A stretch of DNA of 55,194 nt from NCBI GenBank assembly GCA_042571305.1, contig JBHPHS010000002.1, forward strand, positions 1 through 55,194. Reading direction: 5' to 3'. Within the stretch, counting starts at the first letter, position 1. Every line of letters starts with the position of its first letter. Below are positions 1-55,194 of the stretch, piece after piece. Origin of the DNA: Patescibacteria group bacterium. Its GTDB lineage: Bacteria; Patescibacteriota; Microgenomatia; UBA8517. Position numbers and translations under genes: made by a program. Under the pieces are notes generated by a model. It had not been told where the DNA came from, searched no databases, and saw only the letters and a list, made by a program, of their open reading frames with translations.

Positions 1-1
1 T

Positions 2-1297
2 CCTCCTCTTGTTATTTTTAACGGAAACCCTGCTGCTGTAGCTGTTTGGAATAGCATTTTTAATGCCGGAGCTGCTGTTGTTCTTTTTTTCTTTGCAAAA
101 GACCTTTTTAAAAGTAAAAGAGCAGGTATTATTGCAGTAATTTTGGCTAGCACCTCCTTTTATTTTGTAGAATATAGTCCTTGGCTCTCAAACCCATCTC
201 CAACTCTTTTGACGGTGCCATTATTTTTCTATTTTTTGTGGAGGTTTTGGAGTAAAAAATCGAGAGCTGTAGTATTTGCTGCTTTTTTTCTTGGGTTGAG
301 TATCCAATTTGAACTTTTTTTTCTTTACTTAATTCCTGTTTTTATTTTGTACCACCTCTTTTCTAAAAATAAAAATATCAAAGACACTGTTTATGGGATT
401 ATTATATTTAGCTTAGCAACATCAACTATGATACTAACTGAAATTAAATATCACTTTGCTGGTGTTGTCTCTTTACTTGATTCGTTTGTTCATAGAGATG
501 TTTCTTCAGGTCAAGGCTTTTTAGGAAATTTAAAACTGTTTGTTGATAGGTTTTTTGAAACATATTCACAAACCATTCTTCCTGTGAGTTTTGGGAAAAT
601 TGTTGGTGTTCTTGTTTTTGTCGTTTTTACATTTTTTCTCATAAGAAAAAATTCAAATAAAAAAGGTCTTTCTTTTTTAGGGGTTTATCTTTTTTCTCCT
701 TTCCTGATGCTTCTTTTGGGATATCATGGAGCACCTTGGTTTTTGATATCCCTTCCCCCGGCGATGATTCTTTTAACCGCCTTTTTGTTAGATAAAGCTA
801 AATCAAACATTTTACTTGCGGTAATTTTAGTGGTTTTCTGTTTGGTTAACCTAAGTGCTTTAAGGAAAGACAAGATTTCTCAAACTTCAATTTTAGAACC
901 TGATAAGTCTTCTTATCTGACAAATCAATTAAAGGTTGTTGATTATACCTACCAATCATCAGGAGGGGATACTTTTACAATCAATTCCGTTACCAATCCT
1001 CTTTATATAAATGCTGTTTGGTCATATAACTATGAATGGTATGGTATAAGTAGATATAATTATGTCCCTTCTTGGTCAGGGGGAGACCAGCTTTATCCTT
1101 ATGATAGTTTGGAAAAACCAGATGAAAGTGAAAAATACCTCTACATGATTATAGATGACTCTCCCAGGATTCCTGAAGTTCACAAGATTTTGGCTGTTGA
1201 GTGGGCCGATGAAAGAAGCACTCTTGTTGAAACCTTGACATTTGGGCAAATCTTAGTTCAAAAAAGAGAATTTTTTGAGAAAAAAGAAACCAATTAA
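2..1297 (+). CDS. GT-C fold membrane glycosyltransferase (ArnT/PMT_2-like), 5'-partial
   Basis: Frame 2 is open from the window edge (PPLVIFNGNPAAVAVWNSIFNAGAAVVLFFFAKDLFKSKRAG precedes the ORF-track Met at 143), so the gene starts upstream of the window. It has many hydrophobic helices followed by a soluble C-terminal tail. It resembles the paralogues at 12348 and 19216. Confidence 0.65.
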   Translation, partial: PPLVIFNGNPAAVAVWNSIFNAGAAVVLFFFAKDLFKSKRAGIIAVILASTSFYFVEYSPWLSNPSPTLLTVPLFFYFLWRFWSKKSRAVVFAAFFLGLSIQFELFFLYLIPVFILYHLFSKNKNIKDTVYGIIIFSLATSTMILTEIKYHFAGVVSLLDSFVHRDVSSGQGFLGNLKLFVDRFFETYSQTILPVSFGKIVGVLVFVVFTFFLIRKNSNKKGLSFLGVYLFSPFLMLLLGYHGAPWFLISLPPAMILLTAFLLDKAKSNILLAVILVVFCLVNLSALRKDKISQTSILEPDKSSYLTNQLKVVDYTYQSSGGDTFTINSVTNPLYINAVWSYNYEWYGISRYNYVPSWSGGDQLYPYDSLEKPDESEKYLYMIIDDSPRIPEVHKILAVEWADERSTLVETLTFGQILVQKREFFEKKETN

Positions 1298-3172
1298 TAT
1301 AAAAATAGTTGTTAAGCTGATTCCCATACCCCAAACATATCCATTGGGAAGGTATTTTAAATCTACCAATTTTGTGTTAGTGGTAATATCGACCGCTCGC
1401 AAACCGTTGGGGGTTTCTTGGACACGCACCTCTTTACTTTCGTTAAGATATGCCTTCCATCCTGGGCTGTAAACTTCGGAAAGAATTATTTGGTTATTGC
1501 TAAAGTCTTTTGTGTCTAAACGGATATGATTAGGGGTATAAAGGGTGATTGGAACACTGGCACGAGGTATAAAGAAGTTGTTTTGGTAAATCAAGAAGTT
1601 ATTAGTTGTGTCTACCAATTCAAAACCTGAATCAGTCAACTTATAAGGTGAGACAATATATTTTGTATTATATTCACCCAATGCTTTTGCGTCTGGTTGA
1701 ATTTGGTTAGTGATACTTGTGTCAACAGGTGGTACAGCTAATGTATAGTAATTCCAAAATCCTCCCATAAGCTGCCAGCTTTGTTTGAAGTAATTAGTCT
1801 GTTGAAGGGTGTTGTAACCCTCAACTAGTTCAAGATTATATTTTGCTGATTCTTGCTGGGATAGGCAACGGGTGGTGCAAAAAACTCTAAAGCGGTCACT
1901 ATCTTTGCCTAGGAATTCAAAAACTTGCTTAGGAGCAAGGTTTAGATTTTTATAAGGAGGTTTGAATATGTAAATCCAGCTTAGTGTTAGAACTTCTCCC
2001 AAAGCAAGCAATATTATTAAATTTGTTAAAAGCAGTTTCTTTTTAGCCTTGATTAAGGTGTTTATCGCAACTCCTCCTAAAACTGCAGTGATAAAGTTGT
2101 TTATATACCAAAGTCTAGTTGTAACTCTTAAGAGTGTAAACCATTTTTGTTTTACAAAAAAGGAATATCCAGGTAAAAGGTTGTTTAGGGCCAAAATCGA
2201 GATTCCTGCGACGAGTATAAATATGAGAACTCGATATTTCTTTTTAACTTTGAAAAAACCAATCACAGAAAGTATAAACGGAATAATTCCTAACGTTAAC
2301 CATTTTTCGGTTCCTGTCTGCCATATTTCTCTTAGGCCATGCATATATGGGAACAGGATTGAAAAGAAAAACTCTTTTATTGTTAACCATTCGGGGTATA
2401 TTTTTGGATGATCTATGAGAAGGAACCTGGTTGTAAGAGACGACCATGATAGTTGTGGCAAAAGAGTAATTGCAACTAGTCCAAAAGCAATAATAAGTCC
2501 GACTGTCGCAAATATTAATGTTTTTATATTTTTGTTTTTGGAATACAAATAAAGAAAAAAGATTAGTAGAAGAGACAAAATAAGTGCAGAAAGGAAAATC
2601 AGGGTATGAGTATAGAAAAGCCCAGCTAAGCTTACCGAGTAAAGTAAAATCCATTTAAATTTAGGTTTTTTGGTCAGCATAACTGCAGATGCAATTAAAA
2701 AAGGCAACCAAGCATATGCTGCAATTAAAGAGAAATGTCCTGCTTCAAGATATCCCGAAACTCTTGGAGTAAGGATATAAAGGACGCTAGCAAAAATACT
2801 TGCTTTTTTGTCTAAAGAAAAGATCTCCTTTGTCAAAAAATACATTCCACAAGCTCCCAGTAGAAGATGTATAAAAATATGAACAATAAATGCTATTGAG
2901 GTTGGAAGAAAATAAAAAAGGAAATTGGGAGGGTAAAAAAGAGAAAATTGTGGATCAGGAAGAATAGGGGTACCCGCAAAAAAGAGATTATTCCAAAGGG
3001 GTAGTTGATGATTTATAAGAATGTTTTGTCTTATAAAATAAAAGACTGGCCAAAAAACCTCTTGTAAATCATTTCCTCTATCAAGCAGGATGTATGGTTT
3101 AATAAAAATTGGAAGGTAAAAGATAGAAACTGCTAGAGCAATTATTAAATAGGGGATTAATTTCTTTTTCAT
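1253..3172 (-). CDS. YfhO-like polytopic membrane protein (putative extracytoplasmic glycan glycosyltransferase)
   Basis: 639-aa ORF. The N-terminus (GNDLQEVFWPVFYFIRQNILINHQLPLWNNLFFAGTPILPDPQFSLFYPPNFLFYFLP) resembles the YfhO family. About 12 TM helices are followed by a soluble domain and a C-terminal TM anchor. Confidence 0.6.
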   Translation of the reverse strand: MKKKLIPYLIIALAVSIFYLPIFIKPYILLDRGNDLQEVFWPVFYFIRQNILINHQLPLWNNLFFAGTPILPDPQFSLFYPPNFLFYFLPTSIAFIVHIFIHLLLGACGMYFLTKEIFSLDKKASIFASVLYILTPRVSGYLEAGHFSLIAAYAWLPFLIASAVMLTKKPKFKWILLYSVSLAGLFYTHTLIFLSALILSLLLIFFLYLYSKNKNIKTLIFATVGLIIAFGLVAITLLPQLSWSSLTTRFLLIDHPKIYPEWLTIKEFFFSILFPYMHGLREIWQTGTEKWLTLGIIPFILSVIGFFKVKKKYRVLIFILVAGISILALNNLLPGYSFFVKQKWFTLLRVTTRLWYINNFITAVLGGVAINTLIKAKKKLLLTNLIILLALGEVLTLSWIYIFKPPYKNLNLAPKQVFEFLGKDSDRFRVFCTTRCLSQQESAKYNLELVEGYNTLQQTNYFKQSWQLMGGFWNYYTLAVPPVDTSITNQIQPDAKALGEYNTKYIVSPYKLTDSGFELVDTTNNFLIYQNNFFIPRASVPITLYTPNHIRLDTKDFSNNQIILSEVYSPGWKAYLNESKEVRVQETPNGLRAVDITTNTKLVDLKYLPNGYVWGMGISLTTIFILIGFFFLKKFSFLN

Positions 3173-3186
3173 TTCAAGCTGCTTAG

Positions 3187-3199
3187 ATTATAATATAAT
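3187..3199. promoter_or_regulatory. Back-to-back -10 boxes in a divergent intergenic region
   Basis: The sequence is gATTATAATATAATt. TATAAT occurs on the plus strand at 3189-3194 and 3194-3199, and on the minus strand at 3187-3192. It lies between divergent genes starting at 3172 (minus) and 3204/3349 (plus). Confidence 0.35.
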
Positions 3200-3203
3200 T
3201 CAG

Positions 3204-3371
3204 ATGGTACCAAACATAGGAAAAGTTTTGATTTCCGTTTCACTTCTGGGCTTAGTAGTGGTTGGCGTACTACTTTTGACCAACCACCCGGGTTTTGCAA
3301 TTAAAATTACAAATTATATTTTCTTACTTCTTTTAATAGGAGTTACCTATGAAACAATATTTAAAAAATAA
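3204..3371 (+). CDS. Possible small (55 aa) two-helix membrane peptide, below the ORF-track size cutoff
   Basis: Hand translation gives MVPNIGKVLISVSLLGLVVVGVLLLTNHPGFAIKITNYIFLLLLIGVTYETIFKK*. There are two hydrophobic stretches. The ATG lies 4-9 nt after the TATAAT boxes, and the ORF overlaps the start of the 3349 gene in another frame. Confidence 0.3.
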   Translation: MVPNIGKVLISVSLLGLVVVGVLLLTNHPGFAIKITNYIFLLLLIGVTYETIFKK

Positions 3372-5820
3372 TTACTGGATATTACTTCTTATTCCTGCTG
3401 TTTTTGTGTTTAAGAGTTTGATTTTAGGCGGAGCTATTTTTGGGGGAGATGCCCCCTATTTTTATCCTAATGCTCTTAAGACTCTTTTTTCTGAACCTTT
3501 GGTTTGGACTCAAAGAGGAAATGCTTTTGGGGGTGTCAATCTGGCTCTTTGGCTAGGCCCGATTATGGTTGCTTACGGGGCTTTGGGAAAATTTGTTCAT
3601 TTGGGAAATGATGCAATTGTCAGAATTTTGTTTTTGTTTCCTTCTTTGATTTTGTCTTTTGTTGGCCCCTACTTACTAGCTAGATATTTAAAGTTTGGAA
3701 AGATTACTCAGTTTTTTGCATCCTTGTTATATGTTTTTAATACTTACTTTCTTCTGTTAATTGATGGAGGACAGGTGGGGGTAGCTTTAGCATATGGAAT
3801 ATTTCCTTTTACTCTGCTTTTTTTGAAGAAATTCACAGATAAGCCTAAAAAGGGCAGTTTTTTCTTGGCCCTTTTGTTTTCCTTTGCGCTTTCTTTAGTT
3901 GATCCCAGAATTTTGGTAATTTGTTTTCTTTCAATTTTTCTATGGTCGGCATTGGAGGAGAAGTTTACATTTTGGCTTATACCCCTTGGGATTTTACTTA
4001 TTCTTCTTAATTTTTATTGGATATATCCATTCTTGAAGCTTGGTACTAGTGTAATAAACACTACCGTTTCGAATCTAGGTCTTTTGTCTTTAATTAATCC
4101 TCTTTTTCTTTTTTCTCCTCACTGGCCGGCTAACAATTTCGGTAAAATTGTCTTCCCTCCATATTATTTTGTAGTTGTTCCTTTGATTGTTTTTGGTGGA
4201 CTGCTTTTTAAGGAAAGAAATAAGAAGGTTCCAATAATAGCACTTTTGCTATTGGTCTTTGCATTTCTTTCCAAAGGCTTAACTCCTCCTTTGGGGATTA
4301 ATCTTGGGTTAATATTCAGAGATTCCAGTAAGTTTTTTGTACTAGTTATTCTTTTTGCAGGAATTTTGTTTGGAGAGACAGTAGATAAACTTCAATCTAA
4401 ATTTAAACATTCTTGGTTGCTGGGATACCTTTTTATTATCTTACTTATAAGCCCCGCGATTATTGGAAAAATGAATTTTTTATTATCCAACCATGTTCCC
4501 AATCCTAGTTATCAGAAAATTGCCCAGAATTTAAGTTCACAAGAGGAAAGCTTTAGAAGTGTATGGTTAACAAGGAAAGAACCATTAAGCTATGAATCAA
4601 AGGATAAACCTGCTGTTGATGGGATTGAGCTGGCAAGCTATTTTCCGTTTGCAAATCTGAACACCTCTGAGGATGTTTTTAACTTTTTAAACAACACCTC
4701 TTTTATTGACCGGTTTAGGGTTTTGGGGATTAAGTATCTTTTTTTAAACGGAAATGCAAGAAACCTAAGTCCTGATAAAGCTGATATCGAAAGTTGGCAA
4801 GCAATAAACACTTTGATTGAAAAGGCGCCCGGGCTTACAAAGCTTAATTGGGATTTGGATTTTCCTGCATATGAGGTTTCCAATCTTTACCCCAGGTTTT
4901 ATTCAGTTGAAAATCTGCTTGCTGTAGTTGGTCCTGGGCTAGAATCAAACAACGCCATTATACCAAGTATCTATTTTGAGGATGGGAAATTAGATCCCAG
5001 AGAGCTTATCGGTAAAAAGCCAGATTCACTAAAGATCTACTTTAACGGCAAAAGCGAAACAGACTTAATAATGAGTTTTGTGCAGAAATATTTTCTCTCC
5101 CCGTCAGAGAACAAGAGTTCTCAATGGGCAATTTTTGGTGCAAAAGACTATTTGAAGTATAAATATGAGCTTTTAATAAGAGGTTATCAGTTTAAAGATT
5201 TTGATTATGCTAAAGGAATTGCCTTTTCAAGCATTAAGGGTGAATCTATTTCATTTAAGTTTAAAGTACCAAAAAATGGTAATTATATTTTAACTAAAAG
5301 AGTTTCGGATAAAGAAATACAGAGCCTTCACTGGGAAACAGAAGAAAAAACACTCACAAAGGGAAGTTTTGATTATGAAGTTGTAAACAATTCCGGTTTG
5401 CAGGTTATGAATGTTGTTGCCCTTATACCCGCAGAGGCTTATCAAGAGGCTCAAGAGCTTGCTGAGGGTTTAATTAAGGATTTTGGAGTTGTCAATAATC
5501 CTGATAATAAAATAGGTATTAGGTTGGTTGAGGTATTAGAAGAGGGAACTCTAAAGTACAAAGTCACACAGGATGAAAGTACCTACTGGATTGTTTTTTC
5601 CGACAATTACAATCCTTTCTGGAAGTTAAAGAAAGGGGTAGATTATTTCTCTTCAGTTCCGGTTTATTCAATGCTTAATGCTTTTTATGTAGAGCCAACA
5701 TGGAATGATTTACACATTGAGTTTAAAGGCCAAGAAACCTTTAGATGGGGTGTTTGGATAAGCATCTTAACTATATTATCTTTAATAATTTACTTTTTAT
5801 ATGAGAAAAAAAATAACTGA
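3349..5820 (+). CDS. Large polytopic membrane protein with a ~400-aa extracytoplasmic domain and a C-terminal TM anchor (putative GT-C-like glycosyltransferase or polymerase)
   Basis: 823-aa ORF with AGGAG (3338-3342) 6 nt upstream of the ATG. The N-terminal ~390 aa are highly hydrophobic, followed by a soluble region and a terminal helix WGVWISILTILSLIIYFLY. I recognise no specific family. Confidence 0.55.
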   Translation: MKQYLKNNYWILLLIPAVFVFKSLILGGAIFGGDAPYFYPNALKTLFSEPLVWTQRGNAFGGVNLALWLGPIMVAYGALGKFVHLGNDAIVRILFLFPSLILSFVGPYLLARYLKFGKITQFFASLLYVFNTYFLLLIDGGQVGVALAYGIFPFTLLFLKKFTDKPKKGSFFLALLFSFALSLVDPRILVICFLSIFLWSALEEKFTFWLIPLGILLILLNFYWIYPFLKLGTSVINTTVSNLGLLSLINPLFLFSPHWPANNFGKIVFPPYYFVVVPLIVFGGLLFKERNKKVPIIALLLLVFAFLSKGLTPPLGINLGLIFRDSSKFFVLVILFAGILFGETVDKLQSKFKHSWLLGYLFIILLISPAIIGKMNFLLSNHVPNPSYQKIAQNLSSQEESFRSVWLTRKEPLSYESKDKPAVDGIELASYFPFANLNTSEDVFNFLNNTSFIDRFRVLGIKYLFLNGNARNLSPDKADIESWQAINTLIEKAPGLTKLNWDLDFPAYEVSNLYPRFYSVENLLAVVGPGLESNNAIIPSIYFEDGKLDPRELIGKKPDSLKIYFNGKSETDLIMSFVQKYFLSPSENKSSQWAIFGAKDYLKYKYELLIRGYQFKDFDYAKGIAFSSIKGESISFKFKVPKNGNYILTKRVSDKEIQSLHWETEEKTLTKGSFDYEVVNNSGLQVMNVVALIPAEAYQEAQELAEGLIKDFGVVNNPDNKIGIRLVEVLEEGTLKYKVTQDESTYWIVFSDNYNPFWKLKKGVDYFSSVPVYSMLNAFYVEPTWNDLHIEFKGQETFRWGVWISILTILSLIIYFLYEKKNN

Positions 5821-7042
5821 AATAATTTCAACCACAACTTTTAAGGACTCAGCCGTTTCATCTTTCGGGACAATTGCTAATGGTTTGCTTGGGGTTGTCT
5901 ATTACATTTTAATGGCCAGGTTTTTAGGACCCGCCGATTATGGAGCTTTTTCTGTTTCGGTTGCTGCTATTGCTCTTATTGCCAGTATTGCCAATGTGGG
6001 TATTGATACAGGTATTTTAAGATTCAGAGGTGAGTCTAAATATCTAAAGTTGGCGCTTAAAATAAAGTTATTTTCTTCCGTTATTGTATTAGTTTTAGGT
6101 TGGTTTATTGTTCCACCCGCCACCAAACTACTTTTTGCCAAACCTGAACTTGTTTTACCTTTAAGATTAGCCCTTTTGGGTGTTGCCACATCTCTACTTT
6201 TTTCTTTTTCTGCAAGTGCCCTACAAGCTTTGGAAAAGTTTTGGCTTTGGAGTTTTTTGAATATCTTTTCTAATACCCTAAGATTATTATCTGCTGTTGG
6301 ACTTCTTTTTGTTGGCAGCCTTGGAGTTGTTGCAGGTCTTTATGGCTACATTGGAGCACCACTGATAGGTTTTGCTATTGGATTTTTCTTTCTTCCTGCA
6401 TTTTGGAAGGTAAAGAAAGAAAAGGAAGTTTTGAGAGAGTTTTTGAATTTTAACAAGTGGATTGCTCTTTTTACCCTAATAATGGCAGTTGCTTCAAGAA
6501 TGGACACTTTTCTTACAACAAGACTTTTGACCCTAGCTCAGGTTGGAATTTATTCGGTTGCGGTTTCCCTTACCAGTATTATTCCTCAGATAGTTTTAGC
6601 ATTGGCCTCAGTTGTTGCTCCTAAGCTATCCCGTTTTACCAGCAGTCATGACGTTTTGGTTTATTTAAAGAAATTGCAGATTTTTGTGCTAGGGCTTGCT
6701 GTAGTTGGTGTACCTATTGGGATATTAATTGGAAAGGTTTTGATAAATAGAGTATATGGAAGCGATTATCTAGCTTCCTTTGGTCCTTTAGTAGTTCTTA
6801 TCTTCTCACAAGCAATATTTTTAATATCTGTACCGGTTCATACATCAATTAATTATTATTTTTCCAAACCATCCGTTTTTGTTTGGGTATCACTTAGCAA
6901 CTTGGTTGTTGTATCTACCTTGGGATATTTTTTAATAGGAAAATATAACTATATGGGTGCAGCAGCAACAATGCTTATAGGGAATGTGTTTAACTTTGTA
7001 GCTCCCGCTATATGGGTGATGAAAGAGTTTAAAAAGCGATGA
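5801..7042 (+). CDS. Wzx-like polysaccharide/oligosaccharide flippase (MOP superfamily)
   Basis: 413 aa with about 12 TM helices. The N-terminal pattern FGTIANGLLGVVYYILMARFLGPADYGAFSVSVAAIALIASIANVGIDTGILRF is typical of polysaccharide biosynthesis (Wzx) proteins. Confidence 0.8.
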   Translation: MRKKITEIISTTTFKDSAVSSFGTIANGLLGVVYYILMARFLGPADYGAFSVSVAAIALIASIANVGIDTGILRFRGESKYLKLALKIKLFSSVIVLVLGWFIVPPATKLLFAKPELVLPLRLALLGVATSLLFSFSASALQALEKFWLWSFLNIFSNTLRLLSAVGLLFVGSLGVVAGLYGYIGAPLIGFAIGFFFLPAFWKVKKEKEVLREFLNFNKWIALFTLIMAVASRMDTFLTTRLLTLAQVGIYSVAVSLTSIIPQIVLALASVVAPKLSRFTSSHDVLVYLKKLQIFVLGLAVVGVPIGILIGKVLINRVYGSDYLASFGPLVVLIFSQAIFLISVPVHTSINYYFSKPSVFVWVSLSNLVVVSTLGYFLIGKYNYMGAAATMLIGNVFNFVAPAIWVMKEFKKR

Positions 7043-7779
7043 AGATTTCAGTTCATACCCTTGTAAAAAATGAAGAGAGATTTGTTTGGTATGCAATTAA
7101 TTCAGTAATAAGCTTTGTTGATGAAATTCTTGTTTGGGACAATGGAAGTACCGACAATACTATCAAGATTATACAAAGCATTAAATCTCCAAAAATTAAA
7201 TTTAATAATTTTGCTGGTGTCCCATCTTTGGCAAGGCAAAGAATGCTTGAGGAAACAAAGGCCGATTGGATACTTATTTTAGATGGGGATGAGATTTGGT
7301 GGGAATCTAGTATTAAGCAATTAGTTTCTGGTATTAGAAATAATTATGACTGTGTAGTTACCCCTAACTATATGTTGGTAGGGGACATTTTTCATTATCA
7401 GGAAGGTAAAGCTGGGAAGTATAAAATAGCCAACCGTACGGGCCATTTAAATATTAGATTTGTTAGAAATGCTCCCGGACTTCATGTTAAGGGGGTTTAT
7501 CCTAATGAGGCTTATGTAACAAAAGAAGGTGTAAAGATACAAAATTTTCCTAAGGAAAAAATATACTTTTCAGATACACCCTATTTACATACAAGTTTCT
7601 TAAAAAAGAAAAAATATGAGTTGGGTATTCCTTTTCCTTTGGATTTTTACTATCCGGAAGTATTGTTTATTCCTAGACCAAAAATAATTCCTAGTCCTTG
7701 GGTGTGTACTAATTATGGTTATAAATTTCAAGCAGTGTGGCAAACACCTCTTAAAAAAATAAAAAGGAGAATAAGATGA
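7039..7779 (+). CDS. GT2 family glycosyltransferase
   Basis: ISVHTLVKNEERFVWYAINSV...LVWDNGSTDNT plus a DxD-like LILDGDEIWW motif. There is an ATGA overlap with the upstream gene. Confidence 0.8.
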   Translation: MKISVHTLVKNEERFVWYAINSVISFVDEILVWDNGSTDNTIKIIQSIKSPKIKFNNFAGVPSLARQRMLEETKADWILILDGDEIWWESSIKQLVSGIRNNYDCVVTPNYMLVGDIFHYQEGKAGKYKIANRTGHLNIRFVRNAPGLHVKGVYPNEAYVTKEGVKIQNFPKEKIYFSDTPYLHTSFLKKKKYELGIPFPLDFYYPEVLFIPRPKIIPSPWVCTNYGYKFQAVWQTPLKKIKRRIR

Positions 7780-8471
7780 ACTACCACAGAGACAAAGATT
7801 ACCTAGCGTCGGAGAGCCAGTTTAGAAACATTTTCAAAAAGAGATTTAATCTAATAAAGAAATACCAAATAGGAGAAACGAAAAGAGTTCTTGACATAGG
7901 TTGTTCAAACGGAGTTTTTTTAGATCTTTTCAAGGAGGATGGGTGGGAAACTTGGGGAGTGGAGCCATCAGATACAGCAAATGCTGCAAAATATAAAGGC
8001 CACAAAGTATTTAAAGGTGTTTTTGAAAAAGCAAAACTACCCACAAACTTCTTTGATTTAGTAATTATGAATCATACTTTGGAGCATATGGATAATCCCA
8101 CTGAGGTTTTGAATAAAATTAATAAGATTCTAAAATCTAAAGGTCATTTGTTTGTTGATGTTCCCAATGCAGGTGGTTTGGGAGCAAGGCTGTTGGGTAA
8201 GCATTGGCCTTATTTGCTTTCTGATGAGCATAAATGGCAATTTACTAGGGGCAGCTTGGAGAGATTGATAAAAGGATCAAATATTAAAGTTATCCATTTT
8301 GAATCAAGATCAGGACTTTTTGAATATGCAAACCCAATACTGGAATTATGGCAAAGCTTAATTGGATTTAAAAAAAGATTTGTTACGGACTTATTTTTAT
8401 TTCCTTGGTCTCTTTTGGTAACTTTATTTGATAATGGAGACAGTATGAGTATAATAGGGGTGAAATTATGA
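7776..8471 (+). CDS. Class I SAM-dependent methyltransferase
   Basis: Motif I is VLDIGCSNGVFLD, followed by a downstream VIMNHTLEHMDNP pattern. AGGAG lies at 7765-7769, 6 nt upstream of the ATG. Confidence 0.85.
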   Translation: MNYHRDKDYLASESQFRNIFKKRFNLIKKYQIGETKRVLDIGCSNGVFLDLFKEDGWETWGVEPSDTANAAKYKGHKVFKGVFEKAKLPTNFFDLVIMNHTLEHMDNPTEVLNKINKILKSKGHLFVDVPNAGGLGARLLGKHWPYLLSDEHKWQFTRGSLERLIKGSNIKVIHFESRSGLFEYANPILELWQSLIGFKKRFVTDLFLFPWSLLVTLFDNGDSMSIIGVKL

Positions 8472-9244
8472 AAGAATTGGATCCCAGACTTGTAGCTGCA
8501 TTCCTAACAGAAAGAACAAATATAATATTTCCTCCTGGAGGCGATACTTTTGAGGATACTTACTTAGAAAATTACCAAGTTGAGAACGTAATGACAACCT
8601 TGGGAATGTGTCTAGGCGAAATTCATAAAGTAGAAGGTTACGGCTATGGATTAATTAACAGCGATAAGTTTGCTATAGGAGAGTTGGTTGGCCGTCATAG
8701 TTGTTGGTCTAATTTTATTCTTGATAATACTAAATCTAGATTTGATCAAATGAAAAGTGTCTTGGAGCAAGAAGAAATTAATGATAAACATATTACTGAG
8801 TTGTCTGATGATAAAAGAAAGCTGATGATGAATTTACTAGGTAGATCTAAAGATGTTCTTTCTATTCTTGAAAAAGAAAAGAAACTAATGGATGATGCTC
8901 CTTCGAGCTTATTATACGGAAATGTTCATCTTGGAAATATTGTTGTAGATGATGGGAAACTTGTAGGGTTGAGAGATTTTGAACAGCCATTGATTGGAGA
9001 CCCAGTGGATGATCTTGCATATTTTTCGGTTATGCCAGAGGGTGAGAAATATTTATCATTTGTCCTTAATGGCTGGAAGGAGGTGATTAACGATCCTGAC
9101 TTAGACAAAAAATTACATCTTTACAGGCTAATTGAATCTTACAGAAAAATATATACAAGATATATTAATCATCACTCACTTCAAGACTATTCGGAACCTC
9201 TTAGCATTGCTCAAAAAGAGCTTCGCTACTACAATATAAGTTAA
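8468..9244 (+). CDS. APH/choline-kinase-fold protein with a degenerate catalytic motif and a truncated N-lobe
   Basis: LLYGNVHLGNIVVDDGKLVGLRDFEQPLIGDPVDDLAYF aligns to the kinase HGDxxxxN...DFE core, but has YGN in place of HGD. Only about 45 aa precede the LGEIHK region. Confidence 0.5.
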   Translation: MKELDPRLVAAFLTERTNIIFPPGGDTFEDTYLENYQVENVMTTLGMCLGEIHKVEGYGYGLINSDKFAIGELVGRHSCWSNFILDNTKSRFDQMKSVLEQEEINDKHITELSDDKRKLMMNLLGRSKDVLSILEKEKKLMDDAPSSLLYGNVHLGNIVVDDGKLVGLRDFEQPLIGDPVDDLAYFSVMPEGEKYLSFVLNGWKEVINDPDLDKKLHLYRLIESYRKIYTRYINHHSLQDYSEPLSIAQKELRYYNIS

Positions 9245-9245
9245 G

Positions 9246-10601
9246 GTGAAGAAAACCTACTTGTTTTTAGCCATCCTTATAGGAGCTCACTTGTTTTTGC
9301 TTTTAAATCTTCGTTTCACCCCGTGGCCTGAAATGTTATCTTACCCTTATTTATTTTCGAAAGGCTATGTTCTTTATAAGGATTTTGTTGTTCCATACCC
9401 TCCGTTTTTGGTATTGTTGCTATCTTGTGTCTATAAACTTTTCGGTTACCAAATCATAGTTTTGAAAGTATTTACTTGGATACTAATTTTGTTATCCGAT
9501 ATTATTATTTACAAAATAACAAAGATAATTACTAAAAAAGATTTATTTTCTTTGCTTGCAGTTTCTTTTTTTGTTCTTACTCAACCCTTTCTTGAAGGGA
9601 ACATGCTTTGGTTTGATACTTTCTTGGTGTTGCCAGTTCTTCTTGGTGTTTATTTTCTATTGAAAAAAGGTTTTGTAATAAATCTTTTCCTTGCCGGTAT
9701 TTTTCTTACAATATCTCTTTTTAGTAAACAAACCGCGATTTTTTATGTTTTAATTGCCTCAATTTTAGTATTTTTGAGGAATAAAAAATTAAAAGAGGTA
9801 ATTATTCTACTTACCCCATCCATAATATTTGGATTGTTGTTATTGGGATATCTCCTACAAACTGGTAGTGTAGATGTTTTTATTAACTGGAATTTGATAT
9901 ATCCTTTTACCTACTGGGGAAAGTACCCAAGTTATTTGCAACTTCAACTAGGCAGAGTTGATTGGTTAATATTGGCTGGTTTGGCTGCTCCTGCGATAGT
10001 GATGTTTAGGAAATATAAGTTAGTATTTTGGATATTCTTAGGGAGTTTACTTGCGGTTTACCCAAGGTTTTCCTACTACCATTTGGCTGTTGGAATAGCT
10101 CTTTGGTCAATTTGTGTAGGTGTTTTATTAAATAATTATTCAAAGAAAAGGTTAATTATGATGGCTGTTTTAATCTTTTTGTTATTCTTTTACTGGTTTC
10201 GAGTAAGAACTATTTTGGACTGGGATTGGAGGGTGGATGATAGATTTTATGACCCGTCCGATATACAGATTGCGAAAGATATTAATTCTAGCAAAGAACA
10301 GAAAGGAAGTATTTATTTGGCAAATATTCACTCGGGTGTTTATGCATATGCGCAAGTTTTGCCCCCTAAGCCTTGGTATGATAATTATGGTTGGTATTTA
10401 GAAATCCCCGGTCAACAGGAAAAAGTTACTAAGTCGTGGGAAGGAAATCCACCCGAGGAAATATATTGGAAAGATGAGCTAAAAGGGGAGTGGTACTTAC
10501 CGGGTGTGTATAGGCCAAAAGATATTTATTATTGGGTGAGGGAGAACTATACAAAGGAGAAGGAAGTAACAAATGGTGTTTGGCTTTGGAAGAAAAAATA
10601 A
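9246..10601 (+). CDS. Polytopic membrane protein, putative GT-C fold glycosyltransferase
   Basis: 451 aa with a GTG start at 9246. About 10 TM helices are followed by a ~130-aa Trp/Tyr-rich soluble tail. Confidence 0.6.
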   Translation: MKKTYLFLAILIGAHLFLLLNLRFTPWPEMLSYPYLFSKGYVLYKDFVVPYPPFLVLLLSCVYKLFGYQIIVLKVFTWILILLSDIIIYKITKIITKKDLFSLLAVSFFVLTQPFLEGNMLWFDTFLVLPVLLGVYFLLKKGFVINLFLAGIFLTISLFSKQTAIFYVLIASILVFLRNKKLKEVIILLTPSIIFGLLLLGYLLQTGSVDVFINWNLIYPFTYWGKYPSYLQLQLGRVDWLILAGLAAPAIVMFRKYKLVFWIFLGSLLAVYPRFSYYHLAVGIALWSICVGVLLNNYSKKRLIMMAVLIFLLFFYWFRVRTILDWDWRVDDRFYDPSDIQIAKDINSSKEQKGSIYLANIHSGVYAYAQVLPPKPWYDNYGWYLEIPGQQEKVTKSWEGNPPEEIYWKDELKGEWYLPGVYRPKDIYYWVRENYTKEKEVTNGVWLWKKK

Positions 10602-11530
10602 TGAAAATTATATTTTTAAATAAATATCAGAACAAGGTAAGCCGCGGTGCTGAAACATTTGTTAACGAGCTATCAAAAAGACTAGCAATAGAAAATGAAG
10701 TTGAGGTTATTTCAAAGATAAATTATATGAAACTTCTTTTTAGTAACTTTGACGTCATTGTTCCTATCAATGGGAGACTTCAGGTTTTCTTGGTTAGATT
10801 AATATCTTTGATTAAGGGTGCCAAAATGATTGTTTCAGGCCAGTCTGGGATGGGCCTTGACGACAGAGTTAATCTTTATGCATTTCCCGATGTTTTCGTA
10901 GCAATTTCGTCAAAAGCTAAAGAATGGGCAAAGACAATTAACCCCCTTGTAAAAACAGTGTATATCCCAAACGGGGTAGATCTTAATAAATTCAACAATA
11001 AAGGTTCAAAAATAAAGATTTACTTAAAACCACCAATTATTCTTTATGTTGGTGCTATAGATAAACAAAAGCGGGTTGATTTAGCCGTAAAAGCTGTATC
11101 CAAACTTAAAAAAGGTTCTCTTGTGTTGGTGGGTAGGGGAAAGTGGGAAAAAACTATTCAAAAACTTGGAGAAAAGATGCTACCGGGTAGGTTTAAAATG
11201 ATGTCCTTTCTCCATAGGGACATGCCGAAGGTTTATAAAAGTGCAGACTTATTTACTTTTCCTACAGTTTCTTGGGAATCTTTTGGTATAGTACTTGTTG
11301 AAGCAATGGCATCTGGCCTTCCTGTTGTTACTAACAATGATCAAATAAGAAAAGGGATTGTGGGGCAGGCAGGTGAGTTTGTTGATCCAACAGATACGGA
11401 TTTATATGCGGATAAAATAGAAAAATCTTTAAAAAAAGATTGGGGTGATAAACCAAGAAAACAGGCAGAAAAGTTTGATTGGGATAAAATAGCAAAGGAG
11501 TATGAAGCATTATGCAAGTCTCTATTATAA
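10601..11530 (+). CDS. GT4 family glycosyltransferase
   Basis: The C-terminal EX7E-type motif ESFGIVLVEAMASGLPVVTNN is present. I place the start at ATG 10601 (MKIIFLNKYQ), which forms a TAATG overlap with the upstream stop, rather than at the ORF-track 10532. Confidence 0.85.
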   Translation: MKIIFLNKYQNKVSRGAETFVNELSKRLAIENEVEVISKINYMKLLFSNFDVIVPINGRLQVFLVRLISLIKGAKMIVSGQSGMGLDDRVNLYAFPDVFVAISSKAKEWAKTINPLVKTVYIPNGVDLNKFNNKGSKIKIYLKPPIILYVGAIDKQKRVDLAVKAVSKLKKGSLVLVGRGKWEKTIQKLGEKMLPGRFKMMSFLHRDMPKVYKSADLFTFPTVSWESFGIVLVEAMASGLPVVTNNDQIRKGIVGQAGEFVDPTDTDLYADKIEKSLKKDWGDKPRKQAEKFDWDKIAKEYEALCKSLL

Positions 11531-12351
11531 TTCCAACATACAATGAGGGTAGAAACCTTGTAGATTGTGTTGAGTCTTTAGGTAATCAGACCTACAGTGA
11601 TTTTGAAATTATTGTGGTCGATGACGGATCAACCGATGAAACTTTGAAAGTGTTAGAAAATCTAAAAAAGACAATTCCTAATTTTAAATACTTCAAACAA
11701 AAACACAAGGGTGCAGGGGAGGCAAGGAATTTAGGGGTAAAGCACGCAAAGTGTATGATTTTGGCTTTTGTCGATGCGGATATGACTTTTGATAAGGATT
11801 TTATAAAAAATCTTGTTAAGCCAATTAAAGAAGGAAAGGTAAAAGGAACATTTAGTAGAAAGGAGTATGTGGCAAATTGGGATAATGTTTGGGCTAAGTG
11901 TTGGAACATTAATCAAGGGTGGCAGGAGAGGATGCGACATCCAGCAAATTATCCTAATAAACAAAAGGTTTTTAGAGCTATTCTAAGAAGCGAGTTTGAA
12001 AAAGTTGATGGGTTTGACCCTGGGTATGGGTATGTGGATGACTGGTCTTTGTCAGACAAGCTTGGTTATCAGGCGGAAGTAGCTAATGGTGCTATCTTTT
12101 ATCACAAAAATCCAGAGAGTTTAGAAGAAGTTTTTAAGCAGGCTAGGTGGGTAGGAAAGCGTCCTTATAAAATGGGCCTATTAGGAGCCGTTTATGCGCT
12201 TCTAAGAGCATCTTTACTTGTTTCTTTGATTATTGGTGTATACAAATCAATTAGCCATAAAACGTTCCTGTTTTTAGTCTTTAAACCCATATATGACATG
12301 GGAGTATTTATTGGAATTTTGCAATATTTGTTGGGTAAAACATCCAAATGA
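11512..12351 (+). CDS. Membrane-anchored GT2 glycosyltransferase (polyprenyl-phosphate sugar synthase-like, GtrB/ArnC style)
   Basis: VSIIIPTYNEGRNLVDCVESLGNQTYSDFEIIVVDDGSTDET and AFVDADM are present, plus C-terminal hydrophobic helices. AAGGAG lies upstream, and there is an ATGA overlap with the following GT-C gene. Confidence 0.8.
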   Translation: MQVSIIIPTYNEGRNLVDCVESLGNQTYSDFEIIVVDDGSTDETLKVLENLKKTIPNFKYFKQKHKGAGEARNLGVKHAKCMILAFVDADMTFDKDFIKNLVKPIKEGKVKGTFSRKEYVANWDNVWAKCWNINQGWQERMRHPANYPNKQKVFRAILRSEFEKVDGFDPGYGYVDDWSLSDKLGYQAEVANGAIFYHKNPESLEEVFKQARWVGKRPYKMGLLGAVYALLRASLLVSLIIGVYKSISHKTFLFLVFKPIYDMGVFIGILQYLLGKTSK

Positions 12352-13709
12352 TTTATATTATTCTTGTTTTTGGACTCATTATTAGGTTGATTTCAATTAA
12401 TCAGTCTCTTTGGCTTGATGAAGCAACGAGTGCCTTGGTTACCCGAATGCCTTGGATACAAATTTTTAGTAAGTTTCTTCCTGGTGATTTTCATCCACCC
12501 TTTTACTATTTGCTTCTTAAAGCTTGGTCTAGTCTTTTTGGTACAGGCGAAATTACATTAAGGGTTCCATCTGTGATATTTGGAGTAGTTACCATATATC
12601 TGGTTTATTTAATTACCAAGGACTTATTTAATAAAAAGGCAGCTTTCATTTCTTCTTTGCTATTGGCGACATCGGGACTTCATGTCTACTACTCTCAGGA
12701 AGCAAGAATGTACAGCCTGGCAGCTTTTCTTACTGCTTTGTCAGTATTTTCATTCGTGAAAACTCTTAAGAGGGGAACAAGAGGGGATTGGGTGCTGTTT
12801 ACTTTGTCAATTGTATTTTTGTTTCTTACGGATTACTTAGCTGTGTTAATTTTACCTGCATATTGGATATATGTAGCAAAGAATAAAAAACAAAAATCTT
12901 ACCTAAAAAGATTTGTTACGTCGCACATTATATTAGTTCTTGTTGTTCTTTCATGGCTTCCTACTTTTGCTAAACAGCTATCCTTGGGATTTTCTGTTAG
13001 TACCACTTCCCCATCATGGTGGAATATTTTGGGTTTAACTAACCTAAAAAATATTTTACTTATTCCTATTAAGTTTATGATAGGGAGGGTCAGCTTTTAC
13101 AATAAAAGTATTTACGGGCTCGTTGTTGGTGGATCTGCACTTATTTTTGGGTATCCCCTTTTGAAATCTTTATCAAATAAAAAGCCAAAACTTATTTGGT
13201 TGTGGCTTGCCGTTCCTACTATTTTTGCGATTATCTTGGGTATTAAAATTTCTATTCTTTCTTACTTTAGGTTGCTTTTTGTGTTACCAGCCTTTTATGT
13301 TTTGGTTGCATACGGTATAACCTATTTAAAAAAACCATGGATAAGCATCTTTGTGTGTCTTGTTATAGCTTTAAACATATTAACTACAAGCTACTATTTA
13401 TTTAACACCCGTTTTCATCGTGAGGATTGGAGGTTAGCGGCAGAGATTATCGATAATCAAACAATAGTTTTTCCATCAGACTTTCAGAAGGAAGCACTTA
13501 CCTACTACAAAAAGGCTGATAATATAGTAAATATAAACAATTTTACAGCAGGTGCTCAAGCTGTTTGGTTATCTAGGTATGTTTGGCAGGTAGCGGATGC
13601 CGACAACTTAGCGGTGAGTAAACTTAAGAGCTTGGGATATAATAAGGTTTCAGAAGCCGATTTTAACGGGGTTGTTTTTTGGAAATACGAATATGAAAAT
13701 AGCAATTGA
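12348..13709 (+). CDS. GT-C fold glycosyltransferase (PMT_2 / ArnT-like)
   Basis: IRLISINQSLWLDEATSALV...DFHPPFYYLLLKAWSSLFGTGEITLRVPSVIFGVVTIYLVYLITKDLF is the classic PMT_2/ArnT N-terminal pattern. Multiple TM helices are followed by a soluble tail. Confidence 0.8.
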   Translation: MIYIILVFGLIIRLISINQSLWLDEATSALVTRMPWIQIFSKFLPGDFHPPFYYLLLKAWSSLFGTGEITLRVPSVIFGVVTIYLVYLITKDLFNKKAAFISSLLLATSGLHVYYSQEARMYSLAAFLTALSVFSFVKTLKRGTRGDWVLFTLSIVFLFLTDYLAVLILPAYWIYVAKNKKQKSYLKRFVTSHIILVLVVLSWLPTFAKQLSLGFSVSTTSPSWWNILGLTNLKNILLIPIKFMIGRVSFYNKSIYGLVVGGSALIFGYPLLKSLSNKKPKLIWLWLAVPTIFAIILGIKISILSYFRLLFVLPAFYVLVAYGITYLKKPWISIFVCLVIALNILTTSYYLFNTRFHREDWRLAAEIIDNQTIVFPSDFQKEALTYYKKADNIVNINNFTAGAQAVWLSRYVWQVADADNLAVSKLKSLGYNKVSEADFNGVVFWKYEYENSN

Positions 13710-14745
13710 TATAAGCCAGGTTATCTACGGAACGGGAGTTTCTGTTTATACAAAATATCTTATAAAAAACCTTCTTAAGATTGACAAAGAGAACGAATAT
13801 GTTCTTTTTGGAGGATCATTAAGAAGAAAACAAGATATTTTAGATATATTTCCATCAAGTATGGTCTTTTCCTTTCCACCCAAGTTAGCAGACTTAGTTT
13901 GGAACCGTTTGCATATACTGCCTTTAGAGAGGTTCATAGGAAAAGTTGACGTATACCACTCTTCTGACTGGGCCCAAGCTCCTGCTAATGCTTTTAAGGT
14001 AACAACGGTACATGATCTTATTCCTTTAAAGTTTCCAAGAATGATTCACTCAAGTGTTGTTGAAGCTCATAGAAGAAGACTTAACAGGGTAAAACAAGAA
14101 GTTGACAGAATAATAGTTCCTTCTTTGGCAACAAAAAAAGATTTGATTGAAATAGGTGTAAGAGAGGAAAAAATAAGAGTAACACCGGAGGCAAGCTCCA
14201 TTAAACCCGCAACCAAAAAAGAGGTAGAGATAATTAAAAGAAAGCATAATATCTCAGGGGAGTATCTATTGGCGATTTCATCTGTTTTTTACAAAAACAC
14301 CGAGAGTGTAGTTAAAGCTTTTGATTTATCATCTGCCGGAAAGGATTTAAAACTAGTGATAGTTGGTAGACAAAGTAATACCCAAATAGGCCAAAGAAGG
14401 GGTGTTAGGTTGACAGGATTTGTTGGCAACAGCGAATACGCGGCACTTTGTACTGGTGCAAAGGTACTTGTTTTTCCTTCCTTGTATGAAGGTTTTGGAA
14501 TACCAATATTAGATGCATTTGTTTGTGGGACACCGGTTGTAACTTCAAACATTTCCTCAATGCCTGAGGTGGCAGGAGATGCAGCTGTTTTGGTGGATCC
14601 GTATGAAATTCAATCAATTGCTGACGGAATTAAAAAAGCTTTATCATCTCCAAAGGCTTTAATAGCAAAAGGAAAAAAGCAAGCAATTAAGTTTTCTTGG
14701 AGAAACACAGCAGAAGAAACTCTAAGTGTTTATAAAGAATCTTAA
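13693..14745 (+). CDS. GT4 family glycosyltransferase
   Basis: MKIAIDISQVIYGTGVSVYT start and EGFGIPILDAFVCGTPVVTSN motif. The start is moved from the ORF-track 13672 to ATG 13693. Confidence 0.85.
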   Translation: MKIAIDISQVIYGTGVSVYTKYLIKNLLKIDKENEYVLFGGSLRRKQDILDIFPSSMVFSFPPKLADLVWNRLHILPLERFIGKVDVYHSSDWAQAPANAFKVTTVHDLIPLKFPRMIHSSVVEAHRRRLNRVKQEVDRIIVPSLATKKDLIEIGVREEKIRVTPEASSIKPATKKEVEIIKRKHNISGEYLLAISSVFYKNTESVVKAFDLSSAGKDLKLVIVGRQSNTQIGQRRGVRLTGFVGNSEYAALCTGAKVLVFPSLYEGFGIPILDAFVCGTPVVTSNISSMPEVAGDAAVLVDPYEIQSIADGIKKALSSPKALIAKGKKQAIKFSWRNTAEETLSVYKES

Positions 14746-14750
14746 AATAT

Positions 14751-15881
14751 ATGATTATTGGAATTGATGGAAACGAAGCAAACATAAAAGACAGGGTGGG
14801 TGTAAACATGTATGCTTTTGAGCTATTATGTTCTATAAGTAAGCTTCAAAAAGAGTGGGACAAAAAATATAAGCTTATAGTATACCTTAAAAATCCACCG
14901 CTTCCTGATATGCCCGAACAAAACTCAAACTTCAAATACAGAATTTTACCAGGAGGAGGTTTTTGGATAATAACCAAACTTATGCCAGATCTATTTTTAG
15001 GTAAGGCTCGTCCCGACATATTTTTTTCGCCTAGTCACTATATTCCTCCATTTGCGCCCATGCCTAGAGTTTGCTCAATTATGGATCTTGGATACCTCAA
15101 GTTTTCGGGGCAATTTAGAAAGAAGGACTTTTGGCAATTAAAACTCTGGACTGCTATGTCTATTTTTTCATCCAAAGCAGTAATAGCAATTTCAGAAAGC
15201 ACTAGGGACGACATTGTACGACACTACCCATTTGCAGTACGGAAAACACACATTACATCTCTTGGATATGACCAAAGTAAATTTGGTAAGAGTGTGTCGC
15301 AAAAAGAAATTCAAAAAGTCAAAAAAAGATACTCCATAGCATACGACTATATTCTTTACTTAGGCACACTAAAACCCAGTAAAAATGTTGAAGGCTTAAT
15401 TGAGGCATACAAAACACTAATTACTTCCCATCCTGAGATTTTGCTTGTAATCGCAGGCAAAAAAGGTTGGCTCTACGATACAATTTTTAAAAAGGTAAAA
15501 AAATTAGGGCTTGAAGGTAAAGTTATCTTTACCGGTTTTGTTAGTGAGAAAGATAAACCAGCTATTATTAAAGGCGCTAAGGTTTTTGTTTTACCCTCTT
15601 TCTGGGAAGGTTTTGGTCTGGACGTTTTATCAGCAATGGCCTGCGGTGTGCCGGTTATAGTTTCTAACGTCGGGTCACTACCTGAGGTTGTCGGAAATGC
15701 AGGATATTTTATTGATCCAAAAAGCTCAGATGATATTGCAGACAAATTAAAGAAGGTTCTAACGTTGGATAAATTTGAGTATAATAAAGTGGTTGAGAAA
15801 GGCGTTTCTAAAGCACAAAAGTTCTCTTGGGAGGAAACCGCCAGGAAAACTATAGCAATAATTGAAAATGTTTGTCGATAA
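14751..15881 (+). CDS. GT4 family glycosyltransferase
   Basis: [30 protein letters not shown] motif and typical GT-B length. Confidence 0.9.
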
Positions 15882-16464
15882 AACAGGGAGAAAACTAACC
15901 TTTAAGGAGGCACTGCCAAAAATAGTAAATCGTTTTAGCAATTGCTTTTTGGATTTTGAGCTAATGCTACTAAGGTGGGTAGGACATGTACCAAGTCATC
16001 TTTTCAGAAATACTATTTACAAACTTGCTGGGGTAAAGTTGGGTAAGGGATCGACAATTCATATGTGGGCTAATTTTTTTCAACCGAAAAATATTGAAAT
16101 TGGGAAAGACTCAATCATTGGTGACCATGCTTTCTTGGATGGTAGAGCCAAGCTAATAATAGGAGACCATGTTGATATTGCGTCATCTGTGATGATTTAT
16201 AATTCCGAACATGATTTATTAAAAGACGACTTCTCTGCCAGGGAAGAATCTGTCGAAATTGGGGACTATGTATTTATCGGTCCCCGAGCAATTATTCTTC
16301 CAGGAGTAAAAATCGGGAAAGGTGCAATTGTTGCGGCAGGCGCAGTTGTTACAAGGGATGTTTCTGATTTATTAATAGTTGGTGGAGTTCCTGCAAAAGA
16401 CATTGGTGAAAGGAAGAATAAAAATCTAAATTATAAACTTGGACGTGCCAGACTTTTTCAATGA
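15862..16464 (+). CDS. Left-handed beta-helix (hexapeptide repeat) acetyltransferase
   Basis: Hexapeptide repeats are visible in [37 protein letters not shown]...[33 protein letters not shown]. Confidence 0.8.
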
Positions 16465-16973
16465 AGAGACTTTGTTATATTTTACTTTTTGCTATTTATT
16501 TTCTATTAGTTGTTTATATAACCCTTCCGAGCCCTGCATTTCCTGATCCACCTGATGACTCTATACAGTCCCACGAGCCTGCAGACAGTGAAGATCCGCT
16601 AAGACGTGCCTACTTTACGAATTTCAACCGTGATGAGGTAATCAGTCATTATAAGTCAGAATTTAGCCTAAAGTTTAAGCTTCCATCCCTAGTTTTAAAC
16701 TACCCACCTGAAGAGGCACAAACTATTATTAGAGTTCAAACAAGAAGCACTTTTTTGCAAGAAATAGTTCATCCATTTAGAGAAAGTATTTATATAAATG
16801 GTTTTGAACCAAGCAGTCCTAAGGATGCAATTAACATTGAAGGACGTGCATGGCGTCAAAAAATAATTATTAGATATATTCCAAGCAGTCTGATTGTCAG
16901 ACTTATTGCCACCTTATCCACAATTGCTGTTTCATGGCTGTTAATAAAGGAGATTACAAAATGGAAAAAATAG
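16461..16973 (+). CDS. Hypothetical protein with N- and C-terminal TM helices
   Basis: 170-aa ORF translationally coupled on both sides (ATGA overlap upstream). I recognise no family. Confidence 0.55.
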
Positions 16974-17881
16974 ATTTATCGATAGTAATCGTAAATTATA
17001 AATCTAAGGATTATTTGAAAAAATGTCTTATCTCTGTTTTTAAATCCTTAAAAGGAATTAATACAGAAATATTTGTAGTTGAAAATGACTCTCAAGATGG
17101 ATCATATGAGATGGTTGAAAAACATTTTCCAAAAGTTAACTTAATTGCTAGTCCGAATATGGGCTTTGGGGCGGGAAACAATATCGCTATGAAGAAAGCA
17201 AAGGGCAGGTATGTCTTACTGTTAAATCCCGATACCGAAATATTAAAGAAGGATATGTTTGCACAAATGATTTCTTGGATGGATACACACCCCAAGGTAG
17301 GTGTGTCATCTTGTTGCTTGTTAAATACCGATCGAAGCATTCAAGGAACGGGAGGATATTTTCCCACGTTATTTAGAGTTTTTGCTTGGATGTTATTTTT
17401 GGATGATATACCCTTTCTTGATAAACTGATTAAACCCTTTCATCCTATGCATCCCTGGTCGTTTCTATATTCTGGAGAGATACTGTTTAAGAAATCTCAT
17501 CAGCAAGACTGGGTAACCGGTGCATTCTATTTAATTAGAGGTAAAATATTAAAGACGGTAGGTTATTTTGATACTGACTTTTTTGCATATGTAGAAGAGG
17601 TTGAATATGCCAAAAGAATAAAAGATGCAGGTTGGGAGATATGGTACCTGCCTAGGTGGAAGATACTTCATCACGGTCAAGCTTCTTCGAGCAGTGAGTA
17701 TGCCATGACTAGCGAGTACAAAGGTTTAATAACTTATTACAAAAAGCATGAACCACCATGGAAAATGCCAGTTTTAAGATTTTTCCTAAAGCTTGGGGCA
17801 GTTGTTAGGATTTTGCTTTTTGGTATATTAAAAGGTTCTAGGGTTTCAAAAGTATATGTTAAAGCATTTAAAACTGTCTGA
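16961..17881 (+). CDS. GT2 family glycosyltransferase (rhamnosyltransferase-like) with a C-terminal hydrophobic tail
   Basis: LSIVIVNYKSKDYLKKCLISV...VVENDSQDGS and LLLNPDTE motifs. The start is placed at ATG 16961 ([11 protein letters not shown]). Confidence 0.85.
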   Translation: MEKIDLSIVIVNYKSKDYLKKCLISVFKSLKGINTEIFVVENDSQDGSYEMVEKHFPKVNLIASPNMGFGAGNNIAMKKAKGRYVLLLNPDTEILKKDMFAQMISWMDTHPKVGVSSCCLLNTDRSIQGTGGYFPTLFRVFAWMLFLDDIPFLDKLIKPFHPMHPWSFLYSGEILFKKSHQQDWVTGAFYLIRGKILKTVGYFDTDFFAYVEEVEYAKRIKDAGWEIWYLPRWKILHHGQASSSSEYAMTSEYKGLITYYKKHEPPWKMPVLRFFLKLGAVVRILLFGILKGSRVSKVYVKAFKTV

Positions 17882-19238
17882 TCAACTGATTAAGTATTGG
17901 CTAGCGGCAATTTTCATATTTATTCCGCTTTATCCTAAGTTTCCATTTATTAGAATTCCCGGGACCTACGTAGCAATAAGGGTAGAAGATTTTCTTATAG
18001 CAATCCTTGCTGTTTTTGTTGCTATTAGGATAGCTCCTAGGCTGAAAGAGATATTTACAAAGGACAAGATTGTACGCTCAGTTACATTCTTATTGTTGAT
18101 TGGACTTGCATCTTTGGTTTCAGCAATTTTGGTTACAAAAACCATAACTCCCTATCTTGGAATATTACATTGGGTAAGAAGAATTGAATATTTTGTTCCA
18201 CTTATCGCAGGAATGTATATTTTTCGTAAGGAAAAAGGCAGGGCCAATTTGGAGTTTTACCTAAAAATTTTAATGGTTGTTGTTTTTTTTCTTTTTCTAT
18301 ATGGTTTTGGTCAAAAACACTTTAATTTTCCTGTAATAATCACTCAGAATGAGGAATATTCAAAAGGTATTGCCCTAAGGTGGATTCCTGGAAGCCATAT
18401 TAACTCAACCTTCGCCGGACACTATGACCTGGCAAGTTTTATGGTTATTGTTTTGCCAATTTTGGCAAGTTTATTTCTTCTTCTAAAAGGAATAAAAACT
18501 AAAGTTGCAATTTCAATTTCTTTTTTTGCGGGGCTTTGGCTTTTGGTTAACTCAGCCTCCAGAATTTCTCTTGTTTCTTATCTTTTGGCAACATCTATTG
18601 CATTCATCCTTATTAAAAAGAAGAAAGCAATTATTCCCCTTGTCTTAATTACCTTAATATTTTCAACTTTTTCAAGTGATCTGATAGCCAGATACAATCA
18701 GATAATTGATGTTGCGGTTAAAAAGATAACCTTGGTTCCAAAAGTAGTGCTGGCGCAAGATGAAAATACCCTTTTGCAGGCAAATCCCACAGTTTCTACC
18801 CCAACACCTACTCCTCAGCCTGTGTTTGAGGACAGGTCTACATCAATTCGACTAAATGTTGAATGGCCAAGGGCGATAAGGGGGTTTATAAAAAACCCGC
18901 TCGTTGGTACGGGTTATTCATCAATAACTCTGGCAACAGACAATGATTTTTTAAGGTTACTGGGAGAAATAGGGATTTTAGGCTTTGTCGGGTTTTTGCT
19001 TATACTATTTAGGATAGCTAAAGTTTTTGCCGAAGCTTGTAGTTGTTTAGAGAAGTTTTCAGCTATTAAAAGAGCATTTATTGCAGGAATGGTTGGAGGG
19101 AGTGTAGGAATTTTAACCAACGCATTTTTTATAGATATATTTGAAGCTTCTAAATTTGCAATTATCTTCTGGTTGTTGATAGGATACGGCATATATTTGG
19201 TTAAAACAGAACTAAATGAACAAAATAATGAAATCTGA
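17856..19238 (+). CDS. O-antigen ligase / Wzy-like polymerase family membrane protein
   Basis: About 10 TM helices. NSASRISLVSYLLATSIAF and a periplasmic loop followed by GTGYSSITLATDNDFLRLLGEIGILGF are typical of the Wzy_C/O-antigen ligase domain. Confidence 0.7.
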   Translation: MLKHLKLSDQLIKYWLAAIFIFIPLYPKFPFIRIPGTYVAIRVEDFLIAILAVFVAIRIAPRLKEIFTKDKIVRSVTFLLLIGLASLVSAILVTKTITPYLGILHWVRRIEYFVPLIAGMYIFRKEKGRANLEFYLKILMVVVFFLFLYGFGQKHFNFPVIITQNEEYSKGIALRWIPGSHINSTFAGHYDLASFMVIVLPILASLFLLLKGIKTKVAISISFFAGLWLLVNSASRISLVSYLLATSIAFILIKKKKAIIPLVLITLIFSTFSSDLIARYNQIIDVAVKKITLVPKVVLAQDENTLLQANPTVSTPTPTPQPVFEDRSTSIRLNVEWPRAIRGFIKNPLVGTGYSSITLATDNDFLRLLGEIGILGFVGFLLILFRIAKVFAEACSCLEKFSAIKRAFIAGMVGGSVGILTNAFFIDIFEASKFAIIFWLLIGYGIYLVKTELNEQNNEI

Positions 19239-20661
19239 GTACTTTTTACTGTCATTAATATTTATATTGGGCTTAATTGTAAGGTTATATAAAGTTAATA
19301 ACCCAATTGCAGATTGGCACTCCTGGAGACAAGCAGACACAGCTTCCGTAACCAGAAGTTTTGTGTCAAAGGGTATTAAATTTCTCTATCCTACCTATCA
19401 AGATGTTTCAGGTATTCAAAGTGGTATTTATAACCCCAAGGGTTATCGTTTTGTTGAGCTTCCTTTATATAACGCACTACACGCCATATTAGTTAGTAAC
19501 TTTCCGATTTTTAGTTTAGAGCTTTGGGGAAGGTTTGTTTCTATTCTTTGTTCATTGATCTCTGCCTTTTTCCTTTATTTAATTGGAAAAAAGTTTTTAG
19601 GTAGTATGGGAGGTATTCTAACAGCTTTTTTCTTCCTTTTTTTACCATATAACATATATTTTTCTAGGGTCATTCTTCCTGAACCCATGGCGGTTGCTTT
19701 GGCATTGTCCGGGATGTGGTTTTTTGTAAGGTTTATTGAAGGCAATAGGTGGATTTGGCTTTATGTCTCCGGTGTTTTTATGTCTTTATCAATGCTTCTT
19801 AAACCATTTACCGGGTTTTATCTTATTCCTTTGTTTTACCTTTATTTTCAAAAATATATCTGGAAAAAAACCATTAAAGATGCAAAAACTTTAATTAAGC
19901 TTCTGATTTTTGCAGATATTGTAATAATACCTTTTTTTGCTTGGCGTGTTTGGGTAAATAATTTCCCTGCAGGTATTCCCTTTTTTGAATGGGCATTTAA
20001 TGGTGACAGAATTAGGTTTAGACCAGCTTTTTTTAGGTGGATCTTTGCGGAAAGGATAGGCAAACTTATCTTGGGGATTTGGGGTCTGGTTCCTTTTTCA
20101 ATTGGTCTTTTAACTGTAAAGAAAAGTAAGCTTTTTAGTTTAATGTTTTTCATCGGTACTATCTTATATGTAGTTGTTGTAGCAACAGCTAACGTTAGAC
20201 ATGATTACTACCAGATATTTTTAATTCCTCCAATAAGTCTTATTTTAGCTCAAGGTACTTTATATCTGTGGAAGAGTAAAGAATTTATAAGTAACGTTGC
20301 CAAACCGTTGACAATTTTTTCAATTGTAATGATGATTTTTGTTTCCTTTTATCAAACAAAGGAATATTATAAAATTGACCACCCGGAAATAATTGAAGCG
20401 GGTCGAGCGGTTGATAGTTTAACTCCAAAAGATGCTTTGGTAATTGCATCCTATAACGGTGATACGGCCTTTTTATACCAAACCAACAGGTGGGGTTGGC
20501 CAGTAGTTGATGATTCTATCGAAAATTTAATTAAAAAAGGCGCTGATTATTATGTGTCTGTAAATTTTACGGATCCTGATACTACCTACGTTATGGAAAA
20601 GTATAAGGTTATTAAAAAAGAACCTAATTTCGTTCTGGTTGATTTGCAGAATCCTTTGTAA
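19216..20661 (+). CDS. GT-C fold glycosyltransferase (ArnT/PMT_2-like)
   Basis: IVRLYKVNNPIADWHSWRQADTASVTRSF plus multiple TM helices and a soluble tail. Confidence 0.75.
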   Translation: MNKIMKSEYFLLSLIFILGLIVRLYKVNNPIADWHSWRQADTASVTRSFVSKGIKFLYPTYQDVSGIQSGIYNPKGYRFVELPLYNALHAILVSNFPIFSLELWGRFVSILCSLISAFFLYLIGKKFLGSMGGILTAFFFLFLPYNIYFSRVILPEPMAVALALSGMWFFVRFIEGNRWIWLYVSGVFMSLSMLLKPFTGFYLIPLFYLYFQKYIWKKTIKDAKTLIKLLIFADIVIIPFFAWRVWVNNFPAGIPFFEWAFNGDRIRFRPAFFRWIFAERIGKLILGIWGLVPFSIGLLTVKKSKLFSLMFFIGTILYVVVVATANVRHDYYQIFLIPPISLILAQGTLYLWKSKEFISNVAKPLTIFSIVMMIFVSFYQTKEYYKIDHPEIIEAGRAVDSLTPKDALVIASYNGDTAFLYQTNRWGWPVVDDSIENLIKKGADYYVSVNFTDPDTTYVMEKYKVIKKEPNFVLVDLQNPL

Positions 20662-20665
20662 AGCT

Positions 20666-21877
20666 ATGAAGATATTAATGCTTACTCCATATTTGCCTTT
20701 CCCGGATTCATCCGGTGGGCAAATACGCTCATATAATTTAATTAAACATTTAAGTAAAAAACACGAGATCACTTTGTTTTCTTTGATTAAGGATGATTTG
20801 GAAAGGAAGTATATATCGGAACTATCCAAGTATTGTAAAAAAGTGCTGGTTTTTAAACGCTCAAAATCTCCTTGGACATTGAGAAACATTTTATTAACAG
20901 GACTTGGACCCTACCCCTTTTTAGTTATTAGAAACCTCTCACCTAAGGAAAAATTTGCTGTAAAAGAAGAGATACAGAAAAATAAATATGATCTTATTCA
21001 TGCCGAGACTTTTTATGTCATGCCTCACATTCCTGATACAAAAATTCCAATCTTACTAGTTGAGCAGACAATTGAATATTTAGTCTACAAACACTATGTG
21101 CAAAATATAAAAAATCCAATATTAAGGTTTGTTTTGTCTTTGGATGTTTCCAAACTAAAGTACTGGGAGACAAGTTTTTGGAAAAAGGCGGATGGGGTAG
21201 TTGCGGTTTCGGAGGCAGACAAAAGGCAAATGCTTAAACTTGTTAGAAACCTTGATGTGGGGCTAGTTCCTAATGGGGTAAATCTTGATTTTTTTAAAGT
21301 CAAAAAAAGTTGGAGTCAAAAACACCCAAAGATTCTTTTTGTTGCAAATTTCAAATGGATGCAGAATGTTGAGGCTACAAAGGTTCTTTTAGAAGATGTT
21401 TTCCCTTTGGTACAAAAAGCTGAAAAATCTGCTAAGGTATGGATTGTGGGTCAGCACATCCCCAATGAGATTAGAAATAAAGCATCGGTTAATATCTTGG
21501 TTGACAACCTTAAAGAAGATAACCAGCAGGGTATCAGAGATGCTTACTTTAGATCTTCAGCTTTTGTCTCACCCCTTAAAGGTCCTGGCGGAACACGACT
21601 TAAACACTTTGCGGCTATGGCAGCAAAACTACCATTAATAACAACATCAGTTGGTGCGGAGGGTCTTAATGCCAAAGATGGAGAGAATATTCTGATTCGT
21701 GATGATGCAAAAGGACTTGCCGAAGCGACTCTTAAGATTTTAGGAGATTCAAAAAAAGCAAAAATGATAGCTGAAAATGCACGTTATCTCGTTGAAGATA
21801 AGTTCAGTTGGTATAAAATGAGCCAATATCTGGATAGGATTTACAAAAAGACAGCAGGTTATAAAAATAAGCTATGA
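20666..21877 (+). CDS. GT4 family glycosyltransferase
   Basis: MKILMLTPYLPFPDSSGGQIRSYNLIKHL start and a C-terminal GGTRLKHFAAMAAKLPLITTSVGAEG region. The start is moved from 20639 to ATG 20666. Confidence 0.8.
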   Translation: MKILMLTPYLPFPDSSGGQIRSYNLIKHLSKKHEITLFSLIKDDLERKYISELSKYCKKVLVFKRSKSPWTLRNILLTGLGPYPFLVIRNLSPKEKFAVKEEIQKNKYDLIHAETFYVMPHIPDTKIPILLVEQTIEYLVYKHYVQNIKNPILRFVLSLDVSKLKYWETSFWKKADGVVAVSEADKRQMLKLVRNLDVGLVPNGVNLDFFKVKKSWSQKHPKILFVANFKWMQNVEATKVLLEDVFPLVQKAEKSAKVWIVGQHIPNEIRNKASVNILVDNLKEDNQQGIRDAYFRSSAFVSPLKGPGGTRLKHFAAMAAKLPLITTSVGAEGLNAKDGENILIRDDAKGLAEATLKILGDSKKAKMIAENARYLVEDKFSWYKMSQYLDRIYKKTAGYKNKL

Positions 21878-22764
21878 TATCCAAAAAACCCGAGCTTTCA
21901 ATAATAATATTAGGTTACAACACCAAAGCACTTCTTGATGATTGCTTAAGCTCCATTAAGAAACATAGCGATGAGGTATCCCTTGAGGTTATTGTTTCAG
22001 ACAATGCATCAAGTGACGGGAGTGTAGATATGGTAAGAGAAAAATACCCTTGGGCTAAACTGACGCAAGGACCCAATGTAGGCTTTTCAAAAGGAAATAA
22101 TAGAGCAAGAAAACTTACAAGGGGAAAGATGGTTTTATTTCTAAACCCTGACACAAAAATAAATAAGAATGTATTAAAAGAAACCACCAATTACCTTAAA
22201 AAGTACAGAGATGTAGGAGCTCTAAGCTGTAAACTTGTATTACCGTCAGGCAAACTAGACAAAGATGCCAGGCGACGCTTTCCAACTCCGGGAATTGCTT
22301 TTGCAAAGCTATTTTTAGGAAATGGAAGAAAATATTGGTATGAGGATATTTCTGCAAACAAGGTACATGAGGTAGATGCAATTGAGGGAGCTTTTATATT
22401 AACTTGGAAGAAAATTCTTGATAGTGTTGGTTGGTTTGATGAGGATTACTTTTTTAATGGAGAGGACATTGATCTTTGTTGGAAAATACGTCAAAAAGGA
22501 TGGAAGATAATCTATTATCCTAAGGTGTTTATATATCATCTTAAAGGTGTAACAACCGGAAAAAGTAAGCAATGGAAGGTAAAAAGCTCACTTGTTAAAA
22601 GAATAAAAATAAAACTAATTACCGTTGAATCTATGGAATTGTTTTTCAGAAAGAATCTTTGGAAAAGATATCCAATTTTCTTTGATTGGTTTGTAATTTT
22701 GGGTATTAATATCTTTAAAGTACTAAGAACCGCAAGGGTTGTCATTTCTTCAATAACAAAATGA
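21874..22764 (+). CDS. GT2 family glycosyltransferase with a C-terminal hydrophobic helix
   Basis: LSIIILGYNTKALLDDCLSSI...VSDNASSDGS, LFLNPDT and GEDIDLCWK motifs. Confidence 0.85.
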   Translation: MISKKPELSIIILGYNTKALLDDCLSSIKKHSDEVSLEVIVSDNASSDGSVDMVREKYPWAKLTQGPNVGFSKGNNRARKLTRGKMVLFLNPDTKINKNVLKETTNYLKKYRDVGALSCKLVLPSGKLDKDARRRFPTPGIAFAKLFLGNGRKYWYEDISANKVHEVDAIEGAFILTWKKILDSVGWFDEDYFFNGEDIDLCWKIRQKGWKIIYYPKVFIYHLKGVTTGKSKQWKVKSSLVKRIKIKLITVESMELFFRKNLWKRYPIFFDWFVILGINIFKVLRTARVVISSITK

Positions 22765-23282
22765 TAATACTAATAGATGCAAGGCTATACGGCCCTGAGC
22801 ATACAGGAAACGGTAGGTATACCATGAATTTGATTTCTGAACTAACCAAATTAGATAAAAAGAACAAGTATTTACTTCTTCTTAGAAAAAAATACTATAA
22901 AAAACTGAAGCTTCCACCAAATTGGACTAAGATCTTAGCTGATTTTAAGCACTATAGCCTTACTGAGCAGATCAAGTTGCCTTTTATTATAAATAAATCT
23001 AAACCCGATCTGGTTCATTTTCCGCATTTTAATATTCCCATTTTTTATTTTGGGAAATATATTGTGACAATACATGATATGACTATGCATAAATTTAGAG
23101 GAAAAGATGCAACAACCAGGAAACTTCCATTATATCAATTGTGGAGGTTGGGATATTATCTTTCCTTTGCGAAAGCGGTTTATGGGTCAAAAAGAATTAT
23201 TGTTCCAAGTGAAGCAGTTAAGCAGGAGATATTAAGTTTTTACAAAGTAAATCAAGGAAAAGTCAAAGTAGTTTATGAATAA
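22761..23282 (+). CDS. GT4 glycosyltransferase, N-terminal Rossmann half only (split gene)
   Basis: 173 aa (MIILIDARLYGPEHTGNGRYTMNL...) ending at VKVVYE, exactly where GT4 enzymes pass from the acceptor domain to the donor domain. Confidence 0.7.
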   Translation: MIILIDARLYGPEHTGNGRYTMNLISELTKLDKKNKYLLLLRKKYYKKLKLPPNWTKILADFKHYSLTEQIKLPFIINKSKPDLVHFPHFNIPIFYFGKYIVTIHDMTMHKFRGKDATTRKLPLYQLWRLGYYLSFAKAVYGSKRIIVPSEAVKQEILSFYKVNQGKVKVVYE

Positions 23283-23838
23283 GAAAAGCACAGGTAAATA
23301 TTTTCTTTATGTCGGTAATGCCTATCCTCATAAAAATCTGAACAGATTGGTTGAGGCGATAGTTTTATTGAATAAAGAATCAAACGAAAAGATATTGTTA
23401 AAGATTGTTTCCGCAAGGGGTGTTTTTACAAAAAGACTTCTTGGTTTGGTTGATAGGCTAGAAGCAAACGAATTTGTTGAGCTGTTGGGGTTTGTTAGTG
23501 ACAAAGACCTAGAAAAATTATATAAAAATGCCTTAGCTTTTGTGTTTCCATCACTTTCAGAAGGTTTTGGTCTTCCTGGGGTTGAAGCAATCACTGCAAA
23601 GACTCCATTATTAGCTTCAGATATTCCGGTTTTTAAAGAAGTTTATAAAGATAATGCAACATATTTTAACCCTCTTGATTTTTCAGCAATAGAAAGAACG
23701 ATGAGGGATGTATTTAATATGCCAAACAGCCAAAGAGAAGAAATGGTTAAAAAAGCATCAAAGTTTATTGAAAGATATTCATGGGCTAAAATGGCTAAAG
23801 AAACCTTGAAAATATATGAAAGTTGCACTCGTTTATGA
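23275..23838 (+). CDS. GT4 glycosyltransferase, C-terminal (donor-binding) half only (split gene)
   Basis: 187 aa starting MNKKSTGKYFLYVGNAYPHKN and carrying SEGFGLPGVEAITAKTPLLASD. It overlaps the N-half ORF by 8 nt in a different frame. Confidence 0.75.
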   Translation: MNKKSTGKYFLYVGNAYPHKNLNRLVEAIVLLNKESNEKILLKIVSARGVFTKRLLGLVDRLEANEFVELLGFVSDKDLEKLYKNALAFVFPSLSEGFGLPGVEAITAKTPLLASDIPVFKEVYKDNATYFNPLDFSAIERTMRDVFNMPNSQREEMVKKASKFIERYSWAKMAKETLKIYESCTRL

Positions 23839-24922
23839 CAGAGTAAATAAGTGGGGAGGAGCAGAAAGGGTTCTTCTTACCCTTCATCAGATGTTTCCTG
23901 ATGCTCCCTTATACACTTCAGTTTGTGATGAAAAAAAAGCTCCTTGGGCAAAAGTATTTCCTAAAATCTACACCTCTTTTTTACAAAAAATTCCTTTCGC
24001 AAAATCAAATCATGAGTTTCTTGGAACCTTCATGCCTTTAGCTTTCGAACTTTTTAATTTTGATAAATATGATTTGGTTATTTCGGTAACATCCGAAGCT
24101 GCTAAGGGAATAATTACAAAACCACAAACAAAGCACATTTGCTACTGCCTTACACCTACGAGATACCTTTGGAGTGGATACAGCTTTTATTTTAGAAACC
24201 CAATTCTTAAGTTTTTTGCTTTCCCTGTAATACTCTATTTAAGAAACTGGGACAAGATTGCAGCACAAAGACCGGACGTTATGCTTGCTATTTCTAACAC
24301 CGTACAGGGCAGAATTAAGAAATACTATAATCGGGAATCGCAAATAATATTTCCACCCGTAGAAACACTACGCACAGGACAAGTTAAGAAAAACAAAGGA
24401 AATTACTACCTGGTTGTTAGCAGACTGGTTGCCTATAAGAATGTTGACTTAGCAATAAAGGTATTTAATCGATTGAGGTATTCGCTATATGTTGTAGGTA
24501 AAGGTTCGCAGGAAAACAAATTAAAACAAATGGCAAGTTATAACATCAAATTTTTTAGTGAGGTGTCAGAAGATAAATTAATTAATCTTTATTCAGGAGC
24601 TAGAGCATTGATTATGCCTCAAGAGGAAGACTTTGGAATTACCAGCCTTGAAGCCCAAGGTCTTGGTGTTCCGGTTATTGCATATAAAAAAGGTGGAGTG
24701 CTTGATAGTGTGGTTGATGGCAGAACTGGAGTGTTTTTCAACAAGCAAACTGAAGCAGATTTGAAAGGTGCGATTGCAAAATTTGAAAAAATGAGCTTTA
24801 ATCTTATGTACCTGGTTAAAAATGCGGAAAAGTTTTCCAAAGAAACATTTAAAAAACAACTACAAGGAACACTTGTACGTATTAATTTTGGCTGGAGGAG
24901 GAGGAACAAGGCTCTGGCCTAA
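23816..24922 (+). CDS. GT4 family glycosyltransferase
   Basis: MKVALVYDRVNKWGGAERVL start and EDFGITSLEAQGLGVPVIAYKKGG motif. Confidence 0.85.
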   Translation: MKVALVYDRVNKWGGAERVLLTLHQMFPDAPLYTSVCDEKKAPWAKVFPKIYTSFLQKIPFAKSNHEFLGTFMPLAFELFNFDKYDLVISVTSEAAKGIITKPQTKHICYCLTPTRYLWSGYSFYFRNPILKFFAFPVILYLRNWDKIAAQRPDVMLAISNTVQGRIKKYYNRESQIIFPPVETLRTGQVKKNKGNYYLVVSRLVAYKNVDLAIKVFNRLRYSLYVVGKGSQENKLKQMASYNIKFFSEVSEDKLINLYSGARALIMPQEEDFGITSLEAQGLGVPVIAYKKGGVLDSVVDGRTGVFFNKQTEADLKGAIAKFEKMSFNLMYLVKNAEKFSKETFKKQLQGTLVRINFGWRRRNKALA

Positions 24923-25964
24923 GTCAAGAAACGAAACTCCAAAACAATTTCTTGATCTTTTTGGTGGAGAAACATTAACTCAAATTACCGCAAGGAGGTT
25001 CAGTAATATTCTTCCATGGGAGAGAATATTTTGTGTCACTGTTTCCCAAGCCTATAAAAAAGAGATTCTTAAGGAGGTTCCGTTGTTTTTACCCAGCAAT
25101 ATTATTGTTGAACCAGTTCGAAGAGAAACAGCTCCAGCGCATGGGATAGGTGCTGTTCACATATATAAAAGAGACCCAGAAGCTGTAATTATTACTGAGG
25201 CAGCTGATAGGTTGGTAAAACCGGTAAGAAGATATTTAAAGACTTTGCAAACCGCAGCTGAGGTGGCATTTAACAAAAAAGTTTTGATATCCCTTGGTGT
25301 TGAGCCACGCTATCCACATACAGGACTAGGTCATATTAAAAGAGGGGAGAAGTGGGCAAGAGAAGCAAACCTAAACTTTTATAAGGTGGATAAATTTATT
25401 GAAAAACCCAGTCTTGAGCTTGCTAAGAAATATACCACGTCAGGTAACTATTATTGGAATGCTGGGCAATATGTTTGGAGAGCGGACTCACTTCTTGAAG
25501 CATTTTCGAAATATTCCCCGCAAATTAAAAAGTCTTTGGATATTATCTACAAAGCGATAGGAAGCAAGAATGAACAAAAGATTGTCGCCGAGCAATATAA
25601 GAAAATGTCTAAAATTGCTATAGACTATGCGGTTAGTGAAAAAGCAAAAAACCTATATGTTGTTCCTGGTGATTTTTTTTGGACAGATATTGGAGATTGG
25701 AAAGAGGTGTGGGAGAATTCAAAGAAGGACGATTTAGGTAACGTTCTTATCGATGGAAAGGAAAAAGGAGGAAGAGTAATAAATATTGACACATCCGATG
25801 CTTTGATACACACCAATGGAAGAATGGTTGCGATTGTTGATGTGGATAATATTGTAATTGTCGATACAAAGGATGCACTTTTGGTTTGTAGCAAGTCTCG
25901 TGCACAGAACGTTAAAAAGATAGTTGAGAGCCTAAAAGAAGAAAAGCTGAAAGAGTATCTGTGA
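24873..25964 (+). CDS. manC: Mannose-1-phosphate guanylyltransferase (nucleotidyltransferase domain type)
   Basis: YVLILAGGGGTRLWPKSRNETPKQF and WTDIGDWKEVW motifs. The only in-frame ATG is at 24822. A TTG at 24873 gives the canonical N-terminus (M)YVLILAGGGG, so the start is ambiguous. Confidence 0.8.
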   Translation: MYVLILAGGGGTRLWPKSRNETPKQFLDLFGGETLTQITARRFSNILPWERIFCVTVSQAYKKEILKEVPLFLPSNIIVEPVRRETAPAHGIGAVHIYKRDPEAVIITEAADRLVKPVRRYLKTLQTAAEVAFNKKVLISLGVEPRYPHTGLGHIKRGEKWAREANLNFYKVDKFIEKPSLELAKKYTTSGNYYWNAGQYVWRADSLLEAFSKYSPQIKKSLDIIYKAIGSKNEQKIVAEQYKKMSKIAIDYAVSEKAKNLYVVPGDFFWTDIGDWKEVWENSKKDDLGNVLIDGKEKGGRVINIDTSDALIHTNGRMVAIVDVDNIVIVDTKDALLVCSKSRAQNVKKIVESLKEEKLKEYL

Positions 25965-25970
25965 TATAAT
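25962..25970 (+). promoter_or_regulatory. Extended -10 box TGaTATAAT upstream of the sugar transferase gene
   Basis: TATAAT lies at 25965-25970 and TG at 25962-25963. The ATG at 25980 follows with no Shine-Dalgarno sequence in between. Confidence 0.35.
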
Positions 25971-25979
25971 TCCTGCCCA

Positions 25980-26630
25980 ATGGGATATACGACTGTAAAG
26001 AGAATAATAGATATTATCTGTGGTGCTTTATTCTTAATTCTTTTTTCCCCGATTCTTCTAATAACCGCTATTGCAATAAAATTAACTTCAGAAGGACCCG
26101 TTTTTGTTGAAAAGGGAAATTCTCATATGAAGCGCTATACAAAGGGGGGAAAAGTGTTTAGACTTTTTAAGTTTCGCTCAATGCTTGTTAATGCTGATGT
26201 TCTTCTTGAGAATAATCCGAAATTCAAAAGACTTTACAGAGAATATAAAAAATCTGGTTTTAAGCTTCATAAAGACCCAAGAATTATTAAGTTTGGTCGT
26301 TTTATTAGAAAACATTCAATTGACGAAATGCCACAGCTTATCAATGTACTTAAGGGAGAAATGAGTATAGTTGGACCAAGACCCTACCTTCCTAAGGAGC
26401 TTGATGAACAAGTATATAAATACCCCCATACCGAAAAATATGTTAAAGAAATGCTTACAGTAAAACCCGGAATAACTGGTTTTTGGCAGGTATCAGGAAG
26501 AAGTAATGTGGGTTTTGAAAAACGAATCGAAATGGATGCATATTATGCAAGGAAAAAATCAATTCTTCTGGATCTTTTAATAATGCTTCGTACCCCCTGG
26601 GTCATGTTGACTGGTACTGGAGCAGTCTAG
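25980..26630 (+). CDS. Polyprenyl-phosphate sugar-1-phosphate transferase (small bacterial sugar transferase / WbaP C-domain type)
   Basis: One N-terminal TM helix, with FKFRSM, DEMPQLINVLKGEMSIVGPRP and GITGFWQVSGRS motifs. Confidence 0.9.
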   Translation: MGYTTVKRIIDIICGALFLILFSPILLITAIAIKLTSEGPVFVEKGNSHMKRYTKGGKVFRLFKFRSMLVNADVLLENNPKFKRLYREYKKSGFKLHKDPRIIKFGRFIRKHSIDEMPQLINVLKGEMSIVGPRPYLPKELDEQVYKYPHTEKYVKEMLTVKPGITGFWQVSGRSNVGFEKRIEMDAYYARKKSILLDLLIMLRTPWVMLTGTGAV

Positions 26631-26645
26631 TATAGTTAACTTTGT

Positions 26646-28652
26646 ATGCCAGATGAAATTAATATTCCCCAAATAGAGGTGGAAAAACCTGTCTTTCAAG
26701 ATCCTAAGGTAATGAAGGAGGTGTCAAACAAACCCAAACAAACCAACCCGGGAGGAAGCAAATTTAAAATCAACATTAAGTTGAACAAGAAAGTTATGAT
26801 TGGTGCTGGTGCTTTCTTATTTGTTTTATTGATAACTTTGGTTGTTCCGGGATTGTTATCTTACAAAAAAGCCTTAGCTTTATCGGATTCTGTTAATAGG
26901 TTGGTTGAGGTATCTGGGTCTCAGGATTTGGTGGCTATCAAAGATGAGTTTCCTAAAACAAAAAAGAGTCTGGATAGTTTCAGGAATACATTTAAACTTC
27001 TAGGTTGGACAAGAATTATTCCTTACTTTGGTGGATATACCAAGGACATTAATCACGCATTAGCGGCGGGGGAGGCGGGTATTGATGCGGGAAGTATAGT
27101 ACTAACCACAATAGAACCTTATGGTGATATTTTGGGTTTGAGTGCCTCAGGTGACAGTTCTCCTTCAGATGGTGCAAAAACAACAGAAGAAAGGATTGAC
27201 TTTTTGGTTAACACAATTCCAGACCTGGTTCCCAAAATCGATGAAATATCCTCAAAGATGAAAGTTGTTCAGGATGAGCTAACCCAGGTTAATTCTGATA
27301 GATACCCTGAGAAATTTAAAGGTATGCCTCTTCGATCAAAGATTAAAAGTGCACAAAACCAGGTTGAACAAGTAGCTAATTTTTTAATAAACGGTAAACC
27401 TTTTTTGGAATCAGCCCCCTATCTTTTAGGAATGGATTCCCCCAGAGAGTATCTAGTTCTTTTCCAAAATGACAAGGAACTAAGGCCCACCGGAGGGTTT
27501 ATGACGGCGTATGCAATAATGGATGTGGATAAAGCAAAGTTTGAGCCTGTCTCTTCTGATGATATTTATCATTTGGATGCAATATACGAACCCAGCATTC
27601 CTGCACCTGATCCTATTGTGAAGTATCTCAAAGGTCCCTATATTCTTTCACCCAACCTTCGTTTGAGGGACATGAATTGGTCTCCTGATTTTCCTACCAG
27701 TATGAAGATGTTTACAGAAGCAGCATCAGAGACAGGAATTAAGAGTGTTGATGGAATAATAGCTGTTGATACAGATCTTTTGGTGAATCTGTTGGATGTA
27801 ATTGGGCCAATCGGTGTACCCGGATTTGGAAATTTCAGCACTGAAATAGTTCCTGAATGCAATTGCCCACAGGTAATTTATGAGCTTGAGAGCTTTGCTG
27901 ATGTGGAAGGGCCTATCGTTTGGGATCCGGTTAGTGGGGAAATTGTTTACAAACCACCCAATTCAGACAACAGAAAAAGAATTATCGGTCCTTTAATGAA
28001 CTCCATTTTAGCAAATGCAATGGGACAGCCAAAGGAAAAACTTGGTGCTCTTTTTGAGGCAGGGTTTAAATCAATTAATGAAAAACATGTACTTTTGTAT
28101 ATTCAAGATAAAGGTGTGCAAAAGGCAGTTGAAGATTTTGGAATAGGGGGTAAAATTGTTGATTCTGCAGGAGATGATTATCTTCAGATAAATGATGCTA
28201 ACTTGGGAGGTAGAAAGTCAAATCTATATGTAACACAGGAGGTTTCCCAGGAAATAAATGTAGCAAAGGACGGATCTGTTGAAAAAACTCTAACAATTAC
28301 TTATAACAATCCAGAAAAATACGACGGTTGGCTAAACTCAGTACTTCCAAACTGGTTAAGGGTTTATGTGCCACAAGGTAGTACACTTATTGCGGTTGAA
28401 GGCCTTGAGGATAAATCAGAGCCTTATGATGATCTTGGAAAGACCGTTTTTGCGGGGTACTTTAGTCTTCGTCCTGAGGGAGTATCCAAGGTAACCGTTA
28501 AATACAAACTACCTATGAAGTTTAATGAAGATTACAGTTTGTATGTTCAAAAACAGCCAGGTAAGGCTACTCCTCTTTATACCATAAACCTAGGCAAATA
28601 TGAGGAGGAGTTCTTCTTGAAATCTGATCAGACAATCAAGATAGGTATTTAA
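26646..28652 (+). CDS. DUF4012 domain membrane-anchored protein
   Basis: 668 aa with a single N-terminal TM helix. FQNDKELRPTGGFMTAYAIMDV is the characteristic DUF4012 core as I recall it. Confidence 0.7.
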   Translation: MPDEINIPQIEVEKPVFQDPKVMKEVSNKPKQTNPGGSKFKINIKLNKKVMIGAGAFLFVLLITLVVPGLLSYKKALALSDSVNRLVEVSGSQDLVAIKDEFPKTKKSLDSFRNTFKLLGWTRIIPYFGGYTKDINHALAAGEAGIDAGSIVLTTIEPYGDILGLSASGDSSPSDGAKTTEERIDFLVNTIPDLVPKIDEISSKMKVVQDELTQVNSDRYPEKFKGMPLRSKIKSAQNQVEQVANFLINGKPFLESAPYLLGMDSPREYLVLFQNDKELRPTGGFMTAYAIMDVDKAKFEPVSSDDIYHLDAIYEPSIPAPDPIVKYLKGPYILSPNLRLRDMNWSPDFPTSMKMFTEAASETGIKSVDGIIAVDTDLLVNLLDVIGPIGVPGFGNFSTEIVPECNCPQVIYELESFADVEGPIVWDPVSGEIVYKPPNSDNRKRIIGPLMNSILANAMGQPKEKLGALFEAGFKSINEKHVLLYIQDKGVQKAVEDFGIGGKIVDSAGDDYLQINDANLGGRKSNLYVTQEVSQEINVAKDGSVEKTLTITYNNPEKYDGWLNSVLPNWLRVYVPQGSTLIAVEGLEDKSEPYDDLGKTVFAGYFSLRPEGVSKVTVKYKLPMKFNEDYSLYVQKQPGKATPLYTINLGKYEEEFFLKSDQTIKIGI

Positions 28653-29194
28653 TGTTTAAAGTCTTTAGTGATGAAGCGATTGTTCTTGCCAGAAGAAACT
28701 TCTCAGAGGCGGACAGAATTCTTTCAGTTTATTCAAAGAGCCATGGCAGGATTTCTTTGATTGCTAAAGGAGTTAGGCGTCCCAAAAGCCGAAAAAGGGG
28801 ACATATCGAAGTTTTTAATATCATTAAATTTCAAGCAGCCAATGGTCATACCCTGGATATTGTTACCGAGGCCGAGATAATAACTCACTATAAAAAAATA
28901 AGAAAGAGTCTCAAAAAAGTATCACTTGCTTACTATATTTGTGAGGTTATAGGGAAAATTACTAAAGAAGGCGAGGAGAATAAAAAACTCTTTGAACTAA
29001 TTAAAGATACACTTGATAACCTTGAGGTTCAATCTGAACTGAAACTATTGAGAAAAGAATTTCTATCAGAATTATTGGTACTTTTAGGGTATTGGCCGAA
29101 AGGAAGACCTTTGGAAAACCCCGATGGAGTTTTAGAAGAGGTGGTTGAAAGGCAAATTAATAGCATTAGAGTTGGAAAGAGGGTTTTAGAATAG
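28652..29194 (+). CDS. recO: DNA repair protein RecO (short form)
   Basis: SDEAIVLARRNFSEADRILSVYSKSHGRISLIAKGVRRPKSRKRGHIEVFN matches the RecO OB-fold N-terminus. At 180 aa it is shorter than classical RecO. There is a TAATG overlap with the upstream gene. Confidence 0.7.
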   Translation: MFKVFSDEAIVLARRNFSEADRILSVYSKSHGRISLIAKGVRRPKSRKRGHIEVFNIIKFQAANGHTLDIVTEAEIITHYKKIRKSLKKVSLAYYICEVIGKITKEGEENKKLFELIKDTLDNLEVQSELKLLRKEFLSELLVLLGYWPKGRPLENPDGVLEEVVERQINSIRVGKRVLE

Positions 29195-29206
29195 AAAGAT
29201 TTAGGA

Positions 29207-29212
29207 TAAAAT
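29207..29212 (+). promoter_or_regulatory. -10-like box TAAAAT placed 6 nt before the znuC-like ATG
   Basis: If the hexamer spans -12..-7, the predicted +1 is 29219, the A of the start codon. No Shine-Dalgarno sequence is present. Confidence 0.3.
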
Positions 29213-29218
29213 AAGGTC

Positions 29219-29920
29219 ATGATCAAAGACGAGGTGCTTCTTAGTGTTTCAGGACTAAATGTTTCCTTTGACGGCAATAAGGTTCTTAGAGATGTAAACT
29301 TTGAAATAAAAAGAGATGATACTGTTGCGGTAATTGGCCCGAACGGTGCCGGAAAAACGGTACTTTTCAGGGCTCTTCTTGGACTTATACCATTTACAGG
29401 AGAAGTTAAGTGGGCTAAGGGGGTAAAGGTTGGTTACGTTCCTCAAAAGCTGGCAATAGCGGCTGATATTCCTCTTACCACGATGGAATTTTTTAAACTA
29501 AAAGAAAACAAGGAAGAAGAGATTAAGAAATCTTTGTCTTCAGTTGGATTAAAGGAGCATGTTTTGGATAAAAAGGTCGGTGTGCTTTCGGGGGGTGAGC
29601 TTCAAAGGGTACTTATTGCCTTTGCTCTTTTAAGAAAACCCGATGTGCTCCTTTTTGATGAACCCACAGCCGGGGCGGATATGGCAGCTGAGGAGACAAT
29701 TTATAGTCTTTTGAGAAAACTGCAAAAGGAGGAGGATCTGACAATATTTCTGATTTCCCATGAAGTGCAAGTTTTATATAAATACGCAAATCATATAATT
29801 TGCTTAAACCGTGAGAAGGTTTATTTTGGTCCACCTGGGGAAATACTTGACAGGAAAATTTTAACTAAAATCTATGGCGAGGATGTAGATATATTTCATC
29901 ACAATCATAATGGAGACTAA
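29219..29920 (+). CDS. ABC transporter ATP-binding protein, metal (Zn/Mn, ZnuC-like) type
   Basis: Walker A GPNGAGKT, signature LSGGELQR and Walker B LLLFDEP. Confidence 0.85.
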   Translation: MIKDEVLLSVSGLNVSFDGNKVLRDVNFEIKRDDTVAVIGPNGAGKTVLFRALLGLIPFTGEVKWAKGVKVGYVPQKLAIAADIPLTTMEFFKLKENKEEEIKKSLSSVGLKEHVLDKKVGVLSGGELQRVLIAFALLRKPDVLLFDEPTAGADMAAEETIYSLLRKLQKEEDLTIFLISHEVQVLYKYANHIICLNREKVYFGPPGEILDRKILTKIYGEDVDIFHHNHNGD

Positions 29921-30692
29921 CTTTATATTTTTAGCATTAGTTGGAATCTTTGTTGCCGCAGCAGCGGGTTACTTGGGGTCTTTTATGGTTATAAAAAGGA
30001 TGTCTTTGGTTGGTGACGCCCTGTCTCATGTTGCGCTACCCGGAATAGCTATTGCTTTAACCCTTGGAATTTCACCCATGCTTGGTGCTTTTGTTGCATT
30101 AACACTTGCGGTTTTGGGTGTTTGGTATTTAGGGGAGCATTCTGAGATTTATCCTGAAGCTTTAGTTGGAGTATTCTTTACGGCAAGTTTATCGTTAGGG
30201 GTACTAATTACTCCCGAACCTGAGCTTCTTGAAGCTCTTTTCGGCAACATTGAAAACATCAACCTAAGTGAGGGAATTGTAGCGATTATTCTTTCGATCT
30301 TGATTGTTTTGGCAACCTACCTGATTTCAAAAAAACTTATGCTCGGGGTGATTTCTGTAGATTTAGCAAAAACTTCCAAGGTCAATATTTCATTGACTAA
30401 TTTGATATATCTATTCTTGGTAGGTGTGGTTGTTGCTTTGGGAGTTAAGTTTGTAGGAACTTTACTTATGGGGGCATTAGTAATCATACCCGCGGCTAGT
30501 GCTAAAAACGTAAGTAAGGGTTTGTTTGCCTATGGTGCACTTTCTATACTTTTTGGAATTTTATCAGCCGCCGGAGGAATAGTAGCTTCTTTCATTCTGC
30601 ATATTTCTACAGGCCCCTTGGTTGTTTTGGTAAGTGTTGTTATATTTATCCTTAGCTACATTTTAAAGAAGAACTCTTCAGTGTTAGAATAA
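29910..30692 (+). CDS. ABC-3 family metal transporter permease (ZnuB-like)
   Basis: SFMVIKRMSLVGDALSHVALPGIAIA motif with about 8 TM helices. It overlaps the ATPase gene. Confidence 0.85.
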   Translation: METNFIFLALVGIFVAAAAGYLGSFMVIKRMSLVGDALSHVALPGIAIALTLGISPMLGAFVALTLAVLGVWYLGEHSEIYPEALVGVFFTASLSLGVLITPEPELLEALFGNIENINLSEGIVAIILSILIVLATYLISKKLMLGVISVDLAKTSKVNISLTNLIYLFLVGVVVALGVKFVGTLLMGALVIIPAASAKNVSKGLFAYGALSILFGILSAAGGIVASFILHISTGPLVVLVSVVIFILSYILKKNSSVLE

Positions 30693-30700
30693 TACTCACC

Positions 30701-31306
30701 ATGTTTGAAGTTATTTTTGATTGTGAAACCAAGAAGTTCTTTGACGAAGACAGTTTGTTTAATCCCGAAAAGTTGGGTGTTTCTGTCGTATCTTTGTACA
30801 AGAGGGAAATTGGAGATAACTTAGAGGAGAATAACGGAGAAATGCAAAGTTTTTGGGAAAAGGACTTTGCCGGCATGTGGGATATTTTTTCTAAGGCAGA
30901 TAGGATAATTGGTTTTAATTCCTTGGGATTTGACGTTATTGCCTTAAGCCCATACTCTCCCGTTTCTTTTAAAAAACTACCTCATTTTGACATTATGCAA
31001 AAAATAAAAGAAGTTGAAGGAAAAAGAGTCTCACTTAATGCAATTGCCAAAGCGACACTAGAAAGTCAAAAAATCGACAATGGTCAAAATGCTGTTTTAT
31101 ATTGGGAAAAAGGTGATAAACAAAGTTTAAACAAACTCAAAAAATACTGTGAAGCGGATGTGGCTATTACCAGAGATATTTATGATTTTGTATTAAAAAA
31201 CGGTAATTTGAAATATATTGACTTTTGGAATGAGGTTCGTAAAGTTGAATTGGACTTTACATACAAAAAAGACAATTCCTCAAGGGTTCAACATAGCCTC
31301 TTTTAA
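30701..31306 (+). CDS. DEDD-type 3'-5' exonuclease / RNase H-fold protein
   Basis: Three exonuclease-like motifs are present: FDCET, GFNSLGFDV and YCEADVAITRDIY. Confidence 0.55.
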   Translation: MFEVIFDCETKKFFDEDSLFNPEKLGVSVVSLYKREIGDNLEENNGEMQSFWEKDFAGMWDIFSKADRIIGFNSLGFDVIALSPYSPVSFKKLPHFDIMQKIKEVEGKRVSLNAIAKATLESQKIDNGQNAVLYWEKGDKQSLNKLKKYCEADVAITRDIYDFVLKNGNLKYIDFWNEVRKVELDFTYKKDNSSRVQHSLF

Positions 31307-32314
31307 GAAGTTTTGGATTTGAGAGAAATTGTTATTTCCCGTTTTAGGCAAAAGAATATATTGGCCGCTAGAGTTATTAGAAGAGCTAAGCATGTTGTCC
31401 TCCGTAAGATGGATTTGGGTAATTTTATATTCGTTGGGGTTTGTAAATAAGGCAAGGAGGTTATTAACTGCTTGAATATCCAAATCAGAGTTAACCATAC
31501 TGAAAAGTGAGTTTATTATTGAACTTGAGTTTTGTAAGGCATTTAGGGAAATCAGCTTATTGGTAATTGCGGAAAGGACTGCAAACTGTCTTTCTGAGCG
31601 GCCAAAGTCACTATCCCCATGACGGGATCGTACAAATTTAAGGGCAGTCTCTCCATCAATCTTAATAGGTCCTTTGTCAAAATGAAGTTGTTCATATCTA
31701 CATTCAAATTGTTTTTCTAGTTCAAATCCGAAGTATTTTGCTTTAAAGTCATCAATCTTTTCTTGATCATATCCACAGGTATTATTTTCCTCGCCTTTTA
31801 TGGGATAAAATTCGTCAGTAAATGAGTTGGGAACATCAACTTCCAGTCCACCAAGAGTGTCAATTATTTTTTCAAAGTTGGAAAAATCAACAGCAACAAA
31901 ATAGTTAGCAGGAAGGTCTGTAACTTGGTTAACAATGTTTTTTGATTTATCACCTCCACCCTGAACGAAAGCTTCGTTTATTTTATTATTTATATTTTCG
32001 ATCCAAAGATCTCTGGGTATTGAAACAAGTGCTGCGCTTTTGTTTTCCGGATTTGCATAAAATAAGATAATGCTATCCGTAAGATTTCCTCCATCATGAC
32101 CTGCTCCTCCGTAACCTAATAAAACTACACCAAGCTCTTGAGAAGAATTTATCTCTTTAGAAGTATTTTCCACAAATTGGTTAAAAGGTAAAACAGCTGA
32201 GCCTTTGTTGGTTGGGAGATTTTTTCCGAGAATTAAATATGTTGACAAAAACCCTAAAACAAATAAAGATATTAATATGACAATAAATAAAAGTCTATTT
32301 TTAAAAAAACCCAT
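31280..32314 (-). CDS. LytR-CpsA-Psr (LCP) family glycopolymer-to-peptidoglycan ligase
   Basis: N-terminal TM helix, with LTDSIILFYANPENKSAALVSIPRDLW and RSRHGDSDFGRSERQ motifs. Confidence 0.85.
   Translation of the reverse strand: MGFFKNRLLFIVILISLFVLGFLSTYLILGKNLPTNKGSAVLPFNQFVENTSKEINSSQELGVVLLGYGGAGHDGGNLTDSIILFYANPENKSAALVSIPRDLWIENINNKINEAFVQGGGDKSKNIVNQVTDLPANYFVAVDFSNFEKIIDTLGGLEVDVPNSFTDEFYPIKGEENNTCGYDQEKIDDFKAKYFGFELEKQFECRYEQLHFDKGPIKIDGETALKFVRSRHGDSDFGRSERQFAVLSAITNKLISLNALQNSSSIINSLFSMVNSDLDIQAVNNLLALFTNPNEYKITQIHLTEDNMLSSSNNSSGQYILLPKTGNNNFSQIQNFLKEAMLNP
32242..32270 (+). promoter_or_regulatory. TTGACA-17 nt-AAAGAT promoter-like element upstream of tspO, inside the LCP coding region
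   Basis: TTGACA lies at 32242-32247 and AAAGAT at 32265-32270. The predicted +1 is 32277, the A of an in-frame tspO ATG. Confidence 0.3.
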
Positions 32315-32774
32315 GCTTCTATTTTACTCTATATTTCTTTGTCAGTTAGCTGGAATATTAGGTTCCGTTTTTACAATATCTTCAATACCTACCTGGTATG
32401 CGGGACTAATTAAACCTTCTTTTAACCCACCCGGTTGGCTTTTTGGACCAGTATGGACAATTTTATATACCTTAATGGGAATAAGCTTGTTTCTTATTTG
32501 GAAAAAGGGGTTTAACAAAAAAAGAGTTAAGGATGCAATTGTCATTTTTGCAATTCAGCTTGGCTTAAATGCTATATGGTCGCCAATATTTTTTGGTTTA
32601 AAAAACACACTTTTAGCATTATTCGTGATAGTTGTACTTTTATTTTTTTTATTAAGAACTATATTTTCTTTTTATAAAATAAACAAAACCGCAAGCTATC
32701 TTTTAATTCCTTACCTTTTGTGGAGTAGCTTTGCAACAGTTCTTAACTTCTCAATCTGGTTTTTAAATAGATAG
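32277..32774 (+). CDS. tspO: TspO/MBR family tryptophan-rich sensory protein
   Basis: WYAGLIKPSFNPPGWLFGPVWTILYTLMGISLFLIW is the TspO signature, and five TM helices are present. The start is ambiguous: ATG 32277 or ATG 32313 (the ORF-track TTG at 32205 is unlikely). Confidence 0.8.
   Translation: MTINKSLFLKKPMLLFYSIFLCQLAGILGSVFTISSIPTWYAGLIKPSFNPPGWLFGPVWTILYTLMGISLFLIWKKGFNKKRVKDAIVIFAIQLGLNAIWSPIFFGLKNTLLALFVIVVLLFFLLRTIFSFYKINKTASYLLIPYLLWSSFATVLNFSIWFLNR
32321..32326 (-). promoter_or_regulatory. -10-like box TAAAAT (minus strand) 6 nt before the LCP ATG
   Basis: The minus strand reads TAAAATagaagcATG, so the predicted +1 coincides with the A of the start codon. The box lies inside the tspO coding region. 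Confidence 0.3.
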
Positions 32775-32873
32775 TTACTACTTAAAAAAGGTTTAATTAT
32801 TTTGTAAACATATCCTTCTATGATTGGTTGTGAATTTGCCAAAAGAAACAACAGAAAAAATCAAGATAATTCC

Positions 32874-32882
32874 TGTTATAAT
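32874..32882 (+). promoter_or_regulatory. Extended -10 box TGtTATAAT 6 nt before the glyQS ATG
   Basis: TATAAT lies at 32877-32882. The predicted +1 is 32889, the A of the start codon. No Shine-Dalgarno sequence is present. Confidence 0.4.
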
Positions 32883-32888
32883 TAATTT

Positions 32889-34136
32889 ATGAACACGATG
32901 GAAAAAATTACTTCACTTGCTAAAAGACGTGGATTTATTTTCCAAGGAAGTGAGATCTACGGGGGTTATCAGGGATTTTGGGATTATGGACCTTTAGGGG
33001 TTGAGCTTAAAAACAATATTAAACGTCTTTGGTGGAAAGATATGGTCTATTTGCGAGATGATGTTGTAGGTATTGATGCTGCTATAGTTATGAATCCTAA
33101 GGTGTGGGAGTCATCAGGACACCTTAAGGCATTTACAGACCCTTTAGTTGAATGTAAAGAGTGTCATCATCGATTTAGGGTTGACGCAGTTAAGGATAAG
33201 TGTCCGGATTGTGGTGGAGAATTTACCAAGCCCAAGACTTTTAACTTAATGACAGAGGTTTTGCTAGGAACAACAGAGCCTAAAGAAAAAGCCTATCTTA
33301 GAGGAGAGATTACCCAGGGAGTTTTTGTTAACTTTGAAAATGTGATTAATTCAACACGGGTTAAAATACCCTTTGGTATTGCACAAATTGGTAAAGCATT
33401 CAGAAATGAAATAACACCAGGAAACTTCACCTTCAGAAGTCGTGAGTTTGAACAAATGGAGCTTGAGTATTTTGTTAAACCTGATGAAAAGGAAAGCAAA
33501 AAGACTTTTGAGTACTGGAAAGATCTGAGAATGAAATGGTATAGGGACCTTGGGATAAATTCAAAGAAACTGAGATTTTACGAGCATAAAGAGGATGAAA
33601 AAGCACATTATGCAAAGCATGCTTTTGATATTGAATATCAAGCTCCTTTTGGTTGGAGTGAATTTGAAGGAATTCACCATAGGGGTGATTTTGATTTGAA
33701 AAACCACAAACTTTCGTATGAGGGTTATACTCCTTGGGTAATAGAAACATCAGGTGGTGTAGACAGAACCGCCCTATTTTTTCTTATAGATGCCTACAAT
33801 GAAGAAGGAGAAAGGGTTATTCTTAAGCTTGATCCGAAACTTGCTCCTTATAAGGTTGCCGTGTTTCCTCTTTTAGCAAATAAGGAAGAGTTAGTTGATA
33901 AAGCACAGAAAATATACGAAGAATTAAAGAAAGACTTGGTTGTAACGTGGGATGACAGGGGAAATATTGGTAAGCGCTATTTTGCCCAGGATGAAATTGG
34001 AACTCCTTGGTGTGTTACGGTGGATTTCGATTCTCTTAAAGACAATTCCGTTACCATACGTGATCGGGACAGTGCTAAGCAAGAAAGAGTACCTGTTGAC
34101 AAGCTGCTTGCTTACTTTCAAAATGAATTAGGATAA
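32889..34136 (+). CDS. glyQS: Glycine--tRNA ligase (dimeric GlyQS type)
   Basis: KRRGFIFQGSEIYGGYQGFWDYGPLGVELKNNIKRLWW, FRNEITPGNFTFRSREFEQMELEYF and a C-terminal anticodon-binding domain. Confidence 0.95.
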   Translation: MNTMEKITSLAKRRGFIFQGSEIYGGYQGFWDYGPLGVELKNNIKRLWWKDMVYLRDDVVGIDAAIVMNPKVWESSGHLKAFTDPLVECKECHHRFRVDAVKDKCPDCGGEFTKPKTFNLMTEVLLGTTEPKEKAYLRGEITQGVFVNFENVINSTRVKIPFGIAQIGKAFRNEITPGNFTFRSREFEQMELEYFVKPDEKESKKTFEYWKDLRMKWYRDLGINSKKLRFYEHKEDEKAHYAKHAFDIEYQAPFGWSEFEGIHHRGDFDLKNHKLSYEGYTPWVIETSGGVDRTALFFLIDAYNEEGERVILKLDPKLAPYKVAVFPLLANKEELVDKAQKIYEELKKDLVVTWDDRGNIGKRYFAQDEIGTPWCVTVDFDSLKDNSVTIRDRDSAKQERVPVDKLLAYFQNELG

Positions 34137-34819
34137 TGAAGAAATACATCCCTTTTATACTTCTTGTTGTTGGGGTTTTGGTTGTTATAGTTGCAATATT
34201 TGTGGTAAAGAAAAACATTTCCAAAGGGACTGTTGATGAAGATGAGGAAACAGCTGTTGAAGTGCCTTTTTCTCAAAGACCTTTTGCCTCACTTTCCCCT
34301 TCCTCAGATGGTCACTGGCTGACACTTAAAGTTGAGAACATAATAATTGAAAAAGCCTCATCAATGGATTATGAACTTTTGTATTCTCTTCCCGACGGTA
34401 GAACCCAGGGTGTACCCGGAACTGTTTCTTTGGATGATGAAAGTAAAATAGAAAGAGAGCTTCTTTTAGGTTCGGAATCCTCAGGTAAGTTTAGGTATGA
34501 TGAGGGTGTAGAAGAAGGGGCCTTAACCTTACGCTTTAGAAACACCACAGGCAAGCTGTTAACCAAATTTATCACAAAGTGGTATCTGCAGTCCGGAAAG
34601 ACTGTCTTAAGCGTTCAAGATGGAGACTTTAGCTTTGATCTGGCTAAAATTTCCAAGGACTTTTTTGTTGTTATGCAAACATTTGGCATGCCTGCCGGAA
34701 GTAGTGTAGAAAGTGTCTCTGCGGGCCCCTATGGTGTGTTTACGTCCGCCTCAGTGCTTCCTAGCGGATCTGCTCCAGAAGGGTGGCAAAAGGTAGGTAC
34801 AAACGTCTTTTATAAATAA
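34136..34819 (+). CDS. Hypothetical N-terminally membrane-anchored protein
   Basis: 227-aa ORF with one TM helix (IPFILLVVGVLVVIVAIFVV) followed by a soluble domain of no family I recognise. There is a TAATG overlap with glyQS. Confidence 0.55.
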   Translation: MKKYIPFILLVVGVLVVIVAIFVVKKNISKGTVDEDEETAVEVPFSQRPFASLSPSSDGHWLTLKVENIIIEKASSMDYELLYSLPDGRTQGVPGTVSLDDESKIERELLLGSESSGKFRYDEGVEEGALTLRFRNTTGKLLTKFITKWYLQSGKTVLSVQDGDFSFDLAKISKDFFVVMQTFGMPAGSSVESVSAGPYGVFTSASVLPSGSAPEGWQKVGTNVFYK

Positions 34820-34858
34820 ATCTCCTTAAAAAGTTTCTTTTGTGAAATACCTACTTGA

Positions 34859-34876
34859 CATGCCGTGAAAGGCATG
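34859..34876. repeat. Perfect inverted repeat CATGCC-N6-GGCATG in the mraZ upstream region
   Basis: Read directly: CATGCC at 34859-34864, gtgaaa, then GGCATG at 34871-34876. It overlaps a TTGACA at 34855-34860. Confidence 0.6.
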
Positions 34877-34878
34877 GA

Positions 34879-34905
34879 AAAATGGTTTGTAGTGGTGGAA
34901 AGTGG
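34879..34905 (+). promoter_or_regulatory. Three 10-bp phased direct repeats (AAAATGG / GTAGTGG / AAAGTGG), candidate MraZ operator
   Basis: The repeats start at 34879, 34889 and 34899, 22-48 nt upstream of the mraZ ATG. GTG-containing repeats with 10-bp periodicity are the reported MraZ binding architecture. Confidence 0.45.
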
Positions 34906-34926
34906 TGTTACCTGCCCATAATAACC

Positions 34927-35349
34927 ATGTTAATAGGATCATATTTGGGCAGCTTGAGTGAGAGAAGAAGAGTAGCTGTACCTAAAAAATTTTTAAATGA
35001 GATTGGAGAAAGTCCTATTATTGCTAAATGGTATGAGGACTGTCTTATTTTGGTAAGTTCCAAATTTTGGGATAGTCTTTTTGAAAGATTAACTGGAGGT
35101 AAAAAGGCAATAGGGTATGGAATCAGAGATATTGAGAGGTTCATTTTAGGCTCTGCCTTTGAGGCTATAGCTGATGAACAAGGAAGAATAATAATTCCTG
35201 AGATTTTGGCAAAATATGCAAATTTAGGAAAGGAATTGGTTTTTGTAGGTTTAAAAGACAGAGTTGAAATTTGGCCGAAGGAGATCTGGGACAGCAGAAG
35301 CAGTGAGCTCGCAAAAAGTACAAAAGAGTATATTGAAAGTTTGACATAA
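34927..35349 (+). CDS. mraZ: Transcriptional regulator MraZ
   Basis: MLIGSYLGSLSERRRVAVPKKF and a second SpoVT/AbrB-like half (DEQGRIIIPEILAKYANL). The start is moved from the ORF-track 34855 to ATG 34927. Confidence 0.9.
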   Translation: MLIGSYLGSLSERRRVAVPKKFLNEIGESPIIAKWYEDCLILVSSKFWDSLFERLTGGKKAIGYGIRDIERFILGSAFEAIADEQGRIIIPEILAKYANLGKELVFVGLKDRVEIWPKEIWDSRSSELAKSTKEYIESLT

Positions 35350-35351
35350 GA

Positions 35352-36194
35352 ATGAAAGAGACAATATTTCACCAACCTGTGATGTTGCAGGAAGTGATAG
35401 ATGCGTTGCACATTAAAAAAGGTTTTTATTATATAGATGCGACCTTAGGAACCGGAGGACATGCTTTGGAAATTATCAAAGCTGGGGGAAGGCTGTTGGG
35501 TATTGAAAGAGATCCTAAGATTTTATCTGTTGCAAGAAAGAGATTGTTTAAAGCTTGCCCTACTCCTAAATTGATACTGGGCAACTTTGTTGACATTGAT
35601 CAAATTGCGAATGATGCAAATATGGCTCAAGTTAACGGTGTTGTTTTTGATTTAGGGGTTAACAATCTTCATTTAACAGATACAGAAAGGGGATTCTCTT
35701 TTAAAAATACCAATGCCCCTCTAGACATGCGGCTAGACCCCGATTCGCAGAATGTAACGGCCGCAGATTTGCTAAATGTTCTTGATATAACTCAACTTGG
35801 TAACCTGTTTTCAAAAACAATGAAGTACCCTGATGCAAGAGAGTTGGCAAAAAGGATTGTTGAGGATAGGCCGATATTAACAGTTGCGGATCTTAATAAT
35901 ATTGCATTTAGCCTGCCGTACAAAAGAAAGCTAAATAGGCTAACCTTGCCGATGTTGGCATTAAGAATGGCGGTTAATAGCGAGCTTGAAAACCTGAAGG
36001 AAGCTTTGCCTAAAGCGTTTAAGCTTTTAGGAAAGACGGGAAAACTCATTGTTATTAGTTTCCATTCTGCGGAAGATGCCATTGTTAAGGATTTTTTCGG
36101 TGGTAGAGGAGAGCTTATTTTACCAAATAAGATGGAGATTAATAAAAACCTTTATGCAAGAAGTGCAAAAATGAGGGTTTTGACAAAAATATGA
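35352..36194 (+). CDS. rsmH: 16S rRNA (cytosine1402-N4)-methyltransferase RsmH
   Basis: HQPVMLQEVIDAL...YIDATLGTGGHALEI and FDLGVNNLHL, ISFHSAEDAIVK motifs. Confidence 0.95.
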   Translation: MKETIFHQPVMLQEVIDALHIKKGFYYIDATLGTGGHALEIIKAGGRLLGIERDPKILSVARKRLFKACPTPKLILGNFVDIDQIANDANMAQVNGVVFDLGVNNLHLTDTERGFSFKNTNAPLDMRLDPDSQNVTAADLLNVLDITQLGNLFSKTMKYPDARELAKRIVEDRPILTVADLNNIAFSLPYKRKLNRLTLPMLALRMAVNSELENLKEALPKAFKLLGKTGKLIVISFHSAEDAIVKDFFGGRGELILPNKMEINKNLYARSAKMRVLTKI

Positions 36195-36484
36195 AAAGAA
36201 AATTTAACAAAAAAACATATTTGCTTATTTTAATTACTGGGCTTTTTTTGGTTTCATCTGTATATTTGACCATTCAAACAGTCACAACTGGAGCTGAATT
36301 GGTTGAACTTGATAGTCAGAAAGATGGGTGTTTAAACAATAGGAGGGATTTGGAAAATGAGCTTGTAAAAAGTGTTTCGGTCAGTAATTTGGTGGAAAAA
36401 AGCAGTGAGCTTGGTTTTGTTAAACCTGATGAAGAGAGTATAGTTTATATATCCGCAGATGAAGCTGTAGCCAAGCTTCCATGA
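36191..36484 (+). CDS. ftsL: FtsL-like small bitopic division protein
   Basis: 97 aa with a single TM helix followed by a short helical region. It sits in the canonical position between rsmH and ftsI. The call rests on position and topology only. Confidence 0.55.
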   Translation: MKRKFNKKTYLLILITGLFLVSSVYLTIQTVTTGAELVELDSQKDGCLNNRRDLENELVKSVSVSNLVEKSSELGFVKPDEESIVYISADEAVAKLP

Positions 36485-38190
36485 AGAAGACCTACCTTTT
36501 ATTTGTAGTTTTTTTTATTGCCTTTGCTGCACTTTTAGTAAGACTTTTTTATTGGCAGGTAGTCAAAGGTTCAGATCTATCCAGACAAGCTAAACTTCAG
36601 TACAACTCAGGCCAAGTTCTTTCCGCTCCAAGAGGCAATATTTCAGCGTCTGATGGAAGCTACCTAGCTGTGGGTACTGATTCATGGCTGGTATATGCCA
36701 CACCTCCAGAAATTACCGAGACTTCTAAAAAAATTGCCAATATTCTTTCACCTTTTTTTGTTTCTGATGCAGAAGGTAAGCAGAGTTTGCTTGATGAAAC
36801 AAATCGGCTGCAGGCGTTACTTGAAAAAAGCGGTGTTGTCTGGACTCCTTTGAAGCAAAAAGTAACTCCCGAGGTTAAGAAAAATATTGAGGCCCTTAAT
36901 ATTAATGGAATTGGATTTGAAAGGCAGGAGATACGTTTTTATCCCGAAGCTTCATCTGCGGCACAACTTTTAGGTTTTGTTGGTAAAAATGAAGCAGGAG
37001 AGGATGTTGGTTACTTTGGACTTGAAGGGTATTACGATCTTTCTTTATCAGGAAAGTTTGGATATGTGGGAAGAGAAAAGGGGGGAGGGGGTGCACCGAT
37101 ATTACTTGGAGGAAGTCATCAAGCTTCCGCCATTGATGGAGTTGATCTGGTCACCAGTATAGATAAAAGAATCCAGTTGATGGTTGAGAAAAAATTATCT
37201 GAAGGATTAAAAAGATATGAGGCCAAAGCGGGGAGTGTTATTGTAATGAATCCTTTCACAGGTAACATTTTTGCAATGGCATCTGAACCATCATATGATC
37301 CTGCCTCCTATTGGGATTATGGGGATGAGTATTTCAAAAATCCTGTTGCTTCTGATTCTTTTGAGCCAGGAAGTGTATTTAAAGTAATTATTATGGCATC
37401 AGCTCTTGATGCGGGAGTTGTTGAGCCTGATACAAAGTGTGATATTTGCACAGGACCCTTGAGAGTTGATAAATATGATATTGATACTTGGGATGGAAAA
37501 TATTATCCGGATTCAACGATGACTGAGGTTATTGTACATTCAGATAATGTAGGTATGGCGTCGGTTGGTCAGAAGATGGGTGTTGAGAACATGTATGATT
37601 ACTTAGACAAATTCGGAATAGGGAAATCCACCGGAATTGATCTTCAGGGAGAGGCAGCGGTACCTTTAAGAAAAAAAGGAACATGGAATATAGTTGATTT
37701 GGCAACTGCCAGTTTTGGTCAGGGAGTTTCGGTAACTTCAATTCAAATGGCCAGAGCAGTTTCGGTTATTGCTAACGGTGGAGAATTAATCACTCCGAAT
37801 GTTGTGCAAAAACTAAAAAGTGATGGATGGGAAGAGGAGATAAAAAGCAATAAAGGGGTAAGAATAATTAGTGAAAAAGCGGCAGAAGAAATGACTGCGA
37901 TGATGGTTGAAGCAGCGAAGCATGGAGAAGCTAAGTGGACTGATGTACCAGGTTTTGGAGTTGCAGGCAAAACCGGTACAGCTCAAATTCCGATTGCAGG
38001 TCATTACGATGCTGACAAAACAATTGCTTCTTTTGTCGGATTTGCACCATCAGACAAACCTAAGTTTTTGATGTTTGTAACCCTAAGAGAACCTCAATCC
38101 TCTCAGTGGGCTAGCGAAACAGCAGCTCCTCTTTGGTATTCAATTGCTAAAGATCTTTTTCCATATTTTGGTATTCATCCTGAAAATTGA
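36481..38190 (+). CDS. ftsI: Penicillin-binding protein (class B transpeptidase, FtsI/PBP2-like)
   Basis: N-terminal TM helix, with SxxK (SVFK), SxN (HSDN) and KTG (KTGTA) motifs in the right order. Confidence 0.9.
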   Translation: MKKTYLLFVVFFIAFAALLVRLFYWQVVKGSDLSRQAKLQYNSGQVLSAPRGNISASDGSYLAVGTDSWLVYATPPEITETSKKIANILSPFFVSDAEGKQSLLDETNRLQALLEKSGVVWTPLKQKVTPEVKKNIEALNINGIGFERQEIRFYPEASSAAQLLGFVGKNEAGEDVGYFGLEGYYDLSLSGKFGYVGREKGGGGAPILLGGSHQASAIDGVDLVTSIDKRIQLMVEKKLSEGLKRYEAKAGSVIVMNPFTGNIFAMASEPSYDPASYWDYGDEYFKNPVASDSFEPGSVFKVIIMASALDAGVVEPDTKCDICTGPLRVDKYDIDTWDGKYYPDSTMTEVIVHSDNVGMASVGQKMGVENMYDYLDKFGIGKSTGIDLQGEAAVPLRKKGTWNIVDLATASFGQGVSVTSIQMARAVSVIANGGELITPNVVQKLKSDGWEEEIKSNKGVRIISEKAAEEMTAMMVEAAKHGEAKWTDVPGFGVAGKTGTAQIPIAGHYDADKTIASFVGFAPSDKPKFLMFVTLREPQSSQWASETAAPLWYSIAKDLFPYFGIHPEN

Positions 38191-38191
38191 G

Positions 38192-38197
38192 TATAAT
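38192..38197 (+). promoter_or_regulatory. TATAAT box 12 nt upstream of the murA ATG
   Basis: The sequence is gagTATAATacctagttaagcATG, with no Shine-Dalgarno sequence in the gap. Confidence 0.3.
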
Positions 38198-38209
38198 ACC
38201 TAGTTAAGC

Positions 38210-39487
38210 ATGGCTAAATTTATAATTAAGGGAGGCAAGGCACTTGAGGGGAGGGTGAAGCTTTCAGGCAACAAAAATGCTGCTCTTAAACTCATTCCTG
38301 CCGCACTTTTGTCAGATAAACCCTCTACTTTTACTAATGTTCCTGACATTTTGGATGTTTCCGTGATACTTGAAATAATTAATAAATTAGGAGTTGGTGT
38401 GGAACAAAAAGATAACACTGTTATCATTGATCCTTCCACTATTAAATCCAGTGAACCAGATAGCGCACTTTGTGCTAAAATTCGTGCCTCAGTTGTTTTA
38501 GCTGCACCTCTTTTGGCTAGATTTGGCAAAACCACAATAACTCCACCCGGAGGAGACCAGATTGGAGATAGACTTTTAGAAACTCATTTTGGTTTGATGC
38601 AGAAAATGGGGGTTGAGATTAAAAGGGAAGATGGGAGGTACTTTCTTTCTTGGAAGAAAAAAGGACCAAGCGATATTTTTCTTGATGAATCTTCTGTCAC
38701 TGCAACAGAGATGGGTTTGATGCTTGCTTCAAGTATAAACCATGAAACAAAAATTGAAGACGCTGCGGCTGAACCCCATGTAGTGGATTTGGCTAATTAC
38801 TTGCAAAAGATGGGGGCCACCATTCATGGAGCGGGAACGGGTAATTTAGTAATTAAAGGGAATGGTAAATTAGTGGGGTGTGAGCACAGGGTTATTCCTG
38901 ACCATATTGAAGGAGGAACCTTTGCCATTGCTGCAGCTATTACACAAGGGAGAATAACCATCGGGGATTTTCAAGCCGATAATTACAAGATGATTTTAAG
39001 TTACCTTTCTGACATGGGAGTCAAATATAAAATCGGCAAAAACACACTTGAGGTGTTTCCTTCCAAACTTAAGGTAAAAAGCAAAAGAAGAGAGTTTCAG
39101 ACACGTCCCTGGCCGGGTTTTCCTACAGATTTGATGAGCCCGTTTATCGTTCTGGCAACCCAGTGTGAAGGAACTGTACTTTGCCATGACTGGATGTATG
39201 AGTGGAGAATATTTTTTGTCGATGATCTAAAAAGCATGGGAGCGAAGATATTTATAGCTGACCCACACAGAGTAATTATAAGTGGACCAACCAAGCTTTT
39301 GGCAGATAGGATTTATTGCAAAGATATCCGAGCGGGTATATCTATGATTTTGGCGGCACTTGTAGCCGAAGGAACAAGTGAAATTGAAAATATTGAAGTA
39401 GCACAAAGAGGGTATGAAAAGATTGAGGAGAGACTAATGAATTTGGGAGCCGACATTAAAATAGTGGACGATGACAAAGGGAATTGA
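38210..39487 (+). CDS. murA: UDP-N-acetylglucosamine 1-carboxyvinyltransferase MurA (Asp in place of the fosfomycin-target Cys)
   Basis: It aligns end to end with E. coli MurA from memory (SGNKNAAL, IPDHIEGGTF, DIRAGISMILAAL, RGYEKIEERL). The active-site loop is PPGGDQIGDR versus E. coli LPGGCTIGAR. Confidence 0.95.
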   Translation: MAKFIIKGGKALEGRVKLSGNKNAALKLIPAALLSDKPSTFTNVPDILDVSVILEIINKLGVGVEQKDNTVIIDPSTIKSSEPDSALCAKIRASVVLAAPLLARFGKTTITPPGGDQIGDRLLETHFGLMQKMGVEIKREDGRYFLSWKKKGPSDIFLDESSVTATEMGLMLASSINHETKIEDAAAEPHVVDLANYLQKMGATIHGAGTGNLVIKGNGKLVGCEHRVIPDHIEGGTFAIAAAITQGRITIGDFQADNYKMILSYLSDMGVKYKIGKNTLEVFPSKLKVKSKRREFQTRPWPGFPTDLMSPFIVLATQCEGTVLCHDWMYEWRIFFVDDLKSMGAKIFIADPHRVIISGPTKLLADRIYCKDIRAGISMILAALVAEGTSEIENIEVAQRGYEKIEERLMNLGADIKIVDDDKGN

Positions 39488-41432
39488 ATCAGACTCCAGA
39501 AAGGTTTTGCCCGGTTTTACCTTCGTAGCTATACGGGGAATAACTCACGATGGGCACAACTTTATTAAAGAAGCACTAAACAATGGGGCTACAAAAATTG
39601 TAGGTGAGAAAAATAGACCTTCCTGGCTTCCTGATAGGATTGAGTATTTAGAAGTAAATGATTCTCGTGAAGCGTTAGGTAAACTAGCTTCAGATTTTTA
39701 TGACAACCCTTCAAAGAAATTAACACTAATAGGAGTAACCGGTACAAAAGGCAAAACCACTACAGCTCATTTGATTTATCATATCTTAACCAGCCTCGGA
39801 CAAAAGGTTGGTTTAGTTTCATCAATTTCAGTTCCGGGCCTGCATGTAACAACTCCTGATGTAGTTTTGTTTCATAAAATGCTTAAACAGATGGTTGATA
39901 AGGGGTGTAAATATGCCGTAATTGAAGTTAGCTCCCACGGAATTGATCAGAAAAGAATCGCTGGGGCAAAATTTGATGTTGGGGTTTTAACCAATATTGC
40001 TTCCGAGCATCTTGATTATCACAAAAACTTCTCAGAGTATAAAAATGCAAAAATGTCATTTATAAATTCAACAAAAATAAAGATATATGCACCAAAAACT
40101 ACAAAACTGAATATTTTACCTGGAGAGTTTAACAATCTTAATGCTGAAGCTGCTTTAAAAACAGTAAAAGCTTTAGGTTTTAATTTTAAAAAAGCAAAGG
40201 TTTCTGTTTGTTCGTTTGAATTACCTGAAGGCAGACTACAGGAAATAAAAAATAGCCTAGGTATAAAAATTATCATTGATTTTGCCCACACCCCCGATTC
40301 TCTTAATGCTGTTCTTACCCACTTAAAGGAGGTAACCAAAAACAAACTAATTGTTGTGTTTGGATGTGCGGGAGAAAGAGACAGTAAGAAGCGCTCTAAG
40401 ATGGGTAGAATATCAACACAAATTGCAGATTTATCTATATTTACGGCAGAGGATCCAAGAAGCGAGAGAGTCTTTGATATTTTAAAGACCATGAAATCCA
40501 AAGCCTTAAAAGGTACGTTTGTTGAAATTGCGGAAAGGGCTGAAGCGATTGCATATGGACTATCAATTGTTAAAAAAGGAGACACACTTGCGGTATTGGG
40601 AAAAGGGCATGAAAAAAGTATGGCATATAAAGGCTATGAACACCCATGGAGCGACAAAGAACTAATTATGAGCTTACTTAACGCAAAAGATAATACCGCA
40701 GTTATTGTTTTAGCAGCAGGAAAAGGAACAAGAATGAAAAATAGTAAACCTAAGGTGCTGCGTGAGATATGTGCTCGTCCAATGATTTCCTATACTCTTG
40801 AAAGTTTACGCAAAGCTGGTTTTAGCGAAATCGTGGTTGTTGTTTCTTATAAGAAGGATGTGGTTTTAAGAAGGGTCAAAGGAGCAATTAAAGCTGCGGT
40901 TCAGAAAAATTCTAAGGGTGGTACTGCGGATGCTGCAAAGGCGGGTCTTTTCGAAGTTTCAAAAAACGCAACAACAGTCGTTGTAATTAATGGGGATGAT
41001 AGTGCTTTTTATAAACCAGATACGATTAATGAGGTTGTTGAAACACATTGTAAAACCAAATCTAGCTTGACCTTTGTAAGTTTAGAAAAAGACAATCCCC
41101 ACGGCTTGGGTAGAGTTGTTAGGGATAATAAAGGAAACCTTCTTACAATTGTTGAGGAAAAAGATGCAACTGATACACAAAGAAAAATTAAGGAGATAAA
41201 TGACGGTCTTTATGTTTTTAAAAGAAAATGGCTTGAGGCAAATATTAAGAAGGTTAAATTAAGTCCCCAGGGAGAGTACTATTTAGTGGATTTGGTCAAA
41301 ATAGCACTTTCTCAGAAAGAGAAAGTTGTTGTTTATAAACTTAAAGATTCTAATCAGTGGCAAGGTATCAATACTCCCGAACAACTTTTAGAAGCTCAAA
41401 AAAAGATGAAAAAAAGGTTAGGTTATGAATAG
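39471..41432 (+). CDS. murE: Fusion protein: MurE (UDP-MurNAc-L-Ala-D-Glu:diamino acid ligase) plus the GlmU-type N-terminal uridyltransferase domain
   Basis: The MurE part carries SDSRKVLPGFTFVAIRG, GVTGTKGKTTT, DFAHTPDSL, GCAGERD and EDPR. From about 40698 the sequence is AVIVLAAGKGTRMKNSKPKVL...IVEEKDATDTQRKIKEINDGL...PQGEYYLVDLV, which closely matches E. coli GlmU residues ~5-230. No hexapeptide acetyltransferase domain follows. Confidence 0.85.
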   Translation: MTKGIESDSRKVLPGFTFVAIRGITHDGHNFIKEALNNGATKIVGEKNRPSWLPDRIEYLEVNDSREALGKLASDFYDNPSKKLTLIGVTGTKGKTTTAHLIYHILTSLGQKVGLVSSISVPGLHVTTPDVVLFHKMLKQMVDKGCKYAVIEVSSHGIDQKRIAGAKFDVGVLTNIASEHLDYHKNFSEYKNAKMSFINSTKIKIYAPKTTKLNILPGEFNNLNAEAALKTVKALGFNFKKAKVSVCSFELPEGRLQEIKNSLGIKIIIDFAHTPDSLNAVLTHLKEVTKNKLIVVFGCAGERDSKKRSKMGRISTQIADLSIFTAEDPRSERVFDILKTMKSKALKGTFVEIAERAEAIAYGLSIVKKGDTLAVLGKGHEKSMAYKGYEHPWSDKELIMSLLNAKDNTAVIVLAAGKGTRMKNSKPKVLREICARPMISYTLESLRKAGFSEIVVVVSYKKDVVLRRVKGAIKAAVQKNSKGGTADAAKAGLFEVSKNATTVVVINGDDSAFYKPDTINEVVETHCKTKSSLTFVSLEKDNPHGLGRVVRDNKGNLLTIVEEKDATDTQRKIKEINDGLYVFKRKWLEANIKKVKLSPQGEYYLVDLVKIALSQKEKVVVYKLKDSNQWQGINTPEQLLEAQKKMKKRLGYE

Positions 41433-42420
41433 AGATAAAATCGTAACATTTGGTGGAGGAACTGGGCAATTTCATCTTTTATGTGGATTAAGAGAAATCT
41501 ATGATACAAGTTTAATAACCGCTGTTGCTGGTTCCTGGGATAGTGGAGGAAGTTCAGGCAGGTTAAGAACTGAACTTGGTGTACTGCCACCAGGAGATAT
41601 CAGGCGCTGTATGTTAGCTTTGATGGAGGATGAGAAACAAAGACAAATTGCTCAAAGACTTTTTGATGACAGACTGGAGGAAATTGCAGGACCTCTTAAG
41701 GGTCACTCTTTAGGTAATCTAATAACAGCAAGGCTTGACCATATCTATAGAGGCCAAGATAGAGGAATTGAGGCAGAAAGGTGTCTTTTTAGGGTGAAAG
41801 CAAGGGTCTTACCAGTAAGCTTAACCGAATTGCAGTTGGTTGCCGAAACTGCAAAAGGCACCAAAGTTACAGGGGAAACAAACATAGATTTTCGTGTAAA
41901 GGATAAAAATTTTAATCCAAAAGACAGGATCGTTCGCATATATTTTGATACTCGTGCTGATCCAAACCCAGAGGTAATAAAGGCAGTAGAAGAAGCTGAA
42001 AAGATAATTTTTGCACCAGGAGATCTTTACACAAGTGTTTTGCCACATCTTTTGGTTGATGAGGTAAAAGAAGCAATAATTGCATCAAAAGCAAAGTTGA
42101 TTTTTGTACTTAATTTGGCAACCAAAGCAGGTGAGACTGATTCATACAAAGCATCAGATTTTCTAGAAAGTTTCCTTTTTTATCTTGATGCACCAGGAAG
42201 ACTTAACTATTTCTTGGTTAATGAAAATCATTTTGATCGTGAGATTATTAAAATTTATAAAGGTGAAGGTCAAAACCTAGTTGAAGTTGATACAGTCAAA
42301 ATTAAAAAACTTGAACCAAAATTAAAAATAGTTAAAAAACCAATTTCCGTTTATCTTAAGAAAGAACATTTGCTGCGACACGACCCTATAAAATTAGCAA
42401 AAGCTATTCTGAAGCTTTAG
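41425..42420 (+). CDS. yvcK: YvcK/CofD-family (UPF0052) protein
   Basis: IVTFGGGTGQFHLLCGLRE...AVAGSWDSGGSSGRLRTELGVLPPGDIRRC is the family signature. Confidence 0.8.
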   Translation: MNRDKIVTFGGGTGQFHLLCGLREIYDTSLITAVAGSWDSGGSSGRLRTELGVLPPGDIRRCMLALMEDEKQRQIAQRLFDDRLEEIAGPLKGHSLGNLITARLDHIYRGQDRGIEAERCLFRVKARVLPVSLTELQLVAETAKGTKVTGETNIDFRVKDKNFNPKDRIVRIYFDTRADPNPEVIKAVEEAEKIIFAPGDLYTSVLPHLLVDEVKEAIIASKAKLIFVLNLATKAGETDSYKASDFLESFLFYLDAPGRLNYFLVNENHFDREIIKIYKGEGQNLVEVDTVKIKKLEPKLKIVKKPISVYLKKEHLLRHDPIKLAKAILKL

Positions 42421-43087
42421 AGGCTGCTTGATTGTTTAGATAATGACCGATTAATCCGGGTGTGCGGGCTATAATAAATACCGCGTTTCCAAGCCTTGCA
42501 GGCCAGTCGAAAGTGCACAAAATTGAAGCAATTACACCGTCGATGTTAACAGGAATAGGTTTGCCTTTGGCCAGACTGATTTCTTTTTCAATTTGTTTAG
42601 CAATATTAATATAAAAATCATCCATATTTTCCTTTTGTGCCAGATTAAAGATAAATTCTGCTCTTGGATCAATGGTGTAAATTCTGTGTCCAAGCCCAGG
42701 TATTTTACGGTCTTGTTTTAGACACTCATTAACCATTTTTTTAATGTTTAAATTATCTTTTTTGATTTTATAAAAAAGCTCCATTGCAGGTTTTATTGCC
42801 CCACCGTGATCATCGTTTATTTGTAAAATTGCCTGAGAAAGTGATACCGAAATACTTTTTGCTTTTTTAGCATCTTTTATAATTTCGATTGCTGAAGGGG
42901 TTTGACTTCCATGATCAATAGAAATATTTAAAATGGTTTCAAATAGCTTAAGTTGGGATTTGTTAGGTTTTTTTTCAGAAAGAAGCAGATAAATCATGTA
43001 GGCAAAGTTTTTTTTGGAAACAAGCTTTAGTAAAGAAGTGTTACCAAAGTACGGTTTATTATTTTTATGTGTTACAACGGTTGACAT
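42404..43087 (-). CDS. Citryl-CoA lyase-like protein (citrate-synthase-fold module of ATP-citrate lyase)
   Basis: SIDHGSQTPSA...INDDHGGAIKPAMELFYK, PGLGHRIYTIDPRAEF, PVNIDGVIASIL and FIIARTPGLIGHYLNNQ line up with the human ACLY C-terminal module (TADHGPAVSG...GDRFGGALDAAAKMFSK, GIGHRVKSINNPDMRV, LNVDGLIGVAF, FVLGRSMGFIGHYLDQK) as recalled. Confidence 0.75.
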   Translation of the reverse strand: MSTVVTHKNNKPYFGNTSLLKLVSKKNFAYMIYLLLSEKKPNKSQLKLFETILNISIDHGSQTPSAIEIIKDAKKAKSISVSLSQAILQINDDHGGAIKPAMELFYKIKKDNLNIKKMVNECLKQDRKIPGLGHRIYTIDPRAEFIFNLAQKENMDDFYINIAKQIEKEISLAKGKPIPVNIDGVIASILCTFDWPARLGNAVFIIARTPGLIGHYLNNQAASKASE

Positions 43088-43989
43088 TGGATTGCTTTTT
43101 TAATTAACGATGGTATTTTATCAAAGCTCTCGGCCACCAATACTCCAGCTTTTTTTAATATCCTTCTTTTTTCGGAAGGGATTCCTTTCCTTCCTTCTAT
43201 TATCGCACCGGCGTGACCAAATTGCACATCCGAAGGAAGACTAGCTGTAAATTCTCCGGCAATGAATGCAATAACGGGTTTTTTAATTAAACCTTTTTCT
43301 ACAAAAGAAGCAACTCTTTCTTCATATGTTCCTCCCAATTCTCCAAAGATTACAGATGCTTTGGTTTTGACATCTTTCTCAAGTGCCAGAAGAAAATCCA
43401 CAAAATCTGTACAGATTATTCTATCTCCTCCTATTCCAACGGCCCAAGAAACCCCAAGACCATGATTCTTAAGAAGAAGCCCTACCTCTGACGTCATTCC
43501 TCCAGATTTGGAAATTACTGCAATATTTCCATCTGCGTATACCCTTTCAGGTGACAAACCACCGATTGCCCCGATTTTTAGTTTCCTGTGAGGTGCAATT
43601 AAACCAACTGAGCTTGGTCCGATTACATTTGCACCTATCTTTTGGGAGTAAGCATAAATGTAGGCAGCGTCTTTAACTGGAACCTTTTCTGCACCAATTA
43701 AAATAAATTTAATTCCAGCATCAAGTGCTTCGATTGTGGCGTCTTTTGTAAACAATGGTGGTACAAACTGTACGGAGGCATCGATTGGACCTAACTTTTT
43801 TAGGACCTCGTCAACGGTATTAAAAATTGGAACTCCGTGTAGATTTTGTCCTCCTTTGCCGGGGGTAACCCCCGCAATAATTTTTGTCCCATAATTTAAT
43901 ATTCCGACAAGTGAGGATCTTCCCTCGGACCCTGTTATACCTTGACCGATTATTTTTGAATTATTTGGAAGTTTCATATTTTTTTGCAA
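43072..43989 (-). CDS. ACL/citryl-CoA synthetase alpha-like subunit (CoA-binding plus CoA-ligase domains, phosphohistidine loop)
   Basis: IIGQGITGSEG...GVTPGKGG, SKSGGMTSEV (ACL-type GGM, versus SucD SRSGTLTYE) and DVQFGHAGAIIEG...KKAGVLVAESFDKIPSLI (compare ACLY VQFGHAGA...KEAGVFVPRSFDELGEII). Confidence 0.8.
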   Translation of the reverse strand: MQKNMKLPNNSKIIGQGITGSEGRSSLVGILNYGTKIIAGVTPGKGGQNLHGVPIFNTVDEVLKKLGPIDASVQFVPPLFTKDATIEALDAGIKFILIGAEKVPVKDAAYIYAYSQKIGANVIGPSSVGLIAPHRKLKIGAIGGLSPERVYADGNIAVISKSGGMTSEVGLLLKNHGLGVSWAVGIGGDRIICTDFVDFLLALEKDVKTKASVIFGELGGTYEERVASFVEKGLIKKPVIAFIAGEFTASLPSDVQFGHAGAIIEGRKGIPSEKRRILKKAGVLVAESFDKIPSLIKKAIQCQPL

Positions 43990-45106
43990 GTTTTGCCATT
44001 ATTTTGGCAGATTCAGTTATTGAAATTTCTTGACCGTAAAGATGAAGATTAAAATCTTTAACTTTCTTAAGCATCTCAAATGCTTCCTTATCTCTTGGAC
44101 CACCCCTTCTTATCAGAATCGGATATTTTGGTTTAGGTTTAACCTTTCTTAAAGCTTGAAGAAAGCCCGAGAGCGTTTCGTAAATATCGGTAAAATTTGC
44201 AACAGCGCCAACCACCCAAAGACCTTTAAGATATTTTTTGGAAAGAACAATTTCGGTTAATTTTTCTACCTTTTCTCTTGGTGGATTGCCAGAATATTCG
44301 GTGTAGTTTGCTGGTTTTCCACCGGATGCAATTATGGCGTCCATAGCGGTAAGAGAAGCTCCTCCACCAGAGGCAAGTACGGCAATATTTCCAGGAAGAT
44401 CGAAAAATGTAGATCCAGCTGATCCTCGATAGTCATTTTGATCAATATTTTTTGCTCTTTTTTCTCTTATTGTAGGAGTATATCCTGGAGTAGACCTAAG
44501 CTTATAATTCCAGTTTTTGTGTCTGGCAATTGCCGTATCATCAATCTTTAATTTTGCATCAACAGCAACAAGTTCTCCTTCTTTTGTTTCCACAAAAGGA
44601 TTAATTTCTAAAAGTAGTAGATCATTATCAATAAATATTTTTATTAATTTAGGTAGTAGTTTGTAAATCTTTTCAGGTACGTACTTTTGAGGAACTTTTA
44701 ATGAAAGGGTGTTGAATGGAATTGATTTACTAATCCTTTTTTCAATACCTTCTCCTCCGTTTGTGGAAAATACTATCACAGGGCTTCGATAATCCGTATC
44801 ATAGGAAATAGAAATATAGTATTCTTGTTTTATATCTATCTTCTCTTCAACCAAAACCTTACTGACTTTTTCTCCGTGAATTGTCAATGCAAAGATGTTT
44901 GATAGCTTCTTTTTTAAATCCTTATTAGAATTTATTTGGATAATTCCTCCCGCTTTTTTCCTTTTACCTGTTAGTACTTGTGCTTTAAGAATAAATGGGA
45001 GTTTAAGGTTGATATTTTGCTTTGGAGAGCTAATTAATTGAGATTTAGGAATATCTATACCGCCTTCTGATAATATTTTCTTTCCCTCGAATTCATATAG
45101 AATCAT
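43961..45106 (-). CDS. ACL/citryl-CoA synthetase beta-like subunit (ATP-grasp)
   Basis: MILYEFEGKKILSEGGI start (compare SucC MNLHEYQAK). PANYTEYSGNPPREKV resembles the ACL-type ANYGEYSGAP motif rather than SucC ANFLDVGGGA. The start is placed at ATG 45106; the ORF-track start at 45115 is a GTG three codons upstream. Confidence 0.8.
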   Translation of the reverse strand: MILYEFEGKKILSEGGIDIPKSQLISSPKQNINLKLPFILKAQVLTGKRKKAGGIIQINSNKDLKKKLSNIFALTIHGEKVSKVLVEEKIDIKQEYYISISYDTDYRSPVIVFSTNGGEGIEKRISKSIPFNTLSLKVPQKYVPEKIYKLLPKLIKIFIDNDLLLLEINPFVETKEGELVAVDAKLKIDDTAIARHKNWNYKLRSTPGYTPTIREKRAKNIDQNDYRGSAGSTFFDLPGNIAVLASGGGASLTAMDAIIASGGKPANYTEYSGNPPREKVEKLTEIVLSKKYLKGLWVVGAVANFTDIYETLSGFLQALRKVKPKPKYPILIRRGGPRDKEAFEMLKKVKDFNLHLYGQEISITESAKIMAKLAKKYETSK

Positions 45107-45179
45107 ATAGAACACAATTTACAATAAGGACAGCTTTCTTACAAGTAAGTATTTACGCGATAATAATAGCCTCATGAGG

Positions 45180-45185
45180 TATAAT
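45180..45185 (+). promoter_or_regulatory. TATAAT box 6 nt before the murC ATG
   Basis: The sequence is gagGTATAATtgccttATG. The predicted +1 is 45192, the A of the start codon that gives MIKNIHFMGIGGSG. Confidence 0.35.
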
Positions 45186-45191
45186 TGCCTT

Positions 45192-46475
45192 ATGATTAAG
45201 AATATTCACTTTATGGGCATAGGAGGTAGTGGGGTTGCTGGGGTAGCCGCTCTTGCTTCACAAATGGGTTTTGGAGTTACAGGATGTGATTTGGAAAAAA
45301 ATACAGCTTATTCTAAAAACGTAGTTCAGGGACACAGCAGGGATCACCTTAGGGGAGTTGATTTGGTTGTAGCAAGCCCTGCGGTTTATTTTCAAAACTC
45401 CAATCACCCTGAATTTTTGGAAGCTAAAAAACAAGGGAAGCTAATAACCTGGCAGGAGTTTTTAGGGGATTATCTAACAAAAGGTAAAAAAGTAATTTGT
45501 GTTGCCGGAACGCATGGAAAATCTACAACAACAGCAATGGTGGCAAAACTGTTAATTGATGCAAAGTTTGACCCTTTGGCTTTGGTTGGTGCAGGGGTTT
45601 TTAAGTGGCGAGGAAATAGCAGGTTTGGAAAAGGTGAATATTTTGTTATCGAAGCAGATGAGTTTTTTGATAGTTTTTTAAATTACCACCCAGAGATAAT
45701 AATTTTAAACAATATTGAGTTTGACCATCCTGATTATTTTAAAAGTGAAACCCAGCTTTTTAATTCTTATAAGAGCTTTATAGAAAACTTTATTGGAGAA
45801 AAGGTTTTGATTGTCAATTCAGATGATCTTGGTGTTAATAAACTTCTAAAAATGATTAATTTAGACGATTTTAAAATCATCAAATATAGTCCAAAGAAAG
45901 AATGTTTGGGGCTTAGGCTAAAAGTTTTCGGAAAACATAATATTGCAAATGCTTTGGGTGTAAAAGCTTTAGGAAAGTATCTTGGAATAAGTAAACAAAT
46001 TATAAATGATTCTCTTTCGACGTTTGAAGGAATTGAAAGAAGGATGCAGCTTTTAGGAATGACCAAAAAAGGTGTTTTGATATACGATGATTATGCTCAT
46101 CATCCAACCGCAATTTCTGCAACACTGCAGGCGCTTAGAGAAAAATACCCTAACAAACGTATTTGGGCAATTGTTGAGGCACATGGTTATGAAAGAACAA
46201 ATACGCTATTAGGTTCATATAAAGGTGTGTTTTCTCAAGTAGACAAAGTTATTGTAGGTCCGATATTTAAAGCAAGAGATAAAAAGACATTTGGTGTAAC
46301 ACCTGAGAAAATAGTCAAAGCTTCCAAACACAAAAATGCATTAGCAGCTAATTCATTTAAACAAATTCAATTAATCTTGAACAAAGAAGTAAAGAGTGAT
46401 GATATTATTTTGGTTATGGGTGCAGGAAAAAGCTATTTATGGTCAAGAAAACTTTTAAAGAACTTACAACAATAA
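45192..46475 (+). CDS. murC: UDP-N-acetylmuramate--L-alanine ligase MurC
   Basis: IHFMGIGGSGVAGVAALA, VAGTHGKSTTTAM and DDYAHHP motifs. An alternative upstream ATG lies at 45174. Confidence 0.9.
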   Translation: MIKNIHFMGIGGSGVAGVAALASQMGFGVTGCDLEKNTAYSKNVVQGHSRDHLRGVDLVVASPAVYFQNSNHPEFLEAKKQGKLITWQEFLGDYLTKGKKVICVAGTHGKSTTTAMVAKLLIDAKFDPLALVGAGVFKWRGNSRFGKGEYFVIEADEFFDSFLNYHPEIIILNNIEFDHPDYFKSETQLFNSYKSFIENFIGEKVLIVNSDDLGVNKLLKMINLDDFKIIKYSPKKECLGLRLKVFGKHNIANALGVKALGKYLGISKQIINDSLSTFEGIERRMQLLGMTKKGVLIYDDYAHHPTAISATLQALREKYPNKRIWAIVEAHGYERTNTLLGSYKGVFSQVDKVIVGPIFKARDKKTFGVTPEKIVKASKHKNALAANSFKQIQLILNKEVKSDDIILVMGAGKSYLWSRKLLKNLQQ

Positions 46476-48631
46476 GAACAGGTGGAGAGATTAGCTATTT
46501 TAAGCCGGTTAAAAACAAAACTGAGCTTAAGAAGGCAGTATCTTATGCCAAAGAAAAAAACTTACCAATTTTTATACTGGGTGGTGGTAGTGATATTTTA
46601 GCATCAGATAGGAATTTTAACGGAGTTGCTATAAAGTGTCTAAATAATAAAATTTACATTAAGGGTAATGTAATTAAAGCCGAAGCAGGGGTAATCTGGG
46701 ATAATTTAGTTTGTGAAGCGATATCTGATAATCTACAAGGAATAGAAAAGCTTTCAGGAATTCCAGGAACAGTTGGTGCAGCACCTGTCCAAAATATCGG
46801 AGCATATGGTCAGGAGCTTTCCGATGTTTTTGTAAGCTTAACCGCCTATGATATCAAAAATGAGAAATTTGTTACGTTTAAAAAGAAAGACTGTAAATTT
46901 GGTTACAGAGAAAGTGTATTTAAGAAAAAATCACATTGGCAAAAATATATTATTTGGGAAGTAACTATTAAGCTTAAAATAAATAATAAACTTGGTCTTT
47001 TTATAATCCGAAATCACATTCTAAATACAAGAGACAAAAAGATTGACGATTGGAAAAAGGTTCCTAATGCAGGTTCGTTTTTCAAAAACCCAATTGTAGA
47101 TGAAATCAAACTTAAATATTTGCTGAAAAAATATCCAAATATGCCGTTTTTTAAGCATGGTAATAAATTTAAACTCTCTGCTGGTTGGTTTGTTGAAAAA
47201 GCAGGATGGAAAGGAAAATCTATGGGAGAGGCTATGGTTTCTGGTAAACATGCACTAATAATTACAAATCCTAAAGGTAAAGCTTTTGCAAAAGAAATAA
47301 AATATCTTGCAGACAAAGTAGCTATAGATGTATATAAAAAGTTTAATATCAAGCTTACCCCTGAGGTGCAGCTTATTAATTTTGTCTGCATCGAAAAGAA
47401 AAAGAATGTCGCTATTTTAGGTTATGGAATAGAAGGTAAAGATGTAAAAAAGTTTATTAAGAGTCGTGGGCTTAAGGTAGATATATTAGATCGGAAGTAT
47501 GATAAATATTACTTAAAGGATTTAGACAAATATGACACCATTATCCGTTCACCTGGAGTTTATCGATATTCACCGGAACTTGTTAAGGCAGAAAAAGCGG
47601 GGGTTGAAATAACAAGTGCAATCAAGATATTTTTTGATTTGTGCCCGGGAAAGATTATCGGTGTAACCGGTACAAAAGGCAAAGGAACAACTTCAACTTT
47701 AATTTATGAGATATTAAAAAACGCCGGTTATAATGTTTATTTAGCCGGAAATATTGGCAAACCATACCTTGAGCTTCTTCCTAGATTAACTAAAAAATCC
47801 TGGGTTGTTATGGAAATGTCATCATTTCAGCTAATAGATATGCAAAAAAGTCCAGTAATTTCTGTTGTTTTAAACATTACATCTGATCACCTTGATTGGC
47901 ACAAAAGTCAAAAAGAGTATGTTGAAGCAAAGAAAAACATTGTCAAATACCAATTAAAAAATGATTGGGCGGTCTTGAATAAAGACTATAAAAAATCCGA
48001 AAGCTTTGAAAAGTATACGAAAGCAAGGGTAATTTTCTTTTCCAAAAACAAATTGGAAAATGAGTATAGAAAAGATCTACTTCTTAGGGGTGTGCATAAT
48101 CTAGAAAATATTGCAGCAGCAGTTGCTGTTGGGAAAATATTGAAAATCAAAAGTGAAATTATGCTTGATACTGTAAGAAGCTTCAAAGGGCTTGAGCATA
48201 GATTGGAGCTTGTCAGACGTGTTAATGGAGTCACTTTTTATAATGACTCTTTTGCAACAGGACCACAACCAACCATTGCTGCAATTAAGTCATTTACCGA
48301 GCCAATTACGATTATTTTGGGTGGAAGTAAAAAAGGATTGAATTATAAAGAACTTGGTAAGGCAATAAAAATGACAAAAAACATTAAAAATATTATTTTA
48401 ATTGGTACAACAGCTAGTAAAATTGTAAAAAGCTTAGGTAATAAAGAAACTGATATTAAAATATACAATTTAGGTTTTACGCCAATGAAAGAAATTGTGG
48501 CAAAAGCATATCATGTGTCTAAAAAAGGAAGTGTAGTTATATTATCTCCTGCTTCAGCATCTTTTGATATGTTTGAAAATTACAAGGATCGAGGCAACCA
48601 GTTTAAAAAAGCTGTCCTAGCTTTGAAATAA
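46439..48631 (+). CDS. Fusion protein: MurB (UDP-N-acetylenolpyruvoylglucosamine reductase) plus MurD (D-glutamate-adding ligase)
   Basis: The MurB part carries TTIRTGGE, GGGSDIL, IPGTVGAAPVQNIGAYG, YRESVFK, NAGSFFKNP, SAGWFVEKAGWKG and PEVQLINF. After about 47390 comes MurD: VAILGYGIEGKD, GVTGTKGKGTTST, EMSSFQL, NITSDHLDWH, GLEHRLE, NDSFATGP and SPASASFDMFENYKDRGNQF. It is a single frame with no stop or in-frame ATG at the junction. Confidence 0.85.
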   Translation: MVKKTFKELTTIRTGGEISYFKPVKNKTELKKAVSYAKEKNLPIFILGGGSDILASDRNFNGVAIKCLNNKIYIKGNVIKAEAGVIWDNLVCEAISDNLQGIEKLSGIPGTVGAAPVQNIGAYGQELSDVFVSLTAYDIKNEKFVTFKKKDCKFGYRESVFKKKSHWQKYIIWEVTIKLKINNKLGLFIIRNHILNTRDKKIDDWKKVPNAGSFFKNPIVDEIKLKYLLKKYPNMPFFKHGNKFKLSAGWFVEKAGWKGKSMGEAMVSGKHALIITNPKGKAFAKEIKYLADKVAIDVYKKFNIKLTPEVQLINFVCIEKKKNVAILGYGIEGKDVKKFIKSRGLKVDILDRKYDKYYLKDLDKYDTIIRSPGVYRYSPELVKAEKAGVEITSAIKIFFDLCPGKIIGVTGTKGKGTTSTLIYEILKNAGYNVYLAGNIGKPYLELLPRLTKKSWVVMEMSSFQLIDMQKSPVISVVLNITSDHLDWHKSQKEYVEAKKNIVKYQLKNDWAVLNKDYKKSESFEKYTKARVIFFSKNKLENEYRKDLLLRGVHNLENIAAAVAVGKILKIKSEIMLDTVRSFKGLEHRLELVRRVNGVTFYNDSFATGPQPTIAAIKSFTEPITIILGGSKKGLNYKELGKAIKMTKNIKNIILIGTTASKIVKSLGNKETDIKIYNLGFTPMKEIVAKAYHVSKKGSVVILSPASASFDMFENYKDRGNQFKKAVLALK

Positions 48632-49407
48632 TGCAGACGAAGGATAGACCAGTCGGTATATTTGATTCAGGTGTAGGAGGTTTAACGGTAGTAAAAGAAA
48701 TTATCAAACTTCTTTCACACGAGGATATTATCTATTTTGGAGATACAGCCAGAGTTCCGTATGGGACAAGGAGTACACAAACTATCAGAAGGTTCTCAGA
48801 GGAAAGTATTGAATTTTTACTTAAAAAGAAGGTTAAGTGTGTGGTTATAGCCTGCCACACCGTTTCAGCTGTTTCAGGTAGGTATCTTAAAAGGAAATAT
48901 TCAGATATTTGTTTGTTTGATGTGGTGACACCGGTTTTAAAAAAGTTAGCAAAGAGTAAGGAAAAAATTGGAGTAATCGGTACCAGAGCAGCAATAGGAA
49001 GTGGAATATATTCAAATTTAAACAAGGTAACACAAGTTGCTTGCCCTTTATTTGTTCCTTTCATTGAAGAAGGTGAGGTAGATGGAGAGCTGATTTATAA
49101 ATTAACTAAAAGATATTTGGGAAAGCTGAAGGTAGATACTTTAGTTTTTGGCTGTACACATTATCCAATAATCGAAAAAACAATTAAAAAGGTTCTTCCA
49201 AATACCAATTTAATCAATCCAGGTGTACTTGTCTCTGAGGACTTGAAGAGCTTTTTGAAAGAAAGTAATCTTTTAAACAATCAAAAGAAAAAATCTACAA
49301 GAAAATATTACGTATCAGATCTAAATGAAAGATTCACAAACGTTGCTAAACTTTTTCTTGATGATAATTTGAAATTAAATTTAACGAAGGTCAAAGCAGA
49401 TAAATGA
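48631..49407 (+). CDS. murI: Glutamate racemase MurI
   Basis: GIFDSGVGGLTV, YFGDTARVPYG, VIACHT and FGCTHYP (both catalytic Cys motifs). Confidence 0.9.
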   Translation: MQTKDRPVGIFDSGVGGLTVVKEIIKLLSHEDIIYFGDTARVPYGTRSTQTIRRFSEESIEFLLKKKVKCVVIACHTVSAVSGRYLKRKYSDICLFDVVTPVLKKLAKSKEKIGVIGTRAAIGSGIYSNLNKVTQVACPLFVPFIEEGEVDGELIYKLTKRYLGKLKVDTLVFGCTHYPIIEKTIKKVLPNTNLINPGVLVSEDLKSFLKESNLLNNQKKKSTRKYYVSDLNERFTNVAKLFLDDNLKLNLTKVKADK

Positions 49408-50330
49408 AAAAAAAACTAAAGGTAGCAGTCTTAATGGGTGGATCATCTTCTGAGCGTGAGATTTCGATTATTAGTGGGAGAGAAGTTGTTAAAAATCTAG
49501 ATAGAAACAAATATGAAATACAACCCGTGGTTTTACCCAATTCATTAGGTATTATAAATATCCCAAAAGATATTGACGTAGCTTTTATAGCTATGCATGG
49601 ACCTTACGGGGAGGATGGATGCATACAAGGATTACTAGAGATGAGAGGTATTAAGTATACGGGGTCTGGTGTTTCTGCTTCTGCCATAGGGATGGATAAG
49701 TTTATGTTTCGTAAGATTATGGTTGCTGATGGTTTATTAATACCCAAATATATAGTAATTACAAAAAAAGATAAAAATGTTGACATAAAGATGAAAAAGT
49801 TAGGTAATTATCCTTTTTTTGTTAAACCAAACGATCAAGGCTCTTCAGTTGGAGTATCTATTGTGAAAAATAAGCAAGACCTTAAAAAGGCAGTTAAGAA
49901 AGCCTTTGTTTATTCTAGTAAAGTTCTGATTGATGAATATATTAAAGGAACAGAACTAACCTGTGGTGTTGTTGGAAATGACAATCCTGAAGCTCTACCT
50001 GTTATTGAGATTGTTCCAAAGAATAATTTTTTCGATTATGAATCTAAATACAGCGAAAAAGGAGCAGAGGAGATTATTCCAGCAAGAATTCCTAGAAAAG
50101 TTGAAACAGAAACTAGGGACTTAGCTATTAGGGTATTTAAAAGTGTGGAAGCAAGGGGTTTTGCTAGAGTAGATTTTATCTTAAAAGAAGGAAAGCTTTA
50201 TATTCTAGAAATTAATACTATCCCGGGTTTGACACCGATGTCTTTAATTCCGAAGGAGGCAAAGGCTGTTGGAATAACATATCCAAAACTTTTGGATAAA
50301 ATTATCAGATATGCAATTGAAAAAACATAA
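49404..50330 (+). CDS. ddl: D-alanine--D-alanine ligase
   Basis: VAVLMGGSSSEREISIISG, HGPYGEDGCIQGLLE, an ATP-grasp core and EINTIPGLTPMSL. Confidence 0.95.
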   Translation: MKKKLKVAVLMGGSSSEREISIISGREVVKNLDRNKYEIQPVVLPNSLGIINIPKDIDVAFIAMHGPYGEDGCIQGLLEMRGIKYTGSGVSASAIGMDKFMFRKIMVADGLLIPKYIVITKKDKNVDIKMKKLGNYPFFVKPNDQGSSVGVSIVKNKQDLKKAVKKAFVYSSKVLIDEYIKGTELTCGVVGNDNPEALPVIEIVPKNNFFDYESKYSEKGAEEIIPARIPRKVETETRDLAIRVFKSVEARGFARVDFILKEGKLYILEINTIPGLTPMSLIPKEAKAVGITYPKLLDKIIRYAIEKT

Positions 50331-51457
50331 ATATAAAAGCTGGGTAGAGGTGTCAAGAGGTGCAATTATTGCAAACTATCTTCAATTTCAAAAAATCGTT
50401 GGTAAAAATACCTTGGTTGTTCCTGTTGTTAAAGCCAATGCTTATGGACATGGAATGAAAGAGGTAGTTACCATCCTTAAGGATAAAACCAACTTTTTTT
50501 GCGGTTGATAATGTGGACGAAGCTTTGCAAATCAAAGAAATTGATAGCGAACTCAAAGTTTTGGTTCTTGGTTATACAACCTTGGAAAATATCAAAAAGG
50601 CAGTTGATATTGATATTTCATTAGTTGTTTATAATACAGAAACTCTAAAAAAGATTGTCTCATTAGAGGCTAATAAACCAACAAAGGTTCATTTAAAGAT
50701 TGAAACGGGACTTAACAGGCAGGGGGTAAGAAAAAGGCAACTCATCAAACTTATACAGTTTATTAAAAAACATAAGGATAAAATACACCTTGAGGGAGTT
50801 TCTACACACTTTGCTGATATAGAAGACACGCTTGATTCAACATTTGCTATGAAGCAGCTTGAGGAGTTTAAAAAATCCATTAGCTTTATAAAAAACAAAG
50901 GTTTCAAACCTGCATTAATTCATTGTGCTGCTTCAGCAGGTATGCTTCTTTATAGCAAATCGCACTTTTCAATGGTTCGTACTGGCATAAGTTTGTATGG
51001 TTTATGGCCATCTGCCGAAACACGAATATCAATGCTTGTAAGAAACAAAAAAATATCGCTAAGACCGGTAGGTGTATGGAAAAGTGTTGTTGCTCAAATA
51101 AAGTCTATTGATGTAGGGGAATCCGTAAGCTATGGTAGAACTTGGTTTGCTGCCAGAAAATCAAAGATAGCAATTGTTCCGGTTGGATATTCCGATGGAT
51201 TTGACAGAAAATTATCTAATATCGGAAGAGTAATAATAAACGGAGCTTATGCAGATGTTGTGGGTAGAGTGGCAATGAATATGATTATGGTTGATGTTAC
51301 AGACATTAAGGGTGTTTCCCTAGAGGATGAGGTTGTCTTACTGGGAAAGTTTAAGGGGCTTGAGGTTTCTGCTAATGAATGGGCTAAAAAACTTGCTACA
51401 ATTAATTATGAAGTGGTTTCAAGAATCAGCACTTCCCTTCCCAGAATTATAATATGA
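50311..51457 (+). pseudogene. alr: Alanine racemase interrupted by a 1-nt frameshift at a T7 tract (ORFs 50311-50508 and 50513-51457)
   Basis: ORF 1 carries the PLP-lysine motif VVKANAYGHG and ends ...KTNFFCG*. Removing one T from the run at 50494-50500 reads ...KTNFFAVDNVDEALQIKE..., the canonical Alr continuation. ORF 2 carries SYGRTW and VSRIS. Confidence 0.85.
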
Positions 51458-52605
51458 AAAATATTAATCCTGTTGTGCGTTGGTGGGTAACTCCGGAACT
51501 GCCATACCATGATATTTATGAACCCCCACTATTGAAAAATAAAAGTAGAATTGCTTTTTATATTCATCTTTTTTCACACTGGGTTATACATCCTATTAAA
51601 AGACGTTTGGCTAGGTGGTATTTAAGATTTTTGCAAAAGACAACCGATATTAAGGTTATTGGGGTGACTGGTAGTGCGGGTAAGAGTATTACAGTTCAGA
51701 TGATTGCATCAATTCTTAAATGTAAAGGCACAACTTTATGTACTCTTTCTAGTGTTGATTCCGTATATAACATACCAAATACAATTCTGAGATGTTTACC
51801 TAACGTTAAGTACTTAGTACTTGAAATGTCGGTTGAGTATCCGGGGGAAATGGATTATTACCTTTGGCTTGCTAAACCTGACATAGGAGTAATTACCAAC
51901 ATTTTTCCAACCCATACAGAATTTTTAAAAGATGTACACGGGGTATTAAAAGAGAAAGGGAAGTTGGTAAGAGCTCTTGAGAAAAACGATTTTGCTGTTT
52001 TAAATAGGGATAATACAGCCTTAAAAGAAATTGCTAATAATTTAAAAACTAGGGTTGTTTGGTTTGATTCAAATGTCGATTTAGATATTCAAAACGCCAA
52101 CGCAGCAATAGCGGTTGCAAAGCTTTTAGGTATTGGTAAGGACGAAATAAAAAAAGGCCTTGAGACATATAAGAGACCGGAACATAGATTCAAAGTAATA
52201 AAGCATAAATCTAAAGCGGTGATAGTTGATGATTCCTACAACAGTAATCCCGAGGCTCTACTTTCGGTACTTAATAAATTTAATAAACTTGCTGGTCATG
52301 GTACAAAGATAGCTGTATTAGGTGATATGTTGGAGCTAGGAAAAATTTCCAGTCGAGAACACAAAAGGGTAGGGAGGGAAATTGCCAAGTCTGGTTTTGA
52401 TGTGGTTATTGGGGTGGGAGATATTATAAAAGACCTACTGGATGAAGTAAGTAAAAAATCAAGCAACACAAGAACTTATCACTTTTCCAAACAGGAAGAA
52501 GTTTTACCCTTGTTAAAAACGTATTTAAAGAAAAACACCTTTGTACTTATTAAGGGTTCAAGGTCAATTGGTCTTGATAAAGTAGTTGACGGTCTGATTA
52601 AATAG
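51454..52605 (+). CDS. murF: UDP-MurNAc-tripeptide--D-alanyl-D-alanine ligase MurF with a non-canonical N-terminus
   Basis: GVTGSAGKSIT, DDSYNSNP, LGDMLELG and KGSRS motifs. The first ~65 aa do not resemble the usual MurF N-domain. Confidence 0.8.
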   Translation: MKNINPVVRWWVTPELPYHDIYEPPLLKNKSRIAFYIHLFSHWVIHPIKRRLARWYLRFLQKTTDIKVIGVTGSAGKSITVQMIASILKCKGTTLCTLSSVDSVYNIPNTILRCLPNVKYLVLEMSVEYPGEMDYYLWLAKPDIGVITNIFPTHTEFLKDVHGVLKEKGKLVRALEKNDFAVLNRDNTALKEIANNLKTRVVWFDSNVDLDIQNANAAIAVAKLLGIGKDEIKKGLETYKRPEHRFKVIKHKSKAVIVDDSYNSNPEALLSVLNKFNKLAGHGTKIAVLGDMLELGKISSREHKRVGREIAKSGFDVVIGVGDIIKDLLDEVSKKSSNTRTYHFSKQEEVLPLLKTYLKKNTFVLIKGSRSIGLDKVVDGLIK

Positions 52606-52617
52606 TAATTGTAGGAT

Positions 52618-53673
52618 ATGCAAACACCAGATTTTTTACCTTTGGTTTTAGGACTTGTTATTTTTTCTTTCCTGATTACCTCAGTTGTGATAGTTCCCTA
52701 TATCGATCTTCTTTATAAACTTAAGCTAACAAGAAGAAAAGAAGCTCCAAAAAAAGGTAAAGTTCCGTTATTTGATAAACTTCACGATATAAAGGCAGGT
52801 ACCCCTGTTGGAGGAGGGGTTTTAATAATTTCTGTTGTGAGTATGCTTTTTGCAATCATTTTCCCTCTTGCATCACACTTGGGTATTTTTGTTCAAACAT
52901 CATACCCACTAAGATATGAGCTTTTTATCATATTTTTTACTTTTGTCTCTTTTGGGATATTAGGGCTTTCGGATGATCTAATAAAAATATTTGGTAAACC
53001 ATCAAAAGGATTAGTGGGACTTTGGTTTGGATTAAGGAGAAGACAGAAATTTTTACTTCAGTGGATATTAGGTCTTTTTATTGGTTATTTGATTTACGAT
53101 AAATTAGGAATACATATCCTAAATATTCCCTTAACAGGTAGGGTTATTGATATGGGTGTTTGGTTTGTGCCTTTTGGAGCTTTCGTCATAGTTTCTTTCA
53201 CCAACGCTTTTAACATAACTGATGGGTTGGACGGTCTTGCTTCGGGACTTTTGATGATTTGCCTTCTAGCCTTTGGGATTATTGCTGCGGGGAGCTTGGA
53301 TACTCCCCTTTCTCTTTTTATAGGTATTTGGTTGGGGACATTAATTGCTTTTCTTTACTTCAATGTATGGCCTGCAAGATTTTTCTTGGGAGACGCAGGT
53401 GCTCTTTCGTTTGGTGCAATGCTTGGAGTGATAGGTCTATTAACAGGGAGTATTATTGCATTGGTTGTTATTGGAGGTATATTTGTAATAGAGATAACCT
53501 CATCAGCTATTCAAATAATTGGCTGGAAGATTTTGAAAAAGCCCATACTACCTCTTGCACCGATACACCATGCGTTTTTAGCTATTGGTTGGGAAGAGCC
53601 TAAAATTGTCATGAGAGCTTGGATTGCTGGAATTATTCTTGCAATCTTTGGTTTATGGCTGGCTACTATTTAG
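52618..53673 (+). CDS. mraY: Phospho-N-acetylmuramoyl-pentapeptide transferase MraY
   Basis: NAFNITDGLDGLASG, FLGDAGALSFG and PIHHAF motifs, with AGGA 4 nt upstream of the ATG. Confidence 0.95.
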   Translation: MQTPDFLPLVLGLVIFSFLITSVVIVPYIDLLYKLKLTRRKEAPKKGKVPLFDKLHDIKAGTPVGGGVLIISVVSMLFAIIFPLASHLGIFVQTSYPLRYELFIIFFTFVSFGILGLSDDLIKIFGKPSKGLVGLWFGLRRRQKFLLQWILGLFIGYLIYDKLGIHILNIPLTGRVIDMGVWFVPFGAFVIVSFTNAFNITDGLDGLASGLLMICLLAFGIIAAGSLDTPLSLFIGIWLGTLIAFLYFNVWPARFFLGDAGALSFGAMLGVIGLLTGSIIALVVIGGIFVIEITSSAIQIIGWKILKKPILPLAPIHHAFLAIGWEEPKIVMRAWIAGIILAIFGLWLATI

Positions 53674-53701
53674 CTTATCCCAACTTTGCTACAATAAATG
53701 T

Positions 53702-54823
53702 GTGAAAACAAAAGGTAAATCTCCTCTTAAGAAACAAAAAAAATCGGTTGACAGAAGTTTAATGATTTTGTTTTTTGTTTTTACTATTTTAGGACTTGTT
53801 GCGGTTGCTGATGCTTCTGCCCCTCAGGCTCTTAGTGTTTTTAATGACAAGTTATATTTTTTCAAACAGCAAGCTGTCTGGGCGGGGGTAGGAATAATCT
53901 TGCTTTTGATATTTTCTAAAATCAACTATAAACTTTGGGAGAAGGTAGCAACAATATTTTTCTTGATTAGTTTAGGTTTATTGGTTGCGGTTTTGGTACC
54001 TGGTATTGGTTTAAAGGCACTGGGAGCAAGGCGTTGGATACCCCTGGGATTTTTCAGTATTCAACCCTCAGAAATAGTAAAACTTAGCTTAGCGGTATAT
54101 TTGGCAAAAGTTGCATCAAAGGAAAAAAGTACACTTTCATATTTTATACCTTTGGTTATTGTTTCCTTCCTTATTATGCTTGAACCAGATTTAGGGACCA
54201 CTGTTTCAATAACTTTATTTGCACTAGCTCAAATATTTATTTCAGGAGTAAACATATTTCAGTTTTTCCTTGCTTGTTTGGGAGGTATCCTTGCTGCAAT
54301 TGTCTTAATTATTACATCAAGTTATAGGCGTGAAAGACTTATTACATATTTAAATGCGACTCAAGACCCATTGGGAAAATCATACCATATAAGGCAAATT
54401 CTATTAGCACTTGGTTCTGGAGGTATTTTTGGTGTAGGAATTGGGGCATCAAGGCAAAAGTTTCTTTTTCTTCCTGAGGCAGCAACAGATTCAATATTTG
54501 CAGTTATTGCAGAAGAGCTTGGTTTTGTTGGGGCAGCTGTAGTAATTATTCTTTTTGCCTTTTTTTTGTATAAAGGCCTATCAATATCCATGAAATCCCC
54601 TGACATATTTTCCCAGGTTTTAGCAGTTGGGCTTACGGTTTGGATTGGTGGACAGGCATTTTTAAATATTGCCTCAATGGTTGCTTTGATTCCTCTTACT
54701 GGAATCCCTCTTCCATTTTTTTCATACGGAGGAAGCAGTTTGGTGATGATTTTAGTTGCTTGCGGTATACTACTAAATATAAGCAAGTATGCAGAGACAA
54801 AAAAGAGTAGTTTTCGCAGGTAG
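53702..54823 (+). CDS. ftsW: SEDS family lipid II polymerase/flippase FtsW
   Basis: PSEIVKLSL, LFLPEAATDSIFAVIAEELGFVG and PLPFFSYGGSS motifs. The start is probably the in-frame GTG at 53702, after the mraY stop; the ORF-track start at 53624 overlaps mraY by 50 nt. Confidence 0.9.
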   Translation: MKTKGKSPLKKQKKSVDRSLMILFFVFTILGLVAVADASAPQALSVFNDKLYFFKQQAVWAGVGIILLLIFSKINYKLWEKVATIFFLISLGLLVAVLVPGIGLKALGARRWIPLGFFSIQPSEIVKLSLAVYLAKVASKEKSTLSYFIPLVIVSFLIMLEPDLGTTVSITLFALAQIFISGVNIFQFFLACLGGILAAIVLIITSSYRRERLITYLNATQDPLGKSYHIRQILLALGSGGIFGVGIGASRQKFLFLPEAATDSIFAVIAEELGFVGAAVVIILFAFFLYKGLSISMKSPDIFSQVLAVGLTVWIGGQAFLNIASMVALIPLTGIPLPFFSYGGSSLVMILVACGILLNISKYAETKKSSFRR

Positions 54824-55194
54824 TCATGCTGCTACACCAGCGATTGCGGTTATTGAAGAGATTAAAAGAAGAAAACTTCCTTGGAGTATCTATTGGGTAG
54901 GTAAAAAGTGGGCTAGTGAGGATAAGACTTCAATTAGCCTTGAGTATAGAGTACTTCCGAAAATGGGTGTTACTTATTTACCTCTTGAGTCAGGAAGAAT
55001 TCAAACAAAGTTTACAAAACACACCATCCCTGCTCTTTTTAAAATACCTTTCGGATTTGTACATTCCTTAGCCATATTTTTAAAAGTAAAACCTGAGTTG
55101 GTTTTGTCTTTTGGTGGTGCAAGCGGAGCCATGGTTGTTTTCTGGTCATGGGTATTTAGGGTACCTGTGGTTATTCATGAGCAAACTGCAGTCG
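54789..55194 (+). CDS. murG: MurG (lipid I GlcNAc transferase), 3'-partial, not in the ORF track
   Basis: Hand translation from ATG 54789 is open to the window end: MQRQKRVVFAGSHAATPAIAVIEEIKRRK...KPELVLSFGGASGAMVV...VPVVIHEQTAV. It matches the MurG N-domain layout (G-loop, GGY-type loop, IHEQN), and it sits in the canonical position after ftsW. Confidence 0.8.
   Translation, partial: MQRQKRVVFAGSHAATPAIAVIEEIKRRKLPWSIYWVGKKWASEDKTSISLEYRVLPKMGVTYLPLESGRIQTKFTKHTIPALFKIPFGFVHSLAIFLKVKPELVLSFGGASGAMVVFWSWVFRVPVVIHEQTAV

Follow-up and report, generated by a model that had tools for sequence, protein, structure and literature searches.

To our knowledge, the formation of UDP-GlcNAc by a bifunctional GlmU is regarded as a near-universal bacterial trait and as a target for antibiotics. 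In engineered truncations of E. coli GlmU (PDB 1fwy, Tr331; Pompeo et al. 2001) the N-terminal domain folds, and according to the passage of PMC10087520 that cites Pompeo 2001 the isolated domain is an autonomously active uridyltransferase for which the trimer is unnecessary. Truncated, uridyltransferase-only homologs of GlmU, for example that of Polystyrenella longa, were described by Fong et al. 2026 (bioRxiv 10.64898/2026.06.23.733835) as stand-alone proteins from NagU-containing RefSeq genomes, and the absence of the acetyltransferase domain from these proteins implies a separate acetyltransferase. Natural chimeras of Mur enzymes have also been surveyed, namely MurE-MurF (Bordetella pertussis, PDB 8f5d), MurC-Ddl, MurC-MurB, MurG-MurC, MurD-FtsW and MraY-MurG (PMC10214165).

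The gene described here lies in the window (the whole 55,194-nucleotide stretch of Patescibacteria contig JBHPHS010000002.1 that was analysed) and joins MurE to the N-domain of GlmU. Like the surveyed chimeras, it joins a Mur ligase head-to-tail and with nearly no linker to a peptidoglycan-pathway enzyme of the dcw neighbourhood, and like MurG-MurC and MurC-Ddl it joins non-consecutive steps (PMC10214165); as one dcw-encoded polypeptide that combines a Mur ligase with a peptidoglycan-pathway enzyme, it is a Mur chimera in the sense of Shirakawa et al. 2023. What sets it apart is its partner, a UDP-GlcNAc pyrophosphorylase domain that occurs in none of the six listed types, and its host clade, Patescibacteria. 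The survey left out unidentified species (PMC10214165), so candidate-phylum genomes from metagenomes such as this one would be removed. The fusion is a seventh type in the catalogue, one that connects the stem-peptide ligases with the entry of the nucleotide-sugar pathway and bears on the debated cytoplasmic Mur complex. No published description of a MurE-GlmU(N) fusion was found in the literature searched, in agreement with the claim of an earlier note on this DNA that the fusion is undescribed, yet hundreds of copies exist in databases under the generic names "MurE", "Mur ligase family protein" and "NTP transferase domain-containing protein" only, which hide the second, predicted activity.

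Compared with bifunctional GlmU (E. coli b3730; PDB 1hv9, 1g97), the fusion has a homologous full-length N-domain with LAAGKGTRM, the catalytic and sugar-binding residues and a matching fold (rmsd 1.7-2.3 Å), but the acetyltransferase domain, a left-handed beta-helix, is missing along with most of the helical arm, so that no trimer is expected, and the uridyltransferase domain is C-terminal to another enzyme. It is a natural, conserved gene, unlike the engineered E. coli fragments, and its GlmU domain, which like the truncated proteins of Fong et al. 2026 has no acetyltransferase domain, differs from those stand-alone cases in being joined to MurE and in belonging to a large Patescibacteria family. 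The Arch_glmU type (TIGR03992; Sulfolobus tokodaii ST0452, PDB 2ggo/5z09) belongs to the same nucleotidyltransferase superfamily and fills the position after murE in sister Microgenomates, but the fusion domain scores only 120 bits against its model (cutoff 292) and lacks the beta-helix; the two are paralogous alternatives from separate families. A large candidate-phylum clade would split the two GlmU activities, keeping only the uridyltransferase, joined to MurE.

Domain structure of the fused gene

The fused gene (39471..41432, + strand) encodes 653 residues in one uninterrupted frame whose sole stop is terminal, as the earlier note had stated, and all of the motifs quoted there were located (EDPR, LAAGKGTRM, PKVL, EEKDATDTQRKIKEIN and QGEYYLVDL). 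It is placed within the dcw cluster between murA (38210..39487, + strand; TIGR01072, 457 bits, cutoff 393), which encodes a consumer of UDP-GlcNAc and shares the 17 nt of its 3' end with the start of the fusion, and a yvcK/glmR-like gene of a UDP-GlcNAc-binding protein family (41425..42420, + strand; TIGR01826, 250 bits, cutoff 196), the start of which shares 8 nt with the stop of the fusion. The gene order FtsI-MurA-fusion-MurC/B/D is kept across fusion-type loci, including the complete 1.08-Mb Woesebacteria genome CP066686.1. Elsewhere on the contig, alr carries a homopolymer frameshift (T7 run, 50493-50499).

Residues 3 to approximately 404 are a MurE ligase (TIGR01085, 413 bits, NCBIfam cutoff 257), composed of the N-terminal UDP-MurNAc-peptide-binding domain (aa 1-80, 39471..39710, + strand; Pfam Mur_ligase, 3-77), the central ATP-binding domain (aa 81-250, 39711..40220, + strand; Pfam Mur_ligase_M, 89-205), which is confident in the AF2 model, and the C-terminal amino-acid-binding domain (aa 251-404, 40221..40682, + strand; Pfam Mur_ligase_C, 254-379). 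The P-loop GVTGTKGKTTT (aa 88-98, 39732..39764, + strand), E152, H180, K194 within YKNAKMSF (aa 190-197, 40038..40061, + strand) and EDPR (aa 327-330, 40449..40460, + strand) are invariant in 32 homologs. K194 is presumably the equivalent of the carbamylated lysine of Mur ligases. The claim that this MurE is complete holds for its three domains and catalytic motifs but not for its length: approximately 25 N-terminal residues of solved MurEs are missing (the alignment begins at residue 27 of 4bub), and residues 228-289 of T. maritima 4bub have no counterpart, a shortening of approximately 60 residues in the central domain. At the deletion site, aa 203-217 (40077..40121, + strand) replace approximately 62 residues of T. 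maritima MurE, and the Mur_ligase_M match covers only profile positions 1-117 of 200. The unfused MurE of a related locus (L006, 416 aa) is equally short; thus, the central-domain deletion is not tied to fusion. Target-normalised TM scores against the MurEs of E. coli and S. aureus (1e8c, 4c12) are 0.73-0.74 (Foldseek), and full MurE activity is assumed despite the shortening. The MurE half exceeds the cutoff of the equivalog for DAP-type enzymes (NF001126, 411 bits, cutoff 373) and falls short of that for Lys-type enzymes (NF010628, 243 bits, cutoff 536). The arginine of EDPR, the counterpart of DNPR/DDPR, is compatible with a DAP-type MurE, although among solved structures the best match (E 2e-69) is to T. 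maritima MurE, a Lys-adding enzyme with DDPR at the aligned position.

A linker of approximately five residues (AKDNT, aa 405-409, 40683..40697, + strand), fixed in length in homologs, leads from the last MurE helix to the first strand of the GlmU-type GlcNAc-1-P uridyltransferase domain (aa 410-634, 40698..41372, + strand). The assignment of this domain to GlmU is borne out by profiles, by sequence matches to solved structures and by the predicted fold. Residues 410-650 score 212 bits against GlmU compared to 120 for Arch_glmU, 81 for AglF, 64 for RmlA and 43 for MurU, which speaks against the generic sugar-1-phosphate nucleotidyltransferase that the earlier note had considered; the scores for MurU (NF045761, cutoff 250) and Arch_glmU are far below their cutoffs, and the UDPGP family (UAP1/NagU, eukaryote-like) is absent from the Pfam matches at E <= 0.01. 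The profile matches (E 1e-123 and 1e-62) cannot be due to chance. The GlmU half matches solved GlmU with an E-value of 6e-38 and superimposes on S. pneumoniae GlmU with UDP-GlcNAc at an rmsd of 1.7 Å over 246 columns. The acetyltransferase half is missing, as claimed: Pfam NTP_transferase spans 411-648, no Hexapep or LbH match was found by Pfam anywhere in the protein, and the match to the bifunctional GlmU model (TIGR01173, 199.5-202.5 bits, under the whole-protein cutoff of 366.85) covers only positions 2-240 of 452. After N634 there are only 19 more residues, which form a short helix (aa 635-653, 41373..41429, + strand), which is what is left of the helical arm of GlmU and is not followed by a beta-helix. 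On its sequence, the domain belongs under the label GlmU-N-domain-only ("short GlmU") and not under GlmU. The AF2 model of the fusion (pLDDT 91.2, pTM 0.88) hints at a fixed packing of the domains against each other.

The nucleotide-binding signature LAAGKGTRM (aa 414-422, 40710..40736, + strand) and PKVL (aa 427-430) lie in LAAGKGTRMKNSKPK, which matches the GlmU signature L(X)2GXGTXM(X)4PK, and are followed by EEKDATDTQRKIKEIN (aa 562-577) and QGEYYLVDL (aa 600-608). The residues of E. coli GlmU that are kept are R18, K25, Q76, G81-T82, G104-D105, G140, E154, K156, N169, E195/Y197 and N227. R421, K428, D509, N577 and N634 align to R18, K25, D105, N169 and N227 and are invariant, and across 32 homologs the only catalytic position that varies is K564 (K156 of E. 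coli), which is at least 90% conserved. N577 (41199..41201, + strand) corresponds to the asparagine that binds the 3'-OH of the sugar and is required for full uridyltransferase activity (Fong et al. 2026). Two positions, Y103 and H84 of E. coli, are Asn and Asp in the fusion, so that sugar specificity could differ in detail.

Proposed function and competing readings

The fusion is probably a genuine bifunctional enzyme of peptidoglycan-precursor synthesis in Woesebacteria-type Patescibacteria (CPR), predicted to consist of a minimal MurE and a short GlmU. The N-terminal 404 or so residues would use ATP to add the third, diamino amino acid to UDP-MurNAc-L-Ala-D-Glu, and the C-terminal 245 or so residues would convert UTP and GlcNAc-1-P to UDP-GlcNAc and PPi. 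The two active sites serve non-consecutive steps, with MurA, MurB, MurC and MurD between them; thus, the best reading is that neighbouring genes became joined, not that a substrate channel was formed, and we infer that no channelling occurs. Fusion would fix co-expression and a 1:1 stoichiometry, and may stabilise the lone uridyltransferase domain or tether it to the Mur enzymes.

It is unlikely that the C-terminal domain uses another substrate, such as MurNAc-1-P in a MurU-like salvage pathway that would supply the Mur ligases directly, GlcN-1-P to form UDP-GlcN that is acetylated later, Glc-1-P or GalNAc-1-P. Attachment to a Mur ligase would make sense for a route to UDP-MurNAc, the surrounding DNA yielded no acetyltransferase, the two sugar-pocket substitutions could be read in this way, and one relative of the domain (P0192) is fused to an APH-type kinase, resembling the pairs of anomeric kinase and nucleotidyltransferase in salvage. 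The margin of the GlmU score over those of MurU, RmlA and AglF argues for GlcNAc-1-P instead, as does retention of the GlcNAc-holding residues E154, N169, G140, T82 and N227, the aligned residues being invariant in the 32 homologs; furthermore, MurA and MurB, both encoded in the window, need UDP-GlcNAc, and the neighbouring YvcK is from a UDP-GlcNAc-binding family.

There is very little probability that one half of the bifunctional enzyme lacks catalytic activity and works as a regulator or scaffold, either the GlmU domain as a sensor of UDP-GlcNAc that controls MurE or the shortened MurE as a docking domain. The truncation of the MurE central domain, the lack of an obvious catalytic benefit from joining non-consecutive steps, and the fixed mutual orientation suggested by the pTM value would fit such a role, but the catalytic residues examined in both halves are invariant or nearly so among sequences that share only 59-70% identity with the query. 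A second murE turned up neither in the window nor in the dcw flanks of fusion-type loci, where the other Mur ligases are murC, murD and murF only, and the equally short unfused MurE of L006 holds the dcw murE position with no second murE across that 14-kb locus.

Supply of GlcNAc-1-P and origin of the fusion

Synthesis of UDP-GlcNAc by the fusion requires GlcNAc-1-P, which would come from another enzyme or from salvage. No gene for GlmS, a GlmU-type beta-helix or an Arch_glmU-like protein was found in the 55-kb contig, and tblastn of E. coli GlmS, the C-terminal half of GlmU, Arch_glmU-like and small HAD-like proteins against the window gave nothing significant except a generic hexapeptide stretch in a WcaF-like gene. 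That gene (15862-16464) encodes the sole hexapeptide-repeat protein of the window, which was rejected as the acetyltransferase: it is a WcaF-type polysaccharide O-acetyltransferase in a glycosyltransferase cluster, similar to GlmU only over the generic stretch of 45 residues. In the complete genome (L083), a 161-aa GNAT is encoded between the genes for GlmS and the fusion; it was rejected as GNA1-like, its best match (E 0.0045) being to phosphinothricin acetyltransferases, with no specific similarity to GNA1 structures. This GNAT family has six clusters only and adjoins the fusion again in L088, making it a lead for a small subclade and not a general answer. An APH-family protein of the window (8468-9244) was likewise rejected as an anomeric GlcNAc kinase, its similarity to the kinase of P0192 being at the level of the family (22% identity).

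Loss of the acetyltransferase is a family trait of stand-alone short GlmUs that is not tied to fusion. Among the 150 proteins nearest to the C-terminal domain, 98 are stand-alone short GlmUs, and the short GlmU, as a widespread Patescibacteria protein of approximately 250 aa, would predate the fusion. A survey of related genomes found both fused and separate arrangements, with the fusion in at least 120 protein clusters and an Arch_glmU-like gene in the slot elsewhere. In syntenic relatives murE is unfused, and the gene after it encodes a separate GlmU-like protein of the archaeal type that has a beta-helix: this gene fills the slot after murE in L006, L082 and L089, the gene upstream of that for the Arch_glmU-like protein P0273 encodes an unfused MurE, and L019 holds both genes. 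Thus, the Arch_glmU-like gene and the fusion are alternative occupants of one slot. In Chisholmbacteria the Arch_glmU-like gene is flanked by murE on one side and a stand-alone short glmU on the other, and the fusion could plausibly have arisen by loss of such an intervening gene.

A tentative and rather doubtful extension of this route is that fusion-type Woesebacteria have no GlmU-type acetyltransferase at all, obtain GlcNAc-1-P by a route new to bacteria, and acquired the fusion by deletion of the Arch_glmU-like gene. GlcNAc-1-P might then be made in the eukaryote-like order, with a small GNAT acting on GlcN-6-P, followed by a mutase and the short GlmU, or might come from obligate salvage of host GlcNAc. 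If so, the fusion would be a sign that UDP-GlcNAc synthesis was rewired throughout the lineage. The supply of GlcNAc-1-P in bacteria with reduced genomes that are often supposed to be host-dependent becomes a testable question, for which genomes of the fusion type and the Arch_glmU type are a natural comparison set.

Continuity of the junction

A scan of genome contigs with generic MurE motifs recovered 80 loci, mostly ordinary MurE from Clostridia and other phyla, among which only L002-L005 were fusions. The same single-ORF architecture is common to the clusters with fusions, which are 59-70% identical to the query and come from NCBI, JGI, ENA and Logan assemblies. An artefactual merger of two adjacent genes in this contig, through a lost stop codon or an indel introduced in sequencing or assembly, which the earlier note had raised and for which the frameshift in alr offers a precedent, is effectively refuted, because the junction is continuous in 32 diverged homologs that were assembled independently and has an identical length in 31 of them, the segment 40640-40740 has no homopolymer and no alternative open frame that spans the junction, and the single ORF recurs in the clusters of all four sources and in the complete Woesebacteria genome.

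Structure and authenticity of the MurE-GlmU gene

The MurE-GlmU fusion is encoded by one uninterrupted ORF (39471..41432, +; 653 aa) whose sole stop codon is at its end (ORF calling and translation), as the earlier note had read it; the motifs quoted there were all found by translation where it had placed them, and the two remaining frames are closed between 40500 and 40900. Pfam assigns Mur_ligase (aa 3-77), Mur_ligase_M (aa 89-205), Mur_ligase_C (aa 254-379) and NTP_transferase (aa 411-648) domains, and finds no hexapeptide or beta-helix family in the fusion, in agreement with the claimed absence of the acetyltransferase half. Among NCBIfam models, the fusion scores 413 bits for murE (TIGR01085, cutoff 257) and 411 bits for the DAP-type equivalog (NF001126, cutoff 373). 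In an HMM scan the C-terminal 244 residues alone score 212 bits for GlmU (PRK14354) and 202 bits for TIGR01173, covering only positions 2-240 of the approximately 450 in the GlmU profile, versus 120 bits for Arch_glmU, 81 for AglF, 64 for RmlA-long and 43 for MurU. With 212 bits versus at most 120, the domain is of the GlmU type that had been proposed, not a generic sugar-1-phosphate nucleotidyltransferase. The fusion lacks the beta-helix domain and stays below the whole-protein cutoff, both of which define bifunctional GlmU, and the gene should be labelled "MurE fused to a short GlmU" and not GlmU.

The fusion is a real gene. Searching 5.8 billion proteins yielded 7087 homologs, of which the best 120 clusters all carry Mur-ligase and NTP_transferase Pfam domains in proteins of 630-715 aa, originating from NCBI, JGI, ENA and Logan; the few that are named belong to Patescibacteria or Woesebacteria. 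Of 32 aligned homologs with 59-70% identity to the query, 31 share the same junction length (...EHPWSD-x8-LN-x5-AVILAAGKG...), and all 32 end 18-25 residues beyond QGINTPEQL, none with a beta-helix. The complete 1,078,985-bp Woesebacteria genome CP066686.1 and two large contigs (690 kb and 609 kb) also encode the fusion as a single ORF. The junction contains no homopolymer, although a homopolymer frameshift occurs in alr on the same contig. The fusion is real, common within one clade, and mis-annotated.

Alignment of the C-terminal domain with E. coli GlmU (from NC_000913.3) shows retention of LAAGKGTR(18)M, K25, Q76, G81-T82, G104-D105, G140, E154, K156, N169, QGEYY(197) and N227; the fusion ends 19 residues past the N227 equivalent, within the region that is the long helical arm of GlmU. 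These positions are invariant across the 32 homologs except K564 (the K156 equivalent), which is at least 90% conserved. The Asn169 position is important to uridyltransferase activity (Fong et al. 2026, bioRxiv 10.64898/2026.06.23.733835), and its counterpart in the fusion, N577, is among the invariant residues. Invariant MurE positions are the P-loop GVTGTKGKTTT, E152, H180, K194, DFAHTP, GERD..KR and EDPR. An AlphaFold2 model built from the homolog alignment (pLDDT 91.2, pTM 0.88) leaves almost no gap between the final MurE helix (395-403) and the strand that opens the GlmU domain (406-415). By Foldseek, the MurE part resembles the MurE enzymes of E. coli and S. aureus (target-normalised TM 0.73-0.74, 3.2 A), the C-terminal part resembles the UDP-GlcNAc-bound GlmU of S. 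pneumoniae (1g97; 1.7 A across 246 columns), and no solved structure spans both. The description of the MurE part as complete holds for the three Pfam domains and the invariant motifs, but approximately 25 N-terminal and 60 central-domain residues are missing: alignment to T. maritima MurE (4bub) begins only at residue 27 and leaves residues 228-289 without a counterpart. Because the unfused MurE of a related Microgenomates MAG (L006; 416 aa, 52% identical) is equally short, the shortening is probably a clade trait unrelated to fusion.

A MurE-GlmU fusion was not found in the literature searched, consistent with the earlier note's remark that it is undescribed. Known Mur chimeras are MurE-MurF, MurC-Ddl, MurC-MurB, MurG-MurC, MurD-FtsW and MraY-MurG, several of which link steps that do not follow one another; the survey of these chimeras left out sequences of unidentified species and mentions neither GlmU nor Patescibacteria (PMC10214165). 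The fusion is likewise a Mur-ligase chimera, but its partner GlmU is absent from that survey.

Short GlmU proteins and the slot after murE

An exhaustive HMMER comparison of the C-terminal domain with 1.84 billion cluster representatives gave 640 matches at E <= 1e-30, and the best 150 were classified by local phmmer. Stand-alone proteins of 200-350 aa make up 98 of these 150; the others are fusions to HAD-like domains (13), MurE+GlmU(N) fusions (8, some with full-size MurE: P0126, P0174), the reverse order GlmU(N)+Mur ligase (2: P0132, P0136), fragments (8), other or unassigned extensions (7, including the APH-type kinase fusion P0192) and carriers of a beta-helix (14, none ranked above 83rd). 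Stand-alone members that are named come from Curtissbacteria and "Patescibacteria group". Absence of the acetyltransferase half is a trait of the family, and the architectures among the 150 best matches, together with the named stand-alone members, indicate that the short GlmU is older than the fusion and joins promiscuously with other domains. According to the review PMC10087520, citing Pompeo et al. 2001, both GlmU sites are active individually and the trimer is dispensable for uridyl transfer; on that account a stand-alone or fused N-domain is expected to be functional. As side observations, P0192 is possibly an anomeric-kinase salvage pair, and the database protein P0234 is GlmM joined to a full GlmU.

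A survey of relatives for fused versus separate genes, as the earlier note had proposed, found both. Directly 3' of the unfused short MurE at three loci (L006, L082, L089) is a gene of approximately 400 aa with nucleotidyltransferase and beta-helix domains, followed in every case by a small HAD-like gene; the copies in L006 and in a Chisholmbacteria locus (L019) score 263-273 bits for Arch_glmU (TIGR03992), slightly below the cutoff of 292. The order MurA-YvcK-GlmS-MurE-ArchGlmU-HAD-MurC::MurB-MurD of L089 is collinear, outside the slot, with MurA-YvcK-GlmS-(GNAT)-MurE::GlmU(N)-x-MurC::MurB-MurD of the complete genome CP066686.1 (L083). The Chisholmbacteria locus has MurE, the Arch_glmU-like gene and then a stand-alone short GlmU (248 aa, 232 bits for GlmU). 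Loss of the middle gene from such an order would leave murE adjoining short glmU, and fusion could follow; deletion of an intervening Arch_glmU-like gene is a plausible origin.

The small HAD-like protein has a DxDxT motif (L006, 5473-5907; L082, 1866-2294; L089, 9283-9768), and a related domain makes up the HAD-like fusions among the 150 best matches (13, including P0128, P0138, P0145, P0156, P0160 and P0186), making HAD a recurrent partner of UDP-GlcNAc pyrophosphorylases in Patescibacteria. Possible roles are pyrophosphatase, phosphatase or phosphosugar mutase. No homolog is present in the window.

Candidates for the acetylation step

The fusion raises a biochemical question, the source of acetylation, and overturns no principle. 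Uridyltransferase-only GlmU homologs have been noted in a few NagU-containing bacteria, with the remark that these must have an acetyltransferase still to be identified (Fong et al. 2026, bioRxiv 10.64898/2026.06.23.733835). No GlmS, GlmU-type beta-helix or Arch_glmU-like gene was found in the 55,194-bp window, whose sole hexapeptide protein (15862-16464) was considered as the missing acetyltransferase and is instead a WcaF-like polysaccharide O-acetyltransferase. There is no Arch_glmU-like gene within approximately 10 kb of the fusion in L002-L005, and no beta-helix protein among the genes annotated by Pfam in L083 and L085-L088. None of 16 fusion-bearing contigs longer than 100 kb, the complete genome included, appears among the top 120 Arch_glmU-like homologs, which rules out close homologs only. 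A small GNAT divergently adjoins the fusion in L083 (9496-9981, -; 161 aa), where it lies between GlmS and the fusion, and in L088 (10001-10468); the two are 48% identical, and the family found beside the fusion comprises only six clusters with no specific likeness to GNA1. The remaining candidates are a beta-helix enzyme that has moved elsewhere in the genome, a GNAT with GlcN-6-P or GlcN-1-P as substrate, and salvage of GlcNAc.

The dcw cluster and other genes of the contig

The window, which spans the entire 55,194-bp contig, contains a Patescibacteria-style dcw cluster that runs MraZ, RsmH, a small protein, FtsI, MurA, MurE::GlmU(N), YvcK, three opposite-strand ATP-citrate-lyase-like genes, MurC, MurB::MurD, a Glu-racemase-like gene, Ddl, Alr, MurF, MraY and FtsW. 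The 3' end of MurA shares 17 nt with the start of the fusion, and the start of the YvcK/GlmR-family gene (41425-42420, +) shares 8 nt with its stop. YvcK scores 250 bits against a cutoff of 196 as a "UDP-GlcNAc-binding protein YvcK" subfamily member. Translational coupling thus joins three neighbours: MurA, which consumes UDP-GlcNAc, the C-terminal domain, which is predicted to make it, and YvcK, whose family binds it. The FtsI-MurA-fusion-MurC/B/D order is repeated in eight further fusion loci (L002-L005, L085-L088); in the complete genome, YvcK, GlmS and the GNAT gene lie between MurA and the fusion. A UDP-GlcNAc-forming gene is also near YvcK in L006, L082, L083, L088 and L089.

The opposite-strand genes (42404-45115, -) encode a citrate-synthase C-terminal-like protein (227 aa), a CoA_binding/Ligase_CoA protein (305 aa) and an ATP-grasp_2/Citrate_bind protein (384 aa), resembling an ATP-citrate-lyase/citryl-CoA set that could be a source of acetyl-CoA; L082 has the same set after YvcK, with the first two as one 599-aa protein. 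A second fusion ORF (46439-48631, +; 730 aa) joins MurB (FAD_binding_4 and MurB_C, aa 1-~315) to MurD (aa ~323-727; TIGR01087, 360 bits). In L085 and L004 a stop follows ...INF and MurD has a start of its own, where the window has an open frame across a junction free of homopolymers; further relatives have MurC-MurB fused or MurC, MurB and MurD as three genes. MurB-MurD is absent from the listed chimeras (PMC10214165). Alanine racemase (alr; 50331-51457, +) is frameshifted at a T7 run (50493-50499): its first ~57 residues, with the PLP-lysine motif VVKANAYGHG among them, lie in another frame 5' of the called GTG start, and one T less brings the two frames together. Either alr is a pseudogene or the assembly has a homopolymer error at this point, and caution is advised about the indel quality of the contig. 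MurF (51454-52605, +) is short (383 aa), with no hit for an N-terminal Mur_ligase domain and a score of 265 bits, slightly below the TIGR01143 cutoff of 289; such minimal Mur ligases (MurE, MurF) seem characteristic of the clade.

A large surface-glycan cluster (3349-28652) encodes a Wzx-like flippase, many GT2 and GT4 glycosyltransferases, three PMT_2-family proteins, a Wzy_C protein, the WcaF-like acetyltransferase, a methyltransferase, an APH-family protein (8468-9244), a ManC-like guanylyltransferase without a PMI domain (24822-25964), Bac_transf and DUF4012. One GT4 glycosyltransferase (22761-23838, +) is in two overlapping ORFs (ATGAATAA overlap), a Glyco_transf_4 N-half (173 aa) and a Glycos_transf_1 C-half (187 aa), and is either genuinely split or a disrupted gene.

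Follow-up and report, generated by a model that had tools for sequence, protein, structure and literature searches.

Three overlapping open reading frames (ORFs) lie on the minus strand at positions 42404-45115 of the window (the whole stretch of DNA analysed, 55,194 nt), antisense within the mraZ-to-ftsW wall-synthesis cluster of a small-genome, Woesebacteria-like bacterium of the CPR. Judged from their sequences, they are predicted to encode (i) the large, beta-type subunit of a citryl-CoA synthetase with an ATP-grasp and an ATP-citrate lyase (ACL)-type citrate-binding domain (ccsA-like); (ii) the small, alpha-type subunit with CoA-binding and CoA-ligase domains (ccsB-like); and (iii) a short citrate-synthase-fold protein of the citryl-CoA lyase type (ccl-like), the latter assignment being based also on a structure model. 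The order of the cluster is mraZ, rsmH, ftsI, murA, murE-fusion, cofD / trio / murC, murB-murD, murI, ddl, alr, murF, mraY, ftsW. Coordinates and Pfam matches of the flanking genes bear out a previous, sequence-only reading of this DNA, which had placed an antisense trio between yvcK and murC inside the wall cluster; the overlaps of 29 and 16 nt between the ORFs given there hold with the starts listed in Table 1.

Table 1. Genes, motifs and residues at the trio locus (positions of the window)
Feature	Position	Strand	Remark
CofD/YvcK-family gene	41425-42420	+	Pfam CofD 234.7 bits
ccl-like ORF	42404-43087	-	227 aa, ATG start
R208	42464-42466	-	ccl-like
NIDG (D183)	42536-42547	-	ccl-like
R142	42662-42664	-	ccl-like
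GHR(133-135), within GLGHRIY	42683-42691	-	ccl-like
H94	42806-42808	-	ccl-like
H59	42911-42913	-	ccl-like
ccsB-like ORF	43072-43989	-	305 aa, TTG start
Phosphohistidine loop QFGHAGA (His259)	43204-43224	-	ccsB-like
SKSGG(MTSE)	43498-43512	-	ccsB-like
IGAIGG, CcsB/ACL-type insertion	43558-43575	-	ccsB-like
ccsA-like ORF	43961-45115	-	384 aa, GTG start
RRGGP	44096-44110	-	ccsA-like, ACLY citrate-site motif
ANFT	44189-44200	-	ccsA-like, ACLY citrate-site motif
EYSGNPP	44279-44299	-	ccsA-like motif
GGGAS	44354-44368	-	ccsA-like, ACLY citrate-site motif
Divergent intergenic region, ccsA-like/murC	45116-45173	.	sequence read
murC (Mur ligase)	45174-46475	+	Pfam Mur_ligase, Mur_ligase_M, Mur_ligase_C

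The public gene call for the ccsA-like protein has 381 aa and corresponds to the ATG at 45106, which is likely the true start. For the ccsB-like ORF, an alternative ATG four codons downstream would result in a 17-nt overlap instead. The CofD/YvcK gene is convergent with the ccl-like ORF, and murC is divergent from the ccsA-like gene. The intergenic region between the latter two, which would span about 85 nt with a ccsA start at 45106 and a murC start at the ATG at 45192, is presumed to be the promoter region of the trio; a consensus promoter scan yielded 8 sites versus 11.4 expected, i.e., nothing above chance.

In the ccsA-like protein, Pfam detected ATP-grasp_2 (102.9 bits) and Citrate_bind (PF16114; 90.8 bits, cut-off 26.8) in the absence of a Ligase_CoA match, whereas the E. 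coli SucC control showed the opposite pattern with Ligase_CoA found and Citrate_bind absent. The best match in a PDB sequence search was CcsA of H. thermophilus (6hxq_B; 5.7e-46), followed by Chlorobium AclB (2.9e-39) and the beta subunit of succinyl-CoA synthetase (SCS; 4e-32). The EYSGNPP motif on which the sequence-only reading had relied is present, and its contrast with SucC stands, the E. coli protein having LDVGGGA. ANFT and RRGGP align with N346-F347-T348 and R378-R379 of the citrate site of human ACLY (PMC9504748), and both are kept in all 13 aligned CPR sequences except for RRAGP in L013. The citrate-site motifs of Chlorobium AclB (ANFTD, EYSG[ND]P, RRGGP) are nearly identical to those of the CPR beta-type subunit.

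The ccsB-like protein matched the Pfam families CoA_binding, Ligase_CoA and Succ_CoA_lig. It shares with CcsB the IGAIGG insertion, SKSGG, and an insertion of 3-4 residues before FGHAGA, all of which are missing in SucD. SKSGGMTSE and the phosphohistidine loop QFGHAGA had been named previously and are both found; E. coli SucD has SRSGTLTYE, as stated in that reading.

The ccl-like protein matched Citrate_synt of Pfam (C-terminal part only), and its best NCBIfam match was citryl-CoA lyase NF004869 (160 bits, cut-off 212). The PDB sequence search returned Ccl (6hxp; 9.5e-34) as best match. When the AlphaFold model (pLDDT 89.8) was searched with Foldseek, 6hxp Ccl again ranked first (TM 0.91 on query, 0.82 on target), followed by the lyase modules of ACL (TM 0.85-0.87) and citrate synthases (about 0.7). 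The previously listed motifs GLGHRIY, NIDG and GLIGHYL are all present. In an alignment, H229, H264, H305, R314, D362 and R387 of E. coli GltA correspond to H59, H94, H134, R142, D183 and R208, so that all six in-chain active-site residues of citrate synthase, whose roles have been described (bioRxiv 10.1101/2024.11.06.622199), are kept; they are invariant across 24 CPR Ccl homologues. D183 is the counterpart of ACLY D1026, which is essential; the catalytic role of the ACLY lyase module itself is disputed (PMC10115795). A length of about 220 aa is kept across the listed homologues. The chain stops 19 residues past R208 and lacks the C-terminal tail of 30-40 residues present in H. thermophilus Ccl, the ACL lyase modules and citrate synthase, a caveat which had previously been missed. 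In citrate synthase this tail carries Arg421', donated by the partner subunit, and catalysis or substrate binding may thus differ in CPR Ccl.

The E-values (1e-9 to 1e-29 per Pfam domain, 1e-33 to 1e-68 for PDB sequence matches) indicate that the matches of the trio are not due to chance. In neighbor-joining (NJ) trees with 200 bootstraps and few SucC/SucD references, the beta-type protein grouped with CcsA, AclB and a Nanohaloarchaeota sequence (97%) to the exclusion of SucC, the alpha-type protein with CcsB (98%) to the exclusion of SucD, and the ccl-like protein with H. thermophilus Ccl (92%). A published phylogeny likewise puts CPR sequences with CCS/CCL (bioRxiv 10.1101/2022.10.25.513756). 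Domain content with the SucC control, indels, motifs, PDB best matches for two of the three proteins, the structure model and the NJ trees all agree with the earlier proposal of an ACL/citryl-CoA-synthetase-type rather than SCS-type identity.

The trio is real, yet it is common and already annotated in Microgenomates, and it is not new. Identities of 45-66% to the trio proteins were seen for hundreds of Microgenomates proteins, some of which NCBI and JGI designate citryl-CoA lyase or synthetase. Homologues in CPR bacteria were noted in a 2022 preprint (bioRxiv 10.1101/2022.10.25.513756), and the view that such a trio is unexpected in a reduced genome could not be upheld. Of 33 CPR loci, 31 showed the order ccsA-ccsB-ccl on a single strand with tight spacing, the contigs of the remaining two being cut off. 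In most Woesebacteria the trio directly follows dnaG-rpoD, and in Daviesbacteria it precedes trpS, a gene for a tRNA-binding protein, and ftsH. Of the 33 CPR reference-genome loci, just one (L001) has the trio immediately adjacent to mur genes; in each of L025 and L027, one mur or ddl match occurs at a distance of 5-8 kb. Among further contigs examined, L083 and L084 (L001 lineage) and L094 were the only ones with a mur-adjacent trio. An antisense trio next to Mur ligase genes is present in these three other assemblies representing two further lineages. The antisense wall-cluster placement characterizes one sub-lineage rather than the family. In none of the loci examined was a citrate transporter or an oxaloacetate-using enzyme linked to the trio.

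The trio probably constitutes an operon encoding a CCS/CCL-type system that cleaves citrate in two steps at the expense of ATP. By homology, His259 of the alpha-type subunit would be phosphorylated by the CcsA/CcsB-like pair with ATP, the phosphoryl group would be passed to citrate bound in the beta-type citrate site (GGGAS, ANFT, RRGGP), and displacement of phosphate by CoA would yield (3S)-citryl-CoA. The Ccl-like protein would then act with the catalytic set His/His/Asp (H94, H134, D183) and the oxaloacetate-binding residues H59, R142 and R208. A Krebs cycle is generally considered absent from CPR bacteria; this genome was examined over 55 kb. With substrate and direction read from homology, the trio would most likely serve to convert citrate scavenged from the environment or a host to acetyl-CoA and oxaloacetate.

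Operation in the reverse direction is unlikely. [quoted passage not shown] A precedent is the ATP-citrate lyase of Desulfobacter postgatei, reported to run toward citrate, yielding ATP. Moreover, H94 (His274 of citrate synthase) is a residue shared with citrate synthase and Ccl but replaced by Phe in the Chlorobium ACL lyase module, and the dnaG-rpoD adjacency in most Woesebacteria suggests a core, constitutively needed function. However, oxaloacetate would have to be supplied steadily and the citrate formed would need a sink, and no linked aconitase, exporter or carboxylase was found in any locus examined. The same ATP can be gained, with no oxaloacetate consumed, from ADP-forming acetyl-CoA synthetase or Pta-Ack.

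A dedicated role in wall-precursor supply, as had been suggested, is improbable for this lineage. Acetyl-CoA would be used for GlmU-type N-acetylation and oxaloacetate for aspartate and diaminopimelate or lysine, with co-regulation of trio and mur genes via the divergent murC-ccsA region. In its favor are the antisense position between Mur ligase genes, which the window shares with two other lineages, and the glmU-like, nagB-like and glmS genes adjoining the trio in L083 and L094. Mutual CcsA identity among the three lineages is only 64-73%, which implies that the arrangement has persisted. CPR bacteria are in general described as having neither fatty-acid synthesis nor a Krebs cycle; if this applies here, acetyl-CoA would have few essential anabolic uses, amino-sugar acetylation being one of them. 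Yet mur-adjacent trios are rare among CPR loci, transcription from the opposite strand precludes co-transcription with the mur genes, and the consensus promoter scan detected no shared promoter or regulator site. With the wall-cluster position in only two other lineages and other contexts in most Woesebacteria and in Daviesbacteria, the suggestion is weakly supported.

There is a slim chance that the same chemistry (acyl-CoA synthetase plus Claisen-type lyase) acts on a different hydroxy- or tricarboxylic acid in place of citrate, for instance 2-methylcitrate or an acid resembling malate or citramalate. The subfamily falls beneath all curated family cut-offs, its lyase lacks the tail that gives citrate synthase a substrate-binding Arg, and a second, more distant trio group has VASQEQ and RLGGN replacing ANFT and RRGGP in the beta-subunit pocket, indicating that substrate switching occurs in the superfamily. 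Conservation of the ACLY citrate-site motifs and invariance of every in-chain residue that binds oxaloacetate or citrate in citrate synthase argue for citrate.

It is very improbable that the genes are ordinary sucCD plus a decayed citrate synthase fragment, relics of a lost Krebs cycle. NCBIfam ranks the SucD and SucC models first for alpha and beta, some homologues are called 'succinyl-CoA synthetase beta subunit' by JGI, and the alpha-type subunit scores marginally better against archaeal SCS-alpha (1.5e-68) than against CcsB (6hxq_A; 1.1e-65). However, these NCBIfam scores are far under the cut-offs (alpha 281 vs 353, beta 196 vs 375), the C-terminal half of beta matches Citrate_bind and not Ligase_CoA, and motifs, indels and trees exclude SucCD. 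A pseudogene fragment was rejected for the small protein based on its conserved length, invariant residues and complete Ccl-type module in the model. An assembly chimera or recent foreign insertion, to which the abrupt strand switch (17-nt 3' overlap at 42404-42420, short divergent gap) might point, is extremely unlikely given that GC (trio 0.357, window 0.356) and GC3 (trio 0.23-0.27, flanks 0.24-0.34) match, a search of the flanks turned up neither repeats nor mobile-element genes, the topology is identical in a 982-kb chromosome and two Logan contigs, and the proteins are nearest to Woesebacteria sequences in NJ trees.

Sequence comparison and modelling confirm that the trio groups with Hydrogenobacter CcsA/CcsB plus Ccl, the comparison that had been drawn from the outset, and with ATP-citrate lyase, rather than with SucCD or citrate synthase. 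The same enzymes were described in Nanohaloarchaea, which are reduced DPANN archaea, in 2016 (PMC4766312). CCS/CCL systems are unfused relatives of ATP-citrate lyase.

The sequence-only reading had described three overlapping antisense ORFs inside a peptidoglycan gene cluster, and this arrangement was confirmed in full by the ORF list and by Pfam identification of the flanking genes. Nearly all remaining genes of the 55-kb window lie on the + strand. Pfam scans identified the surroundings of the trio as a wall and division cluster, with mraZ, rsmH, a gene for an ftsI-type PBP, murA, a MurE-nucleotidyltransferase fusion and cofD/yvcK preceding the antisense trio, and murC, a MurB-MurD fusion, murI, ddl, alr, murF, mraY and ftsW following it. 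Going by the starts listed in the table, successive ORFs share 29 and 16 nt. In the public gene call (P0121) the beta-type protein comprises 381 aa, which fits an ATG start at 45106 and the N-terminus of CcsA from Hydrogenobacter thermophilus. In a scan of positions 41800-45700, promoter-like sites were fewer than expected by chance and no terminator-like sites were found in a useful position. The window contained no tRNA genes and no Rfam matches.

Positions of the three trio genes in the window
Feature	Position	Strand	Product and start codon
beta-type (ccsA-like) ORF	43961-45115	-	384 aa, GTG start
alpha-type (ccsB-like) ORF	43072-43989	-	305 aa, TTG start
ccl-like ORF	42404-43087	-	227 aa, ATG start

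Further, the conserved N-terminus of MurC (MIKNIHFMGIGGSG) starts at an ATG at 45192, although the murC ORF opens at 45174 (window 45174-45200); the spacer between the divergent ccsA and murC genes is thus probably about 85 nt long. Unusual wall-gene fusions were seen at 39471-41432 and 46439-48631: one joins MurE to a GlmU-like nucleotidyltransferase domain that lacks the acetyltransferase portion, the other joins MurB to MurD. A related locus (L083, 3883-6354) carries a MurC-MurB fusion of 823 aa instead.

The beta-type protein matched ATP-grasp_2 (PF08442) and Citrate_bind (PF16114; 90.8 bits, cut-off 26.8), and Pfam gave no match to Ligase_CoA (PF00549). In the E. coli SucC control, PF00549 was found at 113.9 bits and PF16114 was absent. 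The closest solved relatives by sequence were H. thermophilus CcsA (5.7e-46) and Chlorobium AclB (2.9e-39), with SCS beta chains ranking lower (4e-32 and weaker), and the score with the NCBIfam SucC model (196.1) did not reach the cut-off of 375.55. The aligned protein carries the motifs GGGAS, EYSGNPP, ANFT and RRGGP. ANFT and the RR pair align with N346-F347-T348 and R378-R379 of human ACLY, which belong to the citrate and inhibitor pocket (numbering from PMC9504748). Minor substitutions aside (RRAGP in L013; GGGGS or GGGVS in four sequences), ANFT, RRGGP and GGGAS are kept across 13 aligned CPR sequences; SucC has GAGL, GGI(T/V)R and R(L/V)xG at those three places.

The alpha-type protein is composed of CoA_binding (PF02629) and Ligase_CoA (PF00549) domains. 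Raw scores put archaeal SCS-alpha (1.5e-68) and CcsB (1.1e-65) at about the same distance from it, with E-values against SCS-alpha spanning 1e-57 to 1e-68. The phosphohistidine, His259, sits in the loop QFGHAGA, aligned as (Q/S)FGHAGA. Three derived features are common to this protein and CcsB (6hxq_A), namely an IGAIGG insertion, SKSGG in place of SRSGT, and an insertion of 3-4 residues before FGHAGA; all are lacking in three SucD sequences. The NCBIfam SucD model scored 281.1, short of its cut-off of 353.2.

Pfam's citrate synthase model was matched by the 227-aa protein at model positions 147-349 of 357 alone. The top NCBIfam match was citryl-CoA lyase (NF004869) with 160.1 bits, below the cut-off of 212, and all citrate synthase models of NCBIfam were far under their cut-offs. 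H. thermophilus Ccl (6hxp) was the top PDB sequence match (9.5e-34). It was also the best fold match when the AlphaFold model (pLDDT 89.8) was compared using Foldseek, with a TM score of 0.91 on the query and 0.82 on the target at 31% identity; the lower target-normalised value is consistent with a shorter protein. ACL lyase modules scored 0.85-0.87 (Chlorobium 0.85-0.86), and citrate synthases gave about 0.7 and 0.45 (query- and target-normalised, respectively). Residues H229, H264, H305, R314, D362 and R387 of E. coli GltA, in the mature numbering of the mutagenesis literature, correspond to H59, H94, H134, R142, D183 and R208 of the lyase-type protein. The claim that the small protein keeps its catalytic residues stood up to alignment, with six in-chain active-site residues of citrate synthase present and invariant in 24 homologues. 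H94, H134 and D183 are predicted to form the catalytic His/His/Asp set, and H59, R142 and R208 to bind oxaloacetate. What the equivalent residues do in citrate synthase is described in bioRxiv 10.1101/2024.11.06.622199, and D183 is the counterpart of ACLY D1026 (PMC10115795).

The lyase-type protein of the window and 11 other aligned core Microgenomates sequences stop 10-19 residues past the conserved Arg (ARTPGL, ARxxG helix). A Curtissbacteria sequence (L032), the members of a more distant group of trio loci described below, E. coli GltA and H. thermophilus Ccl extend 20-40 residues or more beyond the same Arg. The tail-less end was observed at 42404-42466 of the window and in the homologues of loci L001-L031, and a tail of 30-40 residues in H. 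thermophilus Ccl, L032, ACL modules and citrate synthase. In citrate synthase the tail provides Arg421' of the partner subunit, which binds oxaloacetate (bioRxiv 10.1101/2024.11.06.622199); a counterpart in Ccl could not be placed by alignment. With NCBIfam citryl-CoA lyase models, a Woesebacteria homologue scored 160, the Nanohaloarchaeota protein 243 (cut-off 212) and a Deferribacteres-type protein 258 (cut-off 245). The missing tail together with the sub-threshold score sets the CPR proteins apart as a divergent short branch of the Ccl family.

In neighbour-joining trees (200 bootstraps, few outgroup sequences), the alpha-type protein grouped with CcsB (98%) and the beta-type protein with CcsA, AclB and a Nanohaloarchaeota sequence (97%), so that both fell outside ordinary SucD and SucC, as the sequence-only reading had expected. 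The small protein grouped with Ccl (92%) and not with the lyase module of AclA. Maximum-likelihood trees in bioRxiv 10.1101/2022.10.25.513756 agree with this placement. Domain content, PDB matches, motifs, insertions, the structural model and the trees all support the proposed likeness to CcsAB plus Ccl well. The alternative of a SucCD pair next to a citrate synthase remnant was rejected, as the SucC and SucD cut-offs were missed, the substrate loops differ, and the short protein keeps its catalytic residues across homologues and has the fold of an entire Ccl-type module.

An assembly join at the trio is unlikely, and an assembly artefact was rejected. GC content of the trio is 0.357 as compared to 0.356 window-wide, and GC3 is 0.23-0.27 versus 0.24-0.34 in the flanks. 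A repeat search around the trio yielded short chance-level matches only, with no flanking inverted repeats or mobile-element signatures. An identical topology was found in the 982-kb chromosome of a Woesebacteria member (OY970314.1; L001/L083), in an independent Logan contig from the same lineage (L084) and in L094, which represents a third lineage; each has wall genes converging on the trio from the ccl side and a Mur ligase gene that diverges from ccsA.

Outside the wall cluster, a long series of glycosyltransferase genes occupies the 5' half of the window. Co-directional glycan-synthesis genes extend over about 25 kb (3349-28652) and encode GT2, GT4, PMT_2, Wzy_C-type, Bac_transf and DUF4012 proteins, a flippase, a hexapeptide acyltransferase and a sugar-phosphate nucleotidyltransferase. 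Within this region, adjacent ORFs at 22761-23282 and 23275-23838, overlapping by 8 nt, encode the Glyco_transf_4 (N-terminal) and Glycos_transf_1 (C-terminal) halves of a GT4 enzyme, representing either a split gene or a frameshift. For ORFs of 384 aa (143-1297, + strand) and 639 aa (1253-3172, - strand), Pfam gave no hit at E <= 1e-4. The gene at 32205-32774 encodes a membrane protein of the TspO/MBR family (178 bits) and is adjoined by a LytR_cpsA_psr gene on the opposite strand.

A word-indexed search returned 193 significant relatives of the Ccl-like protein. The best 120 of these are 45-61% identical, 192-237 aa long and derived from Woesebacteria, Daviesbacteria and other Microgenomates; several relatives are named 'citryl-CoA lyase' by NCBI or JGI. 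The beta-type protein shares 55-66% identity with its best 120 relatives; all of them contain PF16114, and some bear the name 'citryl-CoA synthetase large subunit'. Of 194 loci found by scanning species-representative genomes, 80 were kept. The order ccsA-ccsB-ccl on one strand was found in 31 of 33 CPR loci, the contigs of the remaining two being cut off, and also in a Nanohaloarchaeota genome (L080). A metagenome search with the Ccl protein yielded only four contigs, which at 1-2 kb are too short to show synteny.

A second, more distant group of trios with the same gene order occurs in Anaerolineae, Aminicenantes, Acidobacteriota, Methylomirabilota and others; its beta subunit has VASQEQ and RLGGN in place of ANFT and RRGGP. 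This group (L033-L079, e.g. L037 at 7420-10780, and L065) includes Deferribacteres-type MAGs, and its Ccl passes the NCBIfam citryl-CoA lyase cut-off. The beta subunit of L037 has a Cys-rich terminal tail resembling a double [4Fe-4S] motif. A single ORF of 580 aa in L065 combines the alpha and Ccl parts, as in AclA.

CCS/CCL homologues have been noted in CPR bacteria (bioRxiv 10.1101/2022.10.25.513756), and DPANN archaea are a further case (PMC8091004). Literature searches on their role in CPR, Microgenomates, Woesebacteria or Patescibacteria yielded passing mention only, and no characterised CPR citryl-CoA synthetase was found in the literature searched. The sequence-only reading had called the trio unexpected in a reduced genome; this view could not be upheld given that the family is abundant, partly annotated and mentioned for CPR bacteria. 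The surprise is thus smaller than claimed, and as regards novelty the analysis is mostly confirmatory.

Whether related genomes keep the trio in the wall cluster, a check suggested by the sequence-only reading, depends on the lineage. The position is shared by L001/L083/L084 and L094 and is limited to these and the window. In most Woesebacteria (L081, L082, L087-L089, L096) the trio follows NUDIX-...-dnaG-rpoD on the same strand, at a distance of 0-115 nt (in some cases 0-2 nt) from rpoD or from a short ORF after rpoD. The location directly downstream of dnaG-rpoD suggests expression alongside macromolecular-synthesis genes. In Daviesbacteria-type loci the trio precedes genes for trpS, a tRNA-binding protein, ftsH, an ABC transporter and polA, and in L095 it lies among type-IV-secretion-like genes. 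Recurrent neighbours in the 33 CPR loci are housekeeping genes (trpS, tRNA-binding protein, ftsH, ABC transporter, polA, xerC-like, dnaG and rpoD); besides this set, no transporter or metabolic partner of the trio recurred in these loci. The FtsH homologue of the Daviesbacteria locus L026 (10006-13200; 1064 aa) has an apparent intein-like insertion in its AAA domain, spanning ...GTGKCVTGDT... to ...GFINHNT....

CcsA identity among the three wall-cluster lineages is only 64-73% (73% between L094 and L001), and that between the window and the seven labelled sequences compared is 61-66%. In the L001/L083/L084 and L094 lineages, glmU-like, nagB-like and glmS genes are located near the trio. A link to N-acetyl-sugar synthesis is conceivable in the wall-cluster sub-lineage because GlmU consumes acetyl-CoA; such a link would be confined to this sub-lineage, as opposed to a general property of the family, and the trio runs on the opposite strand. 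The wall-precursor role proposed earlier is weakly supported: the recurrence of the position in two other lineages speaks for it, and the lineage-specific nature of this position, the other contexts that are usual for the trio and its antisense orientation speak against it.

Homology moderately favours a pathway of citryl-CoA formation and subsequent cleavage. The CcsA/CcsB-like pair would convert citrate, ATP and CoA to citryl-CoA via phospho-His259, and the short lyase would split citryl-CoA into acetyl-CoA and oxaloacetate. As to direction and purpose in vivo, we can only infer candidates: the trio might scavenge external citrate, might run in reverse as an ATP-yielding citrate synthase, or might supply acetyl-CoA for the acetylation of amino sugars. 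A wider and rather doubtful proposal is that the split, tail-less form of ACL serves as a core housekeeping enzyme of Microgenomates. Citrate from a host or community would then be the main source of acetyl-CoA and oxaloacetate, or the enzyme would run backwards as an ATP-yielding citrate synthase. If true, either option would establish a particular exchange of metabolites as part of CPR symbiosis, and the trio would represent an extant form intermediate between CCS/CCL and fused ATP-citrate lyase.

If the predicted cleavage of citrate is real, the trio would offer a testable handle on how Microgenomates gain or shed acetyl-CoA and oxaloacetate, and would bear on the metabolites that uncultured CPR bacteria take from their partners. 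It could also shed light on how fused ACL and citrate synthase evolved from CCS/CCL. Small, probably mesophilic and with a citrate site close to that of ATP-citrate lyase, the proteins might provide a simple model in which to study what the lyase module of ACLY does, a point under dispute.

Compared with known systems, the trio shares superfamily, domain order and phosphohistidine mechanism with SucC/SucD; however, the C-terminal domain of the beta chain is PF16114 instead of Ligase_CoA, and SucD lacks the two insertions. With E. coli GltA, the lyase-type protein shares the C-terminal half of the large-domain fold and the six active-site residues, whereas its 227 aa contrast with about 370-430 aa in citrate synthases, the N-terminal part and the Arg421' tail being absent.

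The Hydrogenobacter system likewise consists of three polypeptides: a large subunit with ATP-grasp and citrate-binding domains, a small CoA-binding subunit with the phosphohistidine, and a stand-alone short lyase. The His equivalent to citrate synthase His274, as in Hydrogenobacter Ccl, is retained in the window lyase. Unlike in Hydrogenobacter, where the citrate loop reads ANNT, the window protein has ANFT as in ACL, and the window lyase lacks about 30-40 residues at the C-terminus. Hydrogenobacter ccl is presumably not adjacent to ccsAB. The hosts differ as well, Hydrogenobacter being a reductive-TCA autotroph and the window deriving from a CPR bacterium; CPR bacteria are generally held to lack a Krebs cycle.

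Nanohaloarchaeota and other DPANN archaea (PMC4766312; L080), which are reduced-genome, likely symbiotic organisms without a Krebs cycle, also carry ccsA-ccsB-ccl; outside the CPR, they are the closest relatives in both the beta and the alpha tree. Their lyase, however, passes the NCBIfam cut-off (243 vs 212) and has a short C-terminal tail, and their citrate loop ANNT and motif RRDGP are as in Hydrogenobacter.

Finally, AclB of the two-subunit ATP-citrate lyase of Chlorobium limicola (AclB/AclA, PDB 6hxj) has ANFTD, EYSG(N/D)P, GGGAS and RRGGP almost exactly in common with the large subunit of the window. The gene order aclB-aclA corresponds to the window order of beta, alpha and lyase with aclA split in two. 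In contrast to AclA, alpha and lyase are separate ORFs in different frames with a 16-nt overlap and no fusion, and Phe occupies the position of His94 in the Chlorobium lyase module. The split between alpha and lyase was seen in all CPR loci, and the fused form in Methylomirabilota (L065).
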